DNA from: Bacillales bacterium UBA6356
Lineage (GTDB): Bacteria; Bacillota_I; Bacilli_A; RFN20; CAG-826
Length of the DNA stretch: 64,000 nucleotides
Reading direction: 5' to 3'
Assembly: GCA_002440125.1 (NCBI GenBank)
Contig: DJRQ01000035.1
Coordinates: 2,900 to 66,899 of the forward strand
Shown here: one piece after another, positions 1-64,000 of the stretch
Position numbering within the stretch: position 1 is the first letter of the stretch
How the letters are laid out: every line of letters begins with the position of its first letter
Program-made: the position numbers and the translations under genes
Notes under the pieces: model-generated
Told to the model about the DNA's origin: nothing
The model's input: only the letters and a program-made list of their open reading frames with translations
Database searches by the model: none

Positions 1-1714
1 CTTTGCCGTATTTCGTTTGCCCAATCTCCTCGCCGGCGTGGATAAAAGGAATGCCAAAAGAGAACAAGATAGCGCCCAAAACGAGTTTCGAACGCGCTAA
101 AAGCTCCTTTTCGTCGCTTATATTCTTCGTGTAATGCAAGTAATCGTAATATGTTTTGTTGTCGTGGCATTCGACGTAATTGAGGCTTTGGGAAGGCGAG
201 AGGAATCTCGGATGGCTGGTGCTTGTTTGTTCGCTGCTTCCGAGATAGCAGTAGCGAAAAGCATCGCGTTCGCTTAGATCTCCCCCGAAAAAGCGCTTAG
301 CGACCTCTCGAAAGCCATCGTTAAAAAAAGCGAAGCCAGGAAGCATTTTGGCGTTATCCATAGAAGAGAGGGCGACTTTGCTATCGCCGCCCATATTCCA
401 CCCCTCTCCATAAACCATGAAGGAGGGATCTTGGCTTTTGCCATATTCCTCGATTTTTCGAACCGTTTCGACGTCGATTAGTCCCATTAAGTCAAAACGG
501 AAACCATCGACCCCATAGAAATCAATCCACCACTTCGCCGCTTCGACAATCAGCTTTCGGACCATCGGCCTTTCGCTATAAAGGACATTCCCGCAACCGG
601 AGGCATTGGAGAGTTGGCCGTTCTCCTTTTTGCGAAAATAGAAATTCGGAACGGTTTTTTCGAAAGAGGATGTTTGCCAGTCGTAAACGTGGTTAAAGAC
701 GACGTCCATAATGAGTCGAAAACCGTTTTTATGAAGGATGTCGATCATGGCTTTCGCATCTTTGATGCGAGAGAGAGGGTCCTCTGGATGGCTGGCGTAG
801 CTGCCTTCCGGAACAAAGTATTGCGATGGGTCGTAGCCCCAGTTATAGCCCTTTTCGGGATGAAGCTCATCGACGGTTTTGAAGTCATAAATCGGTAAAA
901 GCTGAAGGTGGGTGAAGCCAAGCTCTTGAAAATATGCCAGGCCCGCTTTATGGCCCATCTTGGTGTGGCGATTTTCTTCTATTAAGCCTAAATATTTTCC
1001 TTTATGGATGATATTCGTATTTTGAGAAATCGTCAAATCCCTTACAGAACCCTCATAAATGATGGCTTCTGTATAGCTCTTTAAAGGCTTTAAGCCTTCT
1101 TTCCATTGAGGCAAAAGAAAATCATCTTCGCAAAGGACGACGCTTCTTTCGCCATTGGCCGTGCTCGCCTTGGCATAAGGATCGATCGTTTCGCGAAGAA
1201 CTTCCGAATTGACGACTTGGTAAACATATTGGGCATTCTTCCAATCGCCTTGCAAAAAAATGCTCCAAACACCATTTTCCTTCCGGGAGAGACAAAAAAG
1301 AGAAAAAACGTTCTCGTTTTGTTTTTCTATTTTTAGCGAAACGGAAGAGGCCAAAGGCGCATAAAGGGAAAAAAGCGTCCCATCCTTCTCATAAAGGGAG
1401 CCTAAAGCCTCGTTTTCGGCATCGAATTTCTCATCGAATCCCTCGAAGTCCGTCGCCTCGTCGACGCTTAATGGGACAAGGCCGTAATTGCTTTTTACAA
1501 AATAGCTATGCCCGAGTTCTAAAGGCGTTTCCAAAAGCGCCTCGGCGATGGCGTTTCCTTGGCTACTTGCAAAGCGTGTGACATTAAGGTTTGTTTCCTC
1601 GCGGTGGTCTTTTATAAGAGTGGCGTAAAACCTTTCGAAAGGAAGAGATGTCAAAAAGGCGATACGAATGAGCTTAGGAGAAACAAGTTTGGCCTCAATA
1701 AAAGTATCTTTCAT
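1..1714 (-). CDS. pulA: Type I pullulanase / GH13 debranching enzyme, 3'-truncated by window edge (start codon near 1714; stop lies left of position 1)
   Basis: Not in the ORF track because there is no in-window stop. Manual reverse-complement translation is continuous from ATG at about 1712-1714 (overlapping the acpS stop, ATGA). It contains the GH13 and pullulanase signatures YNWGYDP (about 800-850), GVDGFRFDLMG (about 470-520) and VYGEGW (about 390-410). Confidence 0.75.
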   Translation of the reverse strand, partial: MKDTFIEAKLVSPKLIRIAFLTSLPFERFYATLIKDHREETNLNVTRFASSQGNAIAEALLETPLELGHSYFVKSNYGLVPLSVDEATDFEGFDEKFDAENEALGSLYEKDGTLFSLYAPLASSVSLKIEKQNENVFSLFCLSRKENGVWSIFLQGDWKNAQYVYQVVNSEVLRETIDPYAKASTANGERSVVLCEDDFLLPQWKEGLKPLKSYTEAIIYEGSVRDLTISQNTNIIHKGKYLGLIEENRHTKMGHKAGLAYFQELGFTHLQLLPIYDFKTVDELHPEKGYNWGYDPSQYFVPEGSYASHPEDPLSRIKDAKAMIDILHKNGFRLIMDVVFNHVYDWQTSSFEKTVPNFYFRKKENGQLSNASGCGNVLYSERPMVRKLIVEAAKWWIDFYGVDGFRFDLMGLIDVETVRKIEEYGKSQDPSFMVYGEGWNMGGDSKVALSSMDNAKMLPGFAFFNDGFREVAKRFFGGDLSERDAFRYCYLGSSEQTSTSHPRFLSPSQSLNYVECHDNKTYYDYLHYTKNISDEKELLARSKLVLGAILFSFGIPFIHAGEEIGQTKYGK

Positions 1715-2037
1715 AGGTTTTCCAAAACACATACGGCGAAGGCATAATCGCCATCATGGCTAATCGAAACATTATAGGATTTGCCTTCAAAATAAAGGAC
1801 GGGTTCACCGCTATCGAGTGGCAAAATCTCGATATTCTTCATCGAAGTGAGCCTTAAACCGCTCCCTTTCGCCTTCAAGAAGGCTTCTTTGGCGGCAAAG
1901 CGGCCGCCAAGAAATTCCCTTTTATGGAAGGCTTTGTCATAAAGAGAAAGCTCTTTATCCGAAAGAATGCCTTTGGAAAGAGCCTCTTCCCTCCCGTCAA
2001 TCCTTTTCAAATAAACAATATCACAGCCGACTTTCAT
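1711..2037 (-). CDS. acpS: holo-[acyl-carrier-protein] synthase
   Basis: 108 aa. N-terminal GCDIV...R motif, and the size and residues are typical of AcpS 4'-phosphopantetheinyl transferase. Sits immediately downstream of ftsK. Confidence 0.8.
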   Translation of the reverse strand: MKVGCDIVYLKRIDGREEALSKGILSDKELSLYDKAFHKREFLGGRFAAKEAFLKAKGSGLRLTSMKNIEILPLDSGEPVLYFEGKSYNVSISHDGDYAFAVCVLENL

Positions 2038-2038
2038 A

Positions 2039-4972
2039 CTAGTTATCCTTGGCTAAGGCAACCGAACTTTTGGCATTAGGGTCGGAATGAACGAGAACCC
2101 GGAAGCCTTTGCTTGAGCCGGCTACATCGGGTGCATTGGCGACGATTCCTTCTTTTTGAAGACGGCTGATGAGTTTGCCAGCGCGTGGGAAACCAACGCC
2201 GAATTGACGTTGAATTCGCGAAATCGATGTATATTCCATTTCCATGACGCTCGATTTGACGCTTTCATAGAAGCTATCGAGGGAACGCGCAGCCGCCTCG
2301 CTTTTGCTCAAAGGCATGATCCTATCTTGGACCGTTTCCGTCACCGCTTCATGATCGACTAAATCTAAGAACATAGGGCTATAATCGGGCTCCATCTGGC
2401 TTCGAATGAAATCGCATACGGCATTTATCTCATGGCCATCGCAGAAACAGCCCTGACAACGCGTGAAACCCATTCGAGACACTTGCCCACAATCGACGAG
2501 CATATCGCCATGTCCGATAAGCTCTTCAGCGCCACCAGACCCAAGGATAGTTTGGCTATCGATTGCGCTCGACATGCTTAGAGCAACGCGAACTAAGATG
2601 TTTGCTTTGATAGTGCCTGTAATGACTGAGACGCTAGGTCTTTGCGTGGCTATGACAAGATGAATGCCCGCGGCACGCGCTTTCTGCGCTAAGCGCACAA
2701 CCGAATCGCCGACGTTTTTGCAACAGTCGCTTAAATCGGCGTATTCGTCGATGAAGACGACAATATAAGGCATTTTCGCGTAATCGCTATCGGAGACGAA
2801 CTCATTGTTCCATTCGCCGATGTCCTTAACGCCAGCCGTCTCGAAGGCTTTGTAGCGCGTCTCCATTTCCTGAATGAGCTTATCAAGGCACACTTTCGCT
2901 TCGGAAGGCTCCTTGACGATAGGGCAAAGCAAATGGGGAAGATTTTGATATTTCGCCATTTCGACACGTTTGGGATCGATGAGGACGAGCTTAACGTCCT
3001 CTGGCCTATTGCGCATGATCAAAGACATGATAAGGCCGGTTAAGAAAACGGATTTGCCACTCCCCGTGCCCCCGGCCGTTAAGAGGTGAGGAAAATCTGC
3101 TAGATTGGCAAAAATCGGAGCATTATCGATATTGACGCCAAAAGGAACGTAAAGCCCCGTGCCAGGCTTTTGAGGAAGGGCCTTAACCATTTGTTTAAGG
3201 CTTACGGTGCTCGTGTGGTCGTTAGGAATTTCCAGACCGCTCGTATTTCTGCCACGCACGATCGTCTCAAATCGAACGCCGACGCCGTTTAAACGCACCG
3301 AAATATCATTCACGTATTTTGCCAAAGAGCCAACGGAGACGCCATCTTCCGTCCGAATGTTATAACGGGTGACGCTGGGGCCGATGGTATAGTCTTCGAC
3401 ATAAGCTCCCACATGGAAGCTGCTAAAGACTTCGTTAATCGATATTTTCCGTCTTTCGCAATTGAGCTTCTCTTGTTCCGCTTCGGGGCTAGGTGGGTAA
3501 TCCTTAAGAAGATCGTAGGAAGGAAGCTTATAAGGTTTAAGCGGCTTTTTATGCGGCATGCCAAGGTTATCGAGAATCGCTTCTTTAGTGGGTTTGGCGG
3601 GAGGGGCCGTCCAATGTCCGGCCTCGCCTCCAGCTTGAACCAAAGGCGTCATGACATTTTCTTCGAGCTTCGCTTCGGGAATCGCGTTCTCGACGGGCGT
3701 CTCTTCTTTTGAACGCTCATCAATAGATGGTTCTTGAACGCTTTCAAGGGGTTCTTCTTCTCTTTCCTTTTCTTCATCTCTTCCCTTTTGTTCTTCTGGA
3801 AGCGTTTGAACATCATTCAAAGGCTTGTTTTCTTCCCCTTTCGGGCCTTCTTCGCATGGAGAAGGATCTTTCTTGACTTCTGAAGACAAGAAATTTTCGA
3901 AGGCGATAGGACTTGCGGTTTCTTTTTTCGGCTCCTCTGCCTCTTCTTCCTCTTTTCTCTCTTTAAGGGAATTCGGAACTTCTTTTGAAGAAGATTGAAC
4001 ATCCGTTTCTTCGAAAGGAGAAAAGGAACTGAAAGGCGAGTCAAGAGAAGCGTCGGAATCTAAAAGATTATGGATGGGGCTTTCTTTGGAAGCACCTTCT
4101 TCCAACATGGGCTTAACGCTCGAGCTTTGAGTCTTTTCCATTTCCATATTCGAGGTGGGATCGAAAATGGCAGCCGTCAAGCCGCTTCTTTTCTTTTCTT
4201 CGGAGCGAAAGGAAGGATTCATAGGCGTAGGGACTTCTTCAGGAATGATGGGGGAAGAAAGGCGACTTTCGAGGTTAGAAACGCTCCGAGATGGCAAAGG
4301 CTTCTCTGTGGCTTCCTCCCTTTCTTCAGGCATAAACGAAAAAGGAATGTCCTCGTATGATTCTTTTTCCTTGATCTTTTCCTTTTTCGCATCAAGGATG
4401 GCTTTTTGCGACTCTTTGATTCGCTTTTGGCGCTCGGCTTTCAAAGCGATTCTATGAGCAAGGGGGCCTAAAAAAGGATCGTAAAGGAAAAGGACAACGC
4501 CGGACAGCAGGAAAACTATCGTGCAAGCTAATGGCAAAGCCAAAGAATCCTTCCCAATGGCGCCTATCAAGGAAGTGAAAGGGACGCCCCCGGCATAGAG
4601 AATGCTATAGGCGATTTCGCTATGAGAGAGTCCTTCTTGGAAGGAGATAAAGAGAGCCGAAAGATCTTTTCCGTAGGAGAGAAAAGAGAGGGTTCCAAAA
4701 AGAAAACCAAGGCCGAAGAAAAAGAGAATCAAGCCAAAGATTTGCTTCCAAAGCAAGCGCAAGTTCTTCCCTTTAATAAGCAAAAACGCACTTAAAAGCA
4801 AAGATAAGGGAAGCAAATAATAGTATCCAGCATATCCAAAAAGCCAAATGACGCCAAAACCCAAAGGATTTAAAGAACCATATGGGGAGAGTAAAAAGAG
4901 AGTAGCGATCAAAAAAGCCATACCCCCTAAGGCTTGTTTCGTTCTTTTGATAGGAAAAAGATCGTTTTCCAT
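2039..4972 (-). CDS. ftsK: DNA translocase FtsK/SpoIIIE
   Basis: 977 aa. N-terminal polytopic membrane domain, a roughly 300-aa Pro/Glu/Ser/Lys-rich linker, a C-terminal RecA-like motor with Walker A (GGTGSGKS), and a terminal winged-helix gamma domain. Confidence 0.9.
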   Translation of the reverse strand: MENDLFPIKRTKQALGGMAFLIATLFLLSPYGSLNPLGFGVIWLFGYAGYYYLLPLSLLLSAFLLIKGKNLRLLWKQIFGLILFFFGLGFLFGTLSFLSYGKDLSALFISFQEGLSHSEIAYSILYAGGVPFTSLIGAIGKDSLALPLACTIVFLLSGVVLFLYDPFLGPLAHRIALKAERQKRIKESQKAILDAKKEKIKEKESYEDIPFSFMPEEREEATEKPLPSRSVSNLESRLSSPIIPEEVPTPMNPSFRSEEKKRSGLTAAIFDPTSNMEMEKTQSSSVKPMLEEGASKESPIHNLLDSDASLDSPFSSFSPFEETDVQSSSKEVPNSLKERKEEEEAEEPKKETASPIAFENFLSSEVKKDPSPCEEGPKGEENKPLNDVQTLPEEQKGRDEEKEREEEPLESVQEPSIDERSKEETPVENAIPEAKLEENVMTPLVQAGGEAGHWTAPPAKPTKEAILDNLGMPHKKPLKPYKLPSYDLLKDYPPSPEAEQEKLNCERRKISINEVFSSFHVGAYVEDYTIGPSVTRYNIRTEDGVSVGSLAKYVNDISVRLNGVGVRFETIVRGRNTSGLEIPNDHTSTVSLKQMVKALPQKPGTGLYVPFGVNIDNAPIFANLADFPHLLTAGGTGSGKSVFLTGLIMSLIMRNRPEDVKLVLIDPKRVEMAKYQNLPHLLCPIVKEPSEAKVCLDKLIQEMETRYKAFETAGVKDIGEWNNEFVSDSDYAKMPYIVVFIDEYADLSDCCKNVGDSVVRLAQKARAAGIHLVIATQRPSVSVITGTIKANILVRVALSMSSAIDSQTILGSGGAEELIGHGDMLVDCGQVSRMGFTRCQGCFCDGHEINAVCDFIRSQMEPDYSPMFLDLVDHEAVTETVQDRIMPLSKSEAAARSLDSFYESVKSSVMEMEYTSISRIQRQFGVGFPRAGKLISRLQKEGIVANAPDVAGSSKGFRVLVHSDPNAKSSVALAKDN

Positions 4973-4995
4973 CGATAAAATCCCCTTCGTTTTAA

Positions 4996-6672
4996 TTAGA
5001 TTTCAATAATAATAGGCAATACCATCGGTTCTTTCCCCGTTTGGCGACGGATTGAATAAACGCACTTTTCATAGACCAGTTGGCGAACCGAATTGAGATT
5101 CCAAGAGACGTTTTTGTTAATCGCATCGATCAAAGTCGAAGTGAAGACTTTCGTGATTTCGCGAAGTACCGCCTCTCCATCTTTGAGGATGAATAGACCC
5201 CGCATCTGAATATCGGGTCCAGCCACGATCGCGTGGGTTTTTTTATCGAGCGTGCAAGCAAGAATAACAACGCCTTCACTCAGTTTTTGGCGATCTTGAA
5301 GGACTTGATCCCCGACGTCTCCGACGCCCGAGCCGTCGATAAGGATATCGCCATGGGGGATCGATTCGTTTAGCACATGCCCACCCGTTTGATCAAAAAG
5401 GATGCTAAGACCGTTATCGAGCAAGAAGATATTCGTATGGTTGAGTTTGCCATGCATATTCATCGCAACTTGCGCATTCGCAAGAAGATCTTTATAGAAG
5501 CCTTTCACCGGAACGTAGTAATCGGGGTGAAGAACGCTAATCATCATCTTGAGATCTTCTTCGCTAGCATGCATCAAAAGGAACTCTTTCCGCGAAATGT
5601 TCGTCACGTGGCAACCGCTTCTAAAAAGCTCGTCCAAGGCATCGGTGGCTTCGATTTCCGTCGAATCGTCGCTTGGCGCGGCAAGAATGAAGAGGTCGCT
5701 CTCTTTTAGGCGGACATCGTGTCCATTATCGTTTTGCCCTGCGGCAAGAAGAGCGATTTTGCGATAGATCTTATCGGCGTAGCCCAAAACCAAAACAAGC
5801 ATGTCTTGCTCTCGGATGCGATTGATATCTTCGTTAGGGGCAAAATTGGCGCTCGGTATGAGAAGTTGGCCGCTTTTTTGCATATCCGAAAGGGTTTCGG
5901 CGGTATCTTTGTCATAAGGGACAATCTTTTTCCGGTTGGCGATAGCCAAAGAAATCACTTCATCGATGTTATAGGAATTCGGCGTTAAAAGAGCGATGAA
6001 GGTCCTTCCTTGGGCATCCTTGATTTTATTGGCGATAAGAGGGGAAAGCTTATAACGGGGAGCCGTATAACCGCTTTTGGAAGCGTAAAAGCTCTCGGCA
6101 AACAAGCATAATGTCTTTTCCTCTCCGAGCTTCGAAAGGGCATTCATGTCATGAAGGTAGTTCTTATCGGCATTATTCTCGATCACGAAGTCGCTGGTGA
6201 AGATGAGGTTCCCATACTCGCTTTGGAGAGCGATGCCACTTGATAGGGCCGTATTGTGGGAGGTTTGGAAAAAAGTGATAGAGCGTCCATTGACCTTGAA
6301 TGTGGAGCTAGGCGCCACCACACGAAAATCAAAAGAAGCGCAATCGACATCGACATGCCGGCAGAAATTTTGGAACATCGCAATCGTCACGGCACTTCCG
6401 TAGATAGGCGCTGGGACATCGCGATAAAGGTAAGCCAAAGCCCCCGTTTCGTCATCGTGGCCATGAGGCAATAAATAAGCCTTTACGCGCCCTTTATTCT
6501 CTTTCAAATAAGTGAAATCCGGTATGACATAATCAACGCCCGGTTGCGTTTTATCAGGACGTCTAACGCCGCAACCAACAACGAAAATGTCATTATCGAT
6601 TTCAACAACATAACAACTCTTGCCGATTTCATCCAAACCGCCAAGGGCAAAAACTCGAATTCTCTCTGCCAT
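4996..6672 (-). CDS. rnj: Ribonuclease J (metallo-beta-lactamase / beta-CASP RNase), degenerate metal-binding motif
   Basis: 558 aa. Its length and N-terminal MBL fold resemble RNase J1/J2. Motif II reads HGHDDE where HGHEDH is canonical. Confidence 0.8.
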   Translation of the reverse strand: MAERIRVFALGGLDEIGKSCYVVEIDNDIFVVGCGVRRPDKTQPGVDYVIPDFTYLKENKGRVKAYLLPHGHDDETGALAYLYRDVPAPIYGSAVTIAMFQNFCRHVDVDCASFDFRVVAPSSTFKVNGRSITFFQTSHNTALSSGIALQSEYGNLIFTSDFVIENNADKNYLHDMNALSKLGEEKTLCLFAESFYASKSGYTAPRYKLSPLIANKIKDAQGRTFIALLTPNSYNIDEVISLAIANRKKIVPYDKDTAETLSDMQKSGQLLIPSANFAPNEDINRIREQDMLVLVLGYADKIYRKIALLAAGQNDNGHDVRLKESDLFILAAPSDDSTEIEATDALDELFRSGCHVTNISRKEFLLMHASEEDLKMMISVLHPDYYVPVKGFYKDLLANAQVAMNMHGKLNHTNIFLLDNGLSILFDQTGGHVLNESIPHGDILIDGSGVGDVGDQVLQDRQKLSEGVVILACTLDKKTHAIVAGPDIQMRGLFILKDGEAVLREITKVFTSTLIDAINKNVSWNLNSVRQLVYEKCVYSIRRQTGKEPMVLPIIIEI

Positions 6673-6729
6673 ACCTACTCCTAAAACAAAATCATTATAA
6701 TTCTCTTGCTTCTATTTTTATACGGATTG

Positions 6730-6754
6730 CCGAAAAAATCTCCCTTAAGGGAGA
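6730..6754 (-). terminator. Rho-independent terminator after the phosphoesterase gene (stem tctccc/gggaga, loop ttaa, T-run on minus strand)
   Basis: Perfect 6-bp hairpin at 6739-6754 that overlaps the stop codon. It is followed on the minus strand by TTTTTTCGG. Confidence 0.45.
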
Positions 6755-7290
6755 CGCTTTTGCTTGATAGCGCTTCCATCGGATGCTCTTTTGAGAGTGC
6801 AAACTCCTTCTTCAAGAACCATATAGGTGCTTTCATGCCCCCCTTTGGGGAAACCGATGGAGCCGGGATTCAAAATAAAATATCCATGCTCTTCGTAACC
6901 CATTTCATAAATATGCGTATGCCCAAACAAAAGAATATCGCTTTTCGAAAAAGGAAGGCTTTGATAACTGGGAGGATCGCCATGAAATAGCCAAAAATCC
7001 CTATCAAAAACCCTCTCTTTTGCGTTTAAAAGGGCATTCTTTCCTAAAACCATTGAATCCACCCGAGAATCGCAATTGCCCGAAATCCAAAGCGTTTTCT
7101 CCATGAATGGCAAAAGAAGCCGAGCAACCACCATCGGCTCATAGTCCGAAGGGACGCCATTTCTCGGGCCGTTATAAAGCAAATCACCCAAAAGCCAAAT
7201 CCGATCGGGATTTTCTAAGGATAAACGGCGCACAAGCTCTTGGGCTTTCAAAGTTCTGCCGTGGATATCGCTCGCTACCAATATTTTCAT
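6745..7290 (-). CDS. YfcE/MJ0936-family metallophosphoesterase (phosphodiesterase)
   Basis: 181 aa. Calcineurin-like motifs are present: DIHG near the N-terminus, GDLL.NG, GNCD and GHTH. Confidence 0.75.
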   Translation of the reverse strand: MKILVASDIHGRTLKAQELVRRLSLENPDRIWLLGDLLYNGPRNGVPSDYEPMVVARLLLPFMEKTLWISGNCDSRVDSMVLGKNALLNAKERVFDRDFWLFHGDPPSYQSLPFSKSDILLFGHTHIYEMGYEEHGYFILNPGSIGFPKGGHESTYMVLEEGVCTLKRASDGSAIKQKRLP

Positions 7291-7652
7291 TCTTTCCTCA
7301 CCTTAATCTCCATCGTTGCAACCAAGTCGACACCTGTGTTCGCCAAATTCGTTAAAAGGATTTGACCCATTTTAATCGGCGCCGCCACAATAAGAGCATC
7401 GATATCCTTCATGGCCTCAAAAATTTTTCCTTTGGGAATTGGACGCTCGCTTTTGACGCTGCAAAGCTCCTCTTCGCCGCCTCTTACCAAAACCGTGGAG
7501 GTTACAACCCTTTCGGGCGAAAGCACCTCTTGTCGAGCGTATTTTTCCCCACGAGGACAAAAATTGCCTGTCACATGGAGTTCTTTGTCCACGCGAAGGT
7601 GGCAACCTCTGGGGCAGCAAATGCAAATAAGTTCTCTTTCTTCTTTTAACAC
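7287..7652 (-). CDS. DUF1667 domain protein (Cys-rich small subunit associated with GlpA-like oxidoreductases)
   Basis: 121 aa with paired CxxC motifs (CICCPRGC ... CPRG). Shares a 4-nt overlap with the upstream gene. Conserved partner in three-gene GlpA-like clusters. Confidence 0.65.
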   Translation of the reverse strand: MLKEERELICICCPRGCHLRVDKELHVTGNFCPRGEKYARQEVLSPERVVTSTVLVRGGEEELCSVKSERPIPKGKIFEAMKDIDALIVAAPIKMGQILLTNLANTGVDLVATMEIKVRKE

Positions 7653-7653
7653 G

Positions 7654-8910
7654 CTAGATCCTCTTTTCTTCGATTGAAAGAACGAAACAAGGTGCCTCTT
7701 GCTCGAAAAACGATCGAGGAAGGGCCACTATTTCCATTTCACTCGGAATCAAGAAAGGCTTAAAAATCCTTTTGATTTCCTTTTCGCCATTCTTCAAGAC
7801 GATGAAAACGTTTTTCAAGGGTTTCCGAACGCGGAATTTCAGTGAAACCTTCTCCTCTTGGAGAGGGTAGGAAATAAAAGAAGGAACGACGTACCCAATG
7901 GATCCTTGGTTAAGGACGGGAACGCGTTTTTCTTCTTTTTCGAGTAACCCGCGAATATATCTTGATGCCTCTTTTCCCGCACTTCTTGCCTCCGAAACGA
8001 CATTATCGGCTAGATCGTGAACATGAAGGACGTTGCCAGCGCTAAATATGCCAGGGATCGTCGTTTCGTAAAGGTCATTGACCAAGGCGCCGCGTGAGGA
8101 TCCCCTTAAGGCCCCGGCCTTCTCGAGAAGGCTGTTGTTAGGAATAAGACCGACGCTAAGAACCAAAGTATCGCATTCGATTCTCTTTTGGCTGCCTGGT
8201 ATAGGATTCAAGGAAGCGTCCACCGAAGAAAGTTCTATTGCTTCCAAGCGGTCTTTGCCGAAAACCCGCGTCACTGTCGTCGATAAATAAAGAGGGATAT
8301 CAAAATCTTCAAGACATTGGACGATATTGCGGTTAAGACCATTGCTCCAAGCGCAAAGCTCGGCTACGCCAAGAACTTCTGCCCCTTCTAAAGTCAAGCG
8401 ACGAGCCATAATAAGTCCGATATCCCCACTTCCAAGTATGAATACCTTTTTGCCAGGCATATAGCCATAGCGATTCAAAAGAAGTTGGGCGACGCCAGCG
8501 GAAATAACGCCACTTGGGCGATCGCCTGGCAAGGCTATGGAACCAGCGCTCCTTTCAAAACAACCGGCCGCGAAAAGTATTGCCTTGGCTTGGAGTTCAA
8601 AATAGCCCTCTTCATTCGAATATCGAACGATTTTATCCTTCGTTATCTCGGATACATAAGTGTTGCAAAGATAAGGAATATGGCGTTTTTCAACTTCCTT
8701 GACGAAGCGATAGGCGAATTCCGGACCCGTGAGCTCTTCTTTGAATTCGCCTAAGCCGAATCCATTATGGATGCATTGATTCAAAATGCCGCCTAGCTCG
8801 CTATTCCTCTCAAGAATCAGGATGTCCTTAATGCCTTCATCGAAGGCGCTAATTGCGCCAGATAAGCCAGCGCATCCGCCGCCGACTATTACCAAATCGA
8901 CCTTTCTCAT
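7654..8910 (-). CDS. NAD(P)/FAD-dependent oxidoreductase (pyridine nucleotide-disulfide oxidoreductase family), middle gene of GlpA-like cluster
   Basis: 418 aa. N-terminal dinucleotide-binding motif VIVGGGCAG, and a second Rossmann motif ILGSGDIG. Confidence 0.75.
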   Translation of the reverse strand: MRKVDLVIVGGGCAGLSGAISAFDEGIKDILILERNSELGGILNQCIHNGFGLGEFKEELTGPEFAYRFVKEVEKRHIPYLCNTYVSEITKDKIVRYSNEEGYFELQAKAILFAAGCFERSAGSIALPGDRPSGVISAGVAQLLLNRYGYMPGKKVFILGSGDIGLIMARRLTLEGAEVLGVAELCAWSNGLNRNIVQCLEDFDIPLYLSTTVTRVFGKDRLEAIELSSVDASLNPIPGSQKRIECDTLVLSVGLIPNNSLLEKAGALRGSSRGALVNDLYETTIPGIFSAGNVLHVHDLADNVVSEARSAGKEASRYIRGLLEKEEKRVPVLNQGSIGYVVPSFISYPLQEEKVSLKFRVRKPLKNVFIVLKNGEKEIKRIFKPFLIPSEMEIVALPRSFFEQEAPCFVLSIEEKRI

Positions 8911-10358
8911 TCGGAAATTCCTTTCTTCGCCTTTCCAAGAAGAATTGGCGAATGGGGTTTCCCATAGTTTATTTTATCCAAAGAGACCTTTTGGTAAGAA
9001 GCCAATAGAGAGAGGACTTTCGCTTGGCAAAAGCCGCCTTGGCATTTTCCAAAGCCGGCCCTCGTTCTCTTTTTCATCGCCTTGAGAGTCAAACAAGGCA
9101 AAGATCGTGAGAGAACCTCCCTCATTTCCCCTAACGAAACCTCTTCGCAATCGCAAAGGATCTTCCCATAATCCGGATTGTCCTTTATAAGGGCGTCCCT
9201 TTCCTCTTTCGAAAGCTTCTTTGGGGAAATATAAGGTTTCACAAAGGGCGAATAGTTCGCGTTATGAGTAGGTTTTAAGTAAGGGACAACGTATCTTTCC
9301 ACGATATATTCCCCAAGGGCTGGAGAGCTTGCAAGACCGGGAGACTCGATACCGGCGGCATTAAGGAATGAAGGGTCGCCGTTTTGAGGGCCTAAGATAA
9401 AATCATGGGTGCTTGGCGTCGCTCGCATGCCGCTATAAACGCGTATCGATTCATAAAAAGGAATAGATGGAACCATGCGGAGAGCCATTTCTTTGACTTT
9501 CTTAAGGGTCGGTGCATCCGTGCTCAAATCATCGCGATCGTTACCCGGTTCGCTACTAGGTCCAACAAGGTAATTTCCGCTTGTCGTTTTGGCAAGCAAC
9601 ACGCCCTTTCCTTTTTCCGTAGGCAAAGTGAATAAGACGGAATTCACCAATCCTTTAGCGTAATGGTTAAGGACATAGTATTCGCCTTTCCGTGGCTCGA
9701 TTTCCCAAGATATCGGGCCAGCCATTTTGGCGATTTCGTCACTGTGGGTGCCGGCCGCATTGATAACGAGCCTCGTTTCATACTCCCCTTTGCTAGAAGC
9801 GACAACGTAGCCGTTAGGCGTTTTTCTTAAGGCGAGCACTTTCTCGTCTAAATGGAGGAAGACGCCGTTATCAATGGCGTTTTCAAGGGCATGCAAGCTC
9901 AGCAAAAAAGGGTTCACGATGCCACCTTCCTCGCAATAAAGGGCCGCTATCGCTTTTGGTGAGACGTTTGCTTCTTTCTCCCGAAGTTCCTTTTGATTCA
10001 AAATGGTGGCTTTAACCCCATTCTCCTTTGCTCTAAGGAGGAGTTCATTGAGTTTTTTGTTCTCTTCTTCCGAAAAAGAAAGAGTCAAGGTCCCGCATTT
10101 TTCAAAAGGGACATCAAGTTCCTTACATACTCCGCCCATCATCTTATTTCCAAGCACATTCATTTTTGCTTTGAAGGTGCCAGGAAGAGGATCATAACCG
10201 CTATGAACGATAGCGCTATTCGCCATTGTCGCCTCATCAGCGCCATCCAGATCCTTTTCGATGACCAAGGTCTTTAAGCAATATCGGGACAAATTTCGAG
10301 CAATGAAAGAACCAACAACGCCCGCCCCAATGACAATCACATCATACATATCACCCAT
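8907..10358 (-). CDS. FAD-dependent glycerol-3-phosphate dehydrogenase/oxidase-like (GlpA/GlpO family) with C-terminal BFD-like [2Fe-2S] domain
   Basis: The ORF track starts at 10400 (TTG). The first ATG is at 10358 (MGDMYDVIVIGAGVVGS, a GxGxxG FAD motif). C-terminal CDCEEVS...CQGGFC cysteines. Confidence 0.7.
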   Translation of the reverse strand: MGDMYDVIVIGAGVVGSFIARNLSRYCLKTLVIEKDLDGADEATMANSAIVHSGYDPLPGTFKAKMNVLGNKMMGGVCKELDVPFEKCGTLTLSFSEEENKKLNELLLRAKENGVKATILNQKELREKEANVSPKAIAALYCEEGGIVNPFLLSLHALENAIDNGVFLHLDEKVLALRKTPNGYVVASSKGEYETRLVINAAGTHSDEIAKMAGPISWEIEPRKGEYYVLNHYAKGLVNSVLFTLPTEKGKGVLLAKTTSGNYLVGPSSEPGNDRDDLSTDAPTLKKVKEMALRMVPSIPFYESIRVYSGMRATPSTHDFILGPQNGDPSFLNAAGIESPGLASSPALGEYIVERYVVPYLKPTHNANYSPFVKPYISPKKLSKEERDALIKDNPDYGKILCDCEEVSLGEMREVLSRSLPCLTLKAMKKRTRAGFGKCQGGFCQAKVLSLLASYQKVSLDKINYGKPHSPILLGKAKKGISE

Positions 10359-10387
10359 AGTATAGCAAAACTTCTTAGAAAGTTGGT

Positions 10388-10425
10388 TTCCCGAAAACAA
10401 AAAGGCCTAGGACAACCCTAGGCCT
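10388..10425 (-). terminator. Rho-independent terminator downstream of pnp (9-bp stem aggcctagg/cctaggcct)
   Basis: Perfect inverted repeat at 10403-10425, followed on the minus strand by TTTTGTTTTCGG. Confidence 0.5.
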
Positions 10426-10441
10426 AAAACGAAATGCAATT

Positions 10442-12676
10442 CTAGTGACGCGAACCACGTCCACCATCGCGGCGTGGGCCGCCATGGCGGTTTTGAGCGT
10501 GGAAAGAGGAGCTTTTTGGCGCGCGAGGAGCTTCTTCGACATAGCCTTCCGGCTTTTCTTCAAATTCGCGGTGGGAAAGTTTAATTTTGCCTTCCTCTAA
10601 GCCGATAACGACAACTTTCAAGGTGTCACCGACCTTGACGACGTTGGAAGCGTCATCGATGTATTTCCAGCCCAATCGCGAAACATGGCAAAGGCCATCG
10701 GTATCCCCAAAGAGATTCACGAAAGCGCCGTAATTCTCAACTCTGGTTACTTTTCCTTCGAAAATTTCACCGACTTTGGCTTCCCGGACGATGTTATCGA
10801 TTCTCTCTTTGGCTTTCTCGATCATCTCCTTATCGGTGTGATAGATGGTGATACGTCCATCGTCTTCCACATCGATCTTGACATTGCCGCAGGTAGCGAT
10901 GATGTCGTTAATCACTTTTCCACCCGTCCCAATAACCTCGCGGATTTTATCGGGATTGATAGAGAAAGTAACCATCTTAGGCGCATATTTGCTGACTTCT
11001 TTGCGTGGTTCAGCGATGCATTTTTGCATCACTTCACGAATTTCTGCCCGGGCCTTTTTGGCTTGCTCGAGCGCTTCGCTTAAAACTTCGCGCGTCACGC
11101 CATGGATTTTGATATCCATTTGAAGGGCGGTGATGCCAAGCTTGGTGCCAGCGCACTTGAAATCCATATCGCCGAAGTGATCTTCAAGACCTTGGATGTC
11201 AGTGAGGATGGTATAGTGGTTCGTTTCTTTATCGGGGCTACGAGTTGGATCGTTCGTGATTAAGCCCATAGCAATACCGCTAACGACGTTCTTTATAGGG
11301 ACGCCAGCAGCCATCAAAGAAAGGCAACTGGCGCAGATGGAAGCTTGCGAGCTTGAACCATTGCTTTCCACGACATCGGCAACGCAACGGATCGTGTAAG
11401 GGAATTCAACTTCGCTCGGAATGACGTAAGAAAGGGCTCTTTCGCCTAAAGCGCCATGGCCGATTTCCCGACGGCCTGGCATTCCCATTCGACCGATTTC
11501 GCCAACCGAATAAGGCGGAAAATTGTATTGGTGCATGAAACGTTTTTCGCCTTCGTTGGTGATTCCGTCGATCACTTGGGCATCGCTAAGAGGACCTAAA
11601 GTAGTCGTTGAGATGACTTGCGTTTGGCCACGGGTGAACATAGCAGAGCCATGCGTCCGAGGTAGAAGATCAATCTGGGCGTCAAGAGGACGAATCTCAT
11701 CCACTTTTCTTCCATCGGGACGAATCTTTTCTTCGATGATGAGAGTGCGGACAACATGCGCCACCATGCCTTCGAGGATATCCTCGATCATGAGCATTTT
11801 CTCAGCATGGGCTTTTTCGTCTTCGTCTTTAATGCTGTCATATTCTTCGAGGACTTTCTTCTTCAAAGCATCGACGGCGTCTTGTCTTTCGAGTTTATCG
11901 AAAATACGAACGGCTTTTTCTAAATCGGCGCCGATTTCTTCTTGGATATGCCTCTTGATGGCGGGATCAGCGGTAAAAAGCTTGATTTCGCGTTTCTTTT
12001 TCCCTGCCGCTTGAATGATTTCCTCTTCGAAAGCGCAAAGTTTCTTGATGGCTTGGTGACCATACATAATGGCATCAAGCATCTCCTCTTCAGGAACCTC
12101 AGCCGCCCCGGCTTCAACCATCATGATGGCCTCTTTGGTGCCGGCAACGGTCAAATTGATGTCGCTTTTGGCCTTTTGCTCTTCGGTTGGGTCGATAACG
12201 AACTTACCATCCACTCTTCCAACAACAACTCCTGCCACTGGCCCATCGAAAGGTATGTCGCTTACGCAAAGGGCCAAGGAAGCGCCGAACATAGCAGCCA
12301 TTTCCGGGCTGTTGTCTTTATCGCAGCTCATGACCGTACTAACGATTTGCACTTCGTTGCGGAAGCCTTCCGCAAAAAGAGGGCGGATAGGACGATCGAT
12401 GAGACGGGCCGCTAAAGTTTGATGATCATCGGGGCGACCTTCACGGCGCAAAAAGCTTTGGGGGATCTTCCCAGCCGCATATTGTTTTTCGATGTAGTTA
12501 ACGGTAAGTGGGAAGAAGTCGCCGCCTTTTGGCTCATCGGCGCAACAGGCGGTGTTTAAGACGACCGTCTCGCCAAAGCGCACCAAAACGGCGCCATCGG
12601 CTTGCTTGGCAATCTCGCCAAGTTCGACTTTGAGGTTTCTTCCTTCAAAGTCCATTTCGAATGTCTGTTTACTCAT
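10442..12676 (-). CDS. pnp: Polyribonucleotide nucleotidyltransferase (PNPase)
   Basis: Two RNase PH domains plus KH and S1 domains and a C-terminal GR-rich tail. The track ORF is extended upstream. The likely true start is M31 ([12 protein letters not shown]), which has an AAAGGAAAC RBS. Confidence 0.9.
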
Positions 12677-12737
12677 TCTTTGTTTCCTTTTTTTATAACT
12701 AACTAACTCTATCACGAAACGCGAAAGATGTTTAGAT

Positions 12738-12766
12738 AAAGAAAAAGCTCCCCCAAAGGGGAGCAA
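12738..12766 (-). terminator. rpsO-pnp intergenic hairpin (attenuator/terminator; stem gctcccc/ggggagc)
   Basis: 7-bp perfect stem at 12748-12765, followed on the minus strand by TTTTTCTTTATC. This is the classic location of the rpsO terminator and pnp leader processing site. Confidence 0.5.
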
Positions 12767-12783
12767 CCAATTCGTATCGCCAA

Positions 12784-13050
12784 TTATTTGCGGAGGCTAA
12801 GGGAAGCGATAAGCTTCTCATAGGCAGGGCGATTGTTCTTTTGAAGATAGGAAAGAAGAGCGTGGCGCTTTCCAACAAGCTCCATGAGGCTTCTTTTGGC
12901 AACCGCATCGCCATGATTGGCCTTAAGATGGGCGGTCAAATCGCTGATTCTCTTGGTGAGGATAGCGACTTGAACCTCGGTATTGCCGGTGTCTTTCGCG
13001 TTTTTGCCATACTTTTGGATGATGACGTTCTTTTCTTCTTTGTTGAGCAT
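12784..13050 (-). CDS. rpsO: 30S ribosomal protein S15
   Basis: 88 aa. The size is canonical for S15, it has the LTxHLK...H motif, and pnp lies downstream. Confidence 0.9.
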
Positions 13051-13282
13051 TTCTTTTTCTCCTTGTTTATTCTTAGCAATGACAAAGTCTCGTCTTGGAG
13101 AAATGTCGGCGAGACAATGACATGCCGCAAAAGTGACTATACAAGTTTCTTCAAGGAATGCAAGAAGAAAGGGAGCTTTTCGCCCTTTTGTGCAAAAAAA
13201 GAGAACGCTTTCATCATGAATTTATTGTTTATGCGTGCGCCCGAGTCTAAAATTTCGAACGTCGAGGACTCGGAGGTTTTTT

Positions 13283-15124
13283 ATGGACATTCGGAATATC
13301 GCTATCATTGCACACGTCGACCATGGCAAAACGACCTTGGTGAACGCTTTGCTCACAAGCTCTCACACCTTCCGCGACAACGAAGTGGTGACAGACCGTA
13401 TGCTCGATAGCAATCCCATCGAACATGAACGGGGTATCACGATTTTGGCGAAGACCACCGCTGTTCGTTATAAAGATACCAAAATCAACATCGTGGACAC
13501 TCCTGGGCATGCCGATTTCGGAGGGGAAGTCGAACGCATCATGCATATGGTCGACGGATGTCTTCTTTTGGTCGATGCCTACGAAGGCACAATGCCTCAA
13601 ACCCGTTTTGTTTTGAAAAACGCTCTCGAAAACCATATTAAACCCATCGTGGTCATCAATAAAGTCGATCGACCCAATGCCAATCCCCAAAAAGCAGTCG
13701 ATGAAGTCTTAGACCTCTTCATCGAGCTTGGAGCCCCAGAAGACCTCTTGGATTTCCCAGTTTGCTATGTGAGCGCTTTAAATGGAACCTCCTCCCTGGA
13801 TCCGGATCCCAAAACCCAAAAGCCTGGCATGGACCCTCTTTTTGACATGATTTTGGCCAATATACCTGCGCCGAAATGCGATCCTTCTTTGCCATTCCAG
13901 ATGCAAAGCGCGCTTCTAGACTACAACGATTTCGTCGGAAGAATCGGCATTGGAACGGTAAGAAGAGGATCGGTTAAGGTCGGCGATACCTTAACCGATA
14001 TTCGAAAAGATGGCTCCACCACCAATTTCAAAGTGATGAAGCTCTATACCTTCTTCGGCATGAACCGCAACGAGGTCAACGAAGTCGTCGCTCCCGATAT
14101 CTGCGGCATAGCGGGCCTTCCGGATATAGGCGTGAGCGATACCCTTTGCGCTCCTTCGACTTTAGAGGCCCTCCCTCCCCTCCGCGTCGATGAGCCAACG
14201 CTCCAAATGGAATTTGGCACCAATAGTTCCCCAATGCGGGGCCAAGATGGCAAGAAAGTAACGGCTCGCGTCATCGAAGAACGCCTCTACCAAGAAACGC
14301 AAAGAGATGTTTCTTTGCGCTTTGAGAGAGTCCCAAACAAAGAAAGTTGGATTGTTTCGGGAAGGGGCGAACTTCATTTAGGCGTCTTAATCGAGAATAT
14401 GCGTCGCGAAGGCTTCGAACTGGAAGTCGCCAAACCCCAAGTCATCCAGAAAGTGATCGATGGCGTCAAATGCGAGCCTTACGAAGATCTGCAAATCGAC
14501 GTTCCAAACGAATTCGTCGGCGATATGATGACCTCTTTAGGAAATAGAGGCGCCAAACTGGGCGATATGAACGACAATGGTTCTGTGACCCGCTTGAATT
14601 ACGTCATTCCTTCCCGCGGCCTCATCGGCTTCGTGAGCAACTTCCTTACTATGACCAAAGGCTATGGCATCATCAACCACACCTTCAAAGAGTACCGTCC
14701 TATCTATGCCCACGATTTGGGCGAGAGAAATATCGGCGTGTTGGTGTCTACCGATAAAGGCGAAGCCACTTCCTACGCCCTTCAAAAGGTGGAAGAGCAC
14801 GGCACGATGTTCATCACGCCGGGCGATATATGCTACGAAGGCATGATCGTTGGCGAACACCGTTATCCCGTCGATTTGGCCGTCAATTGCACCCAAGCTA
14901 AGCCAATGACGAACGTTCGCTCGAGCACCCGCGAGCTTATGATCGTTCTCAAAGCCCCGCGCAAGATGTCCCTTGAAGCATGCTTGGATTACATCAACCC
15001 GGATGAGCTTGTGGAAATCACACCAAGCGCAATTCGCATGCGAAAACGCATTCTCAATACCGCCGAACGGAAGAAATTCGACGCCCATCAAAAAGCCGCC
15101 AAGGAAGCGCTCCAAGGCAAATAG
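13283..15124 (+). CDS. typA: Translational GTPase TypA/BipA
   Basis: [15 protein letters not shown]1 motif, DTPGH, NKVD, and an EF-G-like domain layout. The start moves to ATG 13283 (GGAGG RBS 6 nt upstream), as the track ORF begins earlier. Confidence 0.9.
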
Positions 15125-15163
15125 AAGCGTTTGGAAGGCCTCTTTCTTAAGAAGGAGGTCTTT

Positions 15164-15838
15164 TTAGATTAATTTCAAAACCGAATCTCTCAACATCCGA
15201 GCGCATTGATCGAGATTCTTTTCGTATTCTTCGGCACTATTCGAAGAATCGCTCACTAAGCGCAAAGCGCAAAATGGCAAATTTAGGCCAAAGGCGACGC
15301 TGGCTAAGGAAGCGGATTCCATATCGCAGGCAAGGGCCTTCCATTCTTTTCTAAGAAAATCCTTTTTGGCCTCATCGGCGATAAAGCTATCGCCGGACAC
15401 TTCAACGCCTTCGCTCACGATATTTTCCCCGCGAAGTTTTAAGACCAGGAGATTATGGAGGGCGATATCGCTATCGAAATAGACGCGGTTTGGATTGAAA
15501 AATAATCCCCTTTCATCCCCGAAAGCAGTCGTGTCGATATCGTAATTCACAAAGGAAGAAGGGGCGAAATAGGTGAATGGCGGAAGAAGAAGGTCGTTTA
15601 AGGAACCACTTACGCCAAGATTGAAAACGGCATCGACTTCCGGATAAAGGAGAGGGAGAGCGCTTAAAGAGGCAGCACTAAGCGATTTCCCAATCCCGGA
15701 AACGCATAAAACAAAAATTTTATCTTGAAAACGTCGCTTTTCAAAAAGGGCAACCCCATGTCTCTCTCTTTCCAAAAGAGTCGTTTCCTCGAAAATAAGC
15801 TTGGCTTCTTTTTCCATGGCGAAAACAAATGCTTTCAT
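15164..15838 (-). CDS. mtnN: 5'-methylthioadenosine/S-adenosylhomocysteine nucleosidase
   Basis: 224 aa PNP/UDP-1 fold. Motifs MEKEA, SGIGK and GVSGSL are alignable to E. coli Pfs. Confidence 0.65.
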   Translation of the reverse strand: MKAFVFAMEKEAKLIFEETTLLERERHGVALFEKRRFQDKIFVLCVSGIGKSLSAASLSALPLLYPEVDAVFNLGVSGSLNDLLLPPFTYFAPSSFVNYDIDTTAFGDERGLFFNPNRVYFDSDIALHNLLVLKLRGENIVSEGVEVSGDSFIADEAKKDFLRKEWKALACDMESASLASVAFGLNLPFCALRLVSDSSNSAEEYEKNLDQCARMLRDSVLKLI

Positions 15839-16716
15839 AGACGTTTCCTCATTTCTTCTAAATTTCTTTGCAGTTCTTCCTTCAAATCCTCTAGGCTCGA
15901 GAATTTCTTTTCTTGACGCAAATAAAAAGCGAAATCGACGTAAAGAGTCTCCTCATAACAATCTCCTTCGAAGCCATCCAAATAGACTTCGACGATATTG
16001 TGGGAAAGTTTGCCCACCGTTGGCGCCTCGCCCACATTTATAAGGGATTTGTAGCATTTTCCACGAAGGAATGAAGAACCGCAATAAACGCCCCTTGTTG
16101 GCAAAACATATTCAAACGGATCGAGATTGGCCGTGGGAAATTTGATTTTTCTCCCATTTTGAAAGCCTTTCTCCACTTTCCCACATATTTCATAAGGCCG
16201 ACCCAAAAAGGAAGCCGCTTTCGAAACCTCGCCTTGCAAAAGGAGGGTTTTGATAAGACTCGAGCCGACTTTCACGCCATCTTCTTTCAAAAGAGGATAA
16301 GCGAAGGTTTGAAACTCTTTTTTTAAATCCGACGCCTTCCCGCTCCTTAAAGCGCCAAACGAATAGTCCTCGCCAACAACAAGGGAAGAGGGTTGGAGTT
16401 TTTTTAAGACAAGGGTCATGAAATCCTCTTTGGAAAGCCTAAAAAAGGAAGGATCGGTCTTGAGGACGAAAACGTTATTTACGCCATAACGCCCAAAAAG
16501 GCGGATTTTATCAAAGAGGGTCGTTAAGACTTTCTCCTTCTTTTCCCTTTGAAAAGGAGGATCTAACAAAAGAACGGATGGATCACCCATTTCTTTCGCT
16601 TTTTCGATAAGCATTTGATGCCCCAAATGAAGCCCATCAAAATTTCCCAAAAGCAAAGGACCAGAAACCTTAGGAAGAGAAGAATCGCGATAAGAAAAAG
16701 CAAAAATACCCATCAA
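15835..16716 (-). CDS. ribF: Bifunctional riboflavin kinase / FMN adenylyltransferase
   Basis: 293 aa. N-terminal adenylyltransferase motif GNFDGLHLGHQ, and a C-terminal riboflavin-kinase domain. Overlaps truB by 4 nt. Confidence 0.85.
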   Translation of the reverse strand: MMGIFAFSYRDSSLPKVSGPLLLGNFDGLHLGHQMLIEKAKEMGDPSVLLLDPPFQREKKEKVLTTLFDKIRLFGRYGVNNVFVLKTDPSFFRLSKEDFMTLVLKKLQPSSLVVGEDYSFGALRSGKASDLKKEFQTFAYPLLKEDGVKVGSSLIKTLLLQGEVSKAASFLGRPYEICGKVEKGFQNGRKIKFPTANLDPFEYVLPTRGVYCGSSFLRGKCYKSLINVGEAPTVGKLSHNIVEVYLDGFEGDCYEETLYVDFAFYLRQEKKFSSLEDLKEELQRNLEEMRKRL

Positions 16717-17558
16717 AAGAGCCCTCTTTCCGCTTCGAATAGGCTATCTCCGATATTTTTATAGATAAAAACAGCTTTCCCCTCGAAAAGGAGCAAAAGC
16801 CTTTCCTCATTCGAGGAAAGACGGATCTTCCTCCCATTAAAGACGTCTTTCCATTCCTCTAAGCTTAGGGAATAGGTCTTCAATTTCAAAAAGGGCGTCG
16901 GATCAAGAATGTCTTCCTTGGTTATTTCCGATAAACGTTTGGCCTTCGAAACCGATACCCCCGCATCTTCCAATCGACGAAGAGATTCGAGATAGCCATA
17001 AGTGCCAAGCTTTTGAGCGATGTCTTCTCCGAGCACCCGGATATAGGTTCCTTTTTTGACAAGCGCTTCGAAAGAGATTTTGTTCCCTTCCAAAGAAAGG
17101 AGTTTCAACGAATATATTTCGATTTCTCTTTCCTTGCGTTCGACCGTTTTATTCTCTCTTGCGTACTTATAAAGAGGCTTCCCATCCACTTTAATGGCGC
17201 TATAAAGAGGCGGCTTTTGAAGGCTCTTTCCTAAAAAACCTTCGAAAACCCTTAAAATCGTACTCTTTTCTAAATCCGGAACCTCTTTCTTAAAAAGAAG
17301 CTCTCCCTCTTTGTCCCCGGTTAAGGTCTTTGCCCCTAAAACCAAGGTCGCTTGATATCTCTTTTTTCCTTCTGGCAAATAAGGAAAGAATTTCGTCCCT
17401 TTACGAACTCCGACAATCAAAAGACCGGTGGCAAAAGGATCGAGAGTGCCGAGATGACCAACTTTACGAGTGAGAAAAAGCTTACCGATCTGGTTATCGA
17501 TAAAGCGAGAAGTCATGCCTTCCTCTTTGTCAATAAGAACGAGCCCGTTTTCATTCAT
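16713..17558 (-). CDS. truB: tRNA pseudouridine(55) synthase
   Basis: VGHLGTLDPFATGLL catalytic-Asp motif. In the conserved position before ribF. Confidence 0.9.
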   Translation of the reverse strand: MNENGLVLIDKEEGMTSRFIDNQIGKLFLTRKVGHLGTLDPFATGLLIVGVRKGTKFFPYLPEGKKRYQATLVLGAKTLTGDKEGELLFKKEVPDLEKSTILRVFEGFLGKSLQKPPLYSAIKVDGKPLYKYARENKTVERKEREIEIYSLKLLSLEGNKISFEALVKKGTYIRVLGEDIAQKLGTYGYLESLRRLEDAGVSVSKAKRLSEITKEDILDPTPFLKLKTYSLSLEEWKDVFNGRKIRLSSNEERLLLLFEGKAVFIYKNIGDSLFEAERGLF

Positions 17559-17640
17559 ATCATCATTATAGTTATTTTTCGAAAAAGCTTAAAGGTACGC
17601 TCGATAGCCATGAAATCAAGATATATGTATAATCCTGGAT

Positions 17641-18756
17641 ATGGATTATTTAAGAACGCTGCTTTCAAGCCTCCGCAAAGCGGATAACGACTTCTCTCTT
17701 ATTGACGATGGCGATAGAATCGCCGTCGGCTTAAGCGGAGGAAAGGATTCCCTCACCTTGTTAAGGCTCCTTTCCATCTATCCGAAATTTTCGAAAAAGA
17801 ATTTTAAAGTCTTTCCCGTCTTCCTCGATCTCGGCTTTGAATGGAATCGAGACAAACTCGAACCTTTAAGGCGTTATTGCAATTCTTTAGGAATGGAACT
17901 CCATGTGGAGGAAAGCACGTTCGTCTATGAAGTTTTAAAGGCCAACGCCAAGGAAGGGAAACATCTTCCTTGTTCCATTTGCTCCCGCATGAAAAAAGCA
18001 GGCATTAATCGCTATGCCAAGGAGATCGGATGCAACAAAGTCGCCTTCGCCCACCATAGCGACGACGCCGTCGAAACGCTCTTCATGAATATGATCCATG
18101 GAGGAAGAGTCGCTACCTTCGAGCCGAAAATGAAACTCGAACGAGCAAATATCACCTTTATTCGCCCCTTGATCTATTGCCGAGAAAAAGACATACTCGC
18201 CCTTTCGAAAGAAGAAGGTATGCCTGTCACCGATACTTGTTGCCCCGCCAATAGGAAAACGGACCGGGAAGAGACGAAAAAGCTTCTCTTCGAAATCGCT
18301 AAAAAATATCCCGAAAGCGAAGAAAACTTCCGCCTATCTTTAACCAACTACAAGCCTTTTTGCCTTTATTGGAATCGTTTTGAATTCGAAGCGATGGAAG
18401 ACCCTTCGATTGCCATCCGCCCTATCTTAAACGCCTCCGATATGAGACTCTCCAAAAGAGCGGCGAAAAAGCCGCGGAAGAACGAAGAGAATTACCTCAT
18501 TCTTAAGCATCATAAATTGATTGGGGAGTTCTCGCTAGAAAGAAAAAATAAACACCATATCGTTCTTTTCGGAATAAAAGGAGGAAAAGAAGAAACAAAA
18601 ATCGCCCTAGGGGAACTCCTTCGTCGCGAGGTTAAACTCGTTAATCCCTTGAAAGTGGAAATAGAAGGCAACAAAGCCCTAGCCCTTTCTTTTTCGATGC
18701 TCCCTTCTTTCGATTCCAAAAGGCGTTACTACAAGAACTTCCTTCATTTCAAGTAA
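17641..18756 (+). CDS. PP-loop ATPase, TtcA-like tRNA 2-thiocytidine synthase family, with ~80-aa C-terminal extension
   Basis: SGGKDS PP-loop. The CSICSR ... C..PANR cysteine pattern and the DDAVETLFMNM block resemble TtcA. It is 371 aa against about 300 aa for TtcA. Confidence 0.65.
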   Translation: MDYLRTLLSSLRKADNDFSLIDDGDRIAVGLSGGKDSLTLLRLLSIYPKFSKKNFKVFPVFLDLGFEWNRDKLEPLRRYCNSLGMELHVEESTFVYEVLKANAKEGKHLPCSICSRMKKAGINRYAKEIGCNKVAFAHHSDDAVETLFMNMIHGGRVATFEPKMKLERANITFIRPLIYCREKDILALSKEEGMPVTDTCCPANRKTDREETKKLLFEIAKKYPESEENFRLSLTNYKPFCLYWNRFEFEAMEDPSIAIRPILNASDMRLSKRAAKKPRKNEENYLILKHHKLIGEFSLERKNKHHIVLFGIKGGKEETKIALGELLRREVKLVNPLKVEIEGNKALALSFSMLPSFDSKRRYYKNFLHFK

Positions 18757-18760
18757 AATG

Positions 18761-18790
18761 AAAAGGGGCCGTAACGCCCCTCTTTTTTGG
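18761..18790. terminator. Bidirectional rho-independent terminator between the TtcA-like gene (+) and rbfA (-)
   Basis: Stem aggggc/gcccct (18764-18781) flanked by an A-run on the left and a T-run on the right. Confidence 0.5.
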
Positions 18791-18824
18791 TTTTTGACTA
18801 GAAGCAAAATGGCTTTTGGACTAT

Positions 18825-19190
18825 TCACTTCATTCCTTTTTTGGCGTTTTCGATCTCTTCCTCTTCTTTTTTTAAAATCGCATCAAGATGCTCCGCTTCA
18901 TCAAATCTCGAATCATAAATGAAAAGAAGCTCTGGAACTTTGTAAACATCCATCTTTTTGGCTAAGGAAGAGCGAATATAGCCCTTGCAACGATTAAGCT
19001 CTTCCAGATTCTTCTTCGGATTCTTCGAGCCCAAGAAAGAGACATAGATTTTGGCGAGGGAATTGTCGCTATTGACATCGACTTCGTTGACGCTAGGCAA
19101 GCCAAGCACTCTATTTTTAAGCTCGAAAGTCAAAATATCCATGATATTCCGAGCGATAAGCGCTTTGACGCGTCCATTTCTATTGGCCAT
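18825..19190 (-). CDS. rbfA: Ribosome-binding factor A
   Basis: 121 aa KH-like protein. Sits directly downstream of infB, its conserved position. Confidence 0.8.
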   Translation of the reverse strand: MANRNGRVKALIARNIMDILTFELKNRVLGLPSVNEVDVNSDNSLAKIYVSFLGSKNPKKNLEELNRCKGYIRSSLAKKMDVYKVPELLFIYDSRFDEAEHLDAILKKEEEEIENAKKGMK

Positions 19191-21055
19191 TACTTTTTCT
19201 CCGTTAAGCGATAGCCCTCGATGATGTCGCCTTCCTTGATATCGTTAAAATTTTTGATGGAAAGACCGCATTCATAGCCTTCGCGGACCTCTTTGACATC
19301 GTCTTTGAAACGTTTCAAACCAGCCAATTCGCCTTCGTAAATGATAACGCCATCGCGAAGTACGCGAACTTTTTCGTTCGCTTCCAAGTTTCCGCTTGTC
19401 ACATAGGAGCCAGCTACGGTGCCAACGTGCGAAATCTTATAGATGTGTCGCACTTCGGCTTGGCCTGTCACTTCCTCGACTTTCTCTTTGATGTAAAGTC
19501 CTTTCATGGCTTTTTCCATCTCTTCGATTATCTCGTAGATAATGCGATGAGGGCGGATTTGGATCTTCTTCTCATCCGCTTTCGCTTGAATTTGAGCGGT
19601 CGGACGGATGTTATAGGCATAAATGATAGCATTCGAGGCTTCCGCTAGAAGAAGATCGCTGTCGTTAATAGCCCCAGCGCTCGCGCTAAGGACTTTGACT
19701 TTCACTTGGTCGTTCGAGAGCTTTTCAAGAGAACTTTGGAGGGCTTTGGCAGAACCATCGGTATCGGCCTTAATGAGGACGTTGATGTCTTTTATTTTGC
19801 CGGCGTTAACAAGATTGTTGAGGTCCTCAAGAGACAAAGCGGCGCTTCTTGAACGTTCTTTCGCTTGCGTTTCTAAGGCCCGCTTCAGAGCGATTTCCTT
19901 GGCTTCTTTCTCGGTTGGGAAGGCCATAAAGCGATCCCCGGCGCTCGGAACGCTTGATAAACCCGTTACGCTCACGGGCGTACTAGGGCCGGCGCTATTG
20001 AGGGTTTTGCCGTTTTCATCGGTCATTTTACGGATTTTCCCATAAATATTCCCGACCACGACGTAATCGCTATGGTTAAGAGTCCCATTTTGAACAAGAA
20101 GGGTGGCTTTAGGACCTTCGCCTTTATCCAAATTAGCCTCCAAAACAGTTCCGATCGCATAACGGTTGGGGTTGGCCTTTAATTCCATCATATCGGCCGT
20201 CGTTTCGATAGCATCTAACAAATCGTCAAGGCCTTGCCCTGTTTTGGCGCTCAAAGGAACCATCAAAACATCGCCGCCATAATCCTCTGCAATGACATCA
20301 TGAGCCATAAGCTCTTCCTTGACGCGTCGAGGATTCGCTCCCGGTTTATCCATCTTATTGATGGCGACGATGATTTTGCAATTCGCCGCTTTAGCGTGAT
20401 TGATAGCTTCGATGGTTTGAGGCATGACGCCATCGTCGGCGGCCACAACGAGCACCACGATATCCGTCACATCCGCGCCTCGAGCGCGCATGGCCGTAAA
20501 GGCTTCATGCCCTGGCGTGTCGATAATCGTTATCTTTTTGCCATGGTATTCTTTTTGATAAGCGCCAATGGCTTGTGAAATGCCACCGGCCTCCGAAGCG
20601 GCGACATGCGTCTTTCGAATGGCATCGATAATGGAGGTTTTGCCATGGTCGACGTGGCCCATAACCGTCACTATCGGAGCTCTTTCTTTCAGATCCTTGG
20701 CATCGTCTTCGATTTCGAGCTCTTCGAAATGCTCGGCATCCACCACTTTCTCTTTTTTGAAATCGTAGTTGAATTCAAGGCAAATAGTCCCGATTGCCTC
20801 GTCATCGAGCATCTGGTTAATCGTCACCATCTTCCCTTGCATAAAAAGGAACTTGATAATGGAATTGACAGGAACATTAATGGCTTTTGAGAGCTCTAGA
20901 ACGCTTAAAGGCTTGGAATAGACGAAAACGCCACCGTTGACTTTCGCGAATTCCTCTTTTTTCTTCCCTTGTGGGCGAGCCTCGAAATTGGCTTTGCGAT
21001 TCCGCTCTTGTTGCTGAGCGGCATTCTTTTTCGAGAAATAACGTTGTTTTTTCAT
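19190..21055 (-). CDS. infB: Translation initiation factor IF-2 (short form)
   Basis: G-domain motifs [13 protein letters not shown] and NKMD, plus C-terminal beta-barrels. At 621 aa it lacks the long N-terminal domain. Confidence 0.9.
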
Positions 21056-21071
21056 AGAACTCTCCTTTTCG

Positions 21072-21371
21072 TTAACGCGCTTTCGACAAAACCGCCATCG
21101 CGGCCTTTTTGTCTAAGACCCCAATGAAGGTCACTTCGCTTCGGCCGAGTGCAGAACCGAGTTCCGCCATCGTCAATGGCACCTCCAAAAGGGGCAAATG
21201 GCGAGACTTGATCTTCTTTTCGTAGCGAAGCGCTTCGCCACTTTTCGCATCGACGGCCTTCAAGAAGAGCGAAACTTGATCCATATGGTGCCAAAGATTC
21301 GCTCCGATCTGAATTTTATTGGCGCGAAATAGGAGCCCGATAAAACCCAGAAGATTTTTTTCGCTTTCCAT
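21072..21371 (-). CDS. L7Ae-family RNA-binding protein YlxQ-like
   Basis: 99 aa. It lies between nusA and infB, as ylxQ does in Bacillus, and shows L7Ae-like hydrophobic/Gly spacing. No ylxR/DUF448 gene is present. Confidence 0.6.
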   Translation of the reverse strand: MESEKNLLGFIGLLFRANKIQIGANLWHHMDQVSLFLKAVDAKSGEALRYEKKIKSRHLPLLEVPLTMAELGSALGRSEVTFIGVLDKKAAMAVLSKAR

Positions 21372-21382
21372 CGAAATAGGCC

Positions 21383-23209
21383 TTAATTGTCGTCGTAGTA
21401 TTTATCGTTGTCGTACTCGTCAAGATCGATATCGTCATACTCGTTTTGAGCATTCTCTTCTTCTTCCTTGGCGATTTCGTCGAGCTCTTCTTGGGAATAG
21501 ATCGGCATCGCTTCTTTCGGCATCTCTGCCGGCGTGATGCGGGCGACTTCCTTTTCGCTTATTTGGTGAGGACGCTTGCTCTTGACCCATTTGCCTTTAG
21601 CAGGAGCGTCTTTTTTCTTTGCGCTCTCTTCGAGATCCCTTTCGAGAGCGTCCAAGGTCGTCGTTGTCTTGACCTCCACCGGTTTTTCAAGTGGCTTGGG
21701 TTCTTCTTCTTTAAGAGGTGCGGCTTCTTGGACCGGCTCGGAAACGGGCTCGGCCTTCTTTTCTTCTTCTTTGATTTCCGGTGAAGGCGTCGGAGCTTCC
21801 TTGTTTTCAAGATCCTCCGCTTCCAAAGCGAATTCTTCCTCTTCTTCCGCGCTCATCTCTGGCATTGGAGCAGCGACAGGTCTGGCATTCTCGGCGTTTT
21901 CTTTGCGCTTCAAAGCCTCGCTTAGAGACTTCTGGGCGTAAGCTTGCCGTTCTTTTGCCTTCTTTTCTTCTTCAACGCTCTTTTGAAGCTCTTCGTAGCT
22001 CGTATATTGGATGCCTTCTTCCTTGGCTTCGCTTTCTTCAAGAATGTCAATGCTAAAGCCCGTAAGTTTGTTAGCTAAGCGAGCATTGGCACCTTTTTTG
22101 CCAATGGCCAAAGAGAAATCATCGTCCTTGACAACCGCCGTGGCAGTAGGATAGGGCTCGGCATGAAGGTCGTCGATTTTAACGCCGATGACATGAGCAG
22201 GGCGAAGAGACTCGGCAATGAAGAGAGCGGGGTTATTGCTCCAAGCGATGATATCGATTTTCTCTTTTTCTTTGCTGCCGTTTCCAAGTTGCGAGACGAC
22301 CCTTTGAATGCGAGAGCCGCCAGGCCCGATGCAAGCGCCCGTCGGATCAACATCGTCGTTGGTGCTTGTGACGGCGACTTTGCTACGAACGCCCGCCTCA
22401 CGGGCGATTCCTTTGATGATTACAGTACCATCATAGACTTCGTGGATTTCTTCTTCGAAAAGGCGTTTCAAAAAGCCTTCGCTGGCGCGAGTGACCATGA
22501 TTTGGGGTCCTTTGGGAGCCTTAGGCGCGTGTTCGCCAACTTGTTTGACTTCTTGGAGATAAACCTTCACGGTATCACCAGTCCGGAAGCTCTCATCGCC
22601 GATCATCTCATGGCGAGTGAGTTCGACGCTGGTGCGACCAATGTTGATGAAAACGCTGCGGTCATCAGCCTTTTCAACGACGCCCGTGACCATCTCACCG
22701 ATATGATCTTTGTAAATGTCATACAAAGCGACGCGTTCGGCTTCGGCGATGCGAGAGCGAAGCAAGCTCTTCACGCTCATGGCTGTCAATTTCGTGAGAT
22801 CGCTAATGGGGCAATAAAGAGCATAAGTGCCGCCGATTTTGATGTTCTTTTCTTCGGCTTTGACAAGAGCGATGAGATTTTTGATCTCCGGCTTTTGTTC
22901 TTTTTTGGCCTCATCAAGGCTTTCTTCCAAGTGCTCTAAAGTGTCCTTGACATCCTCTTTGGCGTCTTCTGGGGAAATCTCAAGATAATCGTCTTCGACT
23001 TCTTCCACGACCTTTTTCTTTTGGCAAAGGGTTATAAAGCCATTCTCTTCATCGATATTGGCTTCCACAACAGCGTCATCCCCGCCTCCTAAATGTTTGA
23101 TGTAGGCGCGTTCGATGGCTTCTTTTAAAGCCAGCACCACCGCTTCGTGGCTGATGCTTTTGCTTTCGGCGATTTGATCAATCGCGCTTTTGAATAGAAT
23201 CGGATCCAT
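21383..23209 (-). CDS. nusA: Transcription termination/antitermination factor NusA with ~230-aa acidic low-complexity C-terminal extension
   Basis: The N-terminal domain, S1 and two KH domains are recognisable. Residues from about 380 to 608 are E/K/P/D-rich, ending in DIDLDEYDNDKYYDDN. Confidence 0.9.
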   Translation of the reverse strand: MDPILFKSAIDQIAESKSISHEAVVLALKEAIERAYIKHLGGGDDAVVEANIDEENGFITLCQKKKVVEEVEDDYLEISPEDAKEDVKDTLEHLEESLDEAKKEQKPEIKNLIALVKAEEKNIKIGGTYALYCPISDLTKLTAMSVKSLLRSRIAEAERVALYDIYKDHIGEMVTGVVEKADDRSVFINIGRTSVELTRHEMIGDESFRTGDTVKVYLQEVKQVGEHAPKAPKGPQIMVTRASEGFLKRLFEEEIHEVYDGTVIIKGIAREAGVRSKVAVTSTNDDVDPTGACIGPGGSRIQRVVSQLGNGSKEKEKIDIIAWSNNPALFIAESLRPAHVIGVKIDDLHAEPYPTATAVVKDDDFSLAIGKKGANARLANKLTGFSIDILEESEAKEEGIQYTSYEELQKSVEEEKKAKERQAYAQKSLSEALKRKENAENARPVAAPMPEMSAEEEEEFALEAEDLENKEAPTPSPEIKEEEKKAEPVSEPVQEAAPLKEEEPKPLEKPVEVKTTTTLDALERDLEESAKKKDAPAKGKWVKSKRPHQISEKEVARITPAEMPKEAMPIYSQEELDEIAKEEEENAQNEYDDIDLDEYDNDKYYDDN

Positions 23210-23230
23210 TTTTTCTTCCTCTTTCCTTTT

Positions 23231-23692
23231 TTAGAATTGAATCGCTAATCGTGCGGTATCGATGGTGCTACGATCGATAAGTATAGCCTTCTTTCGGCTT
23301 TTCTCCTTCACTTCAAGGGTAATCGTATCTTCTTTTACCTCGAGCAAAGCGCCTTCGAGGTCGTTTTGTCCTTTGAAGGGGGTAGAGAGATGCAAATGAA
23401 CATAGCGCTTGGCATATTTCTCAAGCTTATCCAAGCCGATGGGCTTCTCGCTTCCTAAACTCGATACGTCGAGGGTATAAGGACCGTCGATAGGGTCTTT
23501 TTCGTCAAGAATGGGGTTCACTAAATCGCTAACCTTCACGATGTCATCGAGGGAAATCGGATCATCGCGGTCGACGACGATTTCCAAAACGAGCCCATTT
23601 TTCGTTTTCTTGAGTTTCACGCTATAAAGGGTGTAACCCGCTTTCTCTAAGGGTTCTAAGAGAGCGTCCTTCACTTTCCGAACTTCGTCCAT
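23231..23692 (-). CDS. rimP: Ribosome maturation factor RimP
   Basis: Conserved position upstream of nusA. The track start (GTG at 23734) was replaced by ATG 23692 (MDEVRKV), which has an AGGAGG RBS. Confidence 0.8.
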   Translation of the reverse strand: MDEVRKVKDALLEPLEKAGYTLYSVKLKKTKNGLVLEIVVDRDDPISLDDIVKVSDLVNPILDEKDPIDGPYTLDVSSLGSEKPIGLDKLEKYAKRYVHLHLSTPFKGQNDLEGALLEVKEDTITLEVKEKSRKKAILIDRSTIDTARLAIQF

Positions 23693-23859
23693 GGCACCTC
23701 CTAATAATAGAAAGAGTGGCCCATAAGGTGCCACTCAGCCTTTACGAGTATTTCGCGATGCCTCTTCAAGGATCATCGCCCATTAATGATATAAAGAGCG
23801 GAAGCCCTTTGCAAGGCATTTCGACGCATCAAAGAAGGTTTTCCTATCGAAAGAAGCCC

Positions 23860-24735
23860 TTAAGCTTTCTTGGAGACAGGATGCGCTCCATCGTTCAAAT
23901 AAAGGACGCCCAGGCAATGAGGACCGCAATGCGTGCTAATGGTCGCGCCGGCATGGGTTGGGTAGATGTTCTTAAATCCTCTTTCCTTAAGCTTCTCTTT
24001 CACTTTTTCGACGATTGGGTCCTCCATCGAGGAGAAAGTGATGAAAACGTTCTCCAAATCGGGGTTATGGAATTCCTCCAAAGTGGCATTGACATAGTCC
24101 AAGACCCATTTCTCGGTGTTCCCGCGGAACTTTTTGGCGCTATGCATTTTGCCCGTTTTCGGATCCATGATGATTTGAGGTTTTATCTTCAAGAGATTGA
24201 CGCCTAAGCGCGCCAAAGCGCTGCACCGTCCGCCTTTATAAAGGTATTCTACGTTTTCAAGGCCGAAAGAAGTCTGATCGTTAGGAATTCTTTCTTTCAC
24301 CTTTTCGACGATTTCAGGCGCGCTATAGCCATTCTCTTTGAGCTCCGAGGCATAGATGGCCAAAAGGGCGATGCCCGTCGAAAGGACCATGCTGTCGATG
24401 ACAAATATCTTCCCTTCGAATTCCTTCTCCGCCGCGAAAGCGTTTTGGCAAGCGCAACTGATGCCACTCGAAAGCGAAATATGGATAACCTCGTCGTAAT
24501 CTTGAAGAAGCCTTTTGAAATAGGCTTCGAATTCGCCGACATTGATGGCCGAGGTATGGGGAAGATGTCCGGTGCGAGAAACGAAATCAAAGAGATCTTG
24601 GCTCTTAATCTCGCCATCCTTGCCTTCCTTTCCATCCATCACAATCGTGAAGGGAATGGTATGAATATCGAATTTTTGAAGCAATTCCGGCGTAAAATCG
24701 GCCGCCGTCTCAACGGAAATCGCAATTTTGCTCAT
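23860..24735 (-). CDS. DegV-family fatty-acid-binding protein
   Basis: 291 aa with the EDD-fold layout typical of DegV. Motifs ISVETAADF, DS...LS.G and GPH. Confidence 0.8.
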   Translation of the reverse strand: MSKIAISVETAADFTPELLQKFDIHTIPFTIVMDGKEGKDGEIKSQDLFDFVSRTGHLPHTSAINVGEFEAYFKRLLQDYDEVIHISLSSGISCACQNAFAAEKEFEGKIFVIDSMVLSTGIALLAIYASELKENGYSAPEIVEKVKERIPNDQTSFGLENVEYLYKGGRCSALARLGVNLLKIKPQIIMDPKTGKMHSAKKFRGNTEKWVLDYVNATLEEFHNPDLENVFITFSSMEDPIVEKVKEKLKERGFKNIYPTHAGATISTHCGPHCLGVLYLNDGAHPVSKKA

Positions 24736-24837
24736 TTGAAAACTCCTTTCAAAACATACTTATTCTAAGGAAACAAGAAGGAAAAATCGAAGAAAATATC
24801 CTTTTAACGACGTTTTTTTTACTTTTCAAAGCAGAGA

Positions 24838-24872
24838 AAGAGATAAAGAAAAGAGGCCGCGGTCGCGACCTC
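24838..24872 (-). terminator. Rho-independent terminator after the 24892-25917 gene
   Basis: GC-rich hairpin gaggccgcgg/tcgcgacctc (24853-24872) followed on the minus strand by TTTTCTTTATCTC. Confidence 0.4.
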
Positions 24873-24891
24873 GATAGAGATAAGGGAAGCC

Positions 24892-25917
24892 TTATTCCGG
24901 CATTCTCATTGGGTAAGGAAGATAATTCAACGTCTCGAGTTGGTCAAGAGTCACTAAACCAAAAGGAGCGTTAAGAACGGTCGGGATGCGGTTAACGATT
25001 GTGGCGCAGGTATGTTCCACCGTGGCCGGTTTAACGACGTGGAACTCGGTATTGGGCTCGCCCGTGATCTTCCAATCGCACATATCGCCATCGTCTTTGC
25101 CATAGACTTTGCCAATGCACTTGGTCACAAGATCGATTCCTTGGTGGGTTTTGGTCGTAACAACAGCCGCCATGCCGATGCATTCCCCTTTCTTAAGGAC
25201 ACGGCCCATGGTCTTCGATTCGATGTCTTTGTCCCCGAAATAAGGTTCGGCATGTTGCTCGATAGACATAATCGAAAGTCCAAGGCGCTCGGCCAACGCT
25301 TCATTGCTATTCCAAACGTAGCAAGGAACGATTTCGGCGGGATGGGCCAAGGTCTTTTCGAATTCCTCGGCACTTAAGCCGACACCATGGGCTTTCGCCA
25401 AAGCGAGTCCATATTCCTCAACGTTATAAGAGACGGCCCCTTCGATTTTCTTGATGCTATGGCATCCGCCAGCGACCAAGGCCACCATATTGACCCAGAA
25501 GACGTCTTCCATGCCGCTTCCGACAATCGTGCAGCCATTGTCTTTTGCCGTTTTGTCGAGAATATTGGCAAGATAGGCGCTAGTGGTTCTGGCATAGGTC
25601 ATCTCTTCGCAGGTAGTGATAACGTTAATGCCGCGTTTTAAGCATTTCATGAAGTGAGGGAAGCAATCGCTCACCAAGCTAAAGAGAGTCACGACAGCAA
25701 TATCCGCATCGCAACTATCAAGAACCTCATCAGCGTCCGAGCTGATCTTGACGTTCAGCTTATAGCCAAGACCGCAAACTTCCCCTAAGTCTTTGCCGAC
25801 AATCGCCGGATTATTGTCGATAGCGCCAACGATTTCAGCGCCTTTATCGACAAGGTAGCGAACGATATAGCGGCTCATCTTTCCACATCCATATTGGACG
25901 ACTTTGATCTTTTCCAT
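24892..25917 (-). CDS. NAD(P)-dependent oxidoreductase, DapB-like fold (2,4-diaminopentanoate dehydrogenase / amine dehydrogenase family-like)
   Basis: 341 aa. N-terminal [18 protein letters not shown] is a Rossmann-like start resembling the Ord/DapB-like family. Assigned from recalled family features only. Confidence 0.45.
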
Positions 25918-25999
25918 ATTGTTCTCCTTTCAAAGCGCTTCCATTTTAGTTAAAAAAGGAAAAGAGAGCAAGGATATCGGTATCGAAATAACGATATAC

Positions 26000-26028
26000 C
26001 GAAAAACAAAAAAACACGCGAACGCGTG
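26000..26028 (-). terminator. Rho-independent terminator downstream of tRNA-Thr
   Basis: Hairpin cacgcg/cgcgtg followed on the minus strand by TTTTTTTGTTTTTCG. Confidence 0.45.
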
Positions 26029-26040
26029 CCCTTTGCTTTT

Positions 26041-26114
26041 TGGTGCCCCGCCGCAGAGTCGAACTACGAATTGGTCCTTACCATGGACCCGTTATGCCGT
26101 TTAACTAGCGGGGC
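26041..26114 (-). tRNA. tRNA-Thr (anticodon GGU), CCA encoded
   Basis: Manual fold: acceptor GCCCCGC/GCGGGGC, D-stem GTTA/TAAC, anticodon stem GGTCC/GGACC with loop AUGGUAA, T-arm CGTAG-TTCGACT-CTGCG, discriminator A, CCA. Confidence 0.8.
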
Positions 26115-26140
26115 ATCGCCTTCTTCCGAAAGCGTTATCG

Positions 26141-26169
26141 ATTATAGAGACTTCTCCTCCTTCTCGCAA
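26141..26169 (-). promoter_or_regulatory. Sigma-70-like promoter for tRNA-Thr (TTGCGA-17nt-TATAAT on minus strand)
   Basis: Read on the reverse complement: -35 TTGCGA, a 17-nt spacer, and a perfect -10 TATAAT about 26 nt upstream of the mature tRNA 5' end. Confidence 0.45.
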
Positions 26170-26210
26170 GGCTTTTGTGAGAATTCCGACACTTCGGATG
26201 AAGATGCCCG

Positions 26211-27506
26211 TTAAAGGACTTCTTCCCCCATAAGATCGTAAACAAAAGCGCGTTCGATTTTGACTTTGACGCGCTCCCCTACTTTATGCTCTTTTAAGCC
26301 CCTGAAGAAGATGCGACCATCGATATCGTCAGGCGCATTCCAATAGCTCCGGAGAAGATAAAGCTTTTCTTTGGGATCGAAATGGGTCACAAACCCTTCC
26401 ATCACTTCTCCCACATGCTCCTTATTGCGCTCATAGCTCGTGCTCTTGGCTAAACGCATAATCTCGTCTTTTCTCCTTTGCTTTTCCTTTTCGGGGACTT
26501 GCGAAGGACGCGAATAAGCAGCCGTCCCTTCTTCGCGAGAGTAGGTAAAGACGCCAAGGTGATCGAAACGGACCTCTTTCAAGAATTCCAAGGTCTTCTT
26601 ATGGTCTTCAACGCTTTCGCCAGGAAAGCCGGCAATAAGGGTCGTGCGAAGCGCCTTTTTGGGGAACAAGGCGTCGATTTTCTTGAAAAGCTCCCTCATT
26701 TCTGATACGTCGCCATGGCGATTCATCTTCTTAAGAACCTCATCGGAAGCGCTTTGGATGGGGATATCGAAATAAGGCTCGATATGCTTCGAATCGCGAA
26801 TGAAAAGAAGCTCTTCGTCAGTAATTTCCTCTGGATAGAGGTAAAGAAGCCGAATGGATTGGAAACTAAGGGCATCAAGTTCCTTTAAAAGATCCAGCAT
26901 ATTGGGTTTTTTGTTTTCGAAATCAAGGCCATAATGCATCGGATCTTGCGAAACGAGGCAAATCTCCTTGACGCCTTTTTTCAACAATTCTTTGGCATCC
27001 GAGAGAATGTCTTTCAAAGGTCTCGAAACCATCCTCCCGCGGATCTTCGGAATGGCGCAAAAGGCGCACATATTATCGCAGCCTTCGCTGATCTTAAGAT
27101 AGCTTGTGAAGGGAGAAGTGGAAAGAACGCGGCGCGAAAGGTCGAAAGGAGAGAGAGGTTCTTCTCCTAAAAGAGCGGAAAGCTTCATGTGCAAGGATGG
27201 GTAGTCGCGAAGCGGAACCCATAAAGCCACTTCCGGAATGGCGTTTCGAAGTTCTTCGAGATTCCTTTCCACAAAGCAGCCAAGGACCACCACTTTCGCT
27301 TTTTTGTAGCGCGTCATCTCTAGAATCGTCTCGATGGATTCGGCTTTGGCGCTTTCGATGAAGCCGCATGTATTGACCAAAATCAAATCCGCTTCTTTGG
27401 GGTCGTTTGTTATTTCGTAACGCTCTTTCGGAAACATCCCAAGAAGCGCTTCGCTATCGACGAGATTTTTCGCGCAGCCAAGCGATACAACGCCGATTTT
27501 TTTCAT
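26211..27506 (-). CDS. rimO: Ribosomal protein S12 methylthiotransferase RimO (radical-SAM MTTase)
   Basis: N-terminal VSLGCAKNLVDSE as in RimO, a radical-SAM CxxxCxxC (CAFCAIP), and a C-terminal TRAM domain. Its start overlaps the galK stop (ATGA). Confidence 0.75.
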   Translation of the reverse strand: MKKIGVVSLGCAKNLVDSEALLGMFPKERYEITNDPKEADLILVNTCGFIESAKAESIETILEMTRYKKAKVVVLGCFVERNLEELRNAIPEVALWVPLRDYPSLHMKLSALLGEEPLSPFDLSRRVLSTSPFTSYLKISEGCDNMCAFCAIPKIRGRMVSRPLKDILSDAKELLKKGVKEICLVSQDPMHYGLDFENKKPNMLDLLKELDALSFQSIRLLYLYPEEITDEELLFIRDSKHIEPYFDIPIQSASDEVLKKMNRHGDVSEMRELFKKIDALFPKKALRTTLIAGFPGESVEDHKKTLEFLKEVRFDHLGVFTYSREEGTAAYSRPSQVPEKEKQRRKDEIMRLAKSTSYERNKEHVGEVMEGFVTHFDPKEKLYLLRSYWNAPDDIDGRIFFRGLKEHKVGERVKVKIERAFVYDLMGEEVL

Positions 27507-28678
27507 GGCCTTACCTCGTATGCTCCTTCATTTGGTATAAAGACTTCGGAAATGGACTCTTCCCCATAATATCTCCGCATCGTTTTCAAGAAAGACTCCT
27601 TTTCTTCGTTAGGCACGAAGCAAAGGACGGTTCCGAAAAAGCCTCCCCCCATCGCTCTTGCGCTTCCTTTTTGAAGGAGGCTTTGAGCGCGGGAAACGCA
27701 TTCGAAGGGAGAATGCGAGAAATTGTCGGAAACCATCACATTCTTCAAAAGGGATTCTTGAGAGAGTTCCGTTTCCCTAACGATTTCCAAAAAGAGGTCC
27801 CTATTCCCCTCTTGAAGGGCCTCAAACGCCCTTTGGACCCGACGAACTTCTCCGAAATAATGAAGCGCCCTATTCCGCTCGCTTTCCGTTAAAAGAGAAG
27901 GCAAAAAGGCCTTTTCCATGAAGGAAAGGTAATCGCAATCGGCCAGGCGCTTCTTCCCTAAGGCTTTTCCCGCGGCGTTTTTCATGTCGTTTGGGATAGT
28001 TGCGTAAAGCCCGCTAAGGCCCTCATGCGATCCCCCAGGATTCACAAGATAAAGGCTTAAGCCCCATTCCAAAGGGAAGGAAACCGATTCCACGCGGGGA
28101 TTCTCGGGATCGAAGAAATCCACATAGGAAACGCCTCCAAAAACCGATCCGCACTGATCGAGGAGACCGGAAGGCTTCCCGAAATAGACGTTTTCGCTGT
28201 ATTGCCCACCTTTGGCCATCGTCTTTTTATCGATTTTCCCTTGGTTATAGAAAACGTTTTGGATGGCCAATATAAGCATTTCGTAGGCGGCGCTGCTCGA
28301 AACGCCAGCCCCCTTGAAGATGTCGCTGGTCAAAGAAGCTTTGAATCCTCCGATTTTGTAGCCTTTTTCTCGCAAATAGGAAAGGCAGCCTTTCGTTAGG
28401 CTTAGCGATGTCCCGACTTCCTTTTCTTTTAGAGAAAGATCCTCGATCGAAAAACGAAAAGGCGGGTAGCCTTCGCTAGCGACTTCCACGTTTTGGCTTT
28501 TGGAGACGCTTGCGAGAATGGAAAGCGAACAAGCCGAAACAAGGCATTTCCCACCTTGGTGGTCGGTATGATTCCCAAGGAGCTCGAGCCTTCCAAAGCT
28601 TTCAAAATGGGTAAGAGGCTTCTCTTGGAAAGAAGCAAAAAAGAGTTGGTCGCATTTCGATATCCGAGCTTTATTCAT
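27503..28678 (-). CDS. galK: Galactokinase-family GHMP kinase
   Basis: GRLELLGNHTDHQGG (galactokinase signature variant), GAGVSSSAA (GHMP motif), GLLDQ, and ARAMGGGFFG. Confidence 0.7.
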   Translation of the reverse strand: MNKARISKCDQLFFASFQEKPLTHFESFGRLELLGNHTDHQGGKCLVSACSLSILASVSKSQNVEVASEGYPPFRFSIEDLSLKEKEVGTSLSLTKGCLSYLREKGYKIGGFKASLTSDIFKGAGVSSSAAYEMLILAIQNVFYNQGKIDKKTMAKGGQYSENVYFGKPSGLLDQCGSVFGGVSYVDFFDPENPRVESVSFPLEWGLSLYLVNPGGSHEGLSGLYATIPNDMKNAAGKALGKKRLADCDYLSFMEKAFLPSLLTESERNRALHYFGEVRRVQRAFEALQEGNRDLFLEIVRETELSQESLLKNVMVSDNFSHSPFECVSRAQSLLQKGSARAMGGGFFGTVLCFVPNEEKESFLKTMRRYYGEESISEVFIPNEGAYEVRP

Positions 28679-30167
28679 AAAAAACCTCCTTCAAGAAGCG
28701 GTGCAAGCCTCTATTGCCGTTTTCATCGTCCTTATAAACCGCCACGTTTTCCAGGATCCCTCGACAGACATTATTGATGTATTCTCTCGATGAAATCTTA
28801 TCCTTCTTCATTATTTCAATCATAGGGAAGAAGGGCTCGATATCCGGATATAGGGATATTGCTTCCTCTTTCGATAAGCCTCTCGAGACAACGTCATCCA
28901 CTTCTTTTTGCTGACGAAGCAAACGAGCTGGAAGAATGAAGAGGCCAGCCGCTTCGATAAGGCCAATGCCTTCTTTTTTGATGGGGTGGTACTCTTGGTG
29001 CGCGTGGAAGATGCCATCGGGATAACGCGCATCCGTACGGTTATTCCTTAAGCCGATGATAAGACGATAGGTGTCGCCTTTCTTCTCGGCAAAGGGGGTG
29101 ATGGTGTTATGCCTTTCTTCGCCAATCCCCGAAAGGATATCGCAACTGGGGTCGGAATAAGGACGCCACGCTTGGAGGATCCTATCGCCAAGCGCCTCAA
29201 GATCAGAACGGTCCTTTCCCTCAAGGCAAAGGGCGGTGATATAGAAATCAAGGATGGAAAGCTCGCTTCCTTTCGCCGTCTTAAAAACGACTTCTTTCTT
29301 CGGCGCTTTCAAAAGAGGGAGTATAGGCTCGCCACCTTGGAAATGCTCGTGATTCAGAATCGAACCGCCGACGATGGGAAGATCGCTATTGCTACCGATA
29401 TAGAAGAAAGGGAAACGGTCGACAAAATCGAATAAGCGCGTAAAGGTCTTTCGACAAATGGCCATCGGCGTATGTTCTTTCTCGAAAGCGATAAGATGCT
29501 TTGGAAAATAGCCATAAGGGGAATATTGCAAGAACCAGCGCTCCCCCGCCAAAGAAAGGGAAACAAAACGTATGTTGGTCCGGGCGGCGTGTTTCATATC
29601 CCCATAATACCCGAGATTCTCTTCGCAAAGAGGGCATTTCGGGTAATCCACGCTTTGAACTTTTAGAAGCTTGGCGATGTCTTTGTTGTTTTTCTCGGGT
29701 TTCGAAAGATTGATCGAGATCAAAAGAGGGCTGCCCTTCTCAAATTTCGCTTCCCACAAAAGGTTCCGATCGACTTTCGTCTTTTGGAAATAATGATTGT
29801 CGATGGAAAGCTTATAAAGCCAAGAGAGGGCTTCTTTCCCTCCACTTTCCTTTTCGATATTCAAAAACATCTTTTCGGTCGCGCTCGGCAAAGGGGAAAG
29901 AAGGCCGAGGATAAAATCGGCTGCCCTTTCGCTCTCGCTTTCGCTCACCTCTTGGAGAGCCAGATCTTTTTGAAGTTCCTCTATCAAGGTGTCGGGAACC
30001 TCCAAAGAAGCAATCTTTTTCTCATCTATTTCGCCTTCGAAGGGCGAGGCCAAATGAAACTCGTGGAGAAGGATATTAGAGAAATAGATGGCATCCTCTT
30101 CGTCTAAAAAGAGATGGGTTTTGGCGTAATAAACGAATTCTTTAAGCGTTTTTTGAAGCATAATCAT
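28671..30167 (-). CDS. galT: UDP-glucose--hexose-1-phosphate uridylyltransferase, type 2 (Firmicutes-type GalT)
   Basis: 498 aa. INLSKPEK, PLCEEN and IGSNSDLPIVGGSILNHEHFQGG match type-2 GalT blocks. Confidence 0.85.
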   Translation of the reverse strand: MIMLQKTLKEFVYYAKTHLFLDEEDAIYFSNILLHEFHLASPFEGEIDEKKIASLEVPDTLIEELQKDLALQEVSESESERAADFILGLLSPLPSATEKMFLNIEKESGGKEALSWLYKLSIDNHYFQKTKVDRNLLWEAKFEKGSPLLISINLSKPEKNNKDIAKLLKVQSVDYPKCPLCEENLGYYGDMKHAARTNIRFVSLSLAGERWFLQYSPYGYFPKHLIAFEKEHTPMAICRKTFTRLFDFVDRFPFFYIGSNSDLPIVGGSILNHEHFQGGEPILPLLKAPKKEVVFKTAKGSELSILDFYITALCLEGKDRSDLEALGDRILQAWRPYSDPSCDILSGIGEERHNTITPFAEKKGDTYRLIIGLRNNRTDARYPDGIFHAHQEYHPIKKEGIGLIEAAGLFILPARLLRQQKEVDDVVSRGLSKEEAISLYPDIEPFFPMIEIMKKDKISSREYINNVCRGILENVAVYKDDENGNRGLHRFLKEVFYE

Positions 30168-31156
30168 TTCCTTTCGAAGATATATTCAATAAAGCGGCTT
30201 TGGCCCTTTTCTTTCGAGCAAAGCATCTCGTCTTTCCTTAGGATATCGAATTCCGGTTCCATGGCAAGGCCAGAATGAGGCTCTTCTAAAAAGCCCGTAT
30301 AAAGCTCGGTTCCGTCTTTTGGATAATTAAGCGCATAGCAAACAAGAGTCGGATAATCGGTGTAAAGCTTCATGGAAAAAAGAGGGCTTTCCAATAAGGC
30401 GGCCTCATCCCTTTGCTTTAAGAGCAAGAAGGCATGGTCGATGCCTTTGGCGGCGCTCTTTAGGAGATCTTGGGCATCGAGTCTTTCCTTTAAGGGAGTC
30501 AAAGAGGAAAAATCAAGGTCCTTGGGCGTTTTTTCAAAGCCCAGAGGGATTTGCTCCGCATCGTATTTGGTGCTTTCTTCGGCGGCGATGAAAAGAGAAT
30601 GGTTGGAGACGTTTTGATAGCCGCCAAGATTGAAATAGCAATGGCTCGTAAGGCTTAAAGGGGTATCGCAAGAGGAATGGCTCCGATAGGAAATCTTTAG
30701 ACGCGGCTCTTTCTTCGCGACTTCATAGATCACTTCCGTATCGACGCTTCCTGGGAAGCCTCCTTCCAAAGCGGGGCTATGGACCTTGAAAGAAACGAAA
30801 ACGGAGGCTTCGTTTTCGCTTACCGAATAATCGAATTTCTTATAGCCATATCCGGCGCTTCCCCCATGGAGCGTATTTCCGTTTTCCCCTTTCTCGAGAG
30901 AGTAGTGCTTCCCTCCGAAAAAGAGATCGCCACCCTTGATTCTTCCAGCGATTCGACCGATGGTCTTTCCATATTGCCGAGAAGTTTTAAACCAGGCTCG
31001 CTTATCCTTTTCGGCGATAAGAAGATCCTTTCCATCGAGCTTCATTCGGTAAAGACCCGCCCCCACATCGCAAAGCAAAAGCTCAAAATGGTCGTCATTG
31101 CGAAGCTCAATCCAATGGGCTCCTAATTCTTCAAACACTTTCACTTCCATTAACAT
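30164..31156 (-). CDS. galM: Aldose 1-epimerase (galactose mutarotase)
   Basis: 330 aa with the mutarotase fold pattern. N-terminal ...IELRND..ELLLCDVGAGL... Sits in the gal operon. Confidence 0.8.
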   Translation of the reverse strand: MLMEVKVFEELGAHWIELRNDDHFELLLCDVGAGLYRMKLDGKDLLIAEKDKRAWFKTSRQYGKTIGRIAGRIKGGDLFFGGKHYSLEKGENGNTLHGGSAGYGYKKFDYSVSENEASVFVSFKVHSPALEGGFPGSVDTEVIYEVAKKEPRLKISYRSHSSCDTPLSLTSHCYFNLGGYQNVSNHSLFIAAEESTKYDAEQIPLGFEKTPKDLDFSSLTPLKERLDAQDLLKSAAKGIDHAFLLLKQRDEAALLESPLFSMKLYTDYPTLVCYALNYPKDGTELYTGFLEEPHSGLAMEPEFDILRKDEMLCSKEKGQSRFIEYIFERK

Positions 31157-32361
31157 AGCTCCTTTAATATGTTCTTTAGCTCTTTTTCGCTAAGTTCTTT
31201 CGGAACGGGGTAAAGAGGATTCGCCTCCTTGGCGGCGTGTTTTGCCAACGCTCCCAAATCCCCTTCCTTGATGACCCCCTTAAAATCCTTCGGTATCCCC
31301 ATGCGAGCATTCATTTCCTCGATATGGGCGATATAAGAGTCCGCTTTTTCCTTAATCGAGGCATCATAAGGCAAAAGAAGGCTGGCATCGGATAAACGCG
31401 CAAGAGGCTTATAAACGCTTTTGCCATATACTCTTAATAGTTTCGGCAAAAGAATCGCGTTGGCTAAGCCATGCGGAACATTATAAAATCCGCCAAGCGC
31501 GTGCGCCAAGGCGTGCACATAGCCAACATAGCTTCTTGTGAAGGCAGCGCCAGCCAAATAAGAAGCTTTGAGCATCGCTTCCCGCGGCTCTTGGCTCAGG
31601 GGATCGCGATAAAACGCTTCGAGATTTTCAAAAATCAAGCGCGATGCTTGAATGCTATAGGATTTGGTTTTGCGCGTCCGGGCTTTTCCGATAAACGCCT
31701 CCACCGCGTGCGTTAAAGCGTCCATTCCCGTGGAAGCGATAATATGGGGAGGCAAGGTCTTTAGGACAATCGGATCCAAAACCGCAAGGTTCGGGATGAT
31801 ATTCGGATCGTTGATGGAGAATTTATCTTTTGTTTTTTCGTTTACGAGGACCGCTGCCAAAGTCGTTTCGCTCCCCGTTCCGGCGGTCGAAGGTATGGCG
31901 ATAAGCATTGAAAAACGCTTATGGACTTTCAAAAGCCCTTTGAGTTTTTCAGGGTTCTCTATTTTATTGGCAACCATGGCTCCCACCGCTTTAGCAGTAT
32001 CCATGACGCTTCCACCTCCTAAAGCGATAATGGAATCGCAATTCCCTTTAACGAAGGCGGCCTTGGCCCCCAAAACACAACTGAAGGTCGGATTAGGAAC
32101 GATTTCGCTATAGAAAATAGGATTGTAGTTGCTTTCCGAAAGGCTTTCCGAAAGGCTCTTATAGCATTCCGATTGGAGGAGATTGGGAGAAACAAGAACA
32201 AAGGGACGGTAGAAGCCTTTTTCGCGGAGGTAGGAAGCGATTTGTTTTATCGAACCCTCCCCTTCGATGAGAGGAGGGTTCTTGATGGCAAGCAAAGGCA
32301 TGCCTATTTTATTTAAGAAGAATTGGTAGGTGCGACAATACGCCTTTTCAAAGATATTCAT
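31150..32361 (-). CDS. Iron-containing (group III) alcohol dehydrogenase
   Basis: GGGSVMDTAKAVG signature and His-rich metal site HALAHALGG. The start is trimmed to M28 (MNIFEKAY, AAAGGAG RBS), which removes the overlap with cls. Confidence 0.8.
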   Translation of the reverse strand: MNIFEKAYCRTYQFFLNKIGMPLLAIKNPPLIEGEGSIKQIASYLREKGFYRPFVLVSPNLLQSECYKSLSESLSESNYNPIFYSEIVPNPTFSCVLGAKAAFVKGNCDSIIALGGGSVMDTAKAVGAMVANKIENPEKLKGLLKVHKRFSMLIAIPSTAGTGSETTLAAVLVNEKTKDKFSINDPNIIPNLAVLDPIVLKTLPPHIIASTGMDALTHAVEAFIGKARTRKTKSYSIQASRLIFENLEAFYRDPLSQEPREAMLKASYLAGAAFTRSYVGYVHALAHALGGFYNVPHGLANAILLPKLLRVYGKSVYKPLARLSDASLLLPYDASIKEKADSYIAHIEEMNARMGIPKDFKGVIKEGDLGALAKHAAKEANPLYPVPKELSEKELKNILKELC

Positions 32362-32372
32362 AGAAGACTCCT

Positions 32373-33941
32373 TTATAGCAATGGTGCAAAGAGGGACAAA
32401 ATGGCCCATAAAAGCCATTTTTTCCGTTTTTGTCTTTTCCACGATTCGAAGCGGATTTCTTGGCTAACCTCAAAAGTGTCGAGAAAGTCTTGCTTCATCT
32501 TAGGAATCGCTGAGTTCTTGATTAACAAAGTGCTATTCTCGCTATGCAGATAAAGCGAACGATAGTCGAGATTGATAGTGCCGATGCTGGCTAAGGAATC
32601 ATCCACCACAAACATCTTTTGATGGACGAAACCGGGCGTGTACTCATAGATTTTTACCCCTTTCGAAAGGAGCTCCCCATAGTTTTTCCGCGTCAATTCA
32701 AAAACCATTTTCTTGTCGGGAATATGAGGGACAAGAAGACGCACATCCACGCCGCTAAGCGCGGCTCGGATGATGGCGTCTTTCATCTTTTCGTCAGGCA
32801 AAAAGTAAGGCGTCGACATATAGACGTACTTTTTGGCGCTTCCTAGCAAGGAGATATAGACCTCCTCCCCGATAGGCACTTCATCATACGGGATATCCCC
32901 ATAAGGCAAGACAAAGCCATCGTTTGGAGGAAAGCCGCCATCTTCGTCGATATAGCGTTCCGGTTCATAAAGGCGGTAATCGATTTTCTTGCCGAGTTTG
33001 CCAAAGTTGGTTTCATAATCGGCCAAAAAGAGAAGGGTATAGCCATAAACCGCTTTCCCCTTCACCATAATGGCATTGTCTTTCCAATGCCCGAAACGTT
33101 TTTCGCGATTGATGTATTCATCGGCAATATTGATGCCGCCAGTGAAGGCCGTATGTCCGTCGATAACCAAAATCTTACGGTGGTTCCGATTGTTCATTCG
33201 GACATCCAAAAAAGGCTTGATAGGACGGAAAATGTGGGCCTTGATGCCTTCTTTTCGGAGTTCTTTGTCGTAATGGGGAGAGGTCGCCCCAAGGTTACCG
33301 ACATCATCGTATATAACGCGAACATCCACGCCTTCTTTTGCTTTTTCTTTGAGTATGGAAAGGATTTGGAACCACATGAAACCCGGTTTGATGATGAAAA
33401 ATTCCAAAAAGATGAAGTGCTTGGCCTTTTTGAGCTCCGAAAGCATTCTCGGGAAAGCGTCATCGCCTAATGGGAAATAAGAAACCTCGCTATGGGAGAA
33501 AAGGCGCCCACTTCTTTCCTTTTCGATTAAGGAAGCGATCTTCGCTCCCTCTTGAGAGCTCTTCTCTAGAGCTTCCTCTTCGTCTAATAAACGCGGCTCT
33601 TCCGATAAAAGCTGGTAATACCTCTTGCTATAGGCGACCGCTTTCCTCGTTTTAAGCTTATGGGCGAAAAGCAAATAGAAAACAACGCCAAGAAAAGGCA
33701 AGGCCACAATCAAAAAAAGCCAGCTAAGCTTATATTCGTTCTCGGCGCTGCTATTGACGATGAAAACGCCTAAAGCAACTGAAAAGAGCCAAGAACCGAC
33801 GATGAAATAAGTGGCGTAATTGCTTTGTAATCCATCATTGAGCAAAGTGACGCAAAACCAAGCGACAAGGCCGATTTCGGCAAGCACAAGAAGAATCGTG
33901 ATGGCTTTGGTCCAAATGCCTTTGGCAAAAAATTTCATCAT
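32373..33941 (-). CDS. cls: Cardiolipin synthase (PLD superfamily)
   Basis: Two N-terminal TM helices. Two HKD motifs: HRKILVIDGHTAFTGGIN and HQKMFVVDDSLASIGTIN. Confidence 0.85.
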   Translation of the reverse strand: MMKFFAKGIWTKAITILLVLAEIGLVAWFCVTLLNDGLQSNYATYFIVGSWLFSVALGVFIVNSSAENEYKLSWLFLIVALPFLGVVFYLLFAHKLKTRKAVAYSKRYYQLLSEEPRLLDEEEALEKSSQEGAKIASLIEKERSGRLFSHSEVSYFPLGDDAFPRMLSELKKAKHFIFLEFFIIKPGFMWFQILSILKEKAKEGVDVRVIYDDVGNLGATSPHYDKELRKEGIKAHIFRPIKPFLDVRMNNRNHRKILVIDGHTAFTGGINIADEYINREKRFGHWKDNAIMVKGKAVYGYTLLFLADYETNFGKLGKKIDYRLYEPERYIDEDGGFPPNDGFVLPYGDIPYDEVPIGEEVYISLLGSAKKYVYMSTPYFLPDEKMKDAIIRAALSGVDVRLLVPHIPDKKMVFELTRKNYGELLSKGVKIYEYTPGFVHQKMFVVDDSLASIGTINLDYRSLYLHSENSTLLIKNSAIPKMKQDFLDTFEVSQEIRFESWKRQKRKKWLLWAILSLFAPLL

Positions 33942-33976
33942 CCCTATTCTAGCAAAGCTAGAAGAGAAAAGGGGAA

Positions 33977-35452
33977 TTAATCGACATCAAGCGCTTCGAG
34001 GCCTTTTTTGTTCTCTCCCGTTTGCCTTTTCGGAGCTTTGACGAAGAGGAAAATCGCAAAGGCGAGGCTCATAAAGCAAAAGGCGTAAATCGGTAAGGCG
34101 CGCCATTGTTTGGTTCCTTTGAAAATAAGGCCGATAAGGATCGGGGTCACGCTTTGGGCAATCATGCTCGCGGTGTAGTAATAGCCGGTAAATTTGCCAA
34201 TTTGCTTGCTGTTACAGAAATCCACGACCATCGGGAAGCTATTGATGTGAATAAGAGAAGAGCCAATGCCCATAATGCCAAAAACAATAAAGAGCACCCA
34301 AGGGCCTTTGGTTTCGTAAGTAAGGGCCGCCCCATCATTTATGCCACTGGGGACGAAGATGAAGCCAAGATAGCAAAGAGCAACCACGGCAATACCGATA
34401 AGAACCGTCTTTTTCCTTCCGATTTTATCGGCTAAAAAGCCAGCGACCAAGAAAGTCAAGGCCGAGCAAATGCCATTGACCAAATCGAGGCTGCTTTTAA
34501 AACTCGTGGGCGAATCCAAATAGAACATGGTGTAAGAGCTCATGAACGTTTCGACGGCGTTAAAGGCCATAAACCAGCAGACTTCCGAGGCCAAAATAAG
34601 AAGAAGGGCTTTTTTGTTGGCTTTGCTCATCGGGGCGTTATCGTCGACTTGATCGACTGTTTCGCTCATCTTATCGCCACGCTCCATCTCGCTTTTCATC
34701 GCTAAGGCAATCTTATTTTCCTTCACTTTCCAAACGAGCACCAAAAGGGAAAGAAGCATTACCACGCTAGCGACTAAGAAAGGCACTTCGATCCACCATA
34801 GCTTCTCATAGGAATTCGTTTTAGACGCATCTAGATAAGAACTGAAAGGCATGATGATGCCAAATAAAACCGCCACCGCGCCTCCGATATAGCCGATGAT
34901 ATTGATAATGCCATTGGCTTTGCTTCGGAGGGGTTTGGGAGTGACGTCTGGCATAAGGGCGACAGCCGCCGGACGGTACATCATCATGAAGCAAAGAACG
35001 ATGACCATGGTGGTGATAACGCCGCCAATCCCCACGGCGTAGTTATCTTGAATCATGCCAAGATGGAAGAAGACGGGAATGAAGGGAAGGGCGATCGCGC
35101 TTACCACCGTTCCCACGATGATAAAGGGCATTCGGCGCCCTAATTTGGTATGCGTTTTGTCGCTTAAGGAGCCGAAAATCGGCATCAAAAATAAAGCGGC
35201 TATGTTATCAAGCGCCATAATGATGCCAACGAGATATTGGACATCGAGAAAGAGGTTTTGGTTCTCTGGCAGCTTTAATGCGGCCGAATCCACACCGTAA
35301 ATCGACTCGGCGAAAAGATAAGTCAAAAAGGAGCCGCAATAGGAATTGTAGATGCCCCACAAAAGCAAAATGCCAAAGAAGGCAATGCCGATAAGGCAAG
35401 TCCTTTTGACATTGAGTTTCATTTTTTTAGGCTTTGATGACGTTTGTTCCAT
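33977..35452 (-). CDS. MFS transporter, glycoside-pentoside-hexuronide:cation symporter-like
   Basis: About 12 predicted TM helices. The MFS motif region GRRMPFIIVG is present. The start is uncertain: 35452 (MEQTSS, GAAGG RBS) is preferred over the track start at 35512. Confidence 0.65.
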   Translation of the reverse strand: MEQTSSKPKKMKLNVKRTCLIGIAFFGILLLWGIYNSYCGSFLTYLFAESIYGVDSAALKLPENQNLFLDVQYLVGIIMALDNIAALFLMPIFGSLSDKTHTKLGRRMPFIIVGTVVSAIALPFIPVFFHLGMIQDNYAVGIGGVITTMVIVLCFMMMYRPAAVALMPDVTPKPLRSKANGIINIIGYIGGAVAVLFGIIMPFSSYLDASKTNSYEKLWWIEVPFLVASVVMLLSLLVLVWKVKENKIALAMKSEMERGDKMSETVDQVDDNAPMSKANKKALLLILASEVCWFMAFNAVETFMSSYTMFYLDSPTSFKSSLDLVNGICSALTFLVAGFLADKIGRKKTVLIGIAVVALCYLGFIFVPSGINDGAALTYETKGPWVLFIVFGIMGIGSSLIHINSFPMVVDFCNSKQIGKFTGYYYTASMIAQSVTPILIGLIFKGTKQWRALPIYAFCFMSLAFAIFLFVKAPKRQTGENKKGLEALDVD

Positions 35453-35487
35453 AAATGACCTTCTTTCTTTCGATTGTTTATCGAACC

Positions 35488-36231
35488 TCATTTTCTTAGA
35501 GGCGCCTTCCACTCAAATCCTTCCCGCAAGAGGAATTCCTTTTTCTTTTCGTTAAAGCAAGAGACGCTAAACTTCTCAGGATGGGCGAGGAAAAATTCCC
35601 GAAGTTCTTGATTGATAAGAGGCAAAACCTTGATAAAGAGAGGGTTGGTCTCAATGGGATCATAGAGAATTTCAGGCCCTTTCTTAATGAAAGACATCAT
35701 TTCCTTGGCCTTTTCTTTGCCGAATTGAAGCACCAATGTCTCATAATTCGGCAAAAGGCTTGCTCTTTCTTCCTCGCTAAAACGGAAGCAAAGCGAAATA
35801 TTTCGCATCATATAGAGGTAGCTATCCTCCCTTTTTCCACATCGGAAAGCCAAAAAGGAGGCATTTTCGGCCACGAAGCGCTCATTCCTTACGTCCTCGA
35901 GTTCGCTAAAAGCCAAAAGCAAAAGCTCATAGGAGGAAAGAGCTTCCTCTGGCAAGAAGCGCTTGCTATTCTTTTTCAAAACCTCAAGCGCATCATAAGC
36001 CCACTCTCTCCCCTTATAGGGCTCTTTATCGTTACTGAAAGCGAAAAAGCAAAGCAAATCCAGCGCCAATAGATCATTGGGTTCTTGCATAAAGCCGTTT
36101 TTATAGGCGCTTTCGCGGAAGGAAATGGCTAAGGAAGAGAAGCCCTTTGCCTTCTCTTTCATGATTTTCTTAAAAAGATAGTCGTAGCCGCTTTCGGCTT
36201 CTTCCAGGCTCATCTTTTCCTCAGTTTTCAT
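35488..36231 (-). CDS. Hypothetical cytoplasmic protein (no recognisable domain)
   Basis: 247 aa. Hydrophilic, without TM helices or known motifs. Lies immediately downstream of phoR. Confidence 0.45.
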   Translation of the reverse strand: MKTEEKMSLEEAESGYDYLFKKIMKEKAKGFSSLAISFRESAYKNGFMQEPNDLLALDLLCFFAFSNDKEPYKGREWAYDALEVLKKNSKRFLPEEALSSYELLLLAFSELEDVRNERFVAENASFLAFRCGKREDSYLYMMRNISLCFRFSEEERASLLPNYETLVLQFGKEKAKEMMSFIKKGPEILYDPIETNPLFIKVLPLINQELREFFLAHPEKFSVSCFNEKKKEFLLREGFEWKAPLRK

Positions 36232-36243
36232 CTTTTCCCCGCC

Positions 36244-37611
36244 TTAGAAAATGATCTCGAATGTGCTTCCTTTTCCAAGTTCGCTATTCACTTTAACACG
36301 ATAGCCGTTATTAAGACACAAATGTTTGACGATGGCTAAGCCTAGGCCAGTGCTGTCGTTAGAACGGCTCCGCGAGCGATCGGCGATGTAGAATCTTTCG
36401 AAAATGCGCGGCATATCCTTTTTCGCAATGCCTACGCCGGTGTCAGAAATAGAAAAGCTTTTGGAATCCAAATGGATCTCGAGCAAGCCGCCTTCTTTGT
36501 TGTACTTGATCGCATTGCTAATAAGATTTTCGAAAATCATCGACAAATCCTTAGCGCTTCCTTTTAAAATGGTTGGTTTTTCGTCTTTTATGAGCTTAAT
36601 CCCCTTCTTCTCGATCTGCGGTTTGAAAGTCAAAAGCATCGACTCCACCATCGCTAAAACATCCACCTCTTCCTTTTTTTGCGGAAGATTGGACTCGATG
36701 CCGAAAAGAGTGAACATCCCTTCGACGATGGCTTTCATGTGGAGAGCGCTTTGGAGAGTCACATCGTTGGCTTTCAAAAGGCCTTCTTTATCGTTCACGA
36801 TGCCATTTTGGATGAGTTCTTGGTAACCGATGATGGAGGTCAAAGGGCTTTTAAGCTCGTGAGAGGCGTTTTGAAAGAATTCCTTCCGTATTTTGGCAGC
36901 CAGGCGATTTTCCGAAACGTCAAGGACGAAAAAAGCGAAACGATAGGACTCCGCCTTGGTATCGTTGGCGGTCGGGATAAACAAATAGGTCTTTTCGCCT
37001 ATTGGGACGTCAAAGGAGTGAACAATCCCTTCGAAAAGAGCGCGATAGTTGCGATTGGCTTCTTCGCCTAAGCCCAAAGAAGGGAAGTCTTTCCCAAGCG
37101 TTTCTTCCCGCGTCTTCCCTAAATATCCTAAAGCGATGTCATTGGCATCTTTCACTTTGTAGTTGTTGTCGAAAAGGAGATAGCCTTGCCGCATATGGGA
37201 GATAAGAAAGTCGTCCTTCTTCTTTTCTTCCATCATCTCGCCGAGAAGCTTTTGATAGGAAGAAAGAGCTTTTTTTACGGCGAAAAGAAGATCTTTTTCA
37301 TCGCCTTCAAGAAAGAAGTCCGGGCATTCTTTCCGAAGCAAAAGAAGTTTTTTCTTCTCTTCCTTCTTAATGGCAAAAGAAGCTAAAAAAGAGCAGCAAA
37401 CAGCAAGGAGGATGGTCCCTAGAAGAGAGATAAGAAGAACCCGATAGGAGCACTCCTTTTCTTCGCTAAAAAACAAAACGAGAAAAGAAAGGCCCGACAA
37501 AAGAAAGCCAAAGCCGAAAAAGCAAACAAAAGGAAGCCAAAAACGCCTTTTAGCCGTTCCAGCGGTATCCGACGCCGTAGACCGTTTCGATGATTTTCCC
37601 ATCTTTATCAC
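36244..37611 (-). CDS. phoR: Sensor histidine kinase (PhoR-like)
   Basis: N-terminal TM helices, the H-box HELKSPLTSIIGY, and an HATPase region (N, G1 and G2 boxes). It is adjacent to the OmpR-family regulator and the pst/phoU genes. Its start overlaps the regulator's end by about 60 nt. Confidence 0.75.
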   Translation of the reverse strand: MIKMGKSSKRSTASDTAGTAKRRFWLPFVCFFGFGFLLSGLSFLVLFFSEEKECSYRVLLISLLGTILLAVCCSFLASFAIKKEEKKKLLLLRKECPDFFLEGDEKDLLFAVKKALSSYQKLLGEMMEEKKKDDFLISHMRQGYLLFDNNYKVKDANDIALGYLGKTREETLGKDFPSLGLGEEANRNYRALFEGIVHSFDVPIGEKTYLFIPTANDTKAESYRFAFFVLDVSENRLAAKIRKEFFQNASHELKSPLTSIIGYQELIQNGIVNDKEGLLKANDVTLQSALHMKAIVEGMFTLFGIESNLPQKKEEVDVLAMVESMLLTFKPQIEKKGIKLIKDEKPTILKGSAKDLSMIFENLISNAIKYNKEGGLLEIHLDSKSFSISDTGVGIAKKDMPRIFERFYIADRSRSRSNDSTGLGLAIVKHLCLNNGYRVKVNSELGKGSTFEIIF

Positions 37612-38230
37612 CTAATTTCTTCCTAAGATCCTTGATGTGAACGTCAAGGACCCTCGATTCATAGCAAGCGTCGTTGCCCCATAGTTTCTTAAAGAGCTCG
37701 TCGCGCGTAATAACTTTATCTTTATTCATCGCAAAGAAAAGCAAAAGCTCGAATTCGGTGTAGGTCAAACGAACAGGCGTCTCTTTTTCGAAAAGTTCGC
37801 GCCGCGCTGGTATCAAAGTGAAATCGCCAAAATGGATGTTTTCGGAGGTTAAGATCCTTCGAGCCTTCGAGTTCACGCGGGAGATGAGTTCAAGAACGTC
37901 GAAAGGTTTGGAAATATAGTCATCCGCGCCAAGTTCGAGGCCTTCGATTTTGTTTTCAAGAAGCGTCTTAGCGGAAACGATGAGAATCTGAAGAGAATCA
38001 TCATGATATTCCTCGCGGATCTTCCGAAGGACGTCTTCCCCTTTCATTTCCGGGAGCATGAGATCCAGCAAAAGGATATTCGGCTTCTTTTTCTGATAGT
38101 CTTCCAAAAAGGAAGTGGGCCTATCAAAGGTCCGAATCTCATATCCCTGGCTTTTTAAGGCCAAATTCATCAAACGGGAAATATCGGCATCGTCTTCGAG
38201 TATGTCGATAAGCAGCTCTTTTTTTTCCAT
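37550..38230 (-). CDS. phoP: OmpR-family response regulator (PhoP/PhoB-like)
   Basis: Receiver domain with DLMLP and K residues. The C-terminal winged helix ends in TVYGVGYRW. Confidence 0.85.
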   Translation of the reverse strand: MEKKELLIDILEDDADISRLMNLALKSQGYEIRTFDRPTSFLEDYQKKKPNILLLDLMLPEMKGEDVLRKIREEYHDDSLQILIVSAKTLLENKIEGLELGADDYISKPFDVLELISRVNSKARRILTSENIHFGDFTLIPARRELFEKETPVRLTYTEFELLLFFAMNKDKVITRDELFKKLWGNDACYESRVLDVHIKDLRKKLGDKDGKIIETVYGVGYRWNG

Positions 38231-38232
38231 AA

Positions 38233-38859
38233 CTAAATTATCATCCTATTTTTATAAAGGCCGGAAGCGATGTAAATAGCCCATTCGGCAATATTGGTAC
38301 TATGGTCGGCCACCCTTTCGGCGTATTTGGCCAACAATATGCTATAGACGTTTTCCACATCGTTGTTCCCTTTATCGGGGCTTAGCGCGATGTCCTCGAC
38401 GATTTTGGCGTAGAGCTTATCCACCTCATCGTCACGTTCGATAATCTCTTGCGATTTCTTTTCGTCGAGATTCAAAAAAGCATCGAAAGAGTCCTCCACC
38501 ATGCGTAGGCTCTTCTCGAGAATGCTCTTCAAAAGAGGGTTCACTTTGAAATGGGATCCTTTTTTGAGGTTGGAGACGCACCAAAGCACGTCTTCGGCGT
38601 GGTCGCCGATCCTCTCGAAATCGGAAACGGCTTTGAAAATGCCGGTTATTTCTCTTAAATCCTTGGCAAAAGGCCGCTCTTTCAAAATGAGTTTCAAGCA
38701 ATCTTCTTCGATGAGGCATTCGAAGTTATCGATCGTTTCGTCGTTGACCGTCTCTTCTTTGTTCTCCATCGAATAGGACTCATAAGCCTTTTGGAGAGAG
38801 GAAAGGGTGAATTCGCACATCTTCCTCACACTCGTCTCAAGCGGTTTTAAATCGAGCAT
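38233..38859 (-). CDS. phoU: Phosphate signalling complex protein PhoU
   Basis: 208 aa. Two PhoU repeats, each with E..D...DHAE/RVADH motifs. Confidence 0.85.
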   Translation of the reverse strand: MLDLKPLETSVRKMCEFTLSSLQKAYESYSMENKEETVNDETIDNFECLIEEDCLKLILKERPFAKDLREITGIFKAVSDFERIGDHAEDVLWCVSNLKKGSHFKVNPLLKSILEKSLRMVEDSFDAFLNLDEKKSQEIIERDDEVDKLYAKIVEDIALSPDKGNNDVENVYSILLAKYAERVADHSTNIAEWAIYIASGLYKNRMII

Positions 38860-39762
38860 TTAACCAAACCTCCCTGTGATATAATCCTCGCTTCTCTTAT
38901 CGCGCGGACGCGAGAAGAATTCTTCCGTCTTATTCATTTCGACTAAATCCCCAAGCATGAAGAAGGCCGTGTAATCGCTGATTCTAGAAGCTTGTTGCAT
39001 ATTGTGAGTCACAATCACGATCGTATACTGCTTTTGAAGTTCTCGAATGAGCTCCTCGATGCGAAGGGTTGCGATTGGGTCCAAGGCGCTTGTCGGCTCA
39101 TCCATCAAAAGGACTTCCGGTTTCATGGCCAAGGCTCTCGCGATGCAAAGCCGCTGTTGCTGGCCCCCGCTTAAGGCTAATGCGCTCCCATTTAGGCGGT
39201 CTTTCACTTCCTCGTATAAGGCTGCCCCTTTCAAAGAATCCACCACGATATCCGTGAGCGCTTTCTTGTCTTTGATGCCTTGGCAACGGGGCCCATAGCA
39301 CACATTATCGAAAATGGACATCGGAAAGGGATTCGGCTGCTGGAAGACCATTCCTATTTTAGTCCTTAAAGAAATGGTGTCGATAGCATGAATTTCCTTT
39401 TCGCGATAGAGGATTTCCCCCTTTATGATCGTTCCATCGATTAAGTCATTCATGCGATTGAGGCAACGGAGCAAGGTGCTTTTGCCGCATCCTGAAGGCC
39501 CGATGAGGGCTAAAACCCTCTTCTCATAGACATCCAGATTGATGTTTTTAAGCGAGTGCTTCTTCCCGTTTTGGTACCAAAGATTGAGGTTCTTCACCTC
39601 GATGATCTTCTTTTCCTTATTAGCGAAAGAGGGATCCGGTCTTTGGAAAAGGGGGTTTACCTCAGGCAAAGACTTAAAGGGGTTTTCGACCGTTTCCTCG
39701 CTAAGAGGTTCATTTTCCTTAGATCTAAACAATTTGTTTTTTATTTTTTCCAGTATTTTCAT
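38860..39762 (-). CDS. pstB: Phosphate ABC transporter ATP-binding protein
   Basis: Walker [10 protein letters not shown], the LSGGQQQR signature, Walker [12 protein letters not shown] and an H-loop. An N-terminal extension of about 40 aa is present. Confidence 0.9.
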
Positions 39763-41039
39763 GTTCTTTTTCCTTTCTTCTTTTCAAGGAAATAGGAGAT
39801 AAGCTTAACGCCGATATTAAGAGCCAAGACCGTCAAAAGAATGATAATGGCAATAGCGGAAGCTTGGTCGTATGCGGGGCTTTCGCCACTAAGGACATTC
39901 CAAATATGGACGGCAAGGGAACTATAGCCGCTTTGGAAGGAGACCGTTTCGCCAATGGTAGCACCCATAGCGAAAACAAGAGCGGCGCTTTCGCCGACGA
40001 TTCTTCCGATCGAGAGCAAGGTGCTCGTCAAAATCCCTCCTAAAGCGTTCGGCAGCACGATTTTGAAAATCGTCTCCGTCTTGCTCGCTCCAAGAGCCAA
40101 GCTCGCATCCATATAGTGGCGTGGGACGGCTCGAATAGCTTCTTCGGTCGTCTTGATGACGACTGGCAAAAGCATAATCGTAAGCGTCAAAGCCCCACTT
40201 AATAAATTGCCGCCGCTTCCGCCAACGATCGAGCTCGCAAATGGCACAAAAATCAAGGCCCCAGCCAAGCCGAAAATAATGGAAGGGATGCCACTAGTCA
40301 AATCGATAAGACTCCGAATGAGAAGCGTTATCCGCCCGCCTTTGGCGTAAAGGGACAAATAAATGGCAGCCCCAACGCCAAGAGGCAAAAGGAAAAGCAA
40401 GGTCAATCCGATAAGCGCCAAAGTCGTCAGAAGAGAGCCTCTTATGCCACCCCCGAACGTCACAAACGTCATGTCATAGATGGCACTGGCCTTGTCTAAG
40501 GCTTCGGCAAAAGCCTCCGGCGAGCTGCTTCCATAAACCGTTTCGTATTTCCCCTCCTCGTCTTTGATGATAAGAGAATCAAGCGAGGCTTTGGAAAGGG
40601 GGTATTCGAAGGAATTTCCGCTCACATCCAAAAAATCGAAAAACGGCGATCCTTCTTCCAAGGAAACAAGATAGACCACTTCTTTCCCATTTAGATTCTT
40701 GGTGAGGCCAAAAGAAGCGCCAAACCTCTTGGAAAAAGGGTATTTTTCAAGCCCTTCCTTTTGCGTAAACGGCTTCCCATCGTGATAATTTTCGATTCGA
40801 AAGGAATCGCTCGTCTTATAGCTAAGGGTCTTCGAATGGTAGTCGCCACTTAGGAAATCCCACGAGAGATAAGAGGAACCTCTCATAAAGACAAAAGCGA
40901 GAATCCAAACGAGAATCCCAACGCTCAATAATCCGAAAAGCCAATTCGCAAAAGTCCTAAAGCCATCATGGATTTTTCTTTTTTTAGACACCCCATCGAA
41001 GGAAAGGGGCGCCATCTCTTTTGTCGATTTCTCCATCAT
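39759..41039 (-). CDS. pstA: Phosphate ABC transporter permease PstA (extended N-terminal/periplasmic region)
   Basis: C-terminal permease core with the EAA-like loop. At 426 aa it is longer than typical PstA (about 290 aa). Confidence 0.85.
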
Positions 41040-41995
41040 CCCCCCCTCCTTTTCCGTTCCCTTCTCCTCTTAAAGGAATTAAGAGAGAGGGTGATAGCCA
41101 AAATAAGAAGAATCAGAACCAAACCCAGGGAGAAACGTATGTCATACCCCAAAGAATCGACGACCGCTTCACTCATACCGCCAAGCATCGCGCTCGTCAA
41201 GGTATTCCCCGGGTTAAAAGGATTATAAAAGAAAAGCCCATTCGAACTTCCGCCGATAACCATGGAAACGGCGGTCGCTTCGCCTAAAGCTCGGCCAATC
41301 CCCAAAATAATCCCAGCGAAAATGCCACTTTCGGCGCTCGGAAGGACGACTTTGTAATTCGTTTCTTCTTTGGAAGCTCCTAAAGCGAGGGAAGCGTCTA
41401 TCAAAGACGGATCCACATCCGTTATCGCGTTGTAGCTTAAAAGGCCGATGGTCGGAATGGACATAAGAGCCAATACCAAACTCGCCGAGAGTATGCTTTG
41501 GCCACCGCTTGTGAGCGACCCGATGATGGGCAAGCCGCGAATAAGAGGACAAAGCACAGCCATGCCGAAAAGCCCGTAAATGACGCTTGGTATGGAACTA
41601 AGGATTTCTAAGGCCGTTTGAAAAACCACCCGAATCCTTTTCGGGGCTACCCTCGCGATAAATAGAGCGCCTAAAACGGCAATAGGCGCCGCAAAAAGAA
41701 GCGATAAGGCCGTTACATAAATCGTCGTAAGCAAGAGAAAAGGCATGCCGCCTTCGCCATTGTAGGTCCAATTATAGGAAGTGAAGAAAGCGGATATATC
41801 TTGCTTTTCGCCTCGATAATAACCACCAACGAAAGGCTTAATGCCTCGCACGAAAATAAAGCCGACGATAAAAAAAACAGACAAGGAGCAAAGTAACGCA
41901 AAAAGAAGGAAGAAGCCCCCACTCCCCTTATCGAGAGCTTCTTTCCTTTTAGCGATTTTCGTTTCCTTGTCCAAATGCGATTGGCAAGAAACCAT
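41036..41995 (-). CDS. pstC: Phosphate ABC transporter permease PstC
   Basis: 319 aa, six TM helices, and the ABC permease EAA motif region ([21 protein letters not shown]). Confidence 0.85.
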   Translation of the reverse strand: MVSCQSHLDKETKIAKRKEALDKGSGGFFLLFALLCSLSVFFIVGFIFVRGIKPFVGGYYRGEKQDISAFFTSYNWTYNGEGGMPFLLLTTIYVTALSLLFAAPIAVLGALFIARVAPKRIRVVFQTALEILSSIPSVIYGLFGMAVLCPLIRGLPIIGSLTSGGQSILSASLVLALMSIPTIGLLSYNAITDVDPSLIDASLALGASKEETNYKVVLPSAESGIFAGIILGIGRALGEATAVSMVIGGSSNGLFFYNPFNPGNTLTSAMLGGMSEAVVDSLGYDIRFSLGLVLILLILAITLSLNSFKRRRERKRRGG

Positions 41996-42954
41996 TAGAT
42001 CTGTTCCTTTGCTTCTTTCCAGGTCTTGATTTCGCCTAGATAAATCTTCTTCAAGACAGTACCCGTGATATTCGTAACGGCGGTATTTTCGCTATTGACG
42101 ATAGGAACGACCGCGTCTTTTGCGAAAGCGCCACGCTTATTGTTATCATTGAGTTTCTCAAGCTCGGAATCTTGGATTTCGCGGGATAAGAAACCAATGT
42201 CATAAAGGGTGCCAGAGGTTGCGGTAACACCGCTTACGGCCGCGCCGCTTGATTGTTGATTAAGCTTGAAGGTGACTTTGTTCTTGGTAAGCTCCGTGAA
42301 TTTGCTCGAAGTCTTCTCAAGAACGGCCTTGACACTTGTAGAACCACAGGTTTCGATCTCCACATTATTCGTATCGATTCCTTGATAATTTTTTGCAAGT
42401 TCGCTCCAAGGGGTTAAGTCAGATCTATCTTCCAAGATACCACCCGCGTTTTTGATCGCGGTTTGTCCTTCAACGCTATTAAGCAAGAAATCCACATAAG
42501 CGTGGGTCGCAATCGACTTCGCGCTCGCTTGGTCCGAGTAATCGCGAATGACGAAATTAAAGTTACGACTGATCTTATAGGTGCCATTAACGACGCTCTC
42601 AACGCTCGCTTCGACGCCTTCGTAGCTCAATCCTTTGATGCCAGAGACGGAGGATAAGCTATCCAAAGAGCAATAGCCGATGCCATAAGGCTCGACGCTA
42701 ATCGCATGCATCATATCGGGATTCGTAGCGCTTGTGGAAACGACAACGTTCGAATTCCATTTGTCTTCTTTGGCCACATCCTTATAGCCGATGCTTTCAA
42801 AGAAGCATTCGCGAGTGCCGCTTCCAGCCGCTCTCGAGAAGAGCTTAATGGAGGAAGCCTCATCAAAGGAGGTTCCGCTTTCGCCACAAGAGGCGAGGGC
42901 TCCAACGCCTGCTAGAGCCATAAGAGCAATACATGCTCCGATTCTTTTTTTCAT
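41995..42954 (-). CDS. pstS: Phosphate ABC transporter substrate-binding lipoprotein PstS
   Basis: The start is trimmed to MKKRIGACIALMALAGVGALASCGES, which carries a lipobox LASC. PBP type-2 fold. Confidence 0.85.
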   Translation of the reverse strand: MKKRIGACIALMALAGVGALASCGESGTSFDEASSIKLFSRAAGSGTRECFFESIGYKDVAKEDKWNSNVVVSTSATNPDMMHAISVEPYGIGYCSLDSLSSVSGIKGLSYEGVEASVESVVNGTYKISRNFNFVIRDYSDQASAKSIATHAYVDFLLNSVEGQTAIKNAGGILEDRSDLTPWSELAKNYQGIDTNNVEIETCGSTSVKAVLEKTSSKFTELTKNKVTFKLNQQSSGAAVSGVTATSGTLYDIGFLSREIQDSELEKLNDNNKRGAFAKDAVVPIVNSENTAVTNITGTVLKKIYLGEIKTWKEAKEQI

Positions 42955-42989
42955 CTTTTTCCTTCTTTCATTTTCAACAGCGATATCTT

Positions 42990-43025
42990 CTTCCAAAAAG
43001 AAAACCGCCCCAACCAAGAGGCGGT
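42990..43025 (-). terminator. Rho-independent terminator closing the SipW-cognate operon (stem accgcc/ggcggt)
   Basis: Stem 43004-43009 paired with 43020-43025, loop ccaaccaaga. Followed on the minus strand by TTTTCTTTTTGG. Confidence 0.5.
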
Positions 43026-43052
43026 AAAGAAATATGAAGAGAATGTAAAAGG

Positions 43053-45302
43053 CTAGGAGACGGGCTTTCTTAAGAACAAGACCATGTTTTTCGATATTTT
43101 AGAACCGATTTTGAATTCCAATTCGGTTTGATGCTCGTAGAATTTCCTGCCACCCTCATAATTGAGGTAGTCCTCCACGGTCCATTTTTTCCCACTGCCG
43201 TCATAGTTATCAGGGGTGATGGGAAGATCTTTGGCGAAGGAGGCGCCCGATTCCACTTCGATAGAGCCTATAAGTCCTGTTTTCATGAATTCAGCATCGA
43301 CATCGATAAACCCTTCGGAATCGCGGACGATATTCGTTTTATTGACAATCCCCCCATCATAAACATAAACGCGGACGGATTCCGAATCGTGCGGCGCCAA
43401 AGCGATCCCGACCTTTGAAATGCGCAAGCTACCATCATCTTCGTAAACGTAAAAAGCGCGAACGAGAATATTGTAATAGTTCATCGAATTTTCGGTGATC
43501 CGAAAGAGGTTTTTCAAGTACCCTTTGGATTGATTGAAATCGTGGTTTTGGAAGAGGGGCGCATTTTCGATGTTTTGAAAATCGGTTTGAGCGCCGCCCA
43601 CTTCAAAAATCTTCGTTTCCGCGCCTTCGTTGGTATCGGATGCGAAAAATTCATAGTAAGAACTCGGATATTTTTCAAGGCGATCTTGCGAATGAGCATC
43701 CGCCTCAGCGGCGCTAACGGAAGTCAAACGCTCGTTTTCATCGAGAATATAAGCATTCGAAGCAATGGTGAACATATTGCTGTAATAAGAATATTGCTTG
43801 CCGTTATATTTAAACGTATTCATTGTCCTGGTCTTCATTCCATCGATGCGGACATTGTTGATTTCGAAATCGACATAGGGGTTTATAACGCCATCCGCGC
43901 TATAAGTTCCATTACCATATTTATAAAGAGAGGAGCCATTCTCGTAATCAAAGGAAACGTTTTTCCCAACGATTCGGAAATCGTCTATCTTCTCTATTTT
44001 GACATAAAGCTTTAAGCGAACATTCCCTACGTCCCTATACGCATAATTCGCATCGTTCAAAAGAGGGTCTTGGCAAAGAAGGAAGGGCCTTTTCGGTTTG
44101 GTGAGGTCGGTAAAGGCAGATGGCTTATTCGTCGAGACGTTGACGCTTGTCGGATAGCCAACATAAACCAAGATATTGTAGATCCCTTCTCCTAGGATAT
44201 TGGCGGATTTCCCAGCCTCGCTCCCAGCGAACAAAGCCTCATAGCTCGGGTGATAAAGGCCATTAGAGTCCTTCTCTAAGGACAAAGAAGATTGGGTCAA
44301 AGAATAATTCGCAGTCGTTTGATAGTTATACCATCCCCCAATCCATGTTCCAGGATTATAGGAAGTATAGCCGTTCGAAGAGAAACCAATAGGCGTGAAA
44401 TCCAGATAATAAATGGAATCCTTTTTAACGACCAGGTTGTTGTAATAGTAATAGGATTGGCTGTAGTTTCCTTCCGAGGCGTCTTGGGAAAAGTAATATT
44501 CTTCTTGGAAGATATAGTCGTTATTGAGTTCCGGGAATATCTCAGCCGTATCGCCATGAAGTCGAACGACGGGCTGTTGGGAAGTGGAATTATAGTTCTT
44601 CCCCGAAGTATAGATGGGATAGATGAATACCGTCTTTTTATTATAGGAAGAACCATCGATGCTGAACTCGCTATCGCTCGATAAAGCGGTCTCATCGACG
44701 TTGCTTAAAGGATCGAGAGCGCTGAGATAATGGAAGTTCCCCTGATTCATGAAACCGAGCTCGCTTACGTTTTCGACATCCGCGCTCCAACCGCAGAAAG
44801 AAAGACGGTAGCCTTTGGAGTCCTTGGCCCCGCATGAGGGCGAACCGATCTTTTCGAAGTCGTTTTGGGTGATGGAAGTATCGGCGACGAAATGCTTATA
44901 GGCGTACTTGGAATCATCTGCCGCATCCGTCCAAGCGCCGAAAAAAGAAGCGTCAGAGCTCGAAACGTTCGTACTTGAGGAGAAAGCGCTCTTCTTTTCG
45001 TCAAAGGCGCTTGCGGCATCGAATTTATCAAGATAGGAAGTATCGATGTTAAGGCCATTAGCGATGCCTTCTAAAATATAATCGGCATACATCCAGTTCG
45101 GGAAAACGTAAACGTCGTAGGTGTTGGCGTCGAGTTCGTAATTAGGGCGCACATCATCGATATAGGTATCGGGAATTATTTCCTTCTTCGTGCCTATAAC
45201 CTCTCCTAGAACCCACGTCGAAAAGGCGCTTCCGAGCATGAATCCCGGCAAAATCGCCAAGGCGAGAAGGGCGATCTTTTTGAATAATTTGGATTTCTTC
45301 AT
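43053..45302 (-). CDS. Large (749 aa) secreted Tyr/Asn/Ser-rich protein with SipW-cognate-type signal peptide; candidate fibre-associated adhesin
   Basis: N-terminus MKKSKLFKKIALLALAILPGFMLGSAFSTWVLGE, with K-rich, hydrophobic and G-S-A-F-S-T-W segments. The motif is shared with the two upstream genes and resembles the TasA/CalY leaders. The remainder is beta-rich low-complexity sequence with many N-x-S/T sites and no TM helix or LPxTG. Confidence 0.55.
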   Translation of the reverse strand: MKKSKLFKKIALLALAILPGFMLGSAFSTWVLGEVIGTKKEIIPDTYIDDVRPNYELDANTYDVYVFPNWMYADYILEGIANGLNIDTSYLDKFDAASAFDEKKSAFSSSTNVSSSDASFFGAWTDAADDSKYAYKHFVADTSITQNDFEKIGSPSCGAKDSKGYRLSFCGWSADVENVSELGFMNQGNFHYLSALDPLSNVDETALSSDSEFSIDGSSYNKKTVFIYPIYTSGKNYNSTSQQPVVRLHGDTAEIFPELNNDYIFQEEYYFSQDASEGNYSQSYYYYNNLVVKKDSIYYLDFTPIGFSSNGYTSYNPGTWIGGWYNYQTTANYSLTQSSLSLEKDSNGLYHPSYEALFAGSEAGKSANILGEGIYNILVYVGYPTSVNVSTNKPSAFTDLTKPKRPFLLCQDPLLNDANYAYRDVGNVRLKLYVKIEKIDDFRIVGKNVSFDYENGSSLYKYGNGTYSADGVINPYVDFEINNVRIDGMKTRTMNTFKYNGKQYSYYSNMFTIASNAYILDENERLTSVSAAEADAHSQDRLEKYPSSYYEFFASDTNEGAETKIFEVGGAQTDFQNIENAPLFQNHDFNQSKGYLKNLFRITENSMNYYNILVRAFYVYEDDGSLRISKVGIALAPHDSESVRVYVYDGGIVNKTNIVRDSEGFIDVDAEFMKTGLIGSIEVESGASFAKDLPITPDNYDGSGKKWTVEDYLNYEGGRKFYEHQTELEFKIGSKISKNMVLFLRKPVS

Positions 45303-45313
45303 CCTCTGCCCTC

Positions 45314-45943
45314 CTATTCCTTATGGGTTGCGACCACTTCGAAGTTAAAGCGAATCAAGGAGTTCGCTTTCTTTTCGTTCCAGACGATTTCTCTTAGCTT
45401 TTGATAGCTTTCTTTGGTGTCCGGTTCCATGCCACTCCGGTAGCCTAAAGAGATGGAAACGCTACTCGAAATCGGGCTTTCGAAATCGGAAAGAGATATG
45501 TTTTCCGAATCGCCATACCAAAGACCTTCTAGCGATTTCTCCAAGGAGGGGTCTGGCAAATAAAACTGAAAATAGGAAGAGAATTCGTCGCTAAGTTCGA
45601 TTTTATACTTGAAGGTATAGGTAAAATCCCCGAATGAGAGGCTAGTATCGTCTTGGAAAGACCATTGGTAGGTGAAATTAATGGGCGAAGGAAATTCAAT
45701 GCCATTCTGATCGACGATCAACTTCGGAAGCGTTCCATCGGGCGCATAAAGGGTATCGTTCTGGGAGCCAAAGGAGACATGAAGCGTCCCGAAGTTTTCT
45801 GGCACCTTTTTGGTTATTTCCAAGTCCGCTTGATCCTCTTTCCTAACAAGGGCATCAAAGACAAAAACGGAAAAGCCGCCCCCCACAATGGCGGCGCTAA
45901 GAAAAAGAGGAAGGGCTATCGCGAAAACCCTTTTAAGCCTCAT
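45314..45943 (-). CDS. SipW-cognate secreted protein (209 aa), candidate minor/accessory fibre component (TapA-like role by position)
   Basis: N-terminus MRLKRVFAIALPLFLSAAIVGGGFSVFVFD. Overlaps the peptidase gene by 11 nt. Confidence 0.5.
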   Translation of the reverse strand: MRLKRVFAIALPLFLSAAIVGGGFSVFVFDALVRKEDQADLEITKKVPENFGTLHVSFGSQNDTLYAPDGTLPKLIVDQNGIEFPSPINFTYQWSFQDDTSLSFGDFTYTFKYKIELSDEFSSYFQFYLPDPSLEKSLEGLWYGDSENISLSDFESPISSSVSISLGYRSGMEPDTKESYQKLREIVWNEKKANSLIRFNFEVVATHKE

Positions 45944-47480
45944 AGTGCTTCTCCCCTTTCTGCTCTCCGTTATAGCGGATTGAAATCTTCGAGTATTCCG
46001 TCGGGTTGTAATCGATGTTTATGGCTTTTTTGAAATGGAAGGTCAAGAAATATTCGCCTGCCTCCAAGGCTTCGAAGGATGAGGCTTTGGACAAAAAATA
46101 GACAAGGTTTCCGCTCTCTTCCAAAAGCGAGGCTTTCGCGTCCAAAACGGAAATCGTTTCTTTTTCCTTCGAATCGAAAGAAATGAAGGAGCGATACCCT
46201 TTCTTTTCGAAAGGCGAAGCGCCTTTCTCGTCCAAAAGCCCGAAGCTTCCTTTTTCCAAATGCCCATAGAACCCATAAAGAAAGCCCTCGGCCTCGTTTT
46301 GAGAAAGAAGCTTTAACGCCGCTTTTCTTTCGCCTTGTTTCAAATAAAGGTCGGCTTTCTCTTTTTTACTCACGAAATACACTCGCTTCGTGACTGGCTT
46401 AAGATCCTTCTTAGAAGGAAGGACTTCTTTCGTTACGCCTTCCATTTCGATGGAAGAGCTCCTCTTTTCCCTCGCATTTTCGGCTTCTCCCTTTCCTTCC
46501 GAAATGGCAGAATACGCTTCTTCCTTCGCTTTTTCTTCCTTTAAGCGAGACGCAAGAAGAGAGGATTCATTTCCTTGCTCTTTGACTTCATTCCCCTCTT
46601 TATCTACGCCGATAAGGCCATAAAGAATGGCTTCATAGCGGATTTCGTATTGGTCAGCGCTCTTCGTATAGAGAACGCTATAGACGATAAGGAGCATAAA
46701 GGCCGTCAACAAAGTGATAATGCCGATACCGCTTTGCAAATAGATGATAAACATCCCCAAGGTGAGGTTCTTATACCCAGTCCACTCCCCGACTATCTGA
46801 TCGTAAGCAATGGCGATTTCCCCCGCCATCGAGGTAGGGTTCGCATCGCCTCGAAAAGTATAGGCCTTCTGGCCGTCTTTCTCGGTGATATCGAGCAAAC
46901 GGTGAACGATCGTTATCGTCTTGCCTTCTTCTTTGCTATCCATCTTGAAGGCATAGACCTTATAGGGAACAAGTTCCTCTTCGCTTCGAACCTTTTTCAA
47001 AGTGACAAAGCCATAGCGTTCAATGCGGTTCTCATTCCCTAAAAGGTCATGTTCGGAAAGCTCGTTCCTATTTGAACGATGGATTTCAGACATCGATTCG
47101 GTATGAATGACAAGCATCGCCGTATCGCCCATAAAGAGCTGACCGCCCGCTTGTTGTTCCACCATGGCCAAAGCGACAAGCCCCAGCAAAAGAACGTAAA
47201 AAGCGATAAGAAAACCGCTAAGGACGTTAGAAGCTTTCTTTTCGCTCTTTTTCTTCTTGTTGATTCCTAAAGCGATGGAGCGAGGTTCGCCATATTTCTT
47301 TTGAAGGCGTCTGAGATCCTTTTTGACCGTTACTTCGATTTTAGGATCTTCCACTTTCGCTAGATATAAGCGCTTCTTGCTATGGAAATATAAGGCGGAG
47401 ATACCAATGAAAGCGACAGCGAAAAGAACAACTACAACCATGCAGACGATGTAGATGAGATTCATGCTATTCGTTGTCAT
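45933..47480 (-). CDS. ER/archaeal-type signal peptidase I (S26B; SipW-like), enlarged 515-aa form with extra TM segments and ~240-aa C-terminal extracytoplasmic extension
   Basis: The catalytic core sits between TM helices. S26 motifs TESMSEI (Ser box), TIVHRL (His in place of the P-type Lys, the ER/SipW type) and FRGDANPTS (GDNN-like Asp box) are present. AAGGAGGGG RBS. Confidence 0.6.
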   Translation of the reverse strand: MTTNSMNLIYIVCMVVVVLFAVAFIGISALYFHSKKRLYLAKVEDPKIEVTVKKDLRRLQKKYGEPRSIALGINKKKKSEKKASNVLSGFLIAFYVLLLGLVALAMVEQQAGGQLFMGDTAMLVIHTESMSEIHRSNRNELSEHDLLGNENRIERYGFVTLKKVRSEEELVPYKVYAFKMDSKEEGKTITIVHRLLDITEKDGQKAYTFRGDANPTSMAGEIAIAYDQIVGEWTGYKNLTLGMFIIYLQSGIGIITLLTAFMLLIVYSVLYTKSADQYEIRYEAILYGLIGVDKEGNEVKEQGNESSLLASRLKEEKAKEEAYSAISEGKGEAENAREKRSSSIEMEGVTKEVLPSKKDLKPVTKRVYFVSKKEKADLYLKQGERKAALKLLSQNEAEGFLYGFYGHLEKGSFGLLDEKGASPFEKKGYRSFISFDSKEKETISVLDAKASLLEESGNLVYFLSKASSFEALEAGEYFLTFHFKKAINIDYNPTEYSKISIRYNGEQKGEKHYEA

Positions 47481-47509
47481 ACTATCCCCTCCTTATAAGC
47501 CAACAAAGG

Positions 47510-47530
47510 CTTGGGGGAGGTGCCCCCAAG
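47510..47530 (-). promoter_or_regulatory. Intra-operon hairpin between the 225-aa subunit gene and the peptidase gene (possible partial terminator/RNA-stability element)
   Basis: 8-bp perfect stem cttggggg/cccccaag with loop aggtg. Only a weak T-run follows on the minus strand. Confidence 0.3.
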
Positions 47531-47555
47531 CGCAAAATACATTAAAAAGAATGAA

Positions 47556-48233
47556 TTAGGCCTTGACCAAAGTTGCTTCGCTTACAATGGAGACTTGTTG
47601 ATCTTTTACGGCTTCCTTTAAAGCAACGTATCCGGTTTCATTCTTCGGCTCTTTGCCGCTTTGGTAGTCGAAATAGAAGAAAGCACTTTCATCCTTATAA
47701 GATGTCGGAAGCTTAATAGAGGTCGCGTTTTCGCCCCAGGTATAGACATAACCAACGTAATTTTCGGAAGTAAACGACTTAGCGCTGGCGCTTCCGGTAG
47801 AGACGGCATATGTTTCGAAGGTGTAGCTATCCGCACCCTGAACCGAAATATATTCGCTCACCGCTTTCGGGACAAAGATATAGGTTTTGATGGAGGTCTT
47901 CACCTTCCCATCGACCTTATCGGAATTCGAACTGTTATAGGCAATCGTTCCTTTCCAACTCTCTCCTTCGCCTTCCATATAAATGCCGCCAGCCTCTAAG
48001 CCAGTTCCTAGACCATTTCCATTCGCAGTACGCCCTTCGGAAGTTTGATCCAAGATTATCTTCGAGGAAGCATCTTGTGTAAAAGTGCCGATTTTGACAA
48101 GCTGAGTCACGTTGATGCTCGCATTGCTTTCTTCTTGAGCTTTATCGCCGAAATACCAAACGGAGAAACCCGAACCAACAACGGCAATCGCAGCCGCCGC
48201 TGGAAGGGCAAATCCCACTAAAAATTTTTTCAT
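47556..48233 (-). CDS. SipW-cognate secreted protein (225 aa), TasA/camelysin-like candidate major fibre subunit
   Basis: N-terminus MKKFLVGFALPAAAAIAVVGSGFSVWYFGDKAQEE, compared with TasA ...ALVGGGTWAAFNDIKS. The mature part is Thr/Ser/Tyr/Val-rich and beta-type. First gene of the operon, directly after the AT-rich promoter region. Confidence 0.55.
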   Translation of the reverse strand: MKKFLVGFALPAAAAIAVVGSGFSVWYFGDKAQEESNASINVTQLVKIGTFTQDASSKIILDQTSEGRTANGNGLGTGLEAGGIYMEGEGESWKGTIAYNSSNSDKVDGKVKTSIKTYIFVPKAVSEYISVQGADSYTFETYAVSTGSASAKSFTSENYVGYVYTWGENATSIKLPTSYKDESAFFYFDYQSGKEPKNETGYVALKEAVKDQQVSIVSEATLVKA

Positions 48234-48965
48234 ATCCTTTTCCTCCTAATTCTTAGCGAGCAAAAATATAAGGTCTTTTTTTCGAATTTCAAGGAATATA
48301 CATTCGTCAATCTATTTCGTTTTCCTTCGAAATAAATAAAAGGAAACAGAAAATGTATGTGCTCTATAGAAAAATTTATTTTCTTGAAAATGTAACGATT
48401 TAATGCGTTCAAAACAAGATATTCAATGAAAATATTAATTTTTTCTTAAACGTTTAAGTTTTTATCATTTTAAGTCCGATATTTACTGAATTTTCTTCGT
48501 TCCTACCATTTTTAATTCTTCTTTGAAAGCGGTTTCATTTCCAAAATTCATCTACTTGAAGAATTCGAGTTCTTATGGGCTTTTTATTCATATTGTTATC
48601 ATTTATTGAATATCAGACAATAAAACATCTTAATTATCTTAACATTTTTCTTCAAAAAGCTTTTTAGGATGCGATTTTTCTTAAAAAACACTCGCAAAAA
48701 AAACAGCCCTCGATTTCTATATGTCAAAATACAATTGTTTCCTTATTTATTTAGATAAATAACTAATTTTGTATTTCACATTGTTGCTATAGTCGATGTG
48801 TCCGAATGGAACATATGTATTTTTTACCATTTTTTCTTGATGGCAAAAAGACAAAGTCTTCTATTTTTCAAATCAAGCAGATCGATGAAGAAAAGTCCGA
48901 ACTCTCTTCCCTCCTTCAGCTAGACCATCCAATTTAACTTTGGCGAATGGATAAAAAGTTTTAAT
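48234..48965. promoter_or_regulatory. ~730-bp strongly AT-rich non-coding region; divergent promoter/regulatory region for the SipW-cognate operon (-) and TetR gene (+)
   Basis: No credible ORF. The 60-aa track ORF at 48230-48412 is low-complexity. Many A/T tracts and TATAAT/TTGACA-like hexamers are present. GC is visibly far below the flanking genes. Confidence 0.45.
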
Positions 48966-48986
48966 ATGTATGCGGGAAGGGAATAT

Positions 48987-49568
48987 ATGGCTTATAGAAA
49001 ACTTTCGAACATTCGGGAATCCATTCTCGAGAAAGTCACCGAACTCGGGGCGAAGGAAGGCATTTCGTCGATTACCGCCCGAAAAGTCGCTTCTTTAGCG
49101 GATATCAGCACCCATACCATCTACACCAATTTCCTCTCGATGGACGATCTTATCAATGAAGCGGCCCTCCGTTACGAAAAGAAGGAGCTCAATGTCCTAA
49201 TTTCTTGCTTGAAAGAAAACATTTCGAAGGAAGAGGCCTTTTTAAAGACGCTTCAATCCCTTATGGAAGAGAAAAATGGCACTCTCTTTTATAGCGACTA
49301 TCGCTCGAGCAAGCTTCGGGAGTATTACGACCGTCAAAAGGCGAAAACTCAGAAATATATCGAATATTCCAAAATGCTTTTCGGAGATTACAAATCGGTA
49401 AGCGACAAGATTTATCTTTTCCTATGGAATCATGCGATTATGTGCTTATTCGTCTATTCAAGCGCCCTCATAAAAGGGAAGATCAACGATACTTTGGAGG
49501 CACGAAAAACCATTATCGAGATCATCTTTAATGGCACGACACACATTCTTCCGAAGAAAAAGCGATAG
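48987..49568 (+). CDS. TetR/AcrR-family transcriptional regulator
   Basis: N-terminal HTH ILEKVTELGAKEGISSITARKVASLADISTHTIYTNF. The start is trimmed to ATG 48987, which has a GGGAAGGG RBS. Confidence 0.8.
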   Translation: MAYRKLSNIRESILEKVTELGAKEGISSITARKVASLADISTHTIYTNFLSMDDLINEAALRYEKKELNVLISCLKENISKEEAFLKTLQSLMEEKNGTLFYSDYRSSKLREYYDRQKAKTQKYIEYSKMLFGDYKSVSDKIYLFLWNHAIMCLFVYSSALIKGKINDTLEARKTIIEIIFNGTTHILPKKKR

Positions 49569-49574
49569 TTTTCC

Positions 49575-49610
49575 CCAAAAAAGGCGAGAAAAAAACACGG
49601 ATTTCTCCGT
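49575..49610 (-). terminator. Rho-independent terminator after tRNA-Phe (stem cacgga/tccgtg + long T-run on minus strand); may also terminate TetR transcript
   Basis: Hairpin at 49595-49610. On the minus strand it is followed by TTTTTTTCTCGCCTTTTTTGGGG. Confidence 0.5.
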
Positions 49611-49622
49611 GCTCATTTCAGG

Positions 49623-49698
49623 TGGTGGCCCAGGGGGGAATCGAACCCCCGACACAAGGATTTTCAGTCCTTTGCTCTACCGACTGAGCTACCGGGCC
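49623..49698 (-). tRNA. tRNA-Phe (anticodon GAA), CCA encoded
   Basis: Manual fold: acceptor GGCCCGG/CTGGGCC, D-arm GCTCAGTCGGTAGAGC, anticodon stem-loop AAGGA-CUGAAAA-UCCUU, T-arm GGGGG-TTCGATT-CCCCC. Confidence 0.9.
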
Positions 49699-49701
49699 GC
49701 C

Positions 49702-49778
49702 TGGCGGATCATACGAGATTCGAACTCGTGATCTCCTCCGTGACAGGGAGGCATGTTGGACCGCTACACCAATGATCC
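49702..49778 (-). tRNA. tRNA-Asp (anticodon GUC), CCA encoded
   Basis: Manual fold: acceptor GGATCAT/ATGATCC, anticodon stem-loop CCTCC-CUGUCAC-GGAGG, T-arm ACGAG-TTCGAAT-CTCGT, discriminator G. It lies 3 nt upstream of tRNA-Phe. Confidence 0.9.
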
Positions 49779-49792
49779 ATCGCCGTGCCTAA

Positions 49793-49825
49793 GTATTATC
49801 CATAAGTGGAGAGGATAATGCAAGA
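49793..49825 (-). promoter_or_regulatory. Candidate promoter of the tRNA-Asp/Phe pair (TTGCAT-17nt-GATAAT on minus strand)
   Basis: Read on the reverse complement: -35 TTGCAT, a 17-nt spacer, and -10 GATAAT about 20 nt upstream of the tRNA-Asp 5' end. Confidence 0.35.
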
Positions 49826-49872
49826 GATATTTATAAGAATTTTAGCCGAATATCGGGCTTTTTGAAGAAGCT

Positions 49873-49906
49873 TTAAAGAAACAAAAAGCCCTCGCTAAAG
49901 AGGGCT
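49873..49906 (-). terminator. Rho-independent terminator after rubrerythrin (stem agccctc/gagggct)
   Basis: 7-bp stem with loop gctaa, followed on the minus strand by TTTTTGTTTCTTT. Confidence 0.5.
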
Positions 49907-49927
49907 AAGTCCTTAGTGAAAAAGAAA

Positions 49928-50467
49928 CTAATAATTCTTTGCGCGAAGTTCGAAAAAGGCTTTCGGATGTCCGCAAACCGGGCAAACCTCAGGAGCGAAT
50001 TTCCCCACCACGATGTGACCGCAATTGCGGCATTTCCAGACCGCCACGTCTTTGGAGACGAAGACCACGCCTTCTTTGACATTGGCAAGAAGTTTCTTGT
50101 AGCGTTCTTCATGCTCCTTCTCGATGGCACCAACCATCTTGAACTTATTGGCGATTTCGATAAAGCCTTCTTCGCGAGCGACTTTCTCGAATTCCTTATA
50201 CATATCGGTCCATTCGTAGTTCTCGCCAGCCGCCGCCGCCTCAAGATTCTCGGCGGTTGTTGGAACATCGCCGCCATTAAGGTATTTGAACCAAAGCTTG
50301 GCGTGTTCCTTTTCGTTATCGGCCGTCTCTAAGAAGATGGCGGCTATTTGCTCATACCCTTCTTTCTTGGCTTTCGAGGCGAAGAAAGTGTATTTATTGC
50401 GAGCTTGGCTTTCACCCGCGAAAGCGGTCATTAGATTTTTTTCGGTTTGAGATCCTTTGAATTCCAT
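49928..50467 (-). CDS. rbr: Rubrerythrin (ferritin-like diiron domain + C-terminal rubredoxin-like CxxC...CxxC)
   Basis: 179 aa. E..H diiron ligands across the four-helix bundle, and a C-terminal CRNCGH...CPVCGH. Confidence 0.9.
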
Positions 50468-50527
50468 GTTTTGTTTCTCCTTATGCCTCCATTATAGTTC
50501 TTAAGTTTCACTTTGCGAGCGAAACGC

Positions 50528-51328
50528 TTAAGAGTCTTTTTTGCGCGGGAGATAGCGGATGGTTTCGTAATTGTCCAAAGAACTACTCACTTCCACCATA
50601 TAGGTATAAACTTGTTCCCTTAAAAGTTTCGTCCTTTCGCCTAGAGGCTTGCTCATATCCGGCTCGAAAACGCCACTCACATGCATTACGACGCGAGGAG
50701 AGAGAAAACGAAGGATCTTCCTTTTCTCGTAAGTCACGCATGTGGCAACAACTGGCCTTCCCAAAGAAGCTGGATAGGTGAAGGATTTTTCCGAAAAAGG
50801 GCGGATGCGCGTGCAATAAGGCCAAATATGGGCTTCTGGGAAAATAAGAATGGCATTGCCGTGCTTGATATGCGCCTCCACCGCGTCAAGGAAGGATTTC
50901 GTTTGCTCGCTATAGCTAGGCAAAGGAAGCGCTCCAATCATCGTTTCGATGGGGCGAAGGGCGGATTTGGAGACGGCTTCATTAGAGCAAAGCACGAATG
51001 TTCTCCTTGGTGGGATAAGCCAAACGGGCGCAAAGAAAGCATCCCCGATAGAAGTATGGTTTCCATAGACGAAGAAACCCTTCCTCCCCAATCTTGCCTT
51101 CCGGAATTTTCTTTTCCCCCGAATCTTAAAGCCATAGACGAGCTTGCCGACAACCCAAAAAACGGGGATAGCGATGATGTAATAGAGAATCCCGCTAAAA
51201 AGCCAATAGAACGGCGATTTGTGATAGAACTTGAAGTTTTTCGGAAGGGGCTTATGCTTAAAGCTCTTCGTGCCGGCGAAGTCGTCTTTCAAGGGGTCGT
51301 CATAATAGACAATCTTTTTTTCTTTCAT
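50528..51328 (-). CDS. Lysophospholipid/glycerolipid acyltransferase (PlsC/LPLAT family)
   Basis: N-terminal TM helix, the HxxxxD motif (NHTSIGD) and an EGTR-like block (FPEAHIW). Overlaps the GT4 gene by 4 nt. Confidence 0.6.
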   Translation of the reverse strand: MKEKKIVYYDDPLKDDFAGTKSFKHKPLPKNFKFYHKSPFYWLFSGILYYIIAIPVFWVVGKLVYGFKIRGKRKFRKARLGRKGFFVYGNHTSIGDAFFAPVWLIPPRRTFVLCSNEAVSKSALRPIETMIGALPLPSYSEQTKSFLDAVEAHIKHGNAILIFPEAHIWPYCTRIRPFSEKSFTYPASLGRPVVATCVTYEKRKILRFLSPRVVMHVSGVFEPDMSKPLGERTKLLREQVYTYMVEVSSSLDNYETIRYLPRKKDS

Positions 51329-52476
51329 GCTTTTTTGTCTTTTTTCAGTTTGGCCGTCTCATGAACCATTTCGACCATTTTCTCCATGCAGGTGTCGAAA
51401 TCGAATTGGCCAACGTAAGTTTTATAGAGCTCTTGGTTCTTTTTCCTTTCCAAAGGATGCTCTATCCAATAATCGATTCGACTGGCAAGATCCTTAAAGG
51501 AATCCTCTTTGAAAAGGTTCTTATCCGTCAAAGCGAAGGTCTTGGTGGCGCTAAGAGGCGAATCATTGATAAGCGGGGTAAGTCCCGAGGCGATGGCTTC
51601 AAGGCAAGAAATCGCTTCGATCTCCACGCGTGAGGCATGGACATATAAATCGGCCATCGATAGGAGTTCGATGAGCTCAGGATGCGAATAGAACTTAAAC
51701 AAAGGATGAAGACCGCGTTTTTTGGCTTCTTTTTGGAGTTCTTCCAAACGAGGGCCGCTGCCAGCTAAAACAAGTTGGATATCATCCTTGTGCTTCGAGC
51801 AAGCGACAGCCTTGATGAGAAGCTTCTGATTCTTCTCTTTGCTATAGCGGCCCGTCATCACGATGACGAATTTATTCTCCCATTCGGGAAGGCGCTTCAC
51901 GTCAAGCTTTTTGAAATCGCGGGAGACGCCGTTAGAGATAACAACGCCCGGCGTTTTTTTGCCAATGGCCTTCTCAAAGACCCCTTCGATAAAGGAAGTC
52001 GGATAGTGAATGGTGTCGACGTATTGATAGAAATGCTTCCACATCCATTTATAGACGCCGCGATTCACTCTTGTGCTTCGGATGAGATTAAAGAAATGGG
52101 CGGTGACGTTTTCTGCCTGGACATGGAATCCGGCACTTACCGGAATCCCCATTTCATGGGCCATTTTAACCGTTTTCAAGCCAGCTGGAAAAGGCATCAT
52201 GATATGGACTTCATCCGTGCCTTTAAGCGCTTCTATCAAGGTACTCGCTTTCGGCTTGGCCAAACCGACCCCATTATGGTCGACGATGGGTTGAAATATG
52301 CCAAAGTTGTAACGGGGGAGAACATAGAAAAAATCTTCGCCCTCTCGCTCCGCGTCAGGACAAACAACCCGAACTTCGTCGCCCGCTTTTTTTAAAGCCT
52401 CTATTAAATGAAGAGCCGCGATGGTCGTGCCATTGTTCGGTTTCCCCAAGACATCGCAAATTACAGTAACTATCAT
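51325..52476 (-). CDS. GT4-family glycosyltransferase, diacylglycerol glycosyltransferase (MGS)-like
   Basis: GT-B fold with the E-x7-E motif (RVEIEAISCLEAIASG). Its N-terminal half resembles 1,2-diacylglycerol 3-glucosyltransferases. Confidence 0.75.
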   Translation of the reverse strand: MIVTVICDVLGKPNNGTTIAALHLIEALKKAGDEVRVVCPDAEREGEDFFYVLPRYNFGIFQPIVDHNGVGLAKPKASTLIEALKGTDEVHIMMPFPAGLKTVKMAHEMGIPVSAGFHVQAENVTAHFFNLIRSTRVNRGVYKWMWKHFYQYVDTIHYPTSFIEGVFEKAIGKKTPGVVISNGVSRDFKKLDVKRLPEWENKFVIVMTGRYSKEKNQKLLIKAVACSKHKDDIQLVLAGSGPRLEELQKEAKKRGLHPLFKFYSHPELIELLSMADLYVHASRVEIEAISCLEAIASGLTPLINDSPLSATKTFALTDKNLFKEDSFKDLASRIDYWIEHPLERKKNQELYKTYVGQFDFDTCMEKMVEMVHETAKLKKDKKA

Positions 52477-52477
52477 G

Positions 52478-53113
52478 CTATTCTCCGTCTATATCTTTGA
52501 AAGTGATCTTCGCGCTCGCCAATCTCCCCGTAAGGAAACGTTCTTTTTTCCGTTCGGCGCTATCGAAGAAGATTTTATCGAAAGCCTCCCAAAAAAGCAC
52601 CCATTCGGCGGTGCTTAGCAGCTCCGTGGCAATAAGAAACAAAAAATTGAGACCCGGGTCTTTCGAACCAAGCTGGTTCGAAAAAGCGCTCACGATGGCA
52701 AAGGCCAGCAAAAACAAAATGCCAACCTGGGTCATAATGAAAACCGCTATATGGCTGCTTTTCTTCTTCGCTCCCAGCGAATCGAAGGAAAACAAATAGT
52801 GATTGCGGTAAAGGGAGGCGATCTCGATTTGACGCTCTTTTAAGGAATTTCCAAGCTCAAAATCAATAGACAATGGAGCATCGGGTGGGAATTCCGAAAC
52901 GACCCTTTCGATATAGTTAAAAACCTCTCCGTTAAGCTCTTGTTTGTTGCTATAGGCATCAAAGCAAGCGTCTTCCGAAGCCAAGAAGACCGTAACATGA
53001 AAAACCCCGTTCTCGTCCTTCTTAGAAAGGAGAGCCTTCTCTCTTTCCAAGGAAGCATCCAAGCGGATGGACTCGATCTTCTCCCCTAATGCTTTAAAAT
53101 CTTTTCTTCTCAT
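52478..53113 (-). CDS. Hypothetical membrane protein (two C-terminal TM helices), first gene of GT4/acyltransferase operon
   Basis: 211 aa. Soluble N-terminal half, then hydrophobic spans IAVFIMTQVGILFLLAFAIV and LNFLFLIATELL. No known motif. Confidence 0.45.
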   Translation of the reverse strand: MRRKDFKALGEKIESIRLDASLEREKALLSKKDENGVFHVTVFLASEDACFDAYSNKQELNGEVFNYIERVVSEFPPDAPLSIDFELGNSLKERQIEIASLYRNHYLFSFDSLGAKKKSSHIAVFIMTQVGILFLLAFAIVSAFSNQLGSKDPGLNFLFLIATELLSTAEWVLFWEAFDKIFFDSAERKKERFLTGRLASAKITFKDIDGE

Positions 53114-53659
53114 ATCCCAACTATTCTACAATAGCCGAAAAGGAAGAAAAAGAAAGACTTCTTTGGGCTTATTCTATCGATGGAAGCTACATCTTTCTTT
53201 CAAAAGACGCCAACTTCCCATAAGCTTTGCCTAACCTTCGAAACCGATTTCTCCATATTCGCGCAAAAATGATTCCAAGGGACTTTCTCTCTTGCTATAG
53301 AGCCAAAAACAAGAAGCTCCGATAAAGCGCATGGATGGAGCCTCGTTAAACAAAGTAGCCAGAATGAATAACGTTTTAAAAAAGAAGAAACGATAGGAAA
53401 TGCTAAAAGCCAGCCAAATGAGGGGACGTTTCTAAAATCCTTTCTTCGGAGCCAAATGAATCCGCCGAAAAAATCGAAAAAAGCAAAATCCTCTCTATCG
53501 CCATCAAGGATCTCGAAAAGCTTTGAGGAAAACACAAGGTATCGCTTGGGGAAGAAAGAAAGACTTTTTGTAAATAATGCCGATTCGAGAAAGAGGAAAC
53601 GTAGAGGTGCAAGACGCAAGAAAAAAGGGAAAAGACAAAACAAGAGCAAAAAAACTCCC

Positions 53660-53696
53660 CTCAAAAAGCAAAAAATAAAACCCTGGCGAACCAGGG
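53660..53696 (-). terminator. Rho-independent terminator downstream of initiator tRNA (stem ccctgg/ccaggg, loop cgaa)
   Basis: Perfect hairpin at 53681-53696. Followed on the minus strand by TTTTATTTTTTGCTTTTTGAGG. Confidence 0.55.
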
Positions 53697-53707
53697 CATA
53701 CTTCATT

Positions 53708-53782
53708 TGGTTGCGGGGAATGGACTTGAACCATCAGCCTTCAGGTTATGGGCCTGACGAGCTACCATTGCTCTACCCCGCG
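53708..53782 (-). tRNA. Initiator-type tRNA-Met (anticodon CAU) with C1-A72 mismatch and A11:U24; anticodon stem has A29:U41 and loop has C33
   Basis: Manual fold: 5' CGCGGGG ... CCCCGCA-A-CCA 3' (position 1 C opposite 72 A), D-stem GAGC/GCTC (A11:U24), anticodon stem UCAGG/CCUGA, loop CCCAUAA, T-arm GAUGG-UUCAAGU-CCAUU. Confidence 0.75.
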
Positions 53783-53794
53783 ACAAGCTTTGTT

Positions 53795-53822
53795 ATCATA
53801 GCATCGATTTTGGCTTTGACAA
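53795..53822 (-). promoter_or_regulatory. Strong sigma-70-like promoter for initiator tRNA (TTGTCA-16nt-TATGAT on minus strand)
   Basis: On the reverse complement: -35 TTGTCA, a 16-nt spacer, and -10 TATGAT about 12 nt upstream of the tRNA 5' end. Confidence 0.5.
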
Positions 53823-53894
53823 GGGGGTTAAGACGCTTTTTTGGCCTTTTCGGCGTCCCGAAAAAGAAAACAGGACGGCTAAAACGCGAAAAAA

Positions 53895-56213
53895 CTATTT
53901 GTTTGGGGAATCTATTTTCTCGATGGTGTAGACCCTGGTCCCAAAATCAAAGAGGACCCTGGTATCGCCGTTTAGCCCCGTCCCCTTCCATCTTTCGCTT
54001 AATGGCAATTGCTTGGCGCTTAATAGCTTTCCCGAAACCACTTGATCGAATTTCTCATTGGCAAGGCTCTTCCTTTTGGATAAGGCCAATAGGGCAAAAC
54101 CCTCTTCGTTAAGATGAATGGGCGAAAGATAGTTTACAAGATAGCCAAAAGAGGAGATAGGAAGCGCCTCTTCTCTGTCCCTCACGCGATATAGAGCGAG
54201 ATCCTCTAGGCCTTTTGCCGAAAGATATTCCCTTTCGCCATTAAGATTGTTCACCGAATAAAAGGTCGAGACCAAAGCCTTCCCCTCTTTTAAGACTTCC
54301 CAGCTTTCGCGTCTAAAATCGTTATCGAGAAAGGTTTCAAGGCGAAAGAAATCCCCGAATTGCAAAAGGAAACGATGTTCTTTATAGAAGCCTATTTGCT
54401 TTTTTATCGAGGAAAGCTCCACTTTTGAAAGATCCAAGAGATCGAGCTCATAGCCAAGGACGCCGAAAGAAGCGACGTCGAACTTGTTCTCAAAAGAGGT
54501 CTTCCTCATCGTTTGGCTATTGATTTTCGAAGAGACGTGATTGGATAAAGCGCTTAAGGGGAAGAAATAAGAAGCGCTTCTTTCGATCCGAATCCGTTCG
54601 AAGCTATCCGTGCAATCGCTTAGCCAGCTTTGATCGAAGTAGCGAAGCATGCCATAATCGAAGCGATTCCCGCCACTCGCGCAATTCTCCAAAAGCGCGT
54701 TCGGGAAGCGGCGACGGATTTCTTTCAAAACGGCATAAAGCCCCTTCATATAGTCCATCATGTAGGCGCCATTATTCCCGGGCACTTCTCCAAGTGGCCG
54801 ATTGAAATCCCACTTAAGGTAAGTGAGATTGGGGATGGAAAGGACTCTCGAGACGGAGGCGACGATAAATTCCTGAACCTCTTTTTTCGTGAGGTCCAAA
54901 ACGTATTGATGTCGCCCTAAAAGAGGTTCGCCCGAGGTGCTTTTTATTATCCAATCGGGATGGCGTCGATAAAGGTCGCTTTCCTTAGAAACCATTTCCG
55001 GCTCCATCCACGTCCCAAAGCCAAGTCCCAACTTCTTGGCGTAGGAAGATAAGCCTTCGAGTCCAGAAGGCAACTTCTTGGAGTTGCAATACCAATCTCC
55101 GAGGCTTCTTTTGTCGTCTTTTCTTTCCCCAAACCAGCCATCATCCAAGACGAAAAACTCGATGCCAAGTTCTTTCGCCTTTCGCATGAGGCGATGGATT
55201 CTGTTTTCGTTAAAATCCATTCCGGTAGCTTCCCAATTGTTATAGAAAACGGGCCTTTCCTTAGAAGCGTTCCCCTTAGGAAGAACATGATTCCTCATAA
55301 AAGAGTGGAAATTGTGAGAGAGGCCTTCTCTCCCTTGGGGCGAATAGCTCATCAAGGAAATGGGAGAAAGAGCGCTTCCGAAGGGGGGAAGGGTTTTTTC
55401 GAACAAAAGATCGGATACCCCTTGATGAACGCGGATACGACCTGAAATATCGCGATCGATTTCGGCGAAGAAGGAGCCGCTATAAAGGAAAGAGAAGCCA
55501 TATGCGCTCTCCATGGATTCCTCTTTCGAAAGAAGGAAGAAAGGGGCGAGGCGGTTCGAGGAAGCGCCGCTGTCGCTATAAAGGAGAGTCGTCCCTAATG
55601 GCACTTTTCTTCTTTCTTCGTGAAGCTCATTCGCCCACGCTCCGCCAAAGGTCGATAACATATAGCCTTCGTCGTTTAAAAGAAGGGAAAAGGAGGACAA
55701 TCTAAGGATTGATAGAGGCCCATCTCCCCCATTTCGAATTTCGATATAGCGGCCTATCACATCTTCTTTCGGATAAACAAGATAATGAAGAAGGAGCCGA
55801 ATATCGTTTCTTTCTTCCTTTAAACAGACGATGAGTTCCTCCCCATCCCCATATGGAGAGGGGAAATCGAGGTTTTCTTGTGCCTTACGAAGACGATAGG
55901 AATCGTAGAGGAAGGAGAAAGAGGCCCTTTCCTCCGTTTTCAAAATCAAAGAGGGCCGAGAAGGATTGCCTCCAAAAGGAAGAGTCGCTTCCAAGGGCTC
56001 CTGGTCCAAGGTGAAGTTTGGGTTATCCTCGCATAAATAAAGGGAAGAACCGCTGGGATTATTCACTTTTAGCCCGAAAGAAGGGATTTCCTCCTTTCGG
56101 ATTTTGGAGCCGAAGTGATCTAGCACGAGTCGCTTATTCGAATCTACTTCCAGCAAATAAGAGCTTTCCTTCCCAGAAAGAAGGAAAAAAGAGGGAAAAA
56201 CTTCAATGCTCAT
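53895..56213 (-). CDS. Alpha-galactosidase (GH36)
   Basis: GH36 catalytic region FVLDDGWFGERKDD... and C..SGG. The track start (TTG at 56264) overlaps the divergent GH2 gene, so the first ATG at 56213 is preferred, although its RBS is weak. Confidence 0.8.
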   Translation of the reverse strand: MSIEVFPSFFLLSGKESSYLLEVDSNKRLVLDHFGSKIRKEEIPSFGLKVNNPSGSSLYLCEDNPNFTLDQEPLEATLPFGGNPSRPSLILKTEERASFSFLYDSYRLRKAQENLDFPSPYGDGEELIVCLKEERNDIRLLLHYLVYPKEDVIGRYIEIRNGGDGPLSILRLSSFSLLLNDEGYMLSTFGGAWANELHEERRKVPLGTTLLYSDSGASSNRLAPFFLLSKEESMESAYGFSFLYSGSFFAEIDRDISGRIRVHQGVSDLLFEKTLPPFGSALSPISLMSYSPQGREGLSHNFHSFMRNHVLPKGNASKERPVFYNNWEATGMDFNENRIHRLMRKAKELGIEFFVLDDGWFGERKDDKRSLGDWYCNSKKLPSGLEGLSSYAKKLGLGFGTWMEPEMVSKESDLYRRHPDWIIKSTSGEPLLGRHQYVLDLTKKEVQEFIVASVSRVLSIPNLTYLKWDFNRPLGEVPGNNGAYMMDYMKGLYAVLKEIRRRFPNALLENCASGGNRFDYGMLRYFDQSWLSDCTDSFERIRIERSASYFFPLSALSNHVSSKINSQTMRKTSFENKFDVASFGVLGYELDLLDLSKVELSSIKKQIGFYKEHRFLLQFGDFFRLETFLDNDFRRESWEVLKEGKALVSTFYSVNNLNGEREYLSAKGLEDLALYRVRDREEALPISSFGYLVNYLSPIHLNEEGFALLALSKRKSLANEKFDQVVSGKLLSAKQLPLSERWKGTGLNGDTRVLFDFGTRVYTIEKIDSPNK

Positions 56214-56253
56214 TGCCCTCTCATGATAGCATAAGAAAAAAGAGGGTTGAGAA

Positions 56254-58590
56254 ATGGATTTCAAGAGTAACTACGATTGGCGCTTTGTCGAAGGCTACAA
56301 AGAGAGCTATTTGAAAGATGGCCTCCCTGAAACGGCAAGAAGGGTGGACCTCCCCCATTATGGCGTCAAAACGCCACGTCACTACTTCGACTCTTCCGTT
56401 TATCAAAAGGTTTTTTGCTACGAGAAGAGATTCGAAGTCTTTTTGGCGAAGGGCGAATCGCTCTTCCTAAGGATGGAAGGCGCCTTCCAAAAGACAAGAG
56501 CCTACCTCAATGGGCTCTTCGTCAAAGAAGAAATCACAAGCTATTTTCCGACTGTTTTCGACCTCACGCCCTTTGCTCAAGATGGGGAAAACCGCTTATT
56601 GCTGGTCGTGGATTCTCGTGAAGACAAAGCGATCCCTCCTTTTGGGAATGTCGTGGATTATATGACCTTCGCCGGCATCTATCGCCCTCTCGAACTCCAA
56701 ATCAAAAAGGAGAGCTTCATCGAAAAGGCGTTCTTTAGAGGCAAAGCCGATGGCACCTATCATATCGACGCTTCCGTGAAAGGCGAAGGAGAGCTTTTCT
56801 TCTCCCTTTCCAAAAACGGCCTTCCCATTCGGGATTTCAAAGAGAAAGAAGGACGGATATCCGATATCGATCCATGGGACATCGATAATCCGGTCCTTTA
56901 TTCTCTAAAAGCCTCCCTTAGAAAGGATGGCGTCCTTCTTGACGAAAAGAAGATGCAAATCGGTTTTCGCGATATCGAATGGAAGAGAAATGGCTTCTAT
57001 CTAAATGGAAAGAAGAGAAAGCTCCTTGGCTTGAATCGACACCAAAACTACCCCTTTATCGGCGCCAGCGCGACCAAAAGCCTTCAAGAACTCGATGCCG
57101 ACATCTTGAAAAGGGAAATCGGCGTCGACGTCGTTCGCACTTCCCATTATCCCCAAAGCGAAGATTTCTTATCGCGAGCCGACGAAATAGGCCTTTTGGT
57201 GATTGATGAGGTGCCGGGATGGCAATATGTTTCGAAAGACGAAAAGTGGCGTCAAGTCTTTCTGTCCTTCATCGAAAGAATGGTTCTAAAGGAAAGGAAC
57301 CACCCTTCTTTAATCGCCTATGGCGTCCGAATCGACGAAAGCGAAGACGACGATGAACTCTATTCGAAAGCCAATGAAATCGCCCATCGCCTTGATCCGA
57401 GTCGAAAGACGCTTGGCGTCAGGAACTTCAAAAAAAGCAGTCTTTTGGAAGATATCTACGCCTATAACGATTTCTCAGGCGGCGACGTCCAACATGGATT
57501 GACCAATCCGAAGACCATCACCAAAGCCAAAGCCCCGCTTCTTATAAGCGAATTCGCCGGCCATATGTTCCCGACCAAAGCCTTCGATAATCCTTCTCGG
57601 AGAGAAGAACAAGCTCTCCGTCATCTGAAGGTGATGGACGACTTCTATAAGCACCCAAACCTTTCCATGGCCATTGGCTGGTGCGCATTCGACTACAACA
57701 CCCACAAAGAATTCGGAAGCGGAGACGCCATATGCTACCATGGGGTAAATGACATCTATCGAAACCCCAAAGAAGCGTCTTTCGCCTATAAAAGCCAGAA
57801 AGAAGAAGGAACGGTTTTGGAGGTCCTTGGGAGCTTTATCACCGGCGATAACGACGAGGCTTTGATGAAGCCTCTTTACGTCCTCACCAATTGCGACTTC
57901 CTTTCTTTATATGCCAAAGACGCCTTTATCGGTCGTTTTTACCCAAATGCCGAAGCCTACCCCCATTTGCCCCATCCGCCGATATGCATCGACGATTGGA
58001 TCGGCGAAAGTTTTAAGGAAGGGCTTTCGAAAGGGAATTCCAAAAGAGTCGTCTCCCTTTTGAATGCGATCGCCTCGAAAGGGGTCGCCCATTTAGGGAT
58101 TGGCGATTATTTGCGATTCGCTTCCATCGCTCTAAGAACCGGACTAAAGGTCAAAAACATCACTTCCCTTTATTACAAATACGTCACATCCTGGGGGAAA
58201 GAGGCTAGAATCTATCGTTTGGAAGGTTATAAAAACGGAAAGAAGGTCATCGAAAAAAGGCTCTCTTTATCCACTTCGTGGCATATCGAAGCTTCTTTTT
58301 CCAAAGAGACACTCGAAAACAAGGAAACCTACGACACCTTGATGGTTCGACTTCTCGCCAAGGACGAAAATGGGAGCATTCTCCCCTATTTCGACGAAGT
58401 CGCCTCGCTTTCTTTGGAAGGCCCTTTGGAAGCGCTTAGCCCCACTCGACTGGCATTTTCGGGAGGTCGTCTTTCTTTTCTTATTCGTTCCAAAGACACC
58501 AAAGAAAATGCCTTGGGCCATATCCGGATTGAGATAGAAAAAGAAGTTCTAAAGAAAGATATCGAAGTGCTTTCTTACCACCTGTTATAG
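56254..58590 (+). CDS. Glycoside hydrolase family 2 (beta-galactosidase/beta-mannosidase-like)
   Basis: GH2 TIM-barrel signature DVVRTSHYPQSEDFLSRADEIGLLVIDEVPGWQ. The N-terminal sugar-binding and Ig-like domain layout fits. AGAGGG RBS 7 nt upstream of ATG 56254. Confidence 0.8.
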   Translation: MDFKSNYDWRFVEGYKESYLKDGLPETARRVDLPHYGVKTPRHYFDSSVYQKVFCYEKRFEVFLAKGESLFLRMEGAFQKTRAYLNGLFVKEEITSYFPTVFDLTPFAQDGENRLLLVVDSREDKAIPPFGNVVDYMTFAGIYRPLELQIKKESFIEKAFFRGKADGTYHIDASVKGEGELFFSLSKNGLPIRDFKEKEGRISDIDPWDIDNPVLYSLKASLRKDGVLLDEKKMQIGFRDIEWKRNGFYLNGKKRKLLGLNRHQNYPFIGASATKSLQELDADILKREIGVDVVRTSHYPQSEDFLSRADEIGLLVIDEVPGWQYVSKDEKWRQVFLSFIERMVLKERNHPSLIAYGVRIDESEDDDELYSKANEIAHRLDPSRKTLGVRNFKKSSLLEDIYAYNDFSGGDVQHGLTNPKTITKAKAPLLISEFAGHMFPTKAFDNPSRREEQALRHLKVMDDFYKHPNLSMAIGWCAFDYNTHKEFGSGDAICYHGVNDIYRNPKEASFAYKSQKEEGTVLEVLGSFITGDNDEALMKPLYVLTNCDFLSLYAKDAFIGRFYPNAEAYPHLPHPPICIDDWIGESFKEGLSKGNSKRVVSLLNAIASKGVAHLGIGDYLRFASIALRTGLKVKNITSLYYKYVTSWGKEARIYRLEGYKNGKKVIEKRLSLSTSWHIEASFSKETLENKETYDTLMVRLLAKDENGSILPYFDEVASLSLEGPLEALSPTRLAFSGGRLSFLIRSKDTKENALGHIRIEIEKEVLKKDIEVLSYHLL

Positions 58591-59597
58591 ACTTTTTCGG
58601 CAAAACCTGGGACGTCTTGGAAAGAAATGTCCCTTTCTGGGGCGTGAAAGATGCCGCAAAAAAGGCCAAACACTTGGTTTTGATTGCTTCGGAAGACCAA
58701 TAGATTGGTATCGCTATGACGGTTCAATATCGGCCTAAAAGAGGCTTCAAGGCCGCTTCCTAGGATTTTCCAAGGCCCTAGGAAATCCTCTTTGCCATTT
58801 TCGAAAAGAGGTATTTCGAAATGCACTTTTTCAAGCTTATAGACCGCCTCATCATAATAAAACACATTCTCGCTGGCCGCGCTTGTATCGCCAAAGCCAT
58901 AGCCAAGGTTCCAGCCAACTCGATGCCCTTGGCTTTCCCCATTTAGACTCGACCAATACCATGTGTTTTTATAAGTCCAAACCCCTCTCCCCCAATCCAA
59001 GGCGCCATAGGAAGAAGAGAAATCAAAGACTTTATCGCCCCATTTCGCCATTCCTATGGGCTTAAGGAGATTGATTTTCTGGTTGTAATAGAAATGCCTT
59101 TTCTTTTTAAATGGCGTAGCGATGACAAGAGAGTTTCCTTGAAGCGTTTCCTCTAAAGATAGATCGATATCGAGGGCCTTTTCGGACTTCGCGAAATTCG
59201 ATAGATGGCCCTTTATCCTTCTAGAGCCGTCTTCCTTCGCCTCAAAAGAAAGGAAGTCTTTGCCTTTCCGATAAACGGACTCCCCAAAACGAGAGGAGGA
59301 AGGAAGATGAATTCTTCCAAGAGGGAAGGGCCTTGTAAGAAGCTTGTCGAAATGTCTTTTCTCTTTAAAATCAAGGAGAGTGACGCTTAAAAGATCCATA
59401 TAGCCGTTATCGGCAATCGTCAAAGCGAGCCCGAAGTCCTGGTTGCCGAGGTAGTAATAATCCCATTCTTTGATGCGGGATTTACCCACTTTGACATCCT
59501 TTCGGTTATAGTTCCTTAGAAGGGCGTGAGCATAGCCTTTCTCATAAAGTTCCCCTTTTTCATCCAAAAGAGGGCCGTTTGTCAATCGCTTTTCCAT
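58575..59597 (-). CDS. Hypothetical protein, DUF2804-like (tentative)
   Basis: 340 aa. The early KEWDYYYLG block and overall length resemble DUF2804 proteins, though this rests on recall only. Its 3' end overlaps the GH2 stop convergently by 16 nt. Confidence 0.4.
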   Translation of the reverse strand: MEKRLTNGPLLDEKGELYEKGYAHALLRNYNRKDVKVGKSRIKEWDYYYLGNQDFGLALTIADNGYMDLLSVTLLDFKEKRHFDKLLTRPFPLGRIHLPSSSRFGESVYRKGKDFLSFEAKEDGSRRIKGHLSNFAKSEKALDIDLSLEETLQGNSLVIATPFKKKRHFYYNQKINLLKPIGMAKWGDKVFDFSSSYGALDWGRGVWTYKNTWYWSSLNGESQGHRVGWNLGYGFGDTSAASENVFYYDEAVYKLEKVHFEIPLFENGKEDFLGPWKILGSGLEASFRPILNRHSDTNLLVFRSNQNQVFGLFCGIFHAPERDISFQDVPGFAEKVYNRW

Positions 59598-59677
59598 ATT
59601 GCATCCTTTGCCTTATTATCGCATAACCTCAAAAAGGGTCAAATTGCCTCTTGGAAAAGAAATGCTAAAATGGAGGC

Positions 59678-60256
59678 ATGAAAACACTCATAATCGACAG
59701 TTCCTTGTCGGAGACCTCTTTGACGAGAAAGACTTTATCGCTTTGCTTGGATTATCTAAAAAGGGAAGGGCTTCATGAGATGTCCTTCCTCCGTTTGGAC
59801 GATCTCCATCACGAGATTAAGCCGCTTACCAAGGAAAGACTTCAAAAAAGAAAAGAACTTCTAGCGAAAAAAGAATACGAGAACGAAATCTTTAAGTTTG
59901 CCAATATCCTTAAAGATGCCGACAAGATCCTTATCGCCTCTCCTTTCTACGATTTGAGCGTTCCCGCTTTGCTAAAGTGCTTTATCGAAATGACAATGGT
60001 CGATGGCTTGACTTTCAAAGACGATGGCGATCACGCAAAAGGACTATTGAAGGCGAAAGAACTCCTCTTCCTCTATGTGAGTGGCTACGAGATTTGCGAA
60101 AGCAATCCCGATTTCGCTTCCCCTTACATCGAAGGAATCGCTAAAATGTGGGGTGTAAAGGAATACGATTCCTTCCATTTGGATTGGAATAAGGCGAATA
60201 GCCTAAAAGAAGTTCCCTTCGAATTAAAAGAGAAACTCAAGCATTTCATGGAGTGA
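59678..60256 (+). CDS. Flavodoxin-like fold NAD(P)H-dependent FMN oxidoreductase (azoreductase AzoR-like)
   Basis: 192 aa. N-terminal MKTLIIDSSLSETSLTRK and ILIASPFYDLSVPALLKCFIE match the AzoR/ACP-phosphodiesterase family pattern. Confidence 0.65.
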   Translation: MKTLIIDSSLSETSLTRKTLSLCLDYLKREGLHEMSFLRLDDLHHEIKPLTKERLQKRKELLAKKEYENEIFKFANILKDADKILIASPFYDLSVPALLKCFIEMTMVDGLTFKDDGDHAKGLLKAKELLFLYVSGYEICESNPDFASPYIEGIAKMWGVKEYDSFHLDWNKANSLKEVPFELKEKLKHFME

Positions 60257-60260
60257 AAAA

Positions 60261-60692
60261 ATGGAAATCAGACCGAATAACGAAAAAGACGTTTTCGACG
60301 AAAAAGGCGTCTATCAAAAGAAAAGAGACGATAAGGCAGATTTCAATATGCTAGGATGCATCGGAAGCGGCCTTTTCGGATTGCTTTTAATCGCCTATAT
60401 CATTCTTTCCGTCTGTTTGCCTTCTTTCAGGGCGCCAAGCGGATTGAATGCCTGGGCTACTTTTTGGCCCATCTTGCTTTTGGCGGATGTGCCTGTTTCT
60501 ATTGTGCGAGCGATAAAGAAAGGGCGTTTTTGCGAGTTCTCGATTTGGGGCGTTGCTCTCTTCGTCTATCTCTTCTTGGGGATGTATCGCTTTTATTGGC
60601 ACCCTTATTGGGTGATTCTCTTATCGATTCCCGCCTATTATTTCGTCTTTAAGCCAATCGATAAGCTCCTTATCAAAATACGAAGAGATTGA
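60261..60692 (+). CDS. Small hypothetical membrane protein (4 predicted TM segments)
   Basis: 143 aa. Hydrophobic spans GLFGLLLIAYIILSV, WATFWPILLLADVPV, GVALFVYLFLGMY and VILLSIPAYYFVF. Confidence 0.45.
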   Translation: MEIRPNNEKDVFDEKGVYQKKRDDKADFNMLGCIGSGLFGLLLIAYIILSVCLPSFRAPSGLNAWATFWPILLLADVPVSIVRAIKKGRFCEFSIWGVALFVYLFLGMYRFYWHPYWVILLSIPAYYFVFKPIDKLLIKIRRD

Positions 60693-60740
60693 AAACGAAG
60701 AAAAAGGCGGGGACCATCGATCCTCGCCTTTCTTTTTTTA
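60691..60740. terminator. Bidirectional terminator between the small membrane protein gene (+) and ftsZ (-)
   Basis: Imperfect hairpin aggcgggg...cctcgcct (60705-60729) with a T-run on the right of the plus strand and an A-run on the left. Confidence 0.4.
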
Positions 60741-61859
60741 TTCGTTATCGGAAGTCCCTTTCAGGAAGTCTGGCAAGATGTTATTGACCAAATCATCTTC
60801 GTTTTGATCGTCTTTGTTAGCCTCTTCTTTCTTTTCGAGCGAAGGCTTTTCAAGAAGAGTCGGTTTGGGCACGCTCGAGAAGTCGACTTCCTCGGCGAAG
60901 TCCGTCGCGATAACAGAAAGCAAAAGGCAACCATCCAGATTCGGGTTTATGGAAACGCCAAACTTAATGTCGATAGCGCCTCCGCTTTGGGAATTGATGA
61001 TGGAAACGCAACGTTGGGCTTCGTATAGCGTCACGCCGCTGCCGCAAGTAACCGAGCAAATCGCGCGACGGGCCCCGGAAATGGAAGCTTCGAGCAAGGG
61101 CGAGTTAATGGCGCTTTCGGCGGCTTCTTCCGCTTTGTGTTCGCCTTTGCCGACGCCATAGCCGATCAAAGCCACGCCGCTATTCTTAAGAGTGCTCTTC
61201 ACATCGGCGAAATCGAGATTGACCATAGCGGGCACAAGGATCAAATCGGCCACCGTGCGAACGCTCTGAGCGAGAACGCGATCGGACTCTTGGAAGGCTT
61301 CGTTAATCGGGCAATCGCCATTGCACATCAAGAGTTTGTCGTTCGAAACGATGATGATGCTATCGACGGCATCGCGAAGGGCGTTGAGGCCTTGGACGCT
61401 ATTCTCGATTCTCTTTTGTCCTTCGAAATTGAAAGGACGCGTGACAATGGCCAAGGTAAGGCAACCGCTTTCCTTGGCGATCTTGGCAATAACAGGCGCA
61501 GCTCCAGTGCCCGTTCCCTTGCCCATGCCAGCGGCGATAAAGACCATATCCGCGCCCTTGACGATCTCTTTGATTTTGTCTTCGCTGGCTTCGGCGGCTT
61601 GCTTCCCGACAGCAGGATCGCCACCGGCGCCTAGGCCTTTGGTGATGCTTTCGCCTAAAACGATGCGATTCGGAGCCTTGCTCGAAGCAAGGGCTTGCTT
61701 ATCGGTATTGCACACATAGAAATCGACGTTTTGGATATTGTCGTCGATCATGCGGTTAACGGCATTGTTTCCAGCTCCCCCCACACCGATAACAACGATT
61801 CGAGCGACCGGCTCGAAATTGTCGAGGTCTTCAACGTCGTTTTTTTCTTCATCCATCAT
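60738..61859 (-). CDS. ftsZ: Cell division GTPase FtsZ
   Basis: Tubulin signature GGGTGTG. N-terminal IVVIGVGGAGNNAV. Acidic C-terminal linker and tail. Confidence 0.95.
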   Translation of the reverse strand: MMDEEKNDVEDLDNFEPVARIVVIGVGGAGNNAVNRMIDDNIQNVDFYVCNTDKQALASSKAPNRIVLGESITKGLGAGGDPAVGKQAAEASEDKIKEIVKGADMVFIAAGMGKGTGTGAAPVIAKIAKESGCLTLAIVTRPFNFEGQKRIENSVQGLNALRDAVDSIIIVSNDKLLMCNGDCPINEAFQESDRVLAQSVRTVADLILVPAMVNLDFADVKSTLKNSGVALIGYGVGKGEHKAEEAAESAINSPLLEASISGARRAICSVTCGSGVTLYEAQRCVSIINSQSGGAIDIKFGVSINPNLDGCLLLSVIATDFAEEVDFSSVPKPTLLEKPSLEKKEEANKDDQNEDDLVNNILPDFLKGTSDNE

Positions 61860-63067
61860 TCTTCGTCTCCTTTTTCCCTAGTGAGGGCGCTTACCCCATG
61901 ATAATGATCTTCCAATGTGCCGTGATATTCGCCGCTTGTCGCGATGGCGCCGAGAATATTCGACATTGCTGGATCCCTTCCGCCAATGACATCTGGCACG
62001 AAGTGGATAAATTTGGAATTCGGCAAGCCCATTTTCAAGAGTTCTTCGATGCCATAAAGGGAACTCGCTCCGCCTGTGTAGATAATGGGGAGAGAGGAAA
62101 CGGCATTCGGCCCCGCCTTTTTCCCAAGCGATTCGATCGCATTGACCAGCATGCCATCGAAATTCCTGAAATATCCAGCAATGGAAAGGTTTATCTTCTC
62201 TTGGCTTACTTGTTCTTTTGGGAAGCTTTTCTCTTTGACCATAAGAGGAGTCGAAAAGCTTCTTTTGCGAAGATTATAGCCATATTTCTTTTTGAGGGCT
62301 TCGGCATCGAGAAGCGTAAGACCAAGGGAGGTCGCCAACGTCTCGCTCAGTTTTTTCCCACCAAGCGCGAACAAAACGCTTCCATAAAGGCAACCCTTCC
62401 CCACAAGGCTAAGCGTCGAAAGGCTTTCCCCCATATCGAGAAGCAAATAGCTCTCGGGATAAGAGGCATTGGTCTTGATGAGTTCCGAAACGCAAAAAGG
62501 CGAAACGATGGAGCGACGGACTCGGAAATCGGCCGCTTGAGTCGTCCTTTGATAGCTTGTTATAACGCGACCGGGAAGGGTATGGATCTGCGCTTCGATG
62601 CTAATGGAAGCGCTATGCTTTTGAAGAGGAGGGTTCGTAAAGCACTCTCCCGAAGAAGTCATAAAAAAATCAGGGATGATATCCACCACCAAATTGCCGC
62701 TCGGAATCGCCTCTTTTTTGACAAGGCTCATGACGTTATTGATATCGAGTTCGTTGATGATGGATTCGGTGCTGACGACGTTAGTGGTCTTATTCGTGCG
62801 ATAGACCTCAAAGCCAAGAGCGGGCAACAAAAGCGAAATCTCATCCGTGTCCACTTTAAGACGGAGCGCTTCATCGTCAAAAGAAGTAAGGGTCTTCAAA
62901 ACCTTCGAAACCGCTTCCTCATTCTTGATGTCGCCTTGGTAGAGGGAACCGCTCGGAAGCTCTTTCTCGGAATAATAAAGAAGGTTGGTCTTATTGTTCG
63001 AGGAGTAGCCGACGGCGAATTTCACTTTATCGGAGCAAATTTCTAAAGCTGCAACATTCTTAACCAT
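61856..63067 (-). CDS. ftsA: Cell division protein FtsA (actin-like ATPase)
   Basis: 403 aa with an actin/HSP70 fold pattern. Sits directly upstream of ftsZ with a 4-nt overlap. Confidence 0.85.
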   Translation of the reverse strand: MVKNVAALEICSDKVKFAVGYSSNNKTNLLYYSEKELPSGSLYQGDIKNEEAVSKVLKTLTSFDDEALRLKVDTDEISLLLPALGFEVYRTNKTTNVVSTESIINELDINNVMSLVKKEAIPSGNLVVDIIPDFFMTSSGECFTNPPLQKHSASISIEAQIHTLPGRVITSYQRTTQAADFRVRRSIVSPFCVSELIKTNASYPESYLLLDMGESLSTLSLVGKGCLYGSVLFALGGKKLSETLATSLGLTLLDAEALKKKYGYNLRKRSFSTPLMVKEKSFPKEQVSQEKINLSIAGYFRNFDGMLVNAIESLGKKAGPNAVSSLPIIYTGGASSLYGIEELLKMGLPNSKFIHFVPDVIGGRDPAMSNILGAIATSGEYHGTLEDHYHGVSALTREKGDEE

Positions 63068-63129
63068 AATTTTCTTACCGTGATAATCATAGATTATGCT
63101 TTCTTTTCTCTCAAGATAAATTGTTATAA

Positions 63130-63168
63130 AAATAGTAGTTTTATAAAGCTACTTATTTTCTACTATTT
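63130..63168. repeat. Nested inverted/direct repeats (aaatagtag ... gctact ... ctactattt) in AT-rich ftsA upstream region; candidate operator
   Basis: Two 9-bp inverted arms, 63130-63138 and 63160-63168, with an extra ctact copy inside the spacer. Confidence 0.3.
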
Positions 63169-63427
63169 ATTTACCATTATATCGTATTTATCGGTAGTTT
63201 TGAGCAAATAAAAGAGTCAAAAAAGAGACCAGGAGTTTCTTTCTTCTTCTTTTTGGAAAGAGGCAATCGGCATGGGTAAGCCTTTTGTCTCACGCGTTTT
63301 TAGACGCTCTCGCTTCTTTAAGCCCTTTGATCCTCCCCTCTTCCCTCTTAGTGGGAAAGCTAGCCTCAATTTGACAATCCCCCATCGATCTTCTCGGCTC
63401 TAAAAAACGAATAAGCTCATTTAGCAA

Positions 63428-63458
63428 ACGAAAAAGAAAAGGCTCCCCGGCAGGAGCC
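63428..63458 (-). terminator. Rho-independent terminator after the FtsL-like gene (stem ggctcc/ggagcc)
   Basis: 6-bp stem with loop ccggca at 63441-63458, followed on the minus strand by TTTTCTTTTTCG. Confidence 0.5.
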
Positions 63459-63487
63459 TTCAGGAAAAAGAGGGGCTTGAACCGTTT

Positions 63488-63739
63488 CTATTGTGCGATG
63501 CCCTCAGGGAAATAGATTTTTCCTTTTTCTTCCGCTTCCGAAGAATCTTCTTCTTTTTGGGAATCCTCGCTTTGAGAGGCATTCGCAGCCTCGGCTTGCG
63601 TTTCTGCGATGCGATAGGTGATTCCCACTGGAATAGCCGCCAAAGAAAGGCCTAGGATTCCGAATAGGAAGATCCCGAAAAAGCCTTTCGCTTTGTAATA
63701 GCCTCTTTTGTGTCCGGTTTTCTCTAGTTTGTTCTTCAT
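63488..63739 (-). CDS. Small bitopic membrane protein, FtsL-like by position (between rsmH and ftsA)
   Basis: The start is trimmed to ATG at 63739 (MKNKLEKTGH...), which has an AAGGAG RBS. It has one TM helix (GFFGIFLFGILGLSLAAIPVG) and an acidic C-terminal tail. The track start overlaps the rsmH 3' end. Confidence 0.4.
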   Translation of the reverse strand: MKNKLEKTGHKRGYYKAKGFFGIFLFGILGLSLAAIPVGITYRIAETQAEAANASQSEDSQKEEDSSEAEEKGKIYFPEGIAQ

Positions 63740-63761
63740 TGTGGCTTTTTCTCCTTTCTCG

Positions 63762-64000
63762 TTACTTTTTTTCGATAGCGCGTAACTTGGCGCTATGGGA
63801 ACGATTGTTCTCAAGAAGCTCTTTTTGACTGGGCAAGATCGGTTTTCTTGTTAAGTCAAGGAAGGGAGCCTCTCGAATCTCGCTTGGGAGAAGGTCGGGA
63901 CCCGTTCGGTCCCCTTCCACTCTCGTTTCCTTCCGGAAGGCGTCTTTGACCAGTCGATCTTCTAAGCTATGGAAGGTGATGATGACGATCCGAGCGCCGC
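63762..64000 (-). CDS. rsmH: 16S rRNA (cytosine1402-N4)-methyltransferase RsmH/MraW, C-terminal fragment (5' part beyond window end)
   Basis: Manual reverse-complement translation of 64000-63762 gives ...[21 protein letters not shown]...[15 protein letters not shown]. The FHSLEDR block and the RS.SAKLR tail are RsmH hallmarks. Confidence 0.8.

Follow-up and report, generated by a model that had tools for sequence, protein, structure and literature searches.

Within the window (the whole 64-kb stretch of DNA analyzed here) lies a compact group of four minus-strand genes, A to D, encoding a signal peptidase (B) and three proteins with a common N-terminal leader (A, C, and D; Table 1). A and B are separated by 75 nt, B and C overlap by 11 nt, and 11 nt lie between C and D. 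A sequence-only reading of the same DNA had described tight packing between an AT-rich leader and a terminator, and all three were recovered, the flanks as the spacer and the hairpin with T-run 3′ of D listed in Table 1.

Table 1. Features of the operon and its surroundings. Positions refer to the window unless given as residues of B.
Feature	Position	Strand	Description
Gene A	47556-48233	-	225-aa ORF; proposed major subunit
Gene B	45933-47480	-	515-aa ORF; divergent S26B (SipW/SEC11-type) signal peptidase
Gene C	45314-45943	-	209-aa ORF; paralog of A; proposed minor subunit
Gene D	43053-45302	-	749-aa ORF; large, beta-rich; proposed tip, anchor, or adhesin component
AT-rich spacer upstream of operon	48234-48965	none	732 bp, GC 0.28; between operon and divergent TetR-family gene
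Sigma-70-like promoter match	48265-48292	-	TTGAAA-16-TATATT; 10/12; ~30 nt upstream of A start codon
GC-rich hairpin in A-B gap	47509-47531	-	9-bp stem, 7 GC pairs
Intrinsic terminator	42995-43025	-	hairpin ACCGCC…GGCGGT, then TTTCTTTTT (43025-43004); 28 nt past D stop codon
TetR-family regulator gene	48966-49568	+	divergent, upstream of operon; TetR_N match
Leader of A	48144-48233	-	MKKFLVGFALPAAAAIAVV-GSGFSVWYFGD
Ser129 codon of B	47094-47096	-	catalytic box
His193 codon of B	46902-46904	-	catalytic box
Asp212 codon of B	46845-46847	-	catalytic box
TM1 of B (predicted)	residues 9-27		hydropathy
Basic cytoplasmic loop of B (predicted)	residues 34-86		18 K/R
TM2 of B (predicted)	residues 89-107		hydropathy
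External catalytic domain of B (predicted)	residues 110-238		hydropathy and positive-inside
TM3 of B (predicted)	residues 252-270		hydropathy
Cytoplasmic tail of B (predicted)	residues 270-515		~245 residues

A survey of the neighborhood in relatives, as proposed in that reading, showed the whole cassette to be conserved: it was found in at least five divergent lineages of uncultured gut Bacilli, among them Candidatus Enteromonas (order RFN20, family CAG-826), and the genes stay in the order A-B-C-D even among lineages whose A proteins are only 20–40% identical. The genomes of the host lineage are reduced (PMC10868615), and Candidatus Enteromonas/CAG-826 relatives are predicted to have no peptidoglycan. 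Some members of RFN20 and its relatives are predicted to lack a cell wall.

The operon promoter likely lies within the spacer upstream of A; in all related loci examined, this position is likewise occupied by an AT-rich region (263–1142 bp, GC 0.22–0.41). The sigma-70-like match in the spacer is a consensus match only, such matches being no commoner in this region than in shuffled sequence. A strong Shine-Dalgarno sequence (AGGAGGAAAAGGAT) precedes the ATG of gene A. The divergent gene beyond the spacer encodes a possible local regulator of the operon, with a TetR_N match (E 5e-5, 23.4 bits) slightly below the 24-bit cutoff. It is kept in the near-identical locus L006 and does not adjoin the cassette in the related loci L001, L003, L015, and L018. 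Thus, the earlier statement that no SinR-type repressor is in view holds for the SinR type, but it passes over this candidate.

The GC-rich hairpin in the A-B gap is a candidate partial terminator or mRNA stabilizer, which would raise the ratio of A to the accessory proteins. Strong hairpins of unrelated sequence are also found in the A-B gaps of L003, L007/L008, and L015, the last one being a canonical terminator, while none was detected in those of L001 and L018. The occurrence of a hairpin after gene A in several lineages fits A as a major subunit made in excess.

The signal peptidase B

Sequence comparison places B among the ER/archaeal-type (S26B) signal peptidases, as a divergent member that has a Ser-His(-Asp) active site and predicted cleavage activity. 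Its boxes T-x-S129-M (including S129-M130), V-H193-R, and G-D212-A-N do not vary among 15 family members and align with SGSMEP, THR, and GDNN of Bacillus subtilis SipW; the His/Asp stretch also aligns with IVHR...GDNN of human SEC11A/C. The Ser, VHR, and GDAN boxes reported previously were therefore confirmed, as was His instead of Lys as the general base, with no Ser-Lys dyad. In the hhalign comparison of the B family with authentic B. subtilis SipW (96.5%, E 7e-10), the Ser, His, and Asp residues as well as the C-terminal TM regions are in register. The B-family profile matches human SEC11C (4e-5) and SEC11A (3e-4) and no LepB-type enzyme. Matches to the SipW model NF046067 were obtained for 14 of the 15 members (best 1.1e-12), and to the archaeal signal-peptidase model TIGR02228 for 13 (best 8.9e-9). 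The B protein of the window scores 33.7 bits (E 2.5e-8) against a curated cutoff of 190 for the former and 27.1 bits (E 3.2e-6) against 51.85 for the latter. By these scores, B is homologous to the SipW/archaeal type, below the curated cutoffs, and not an equivalog. Its earlier placement as “exactly” SipW class is thus supported for the ER/archaeal SipW class and the Ser-His(-Asp) site, although its scores fall short of the cutoffs of both SipW-type models.

From hydropathy and charge distribution, the catalytic domain of B is predicted to face outward, flanked by membrane helices. B exceeds the 190-aa SipW by an additional N-terminal TM helix with a basic loop, by 19 residues inserted after the Ser box, and by a long tail of ~245 residues in the cytoplasm. 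Likewise, it shares the active site and a directly aligning VHR…GDxN stretch with SEC11A/C and the TIGR02228 archaeal enzymes, but, unlike them, it is bacterial and stands alone, with three TM helices and large extensions into the cytoplasm.

No LepB-type peptidase gene was found within the 64-kb window, which, like the reduced genomes of the host lineage, would suit B as the general housekeeping signal peptidase. A, C, and D would then be ordinary Sec-exported, non-polymerizing surface or secreted proteins, for instance adhesins or binding proteins, that are merely co-transcribed with it. We consider this rather unlikely, partly because B is so highly derived, with its extra TM helix, insert, and tail, unlike a generalist enzyme, and partly because of the leaders described below.

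The leader shared by A, C, and D

A, C, and D start with a common leader, MKK–hydrophobic–[VI]-G-S-G-F-S-x-W-x-F-x-[DEN], which includes …AAIV-GGGFSVFVFD in C and …GFML-GSAFSTWVLGE in D. The three N-terminal blocks are exactly as first quoted, and the pattern G-[SGA]-[GA]-F-[SA]-[VT]-[WF] has only three matches in a six-frame translation of the window, all at the N-termini of these proteins, versus 0.013 expected from composition. Across 155 homologs the A leader is near-invariant, with G, S, G, F, S, W, and F reaching 3.4–4.2 bits in the sequence logo, and information content drops to ~1 bit just past it. Codon differences in the A leader between the window and related loci are mostly synonymous (9–14, versus 3–5 non-synonymous), indicating constraint at the protein level. 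All three non-peptidase proteins of L001, L003, L015, and L018 carry the leader, and the search pattern is matched by both A and D of each complete cassette examined. The C leaders of L007 (VVGGGFSVWYF) and L008 (IIGSGFSVWYF) were recognized by eye in the translations, and the fourth gene of L022 has a variant, GVGVSYWVF. This common, dedicated leader makes A, C, and D the obvious candidates for cognate substrates of B.

Export through a general peptidase would be compatible with the normal n-h-c layout of the leaders and with small residues at plausible −3 and −1 positions. However, seven leader positions are near-invariant over hundreds of divergent proteins, whereas the sequence of ordinary signal peptides is not conserved. 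Moreover, the motif is confined, within the 64 kb, to the three cassette proteins, and the gene order has outlasted the divergence of A, both of which argue against that reading.

The proposal that the leader is a SipW-cognate signal was not supported. With the corresponding model TIGR04088 (SipW-dependent-type signal peptide; cutoff 19 bits), a TasA positive control scores 38 bits, yet the three N-termini give no match at E≤10, nor do any of 123 A-family members at E≤0.1.

Alternatively, the N-terminal segment might be an uncleaved signal anchor, with G-S-G-F-S-x-W-x-F as an interfacial helix-helix or protein-contact motif in a membrane-bound surface complex. B could then serve as a scaffold in assembly, which would suit a potentially wall-less cell. 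Consistent with this, the entire hydrophobic helix of A, including a Pro at −9 and an Ala run, is near-invariant beyond the cleavage region. The motif contains W and F, aromatics that are typical of the membrane interface, and the predicted absence of peptidoglycan in CAG-826 relatives would leave a released fiber nothing to attach to. Nevertheless, an uncleaved anchor appears quite improbable to us: the catalytic residues of B are all strictly conserved, which is hard to explain without proteolysis. Moreover, in both C and D the hydrophobic helix varies in sequence, whereas the motif at its C-terminal end stays conserved, the pattern expected for a protease recognition site.

Like type IV pilin-like proteins and lipoproteins, A, C, and D begin with a short basic stretch ahead of a hydrophobic helix, but there is virtually no chance that they belong to either group, which the sequences contradict. 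Class III (type IV pilin) signals have a G-F/M-x-x-x-E motif, cleaved after the Gly, before the hydrophobic helix, whereas the conserved Gly motif follows the helix here; the cassettes contain no prepilin peptidase, ATPase, or platform gene; and neither a lipobox in A, C, and D nor any cysteine in A and C was found. A C-terminal LPXTG and a second membrane helix are likewise absent from all three proteins, giving no sign of other anchoring routes. Loose LPXTG-like matches (LPAAA inside the A leader and SPISS in C) are not C-terminal sorting signals.

The exported proteins and known systems

A consists of the leader, a flexible N-terminal extension of ~20 residues, and a beta-sandwich domain; in its AF2 model (pLDDT 75.5, pTM 0.73), residues 1–42 are disordered and not packed against the confident sandwich. 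Based on sequence, A and C are paralogs: their families (394 representatives for A) align over 194 columns in hhalign (probability 99.5%, E 9e-23), and BLASTP aligns the two proteins in two colinear segments. D shares the leader with them and nothing else; the A-like domain is absent, and its predicted structure is too poor for an adhesin assignment. A, C, and D have no match in Pfam, NCBIfam, or PDB, and none of the three families has been described previously.

The locus had been taken as TasA-like, yet A, C, and D match none of the TasA/Peptidase_M73 profiles (PF12389, NF046066, TIGR04089/04090). That A and C truly belong to the TasA/camelysin (Peptidase_M73) superfamily, as very remote members with a diverged TIGR04088 signal as leader, seems unlikely. 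The hhalign comparison of the A family with TasA gives a weak match (19.5%, E 0.0012) that aligns the leader only, and TasA ranks 30th of 1,988 against shuffled controls. Among 123 A-family members, Peptidase_M73 finds at best one, at E=0.015, and TIGR04088-04090 or TasA models find none. No PDB sequence matches the A-family profile, and all structure matches of A fall into the beta-sandwich noise zone, with no fiber-subunit, jellyroll, or TasA (PDB 5OF1) fold recognized; the absence of a recognized fiber-subunit fold would also fit non-polymerizing proteins exported by a housekeeping B. The locus also differs from those of chaperone-usher pilins (CsuA/B, FimG, CupE): scores are in the noise range, no chaperone or usher is present, and the host is single-membrane.

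The best reading is that the locus is analogous to B. subtilis tapA-sipW-tasA and closest in composition to the Clostridium perfringens operon sipW-bsaA-bsaB-bsaC. As in tapA-sipW-tasA, a dedicated ER-type signal peptidase gene lies between substrate genes, and the leader common to the substrates has a Gly-rich block and then aromatic-x-D. In contrast to B. subtilis, there are three proposed substrates instead of two, the leader does not score with TIGR04088, no jellyroll or TasA match was detected, and a TetR-family gene is found in place of sinR or sinI.

The gene composition, previously seen as non-canonical, has a precedent: in PMC11580942, which cites Obana et al. 2020, the C. perfringens operon is described with a matching parts list of a peptidase of the SipW type, a pair of paralogous small matrix or fiber subunits, and a large secreted protein (~70 kDa). 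All three non-peptidase products carry signal sequences, which the peptidase of the operon presumably cuts. The two operons differ in several respects. The genes here run in the order subunit-peptidase-subunit-large protein; unlike A and C, BsaA and BsaB can be recognized as TasA relatives (TIGR04090); a vWA domain is present in BsaC, but D contains no known domain; and B, with 515 aa, has extra parts. The C. perfringens system also involves isopeptide bonding and depends on type IV pili.

Pyrobaculum AbpA/AbpB (PDB 7UEG) likewise pairs a small beta-rich subunit with a larger, multi-domain beta-rich partner, the latter proposed as filament initiator/anchor and adhesin. Only the most sensitive methods reveal the homology of AbpA to TasA (PF12389 was found by HHpred). 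Unlike the present locus, ABP loci have no dedicated peptidase.

A proposed peptidase–substrate module

On balance, we favor the view that the locus is a self-contained module, in which the dedicated ER-type peptidase B would process A, C, and D for a surface or extracellular assembly. The operon probably builds a surface fiber or adhesin complex. The three proteins would enter the Sec pathway via their family-specific leader, composed of a basic tip, a hydrophobic helix of ~16 residues with a conserved Pro, and the [VI]-G-S-G-F-S-x-W-x-F-x-[DEN] motif. Membrane-bound B, its catalytic domain facing outward, would recognize this motif and cut inside it, with candidate sites after G-S-G or after G-F-S, both of which invariably have small residues at −3 and −1. 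The mature proteins would thereby begin with an aromatic W-x-F-x-D N-terminus, carried by a flexible linker of ~15–20 residues.

In the resulting assembly, mature A would be the abundant beta-sandwich subunit and C a minor or initiating subunit, whereas D, with its leader and N-terminal strand but no A-type domain, may act as an adhesin or a terminal anchor. On the model of TasA, TapA, BsaA, and AbpA, we propose that the freed N-terminal strand inserts into the sandwich of a neighboring subunit (donor-strand exchange). The donor strand of TasA comprises residues 28–38, directly past the SipW site (PMC9674648), and the monomer model of A predicts that its conserved N-terminal extension is disordered.

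More tentatively, and with considerable doubt, the locus could represent a new class of surface filament or pilus-like adhesin in Mollicutes-related gut Bacilli (RFN20 and relatives), with a subunit fold that lacks any solved relative, its own leader class, and a co-evolved ER-type peptidase of novel architecture. Such a system would be a sister or convergent analog of TasA/SipW instead of a member. If this is true, the cytoplasmic domains of B may couple processing to assembly or signaling.

Organization and conservation of the cassette

The four minus-strand genes A to D, of which B encodes the signal peptidase and A, C, and D encode leader-bearing proteins, are separated by 75 nt between A and B, overlap by 11 nt at B/C, and are spaced by 11 nt between C and D. 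The 732-bp spacer 5′ of A has a GC content of 0.28 and contains, immediately ahead of the gene, a promoter-like TTGAAA-16-TATATT element and a strong ribosome-binding site; the related loci, too, generally have long AT-rich regions ahead of the cassette. ORF listing and inspection of the flanks, including a hairpin with a T-run 3′ of D, bore out the sequence-only reading of four tightly packed co-directional genes between an AT-rich leader and a terminator.

Coordinates of the cassette, its flanks, and features of related loci (L numbers)
Feature	Locus	Position	Strand	Remarks
Gene A	window	47556-48233	-	225 aa (ORF listing)
Gene B	window	45933-47480	-	515 aa (ORF listing)
Gene C	window	45314-45943	-	209 aa (ORF listing)
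Gene D	window	43053-45302	-	749 aa (ORF listing)
Tail of B, residues 270-515	window	45933-46670		charged, ~245 aa, conserved distal region
Hairpin ACCGCC…GGCGGT and T-run	window	43025-42995		3′ of D
GC-rich strong hairpin, A-B gap	window	47509-47531	-	between putative major-subunit gene and peptidase gene
A-B gap hairpin	L003	8736-8831		
A-B gap hairpin	L007	4083-4181		
A-B gap hairpin	L015	10724-10808		
TetR-family regulator gene	window	48966-49568	+	TetR_N E 5e-5, 23.4 bits, slightly below the 24-bit cut-off
Three tRNA genes	window	49626-49778 and 53711-53782	-	
Phosphate-uptake block	window	36244-43017	-	listed pstS start (TTG) at 43017
Shared upstream flank	window	49928-52476		
Shared upstream flank	L001	300-2848		
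Gene A of near-identical MAG	L006	1381-2064		
Five-gene cassette variant	L022	113-5914		
Leader-bearing DUF6273 fusion	L017	3770-5605		611 aa

The A-B-C-D order is kept in the near-identical MAG GCA_002440155.1 (L006), in a Candidatus Enteromonas locus (L001; 236/421/221/691 aa), in L003-L005 and L009-L010 (244/495/213/755 aa), in L007 and L008, and in the far more distantly related L015 (240/319/228/823 aa), L018 (216/338/270/766 aa), and L022. All three non-peptidase proteins of L001, L003, L015, and L018 carry the leader motif, and their B proteins the S, H, and D boxes. The C leader of L007/L008 was read from the translations and is not caught by the search pattern, and the fourth gene of L022 has a variant leader, GVGVSYWVF. 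The system is real, conserved, and uncharacterised. The genome scan for related loci returned only 7 species representatives, and the bin labels of some of these (such as Bacteroidaceae and Staphylococcaceae) are implausible. L022 has five genes, with C enlarged to 321 aa and the D-like protein apparently split, by a frameshift or genuinely, into a leader-bearing 286-aa part and a 664-aa part. In L006, the ORF of gene A is intact but missing among the called genes.

GT4 glycosyltransferase, acyltransferase, and rubrerythrin genes flank the cassette upstream both in the window and in the Enteromonas locus, a synteny that speaks for vertical inheritance on the chromosome; the two A proteins are nevertheless only ~37% identical. 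A phage or defence origin was rejected, as none of the four operon proteins matched a phage or defence family in PHROGs or PADLOC. The A-B gap contains strong hairpins in the window, L003, L007/L008, and L015, which are unrelated in sequence and in L015 form a canonical terminator, and no such hairpin was found in L001 and L018. Their presence in several lineages would fit a higher expression of A than of B, C, and D.

The TetR-family gene lies on the other side of the AT-rich spacer and is divergent from the operon; the near-identical MAG keeps it, and in more distant loci it does not adjoin the cassette. Two of the three neighboring tRNA genes lie in tandem between the TetR-family and rubrerythrin genes. 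Directly downstream of the operon is a complete phosphate-uptake block (pstS, pstC, pstA, pstB, phoU, and a two-component response regulator and histidine kinase). As listed, the start of pstS overlaps the operon terminator, and the true start is probably ~21 codons further in, because the L006 homologue is called at 319 aa.

A shared leader on proteins A, C, and D

The pattern G-[SGA]-[GA]-F-[SA]-[VT]-[WF] occurs three times in the six frames of the window, each time at the N-terminus of A, C, or D (0.013 occurrences expected), confirming the N-terminal block previously noticed in these proteins. A profile search with A in 1.84 billion representatives returned 394 matches at E≤1e-3 and 136 at E≤1e-10, the ~394 family members being cluster representatives at 50% identity; most of the best 150 matches listed are full-length proteins of ~200-280 aa. 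None of the 52 close homologues is named. The N-terminal consensus of the family is M-K-K-x-x-L-x-x-x-x-L-P-x-x-A-A-x-A-V-[VI]-G-S-G-F-S-x-W-x-F-x-[DNE], with 3.4-4.2 bits at the motif positions and ~1 bit right after the motif. Since the leader codons of the window and related loci differ by more synonymous (9-14) than non-synonymous changes (3-5), the constraint acts on the protein.

Proteins A and C are paralogues (hhalign 99.5%, E 9e-23, 194 columns), and D has the leader alone in common with the A family (37 columns, 95%). Scans of A, C, and D against Pfam, NCBIfam, PHROGs, and PADLOC gave no matches, nor did searches of PDB sequences with the single A sequence or the A- and D-family profiles. 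The three proteins show no second membrane helix beyond the N-terminal hydrophobic segment, no lipobox, and no C-terminal sorting signal; cysteine is absent from A and C. Lipoprotein and sortase-substrate readings were rejected on these grounds, and a type IV pilin is likewise excluded by sequence. The leaders could also be uncleaved anchors organising a membrane-bound complex, a reading we consider unlikely. In all three families, motif positions 0 and 2 (G/S, G/A) as well as 2 and 4 (G/A, S/A) fit the small-residue −3/−1 rule.

The sequence-only reading had assigned the leaders to the SipW-cognate class and the proteins to a TasA- or camelysin-like system, and neither membership was recovered. 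The isolated N-termini of A, C, and D did not match TIGR04088 at E≤10, with B. subtilis TasA as positive control scoring 38 bits against the 19-bit cut-off (the control sequence is 98-99% identical to TasA of real loci). None of 123 diverse A-family members matches TIGR04088-04090, TasA, or any curated family, and only one touches Peptidase_M73 (E 0.015). HMMER and hhalign detect a weak similarity of the A family to TasA, confined to the leader, so that A and C being true remote members of the TasA superfamily appears improbable; such membership would be compatible with the mechanism proposed below.

In L017, which has no cassette close by, a protein with this leader joins an A-like domain to DUF6273, and P0192 and P0198 resemble this fusion, which suggests that some genomes may encode further motif-bearing substrates elsewhere. 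The giant protein P0158 (3366 aa) matched only a short part of the A profile, positions 152-189, and did so 26 times; low complexity or repeats, not homology, probably account for these matches.

Peptidase B

Protein B has no Pfam match and gives sub-threshold but significant matches to the SipW equivalog NF046067 (E 2.5e-8, 33.7 bits, cut-off 190) and the archaeal-type signal peptidase TIGR02228 (E 3.2e-6, 27.1 bits, cut-off 51.85); among 15 family members, 14 match the former (best 1.1e-12) and 13 the latter. By hhalign, the family aligns to SipW of an authentic B. subtilis tapA-sipW-tasA-sinR locus taken from a metagenome (96.5% probability, E 7e-10, 134 columns), with T-x-S129-M/SGSMEP, V-H193-R/THR, G-D212-A-N/GDNN, and the C-terminal membrane helices in the same register and 19 residues inserted in B after the Ser box. 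Residues S129, M130, H193, R194, G211, D212, and N214 are invariant in all 15 members. Among PDB sequences, the family profile found human SEC11C (4e-5) and SEC11A (3e-4) and no LepB-type chain, and the single B sequence had no match.

Hydropathy and charge predict three membrane segments (TM1 9-27, TM2 89-107, TM3 252-270), a basic cytoplasmic loop (34-86, 18 K/R), an external catalytic domain, and a cytoplasmic tail of ~245 residues. All relatives have TM1 and the basic loop. The tail varies and matches no family; its long form is restricted to closer relatives and missing from the distant cassettes, where B has 319-338 aa. A second, signalling role was reported for the C-terminal region of SipW (Terra et al. 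2012, as cited in PMC9674648).

On this sequence evidence, B belongs to the S26B peptidases with a Ser-His-Asp active site (SipW/SEC11 class); it is strongly derived and not an equivalog. The earlier assignment to the SipW class thus stands for the catalytic boxes and the SipW/SEC11 alignment, and does not extend to the NF046067 and TIGR02228 cut-offs. A motif search covering the 64-kb window found no LepB-type peptidase. B could instead be the housekeeping peptidase and its neighbors ordinary secreted proteins, but given the leader shared by these neighbors we regard this as unlikely.

Proposed mechanism and implications

We infer a dedicated peptidase-substrate module as the most economical reading. 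Sec would export A, C, and D, and B would cut them inside the conserved motif, so that the mature N-termini would lie at or slightly ahead of the invariant W-x-F-x-D, carried on a polar linker of variable sequence. By analogy with TasA, whose residues 28-38 directly after the SipW site form the fibre-building donor strand (PMC9674648), and with TapA and AbpB, proposed as initiators or anchors, A may polymerise as the major subunit and C act as a minor or initiating subunit. D may be a terminal anchor or adhesin, able to donate a strand and lacking an A-type acceptor domain. The cassette would work like the SipW/TasA paradigm but falls outside TIGR04088, TasA, and SipW-equivalog membership.

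Fibre subunits with cognate leaders are known together with a dedicated SipW-type peptidase from Bacillus and Clostridium, and without one from archaea. The composition of the locus, previously considered non-canonical, has a precedent: the closest known counterpart is C. perfringens sipW-bsaA-bsaB-bsaC, which combines a peptidase with two TasA-like paralogues and a vWA protein of 70 kDa (PMC11580942).

The recorded source names are “Firmicutes/Bacillota bacterium”, “Mollicutes bacterium”, “Bacillales bacterium”, and “Candidatus Enteromonas sp.”, the latter corresponding to GTDB genus UBA733 of order RFN20, family CAG-826 (PMC8035907), in which peptidoglycan is predicted to be absent (PMC10868615). 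Literature searches on SipW- or TasA-type surface structures in RF39, RFN20, or Mollicutes returned nothing relevant.

The locus carries the SipW-type principle into Bacilli that are uncultured and host-associated, have reduced genomes, and are related to mycoplasmas. Three unannotated protein families are defined by it, together with a new, sharply delimited leader class that could serve as an HMM for finding further substrates genome-wide, and the extra cytoplasmic parts mark a variant of the peptidase. The locus encodes a candidate surface structure of mycoplasma-related gut bacteria. If its products form a fibre or adhesin, they would be candidates for attaching common avian and mammalian gut commensals to host or mucus, and would provide a test of whether a cell without peptidoglycan can anchor donor-strand fibres.

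Follow-up and report, generated by a model that had tools for sequence, protein, structure and literature searches.

The locus examined here raises the question why an enzyme resembling SipW, which has ~190 aa in B. subtilis, is encoded as a 515-aa protein, on which side of the membrane its long C-terminal part lies, and which proteins it serves. The analysis was carried out on a 64-kb window (the whole stretch of DNA analysed), in which the gene is found as follows.

45933..47480, (-) strand: whole open reading frame, 515 aa, classed by its motifs as a divergent S26B-like signal peptidase, with three predicted transmembrane (TM) segments and a long C-terminal tail

A strong Shine-Dalgarno sequence, AAGGAGGGG, precedes the ATG at 47480, and the reading frame proposed in the initial annotation was recovered at full length in 10 independent protein clusters (493-518 aa), which match it over 94-100% at 47-97% identity. 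The same gene, with the same synteny, is present in a 97%-identical strain. The 515-aa frame is therefore real and its full-length architecture conserved, and a frameshift or fusion artefact could be dismissed, including the case, foreseen in the initial annotation, of a separate tail ORF joined to the peptidase by sequencing error. Conservation was counted in a family set of 55 sequences. A second, word-indexed homology search using a 52-sequence profile yielded almost no new members, and the family is confined to uncultured gut Bacilli with small genomes. Database sources gave no names for any of the homologues, and a three-TM or long-tailed SipW-type enzyme was not found described in literature searches.

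The catalytic core was delimited by profile-profile alignment (hhalign), profile matches and residue invariance, and the coordinates of its key residues were checked.

46767..47162, (-) strand: catalytic beta core, residues 107-238, predicted extracytoplasmic
47094-47096, (-) strand: Ser129
46902-46904, (-) strand: His193
46845-46847, (-) strand: Asp212
46818-46820, (-) strand: Glu221

The motifs from which a SipW/Sec11-type (Ser/His) peptidase had been proposed lie at residues 127-133 (TESMSEI), 192-195 (VHRL) and 209-217 (FRGDANPTS). Searches of Pfam, NCBIfam and PDB with the single protein gave weak or no matches and profiles were needed; Pfam returned no S24/S26 peptidase match at E<=1. 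The NCBIfam SipW model matched with E=2.5e-8 and 33.7 bits, below its equivalog cutoff of 190 (NF046067), residues 160-273 aligning with profile positions 59-166 of 189. Similarly, the archaeal signal peptidase I model TIGR02228 matched with E=3.2e-6 and 27.1 bits, below its cutoff of 51.85. Using hhalign, human SEC11A was aligned with a probability of 91.8% (E=7.5e-7), pairing S129, H193 and D212 with its S56, H96 and D116, so that the proposed S26B-type catalytic residues do align. The A1 profile matched SEC11C and SEC11A in PDB (E=1e-4 to 9e-4), and there H193 was also aligned with the SEC11C His, and S129, more weakly, with the Sec11 Ser. The IVHR and GD-N boxes are common to this protein, SEC11A/SEC11C and the archaeal model, and compared with SEC11A the segment from the Ser box to the His box has an insertion of ~20 aa. 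In the family, S129, M130, H193, R194, TFRGD212 and N214 are invariant (55/55). The second acidic residue differs: D122 of SEC11A (D109 in yeast Sec11), six residues after the GD Asp, is aligned with Met218, whereas a Glu is found three residues further on in 51/55 members (E221) and an Asp at 218 in the remaining 4. Glu221 is a likely extra acidic residue beside Ser129, His193 and Asp212. The spacing from His193 to Asp212 is 19 residues, as between H87 and D106 of the SipW triad (PMC8767453). P-type signal peptidases (LepB/SipS/SpsB, S26A) have a Ser/Lys dyad (PMC8767453), whereas here an invariant His would act as general base; the likeness to them is one of general peptidase fold class, SpsB being the top, weak, Foldseek PDB match of the full model (E=0.017). 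At the level of catalytic motifs, the enzyme is a divergent ER-type (S26B-like) Ser/His/Asp signal peptidase, belonging to a divergent SipW/Sec11 branch that is recognised by no curated model.

The membrane topology was predicted from hydropathy, charge bias, AF2 helices and analogy with SipW, giving the following segments.

47388..47459, (-) strand: TM1, residues 8-31, extra N-terminal helix (hydropathy; AF2 helix 3-40), predicted N-out
47226..47387, (-) strand: basic helical loop, residues 32-85, with 18 K/R, predicted cytoplasmic
47163..47225, (-) strand: TM2, residues 86-106 (hydropathy, AF2, weak alignment with the SEC11A TM)
46665..46766, (-) strand: hydrophobic stretch, residues 239-272, made up of an interfacial helix (239-249) and TM3 (~251-272)

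The two hydrophobic helices separated by a basic loop, and the third after the core, which the initial annotation had described, were confirmed, at about 8-31, 86-106 and 239-272. AF2 placed helices at 3-40, 46-63, 66-110 and 251-290. TM2 corresponds to the canonical N-terminal anchor of SipW and Sec11. Three TM segments occur in 50/55 family sequences, and the extra helix and basic loop are family-wide, the loop carrying a near-invariant ED motif (D45 in 50/55). In the hydrophobic stretch, G242, Y247, S250 and G253 are conserved. The loop of this protein has 54 aa, and the family means are 17.2 K/R vs 11.4 D/E, a net charge of +5.8; for the catalytic core the family mean net charge is -5.5. 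The catalytic domain of a signal peptidase is necessarily on the trans side of the membrane. Since the basic TM1-TM2 loop obeys the positive-inside rule, the predicted orientation is N-out, TM1, cytoplasmic loop, TM2, catalytic domain outside, TM3 and tail inside; since a single TM segment, TM3, separates the external catalytic domain from the tail, the latter would be cytoplasmic. SipW likewise has a TM segment before and after its catalytic domain, and the residues C-terminal to its second TM segment are placed on the cis side in a passage of PMC8767453 that cites Terra et al. 2012. The extra N-terminal TM segment, the 54-aa loop and the ~20 additional residues that lie between the Ser and His boxes set the present protein apart from SipW, as does a tail of ~243 aa, containing a folded domain, against ~20 aa.

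This tail was divided as follows.

46584..46664, (-) strand: juxtamembrane helix, residues 273-299, continuing TM3, predicted cytoplasmic
46359..46583, (-) strand: disordered K/E-rich linker, residues 300-374 (~75 aa), pLDDT <40, fast-evolving
46026..46358, (-) strand: compact all-beta domain, residues 375-485, 11 strands, pLDDT ~90
45936..46025, (-) strand: low-confidence disordered C-terminal end, residues 486-515 (AF2)

A hydrophilic tail after the third hydrophobic segment, as first described, is indeed present; the idea that it forms one domain of ~240 aa did not hold, as it consists of a helix, a linker, a beta domain of ~110 aa and a disordered end. The near-invariant R281 (51/55) lies in the juxtamembrane helix. 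The beta domain also reached pLDDT ~90 when modelled by itself. Structure and fold searches of the C-terminal region, as the initial annotation had proposed, gave a folded beta domain for which sequence and fold searches detected no relatives. An exhaustive search of 1.84 billion representatives with an HMM of the tail domain returned only family members or their fragments and Calx-beta repeat noise. In relatives ~77% identical overall, the beta domain is 73-80% identical and the linker 39%; in those ~50% identical overall, the values are 31-41% and 9-17%. Against the 97%-identical strain, dN/dS was 0.11 for the core, 0.26 for the beta domain and 0.63 for the linker, calculated from very few substitutions. 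By these comparisons, the beta domain is conserved within its sub-lineage. The same extension was found in the ten full-length clusters; across the family, tail length varies from 19 to 261 aa, in several unrelated types, at least 4 of them long, and the long tail is not shared by the family as a whole. In most members the tail measures 19-85 aa and lacks the domain, which must therefore be dispensable for catalysis.

The peptidase gene is part of a four-gene operon, of which the remaining features are listed below.

48265..48292, (-) strand: promoter-like TTGAAA-16-TATATT upstream of gene 1 (consensus match only)
47556..48233, (-) strand: gene 1, 225-aa secreted protein, signal MKKFLVGFALPAAAAIAVVGSGFSVWYFGD, putative major substrate
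47509..47531, (-) strand: GC-rich hairpin, 9 bp with 7 G-C, between gene 1 and the peptidase gene
45314..45943, (-) strand: gene 3, 209-aa paralogue of gene 1, signal ...IVGGGFSVFVFDA
43053..45302, (-) strand: gene 4, 749-aa secreted protein, signal ...GFMLGSAFSTWVLGE, no known domains
43004..43025, (-) strand: terminator-like hairpin and T-tract, end of the operon

The genes overlap or are closely packed, each with one Shine-Dalgarno sequence, and the first 11 nt of gene 3 overlap the end of the peptidase gene. Related loci have a hairpin of unrelated sequence at the position matching that after gene 1. In all three partners the signal peptide resembles that of TasA and has VGSGFSxWYF at its end. 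The initial annotation had asked whether homologues co-occur with SipW-cognate proteins, and they do co-occur with proteins whose signal peptide is SipW-cognate-like: in 86 neighbouring ORFs, at 47/54 related loci (~54 species), [VI]G[ST]GF[SA]xW[YV]F comes after an h-region. When the neighbour family was compared by hhalign with TasA, the signal peptide was the only part aligned (E=2.8e-5), the likeness being between ...LVGGG in TasA and ...VVGSG in the neighbours. Among 58 neighbour proteins there was no TasA/camelysin or SipW-cognate (TIGR04088-type) match. No homology of the neighbours was detected to the mature domains of TasA, CalY or TapA, in which they differ from the substrates of SipW, nor to any Pfam, NCBIfam or PDB family; 10 large neighbours yielded no domains, save one Big_2 in a distant member. 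The word fibre, when applied to the product of these neighbours, is for that reason an analogy. A divergent TetR-like regulator (48966-49568) was considered as a conserved partner of the tail and rejected, as it is present in the same species only.

Dedicated ER-type signal peptidases with their own class of substrates are known in Bacillus, where SipW processes TasA and TapA. SipW is an ER-type enzyme (MEROPS S26B) encoded in the tapA-sipW-tasA operon, thus as an operon-mate of its own substrates, and the present protein shares its Ser/His/Asp chemistry and, by prediction, its cytoplasmic C-terminal tail, beside partners that are putative substrates with signal peptides like that of TasA. The motif-bearing neighbours support a cassette of a dedicated peptidase and its putative substrates. 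The explanation we favour, and regard as fairly probable, is an active membrane-embedded S26B-like signal peptidase that is dedicated to the surrounding secreted proteins and carries a cytoplasmic adaptor or regulatory tail. In short, the three partners (two paralogues of ~210-225 aa and one protein of 749 aa) would be exported via Sec, and Ser129, His193 and Asp212 would cleave them at or near VGSGFSxWYF. Once released, they could assemble into a surface or extracellular structure, with the gene 1 product proposed as the abundant subunit because of the hairpin directly after its gene.

The C-terminal extension would be a cytoplasmic, lineage-specific appendage, a small folded beta domain held on a flexible linker. 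This domain is most likely a cytoplasmic adaptor or regulatory module and not an extracellular domain for substrate recognition or scaffolding, by analogy with the cytoplasmic C-terminal tail of SipW, to which a second, non-proteolytic, regulatory function has been ascribed in reviews that cite Terra et al. 2012 (PMC8767453); this gives a precedent for a functional tail on that side. A more specific proposal is made tentatively, with more doubt than confidence: the beta domain may be the second module of a bifunctional peptidase, coupling subunit processing to the cell interior, with an accessory-subunit role for TM1 and the loop. The tail might sequester or release a regulator of the operon, or it might recruit the pre-proteins, or the Sec machinery with the translating ribosome, to the dedicated peptidase. 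SEC11, the catalytic subunit of the eukaryotic signal peptidase complex, has a single N-terminal TM segment and works with accessory subunits, whereas here an extra TM segment and cytoplasmic parts are joined in one chain; the family-wide TM1 and basic loop could correspond to the separate accessory subunits of that complex. If true, the tail would be the regulatory tail of B. subtilis SipW, itself poorly understood, in a greatly enlarged form and with an orphan fold. The natural series of tails, from none through unrelated types to the folded beta domain, offers a way to study the role of SipW-type tails, a question left since SipW was found to be bifunctional. What is new is a divergent branch with a fixed three-TM architecture and a variable, predicted cytoplasmic tail, marking a conserved and wholly unannotated secretion cassette of two small paralogous subunits and a ~750-aa protein, which probably builds a structure of the surface or matrix in abundant gut bacteria. 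In practice, the peptidase together with the VGSGFSxWYF signal class can serve as an annotation rule.

Other explanations of the tail were weighed against the cytoplasmic module. The initial annotation had placed the ~240-aa C-terminal region outside the membrane, where it would recognise fibre subunits or scaffold their assembly as a substitute for TapA. The folded and conserved beta domain would suit such a role, as would an operon in which no TapA-like protein is recognisable, and the length of the stretch 239-272 (34 aa), with its break at a conserved Q-S-G, leaves room for a hairpin or re-entrant loop, itself unlikely, that would bring the tail out. However, the first helix of this stretch has just ~11 residues in AF2, and because the TM segments are odd in number, an external catalytic domain and an internal basic loop lead to a tail in the cytoplasm. 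Its composition (K+E 27.6%, S+T+N 15.6%) is similar to that of the cytoplasmic loop and unlike that of the secreted neighbours (K+E 12-17%, S+T+N 23-26%), the homologous tail of SipW is cytoplasmic, and most members with similar neighbours make do with the short tails, which argues against a general assembly factor. The extracytoplasmic placement was therefore abandoned as very improbable. It is improbable, too, that the tail is a functionless appendage, drifting after ORF extension or domain accretion. The spread of tail lengths and the at least four unrelated long types among sub-lineages fit such an origin, together with almost neutral evolution of the linker and the lack of homologues of the tail domain outside the family; the beta domain, however, folds with high predicted confidence, has kept far more identity than the linker in the ~50%-identical relatives, and has the lower dN/dS, albeit from few sites.

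As to the enzyme itself, the idea that it is a pseudo-peptidase without catalytic activity, or two genes fused through an assembly error or a frameshift, is scarcely credible and largely refuted. Such a reading could draw on scores under all curated HMM thresholds and on P0019, a 140-aa protein that resembles a separate tail gene; the latter was rejected as a stand-alone gene, since it is a truncated piece from the edge of a contig of 1,116 bp, with a reading frame that runs on upstream. Against it stand the Ser, His and Asp common to all 55 sequences and the full-length frame kept in the ten clusters and the closely related strain. A general housekeeping type I signal peptidase of reduced-genome Bacilli, linked to its neighbours incidentally or in part, is the remaining alternative and appears unlikely. 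It is in keeping with a core chromosomal location among housekeeping genes, namely the pst operon, IF-2, NusA, PNPase, RNase J and FtsK. The dedicated peptidase is favoured over it by the motif-bearing ORFs that accompany the gene at 47 of the 54 related loci, and by the distribution of the motif in a signal-peptide context, which within the 64-kb window is found in just the three genes flanking the peptidase. Moreover, 3 MAGs contain two paralogous cassettes each, and every cassette has its own peptidase and substrates.

The gene for the divergent SipW/Sec11-type peptidase comes second in a compact operon on the minus strand, with a strong Shine-Dalgarno sequence (AAGGAGGGG) 5′ of its ATG at 47480. 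The operon comprises the following features:

48292-48265, minus strand: promoter-like site upstream of gene 1
47556-48233, minus strand: gene 1, 225 aa
47531-47509, minus strand: strong GC-rich hairpin between gene 1 and the peptidase gene
45933..47480, minus strand: peptidase ORF, 515 aa
45314-45943, minus strand: gene 3, 209 aa, its start overlapping the peptidase stop
43053-45302, minus strand: gene 4, 749 aa
43025-43004, minus strand: terminator at the end of the operon

The pst operon comes next, in a stretch of core chromosome that also holds IF-2, NusA, PNPase, RNase J and FtsK.

Homology searching with the peptidase returned only 18 related clusters among 5.8 billion proteins. Ten of these were 493-518 aa long (query coverage 94-100%, identity 47-97%), and a 97%-identical strain, present in two independent samples, carried the same peptidase gene in the same four-gene context. 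The sole database entry resembling a stand-alone tail gene, the 140-aa P0019, was rejected as such, being located on a 1,116-bp scaffold with its frame running upstream to the contig edge. The intact, conserved ORF is therefore not an artefact, and a tail encoded by a separate ORF, considered in the initial annotation, was not borne out. The labels of the family loci ('uncultured Bacilli', 'Mollicutes' UMGS bins, Firmicutes CAG:449, Clostridium sp. CAG:568, Candidatus Onthovivens) suggest Bacilli of the gut that have not been cultured, although those of some bins are obviously unreliable. The database sources gave no name for any homologue.

Pfam models gave no match to the peptidase, and a PDB search with the single sequence found nothing. 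The NCBIfam SipW model (NF046067; E=2.5e-8, 33.7 bits, cutoff 190) and the archaeal signal peptidase I model (TIGR02228; 27.1 bits, cutoff 51.85) matched below threshold, both confined to residues 160-273. With a family profile, human SEC11C and SEC11A were retrieved from the PDB (E=1e-4 to 9e-4) over the IVHR and GDN boxes. Profile-profile comparison with a sequence that we take to be SEC11A, fragments of which agree with the PDB-match alignments of SEC11A/SEC11C, gave a probability of 91.8% (E=7.5e-7, 105 columns) and paired S56, H96 and D116 with S129, H193 and D212, the Ser-to-His box distance being ~20 residues longer in the peptidase. The motifs TESMSEI, VHRL and FRGDANPTS, picked out initially, were located at residues 127-133, 192-195 and 209-217. 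Alignment of 55 members, comprising the window and 54 loci from species-representative genomes, showed no variation at S129, M130, H193, R194, T-F-R-G-D212 and N214. Met218 aligns with SEC11A D122; because Glu221 is present in 51/55 members and the remaining 4 have Asp at 218, an acidic residue always lies near this position. The His-to-Asp spacing of 19 equals that of the SipW triad Ser47/His87/Asp106 (PMC8767453). As judged from the SEC11A pairing, the invariant boxes and this SipW-like spacing, the protein is assigned to the Ser/His ER-type (S26B-like) peptidases, too divergent for the curated models and very probably catalytically active.

Hydropathy analysis located hydrophobic segments at ~8-31, 86-106 and 239-272; between the first and the second lies a 54-aa loop containing 18 Lys/Arg, in agreement with the extra N-terminal TM hairpin and basic loop proposed initially. 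The TM1, basic loop, TM2, core, TM3 layout is family-wide, being present in 50/55 members; the other five are truncated or slightly below the TM threshold used. Family means are 17.2 K/R vs 11.4 D/E for the loop, 1.1 K/R for the short N-terminus and 13.0 K/R vs 18.5 D/E for the net acidic catalytic core. As the positive-inside rule puts the loop in the cytoplasm and the catalytic domain of a signal peptidase has to be on the trans side, the predicted topology is N-out, loop-in, core-out, tail-in. In the AlphaFold model (mean pLDDT 68), helices 3-40, 46-63, 66-110 and a short 239-249 accompany a beta core (115-238), and one long helix, 251-290, crosses the membrane and runs on into the tail.

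The initial annotation had placed the tail outside the membrane, as a domain recognizing fibre substrates or scaffolding their assembly. The three-TM layout, the charge bias and the AlphaFold helices contradict this location, as does tail composition (K+E 27.6%, S+T+N 15.6%), which is similar to that of the cytoplasmic loop and unlike that of the three secreted neighbours in their mature portions (K+E 12-17%, S+T+N 23-26%). The C-terminal 20 residues of B. subtilis SipW, past its second TM, likewise lie on the cis side (PMC8767453; topology also PMC13566338) and have a second, non-proteolytic function, activation of matrix genes (PMC8767453). External substrate recognition is thus not supported for a tail predicted to be cytoplasmic. 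Also on the predicted cytoplasmic side are two nearly invariant features, an acidic ED motif ~12 residues past TM1 (residues 44-45, window 47346-47351, minus strand; D45 in 50/55) and, past TM3, R281 (window 46638-46640, minus strand; 51/55), which might form an inter-helix contact.

A hydrophilic tail of ~243 aa does follow the third hydrophobic segment, but as four parts rather than the single 240-aa domain first described. In the AlphaFold model these are:

residues 273-299: juxtamembrane helix
residues 300-374: linker, pLDDT <40
residues ~375-485: all-beta domain
residues 486-515: low-confidence end

When the beta domain was modelled on its own, with 12 homologues, it reached pLDDT ~90 over 11 strands. 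Its identity is 73-80% among relatives ~77% identical overall (linker 39%) and 31-41% among those ~50% identical (linker 9-17%). Relative to the 97%-identical strain, dN/dS was lowest in the core (0.11), intermediate in the beta domain (0.26) and highest in the linker (0.63), based on very few substitutions. Such a pattern is expected when a folded domain under selection is attached by a tether that drifts. The extension recurs in the ten clusters of 493-518 aa, but tails across the family range from 19 to 261 aa and most members have only 19-85 aa. Matches to A2, a profile of the beta domain, were confined to the window lineage and related loci L001-L004, marginally L013/L015; other long tails occur at L005-L008, L009 and L017/L024. 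The variable tail is therefore a hot-spot of lineage-specific additions and cannot be needed for catalysis.

Genes 1, 3 and 4 encode proteins that start with a basic n-region, a hydrophobic region and then G-[SG]-[GA]-F-S-x-[WF], a signal-context motif found in these three genes only within the 64-kb window. Genes 1 and 3 are paralogues, also having a common C-terminal Y-x-SG-x-EP motif. Linkage of the peptidase to genes with TasA-like signals is tight and widespread, bearing out the suggested co-occurrence with SipW-cognate-like proteins: an h-region followed by [VI]G[ST]GF[SA]xW[YV]F was present in 86 peptidase-adjoining ORFs, in 47/54 related loci. Pfam, NCBIfam and PDB sequence searches gave no match for the operon partners or, apart from one Big_2 domain at a distant locus, for the neighbours at related loci. 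Because a comparison of the neighbour profile with what we take to be the TasA sequence aligned only the signal peptides (MKK...avVGSG vs MKK...alVGGG, E=2.8e-5), the putative substrates appear to form a different, unannotated family, not TasA-like beyond the signal peptide, in a cassette that may be likened to tapA-sipW-tasA in its organization and TasA-like signals. Three MAGs carry two peptidase loci each (L014+L025; L036+L054, on the same contig CASGAD010000014.1; L038+L051), an arrangement that speaks for a dedicated role of the peptidases over a housekeeping one. Every locus of L014/L025 and L036/L054 has its own motif-bearing neighbours; at L038, a short, end-truncated locus, none was seen. 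Beside the most distant peptidase relatives, the neighbours (L053 4904-7420, L054 4408-7464, L051 183-737) have a variant signal motif, IGT[AG]YA[TM]W; a Big_2 Ig-like domain in one large neighbour would fit a surface protein.

Among known systems, B. subtilis SipW with TasA and TapA comes closest; among structures, SEC11A and SEC11C do. With SipW the peptidase shares the S26B catalytic boxes and a C-terminal TM with a (here predicted) cytoplasmic tail; it differs in scoring below the NF046067 threshold and in its additional TM, loop and large tail. It differs from archaeal signal peptidase I in falling below the TIGR02228 threshold, and from SEC11 in having no Asp at the D122 position as well as in the extra TM, loop and large tail. 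No description of a 3-TM, long-tailed architecture of this kind was found in the searchable literature. The partner proteins would be exported via Sec and their signal peptides then cut by the peptidase at or near the conserved motif, while its extra loop and tail would be on the cytoplasmic side. By analogy with the SipW cytoplasmic tail, the tail domain is more likely an adaptor or regulatory module than an extracellular scaffold. The finding is useful for annotation, and for work on bifunctional signal peptidases it offers a lead of modest interest.

A strong hairpin of unrelated sequence occupies the same intergenic position as that between gene 1 and the peptidase gene at L001-L004, L006-L008, L012 and L030. 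The hairpin is consistent with an intra-operon attenuator or mRNA stabiliser and may favour gene 1, the probable major subunit. A TetR_N-like regulator (48966-49568, plus strand; 23.4 bits, cutoff 24) is transcribed divergently from the operon, with a low-GC spacer of 730 bp between the two. It was rejected as a conserved partner of the tail, since its occurrence is limited to the same species (L055, the 97%-identical strain, and L056) and it is absent beside the cassette at other loci. The spacer (48234-48965) is long and AT-rich, with GC ~0.39 in the 48001-50000 composition window. A 79-aa gene overlapping the gene 1 start was called in the spacer of L055 (6996-7235); the window spacer holds only a 60-aa TTG ORF (48230-48412), non-coding in appearance.

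Elsewhere in the window, a tRNA-Thr (ggt; 26041-26114, minus strand) was called by ARAGORN and not listed by the Rfam gathering-threshold scan. The NusA ORF (21383-23209, minus strand) encodes 608 aa, with Pfam domains reaching only ~residue 345 and a long C-terminal region beyond. Two minus-strand ORFs without Pfam match, one of 211 aa (52478-53113) with a C-terminal hydrophobic region and one of 168 aa (53200-53706), are both conserved in the 97%-identical strain.
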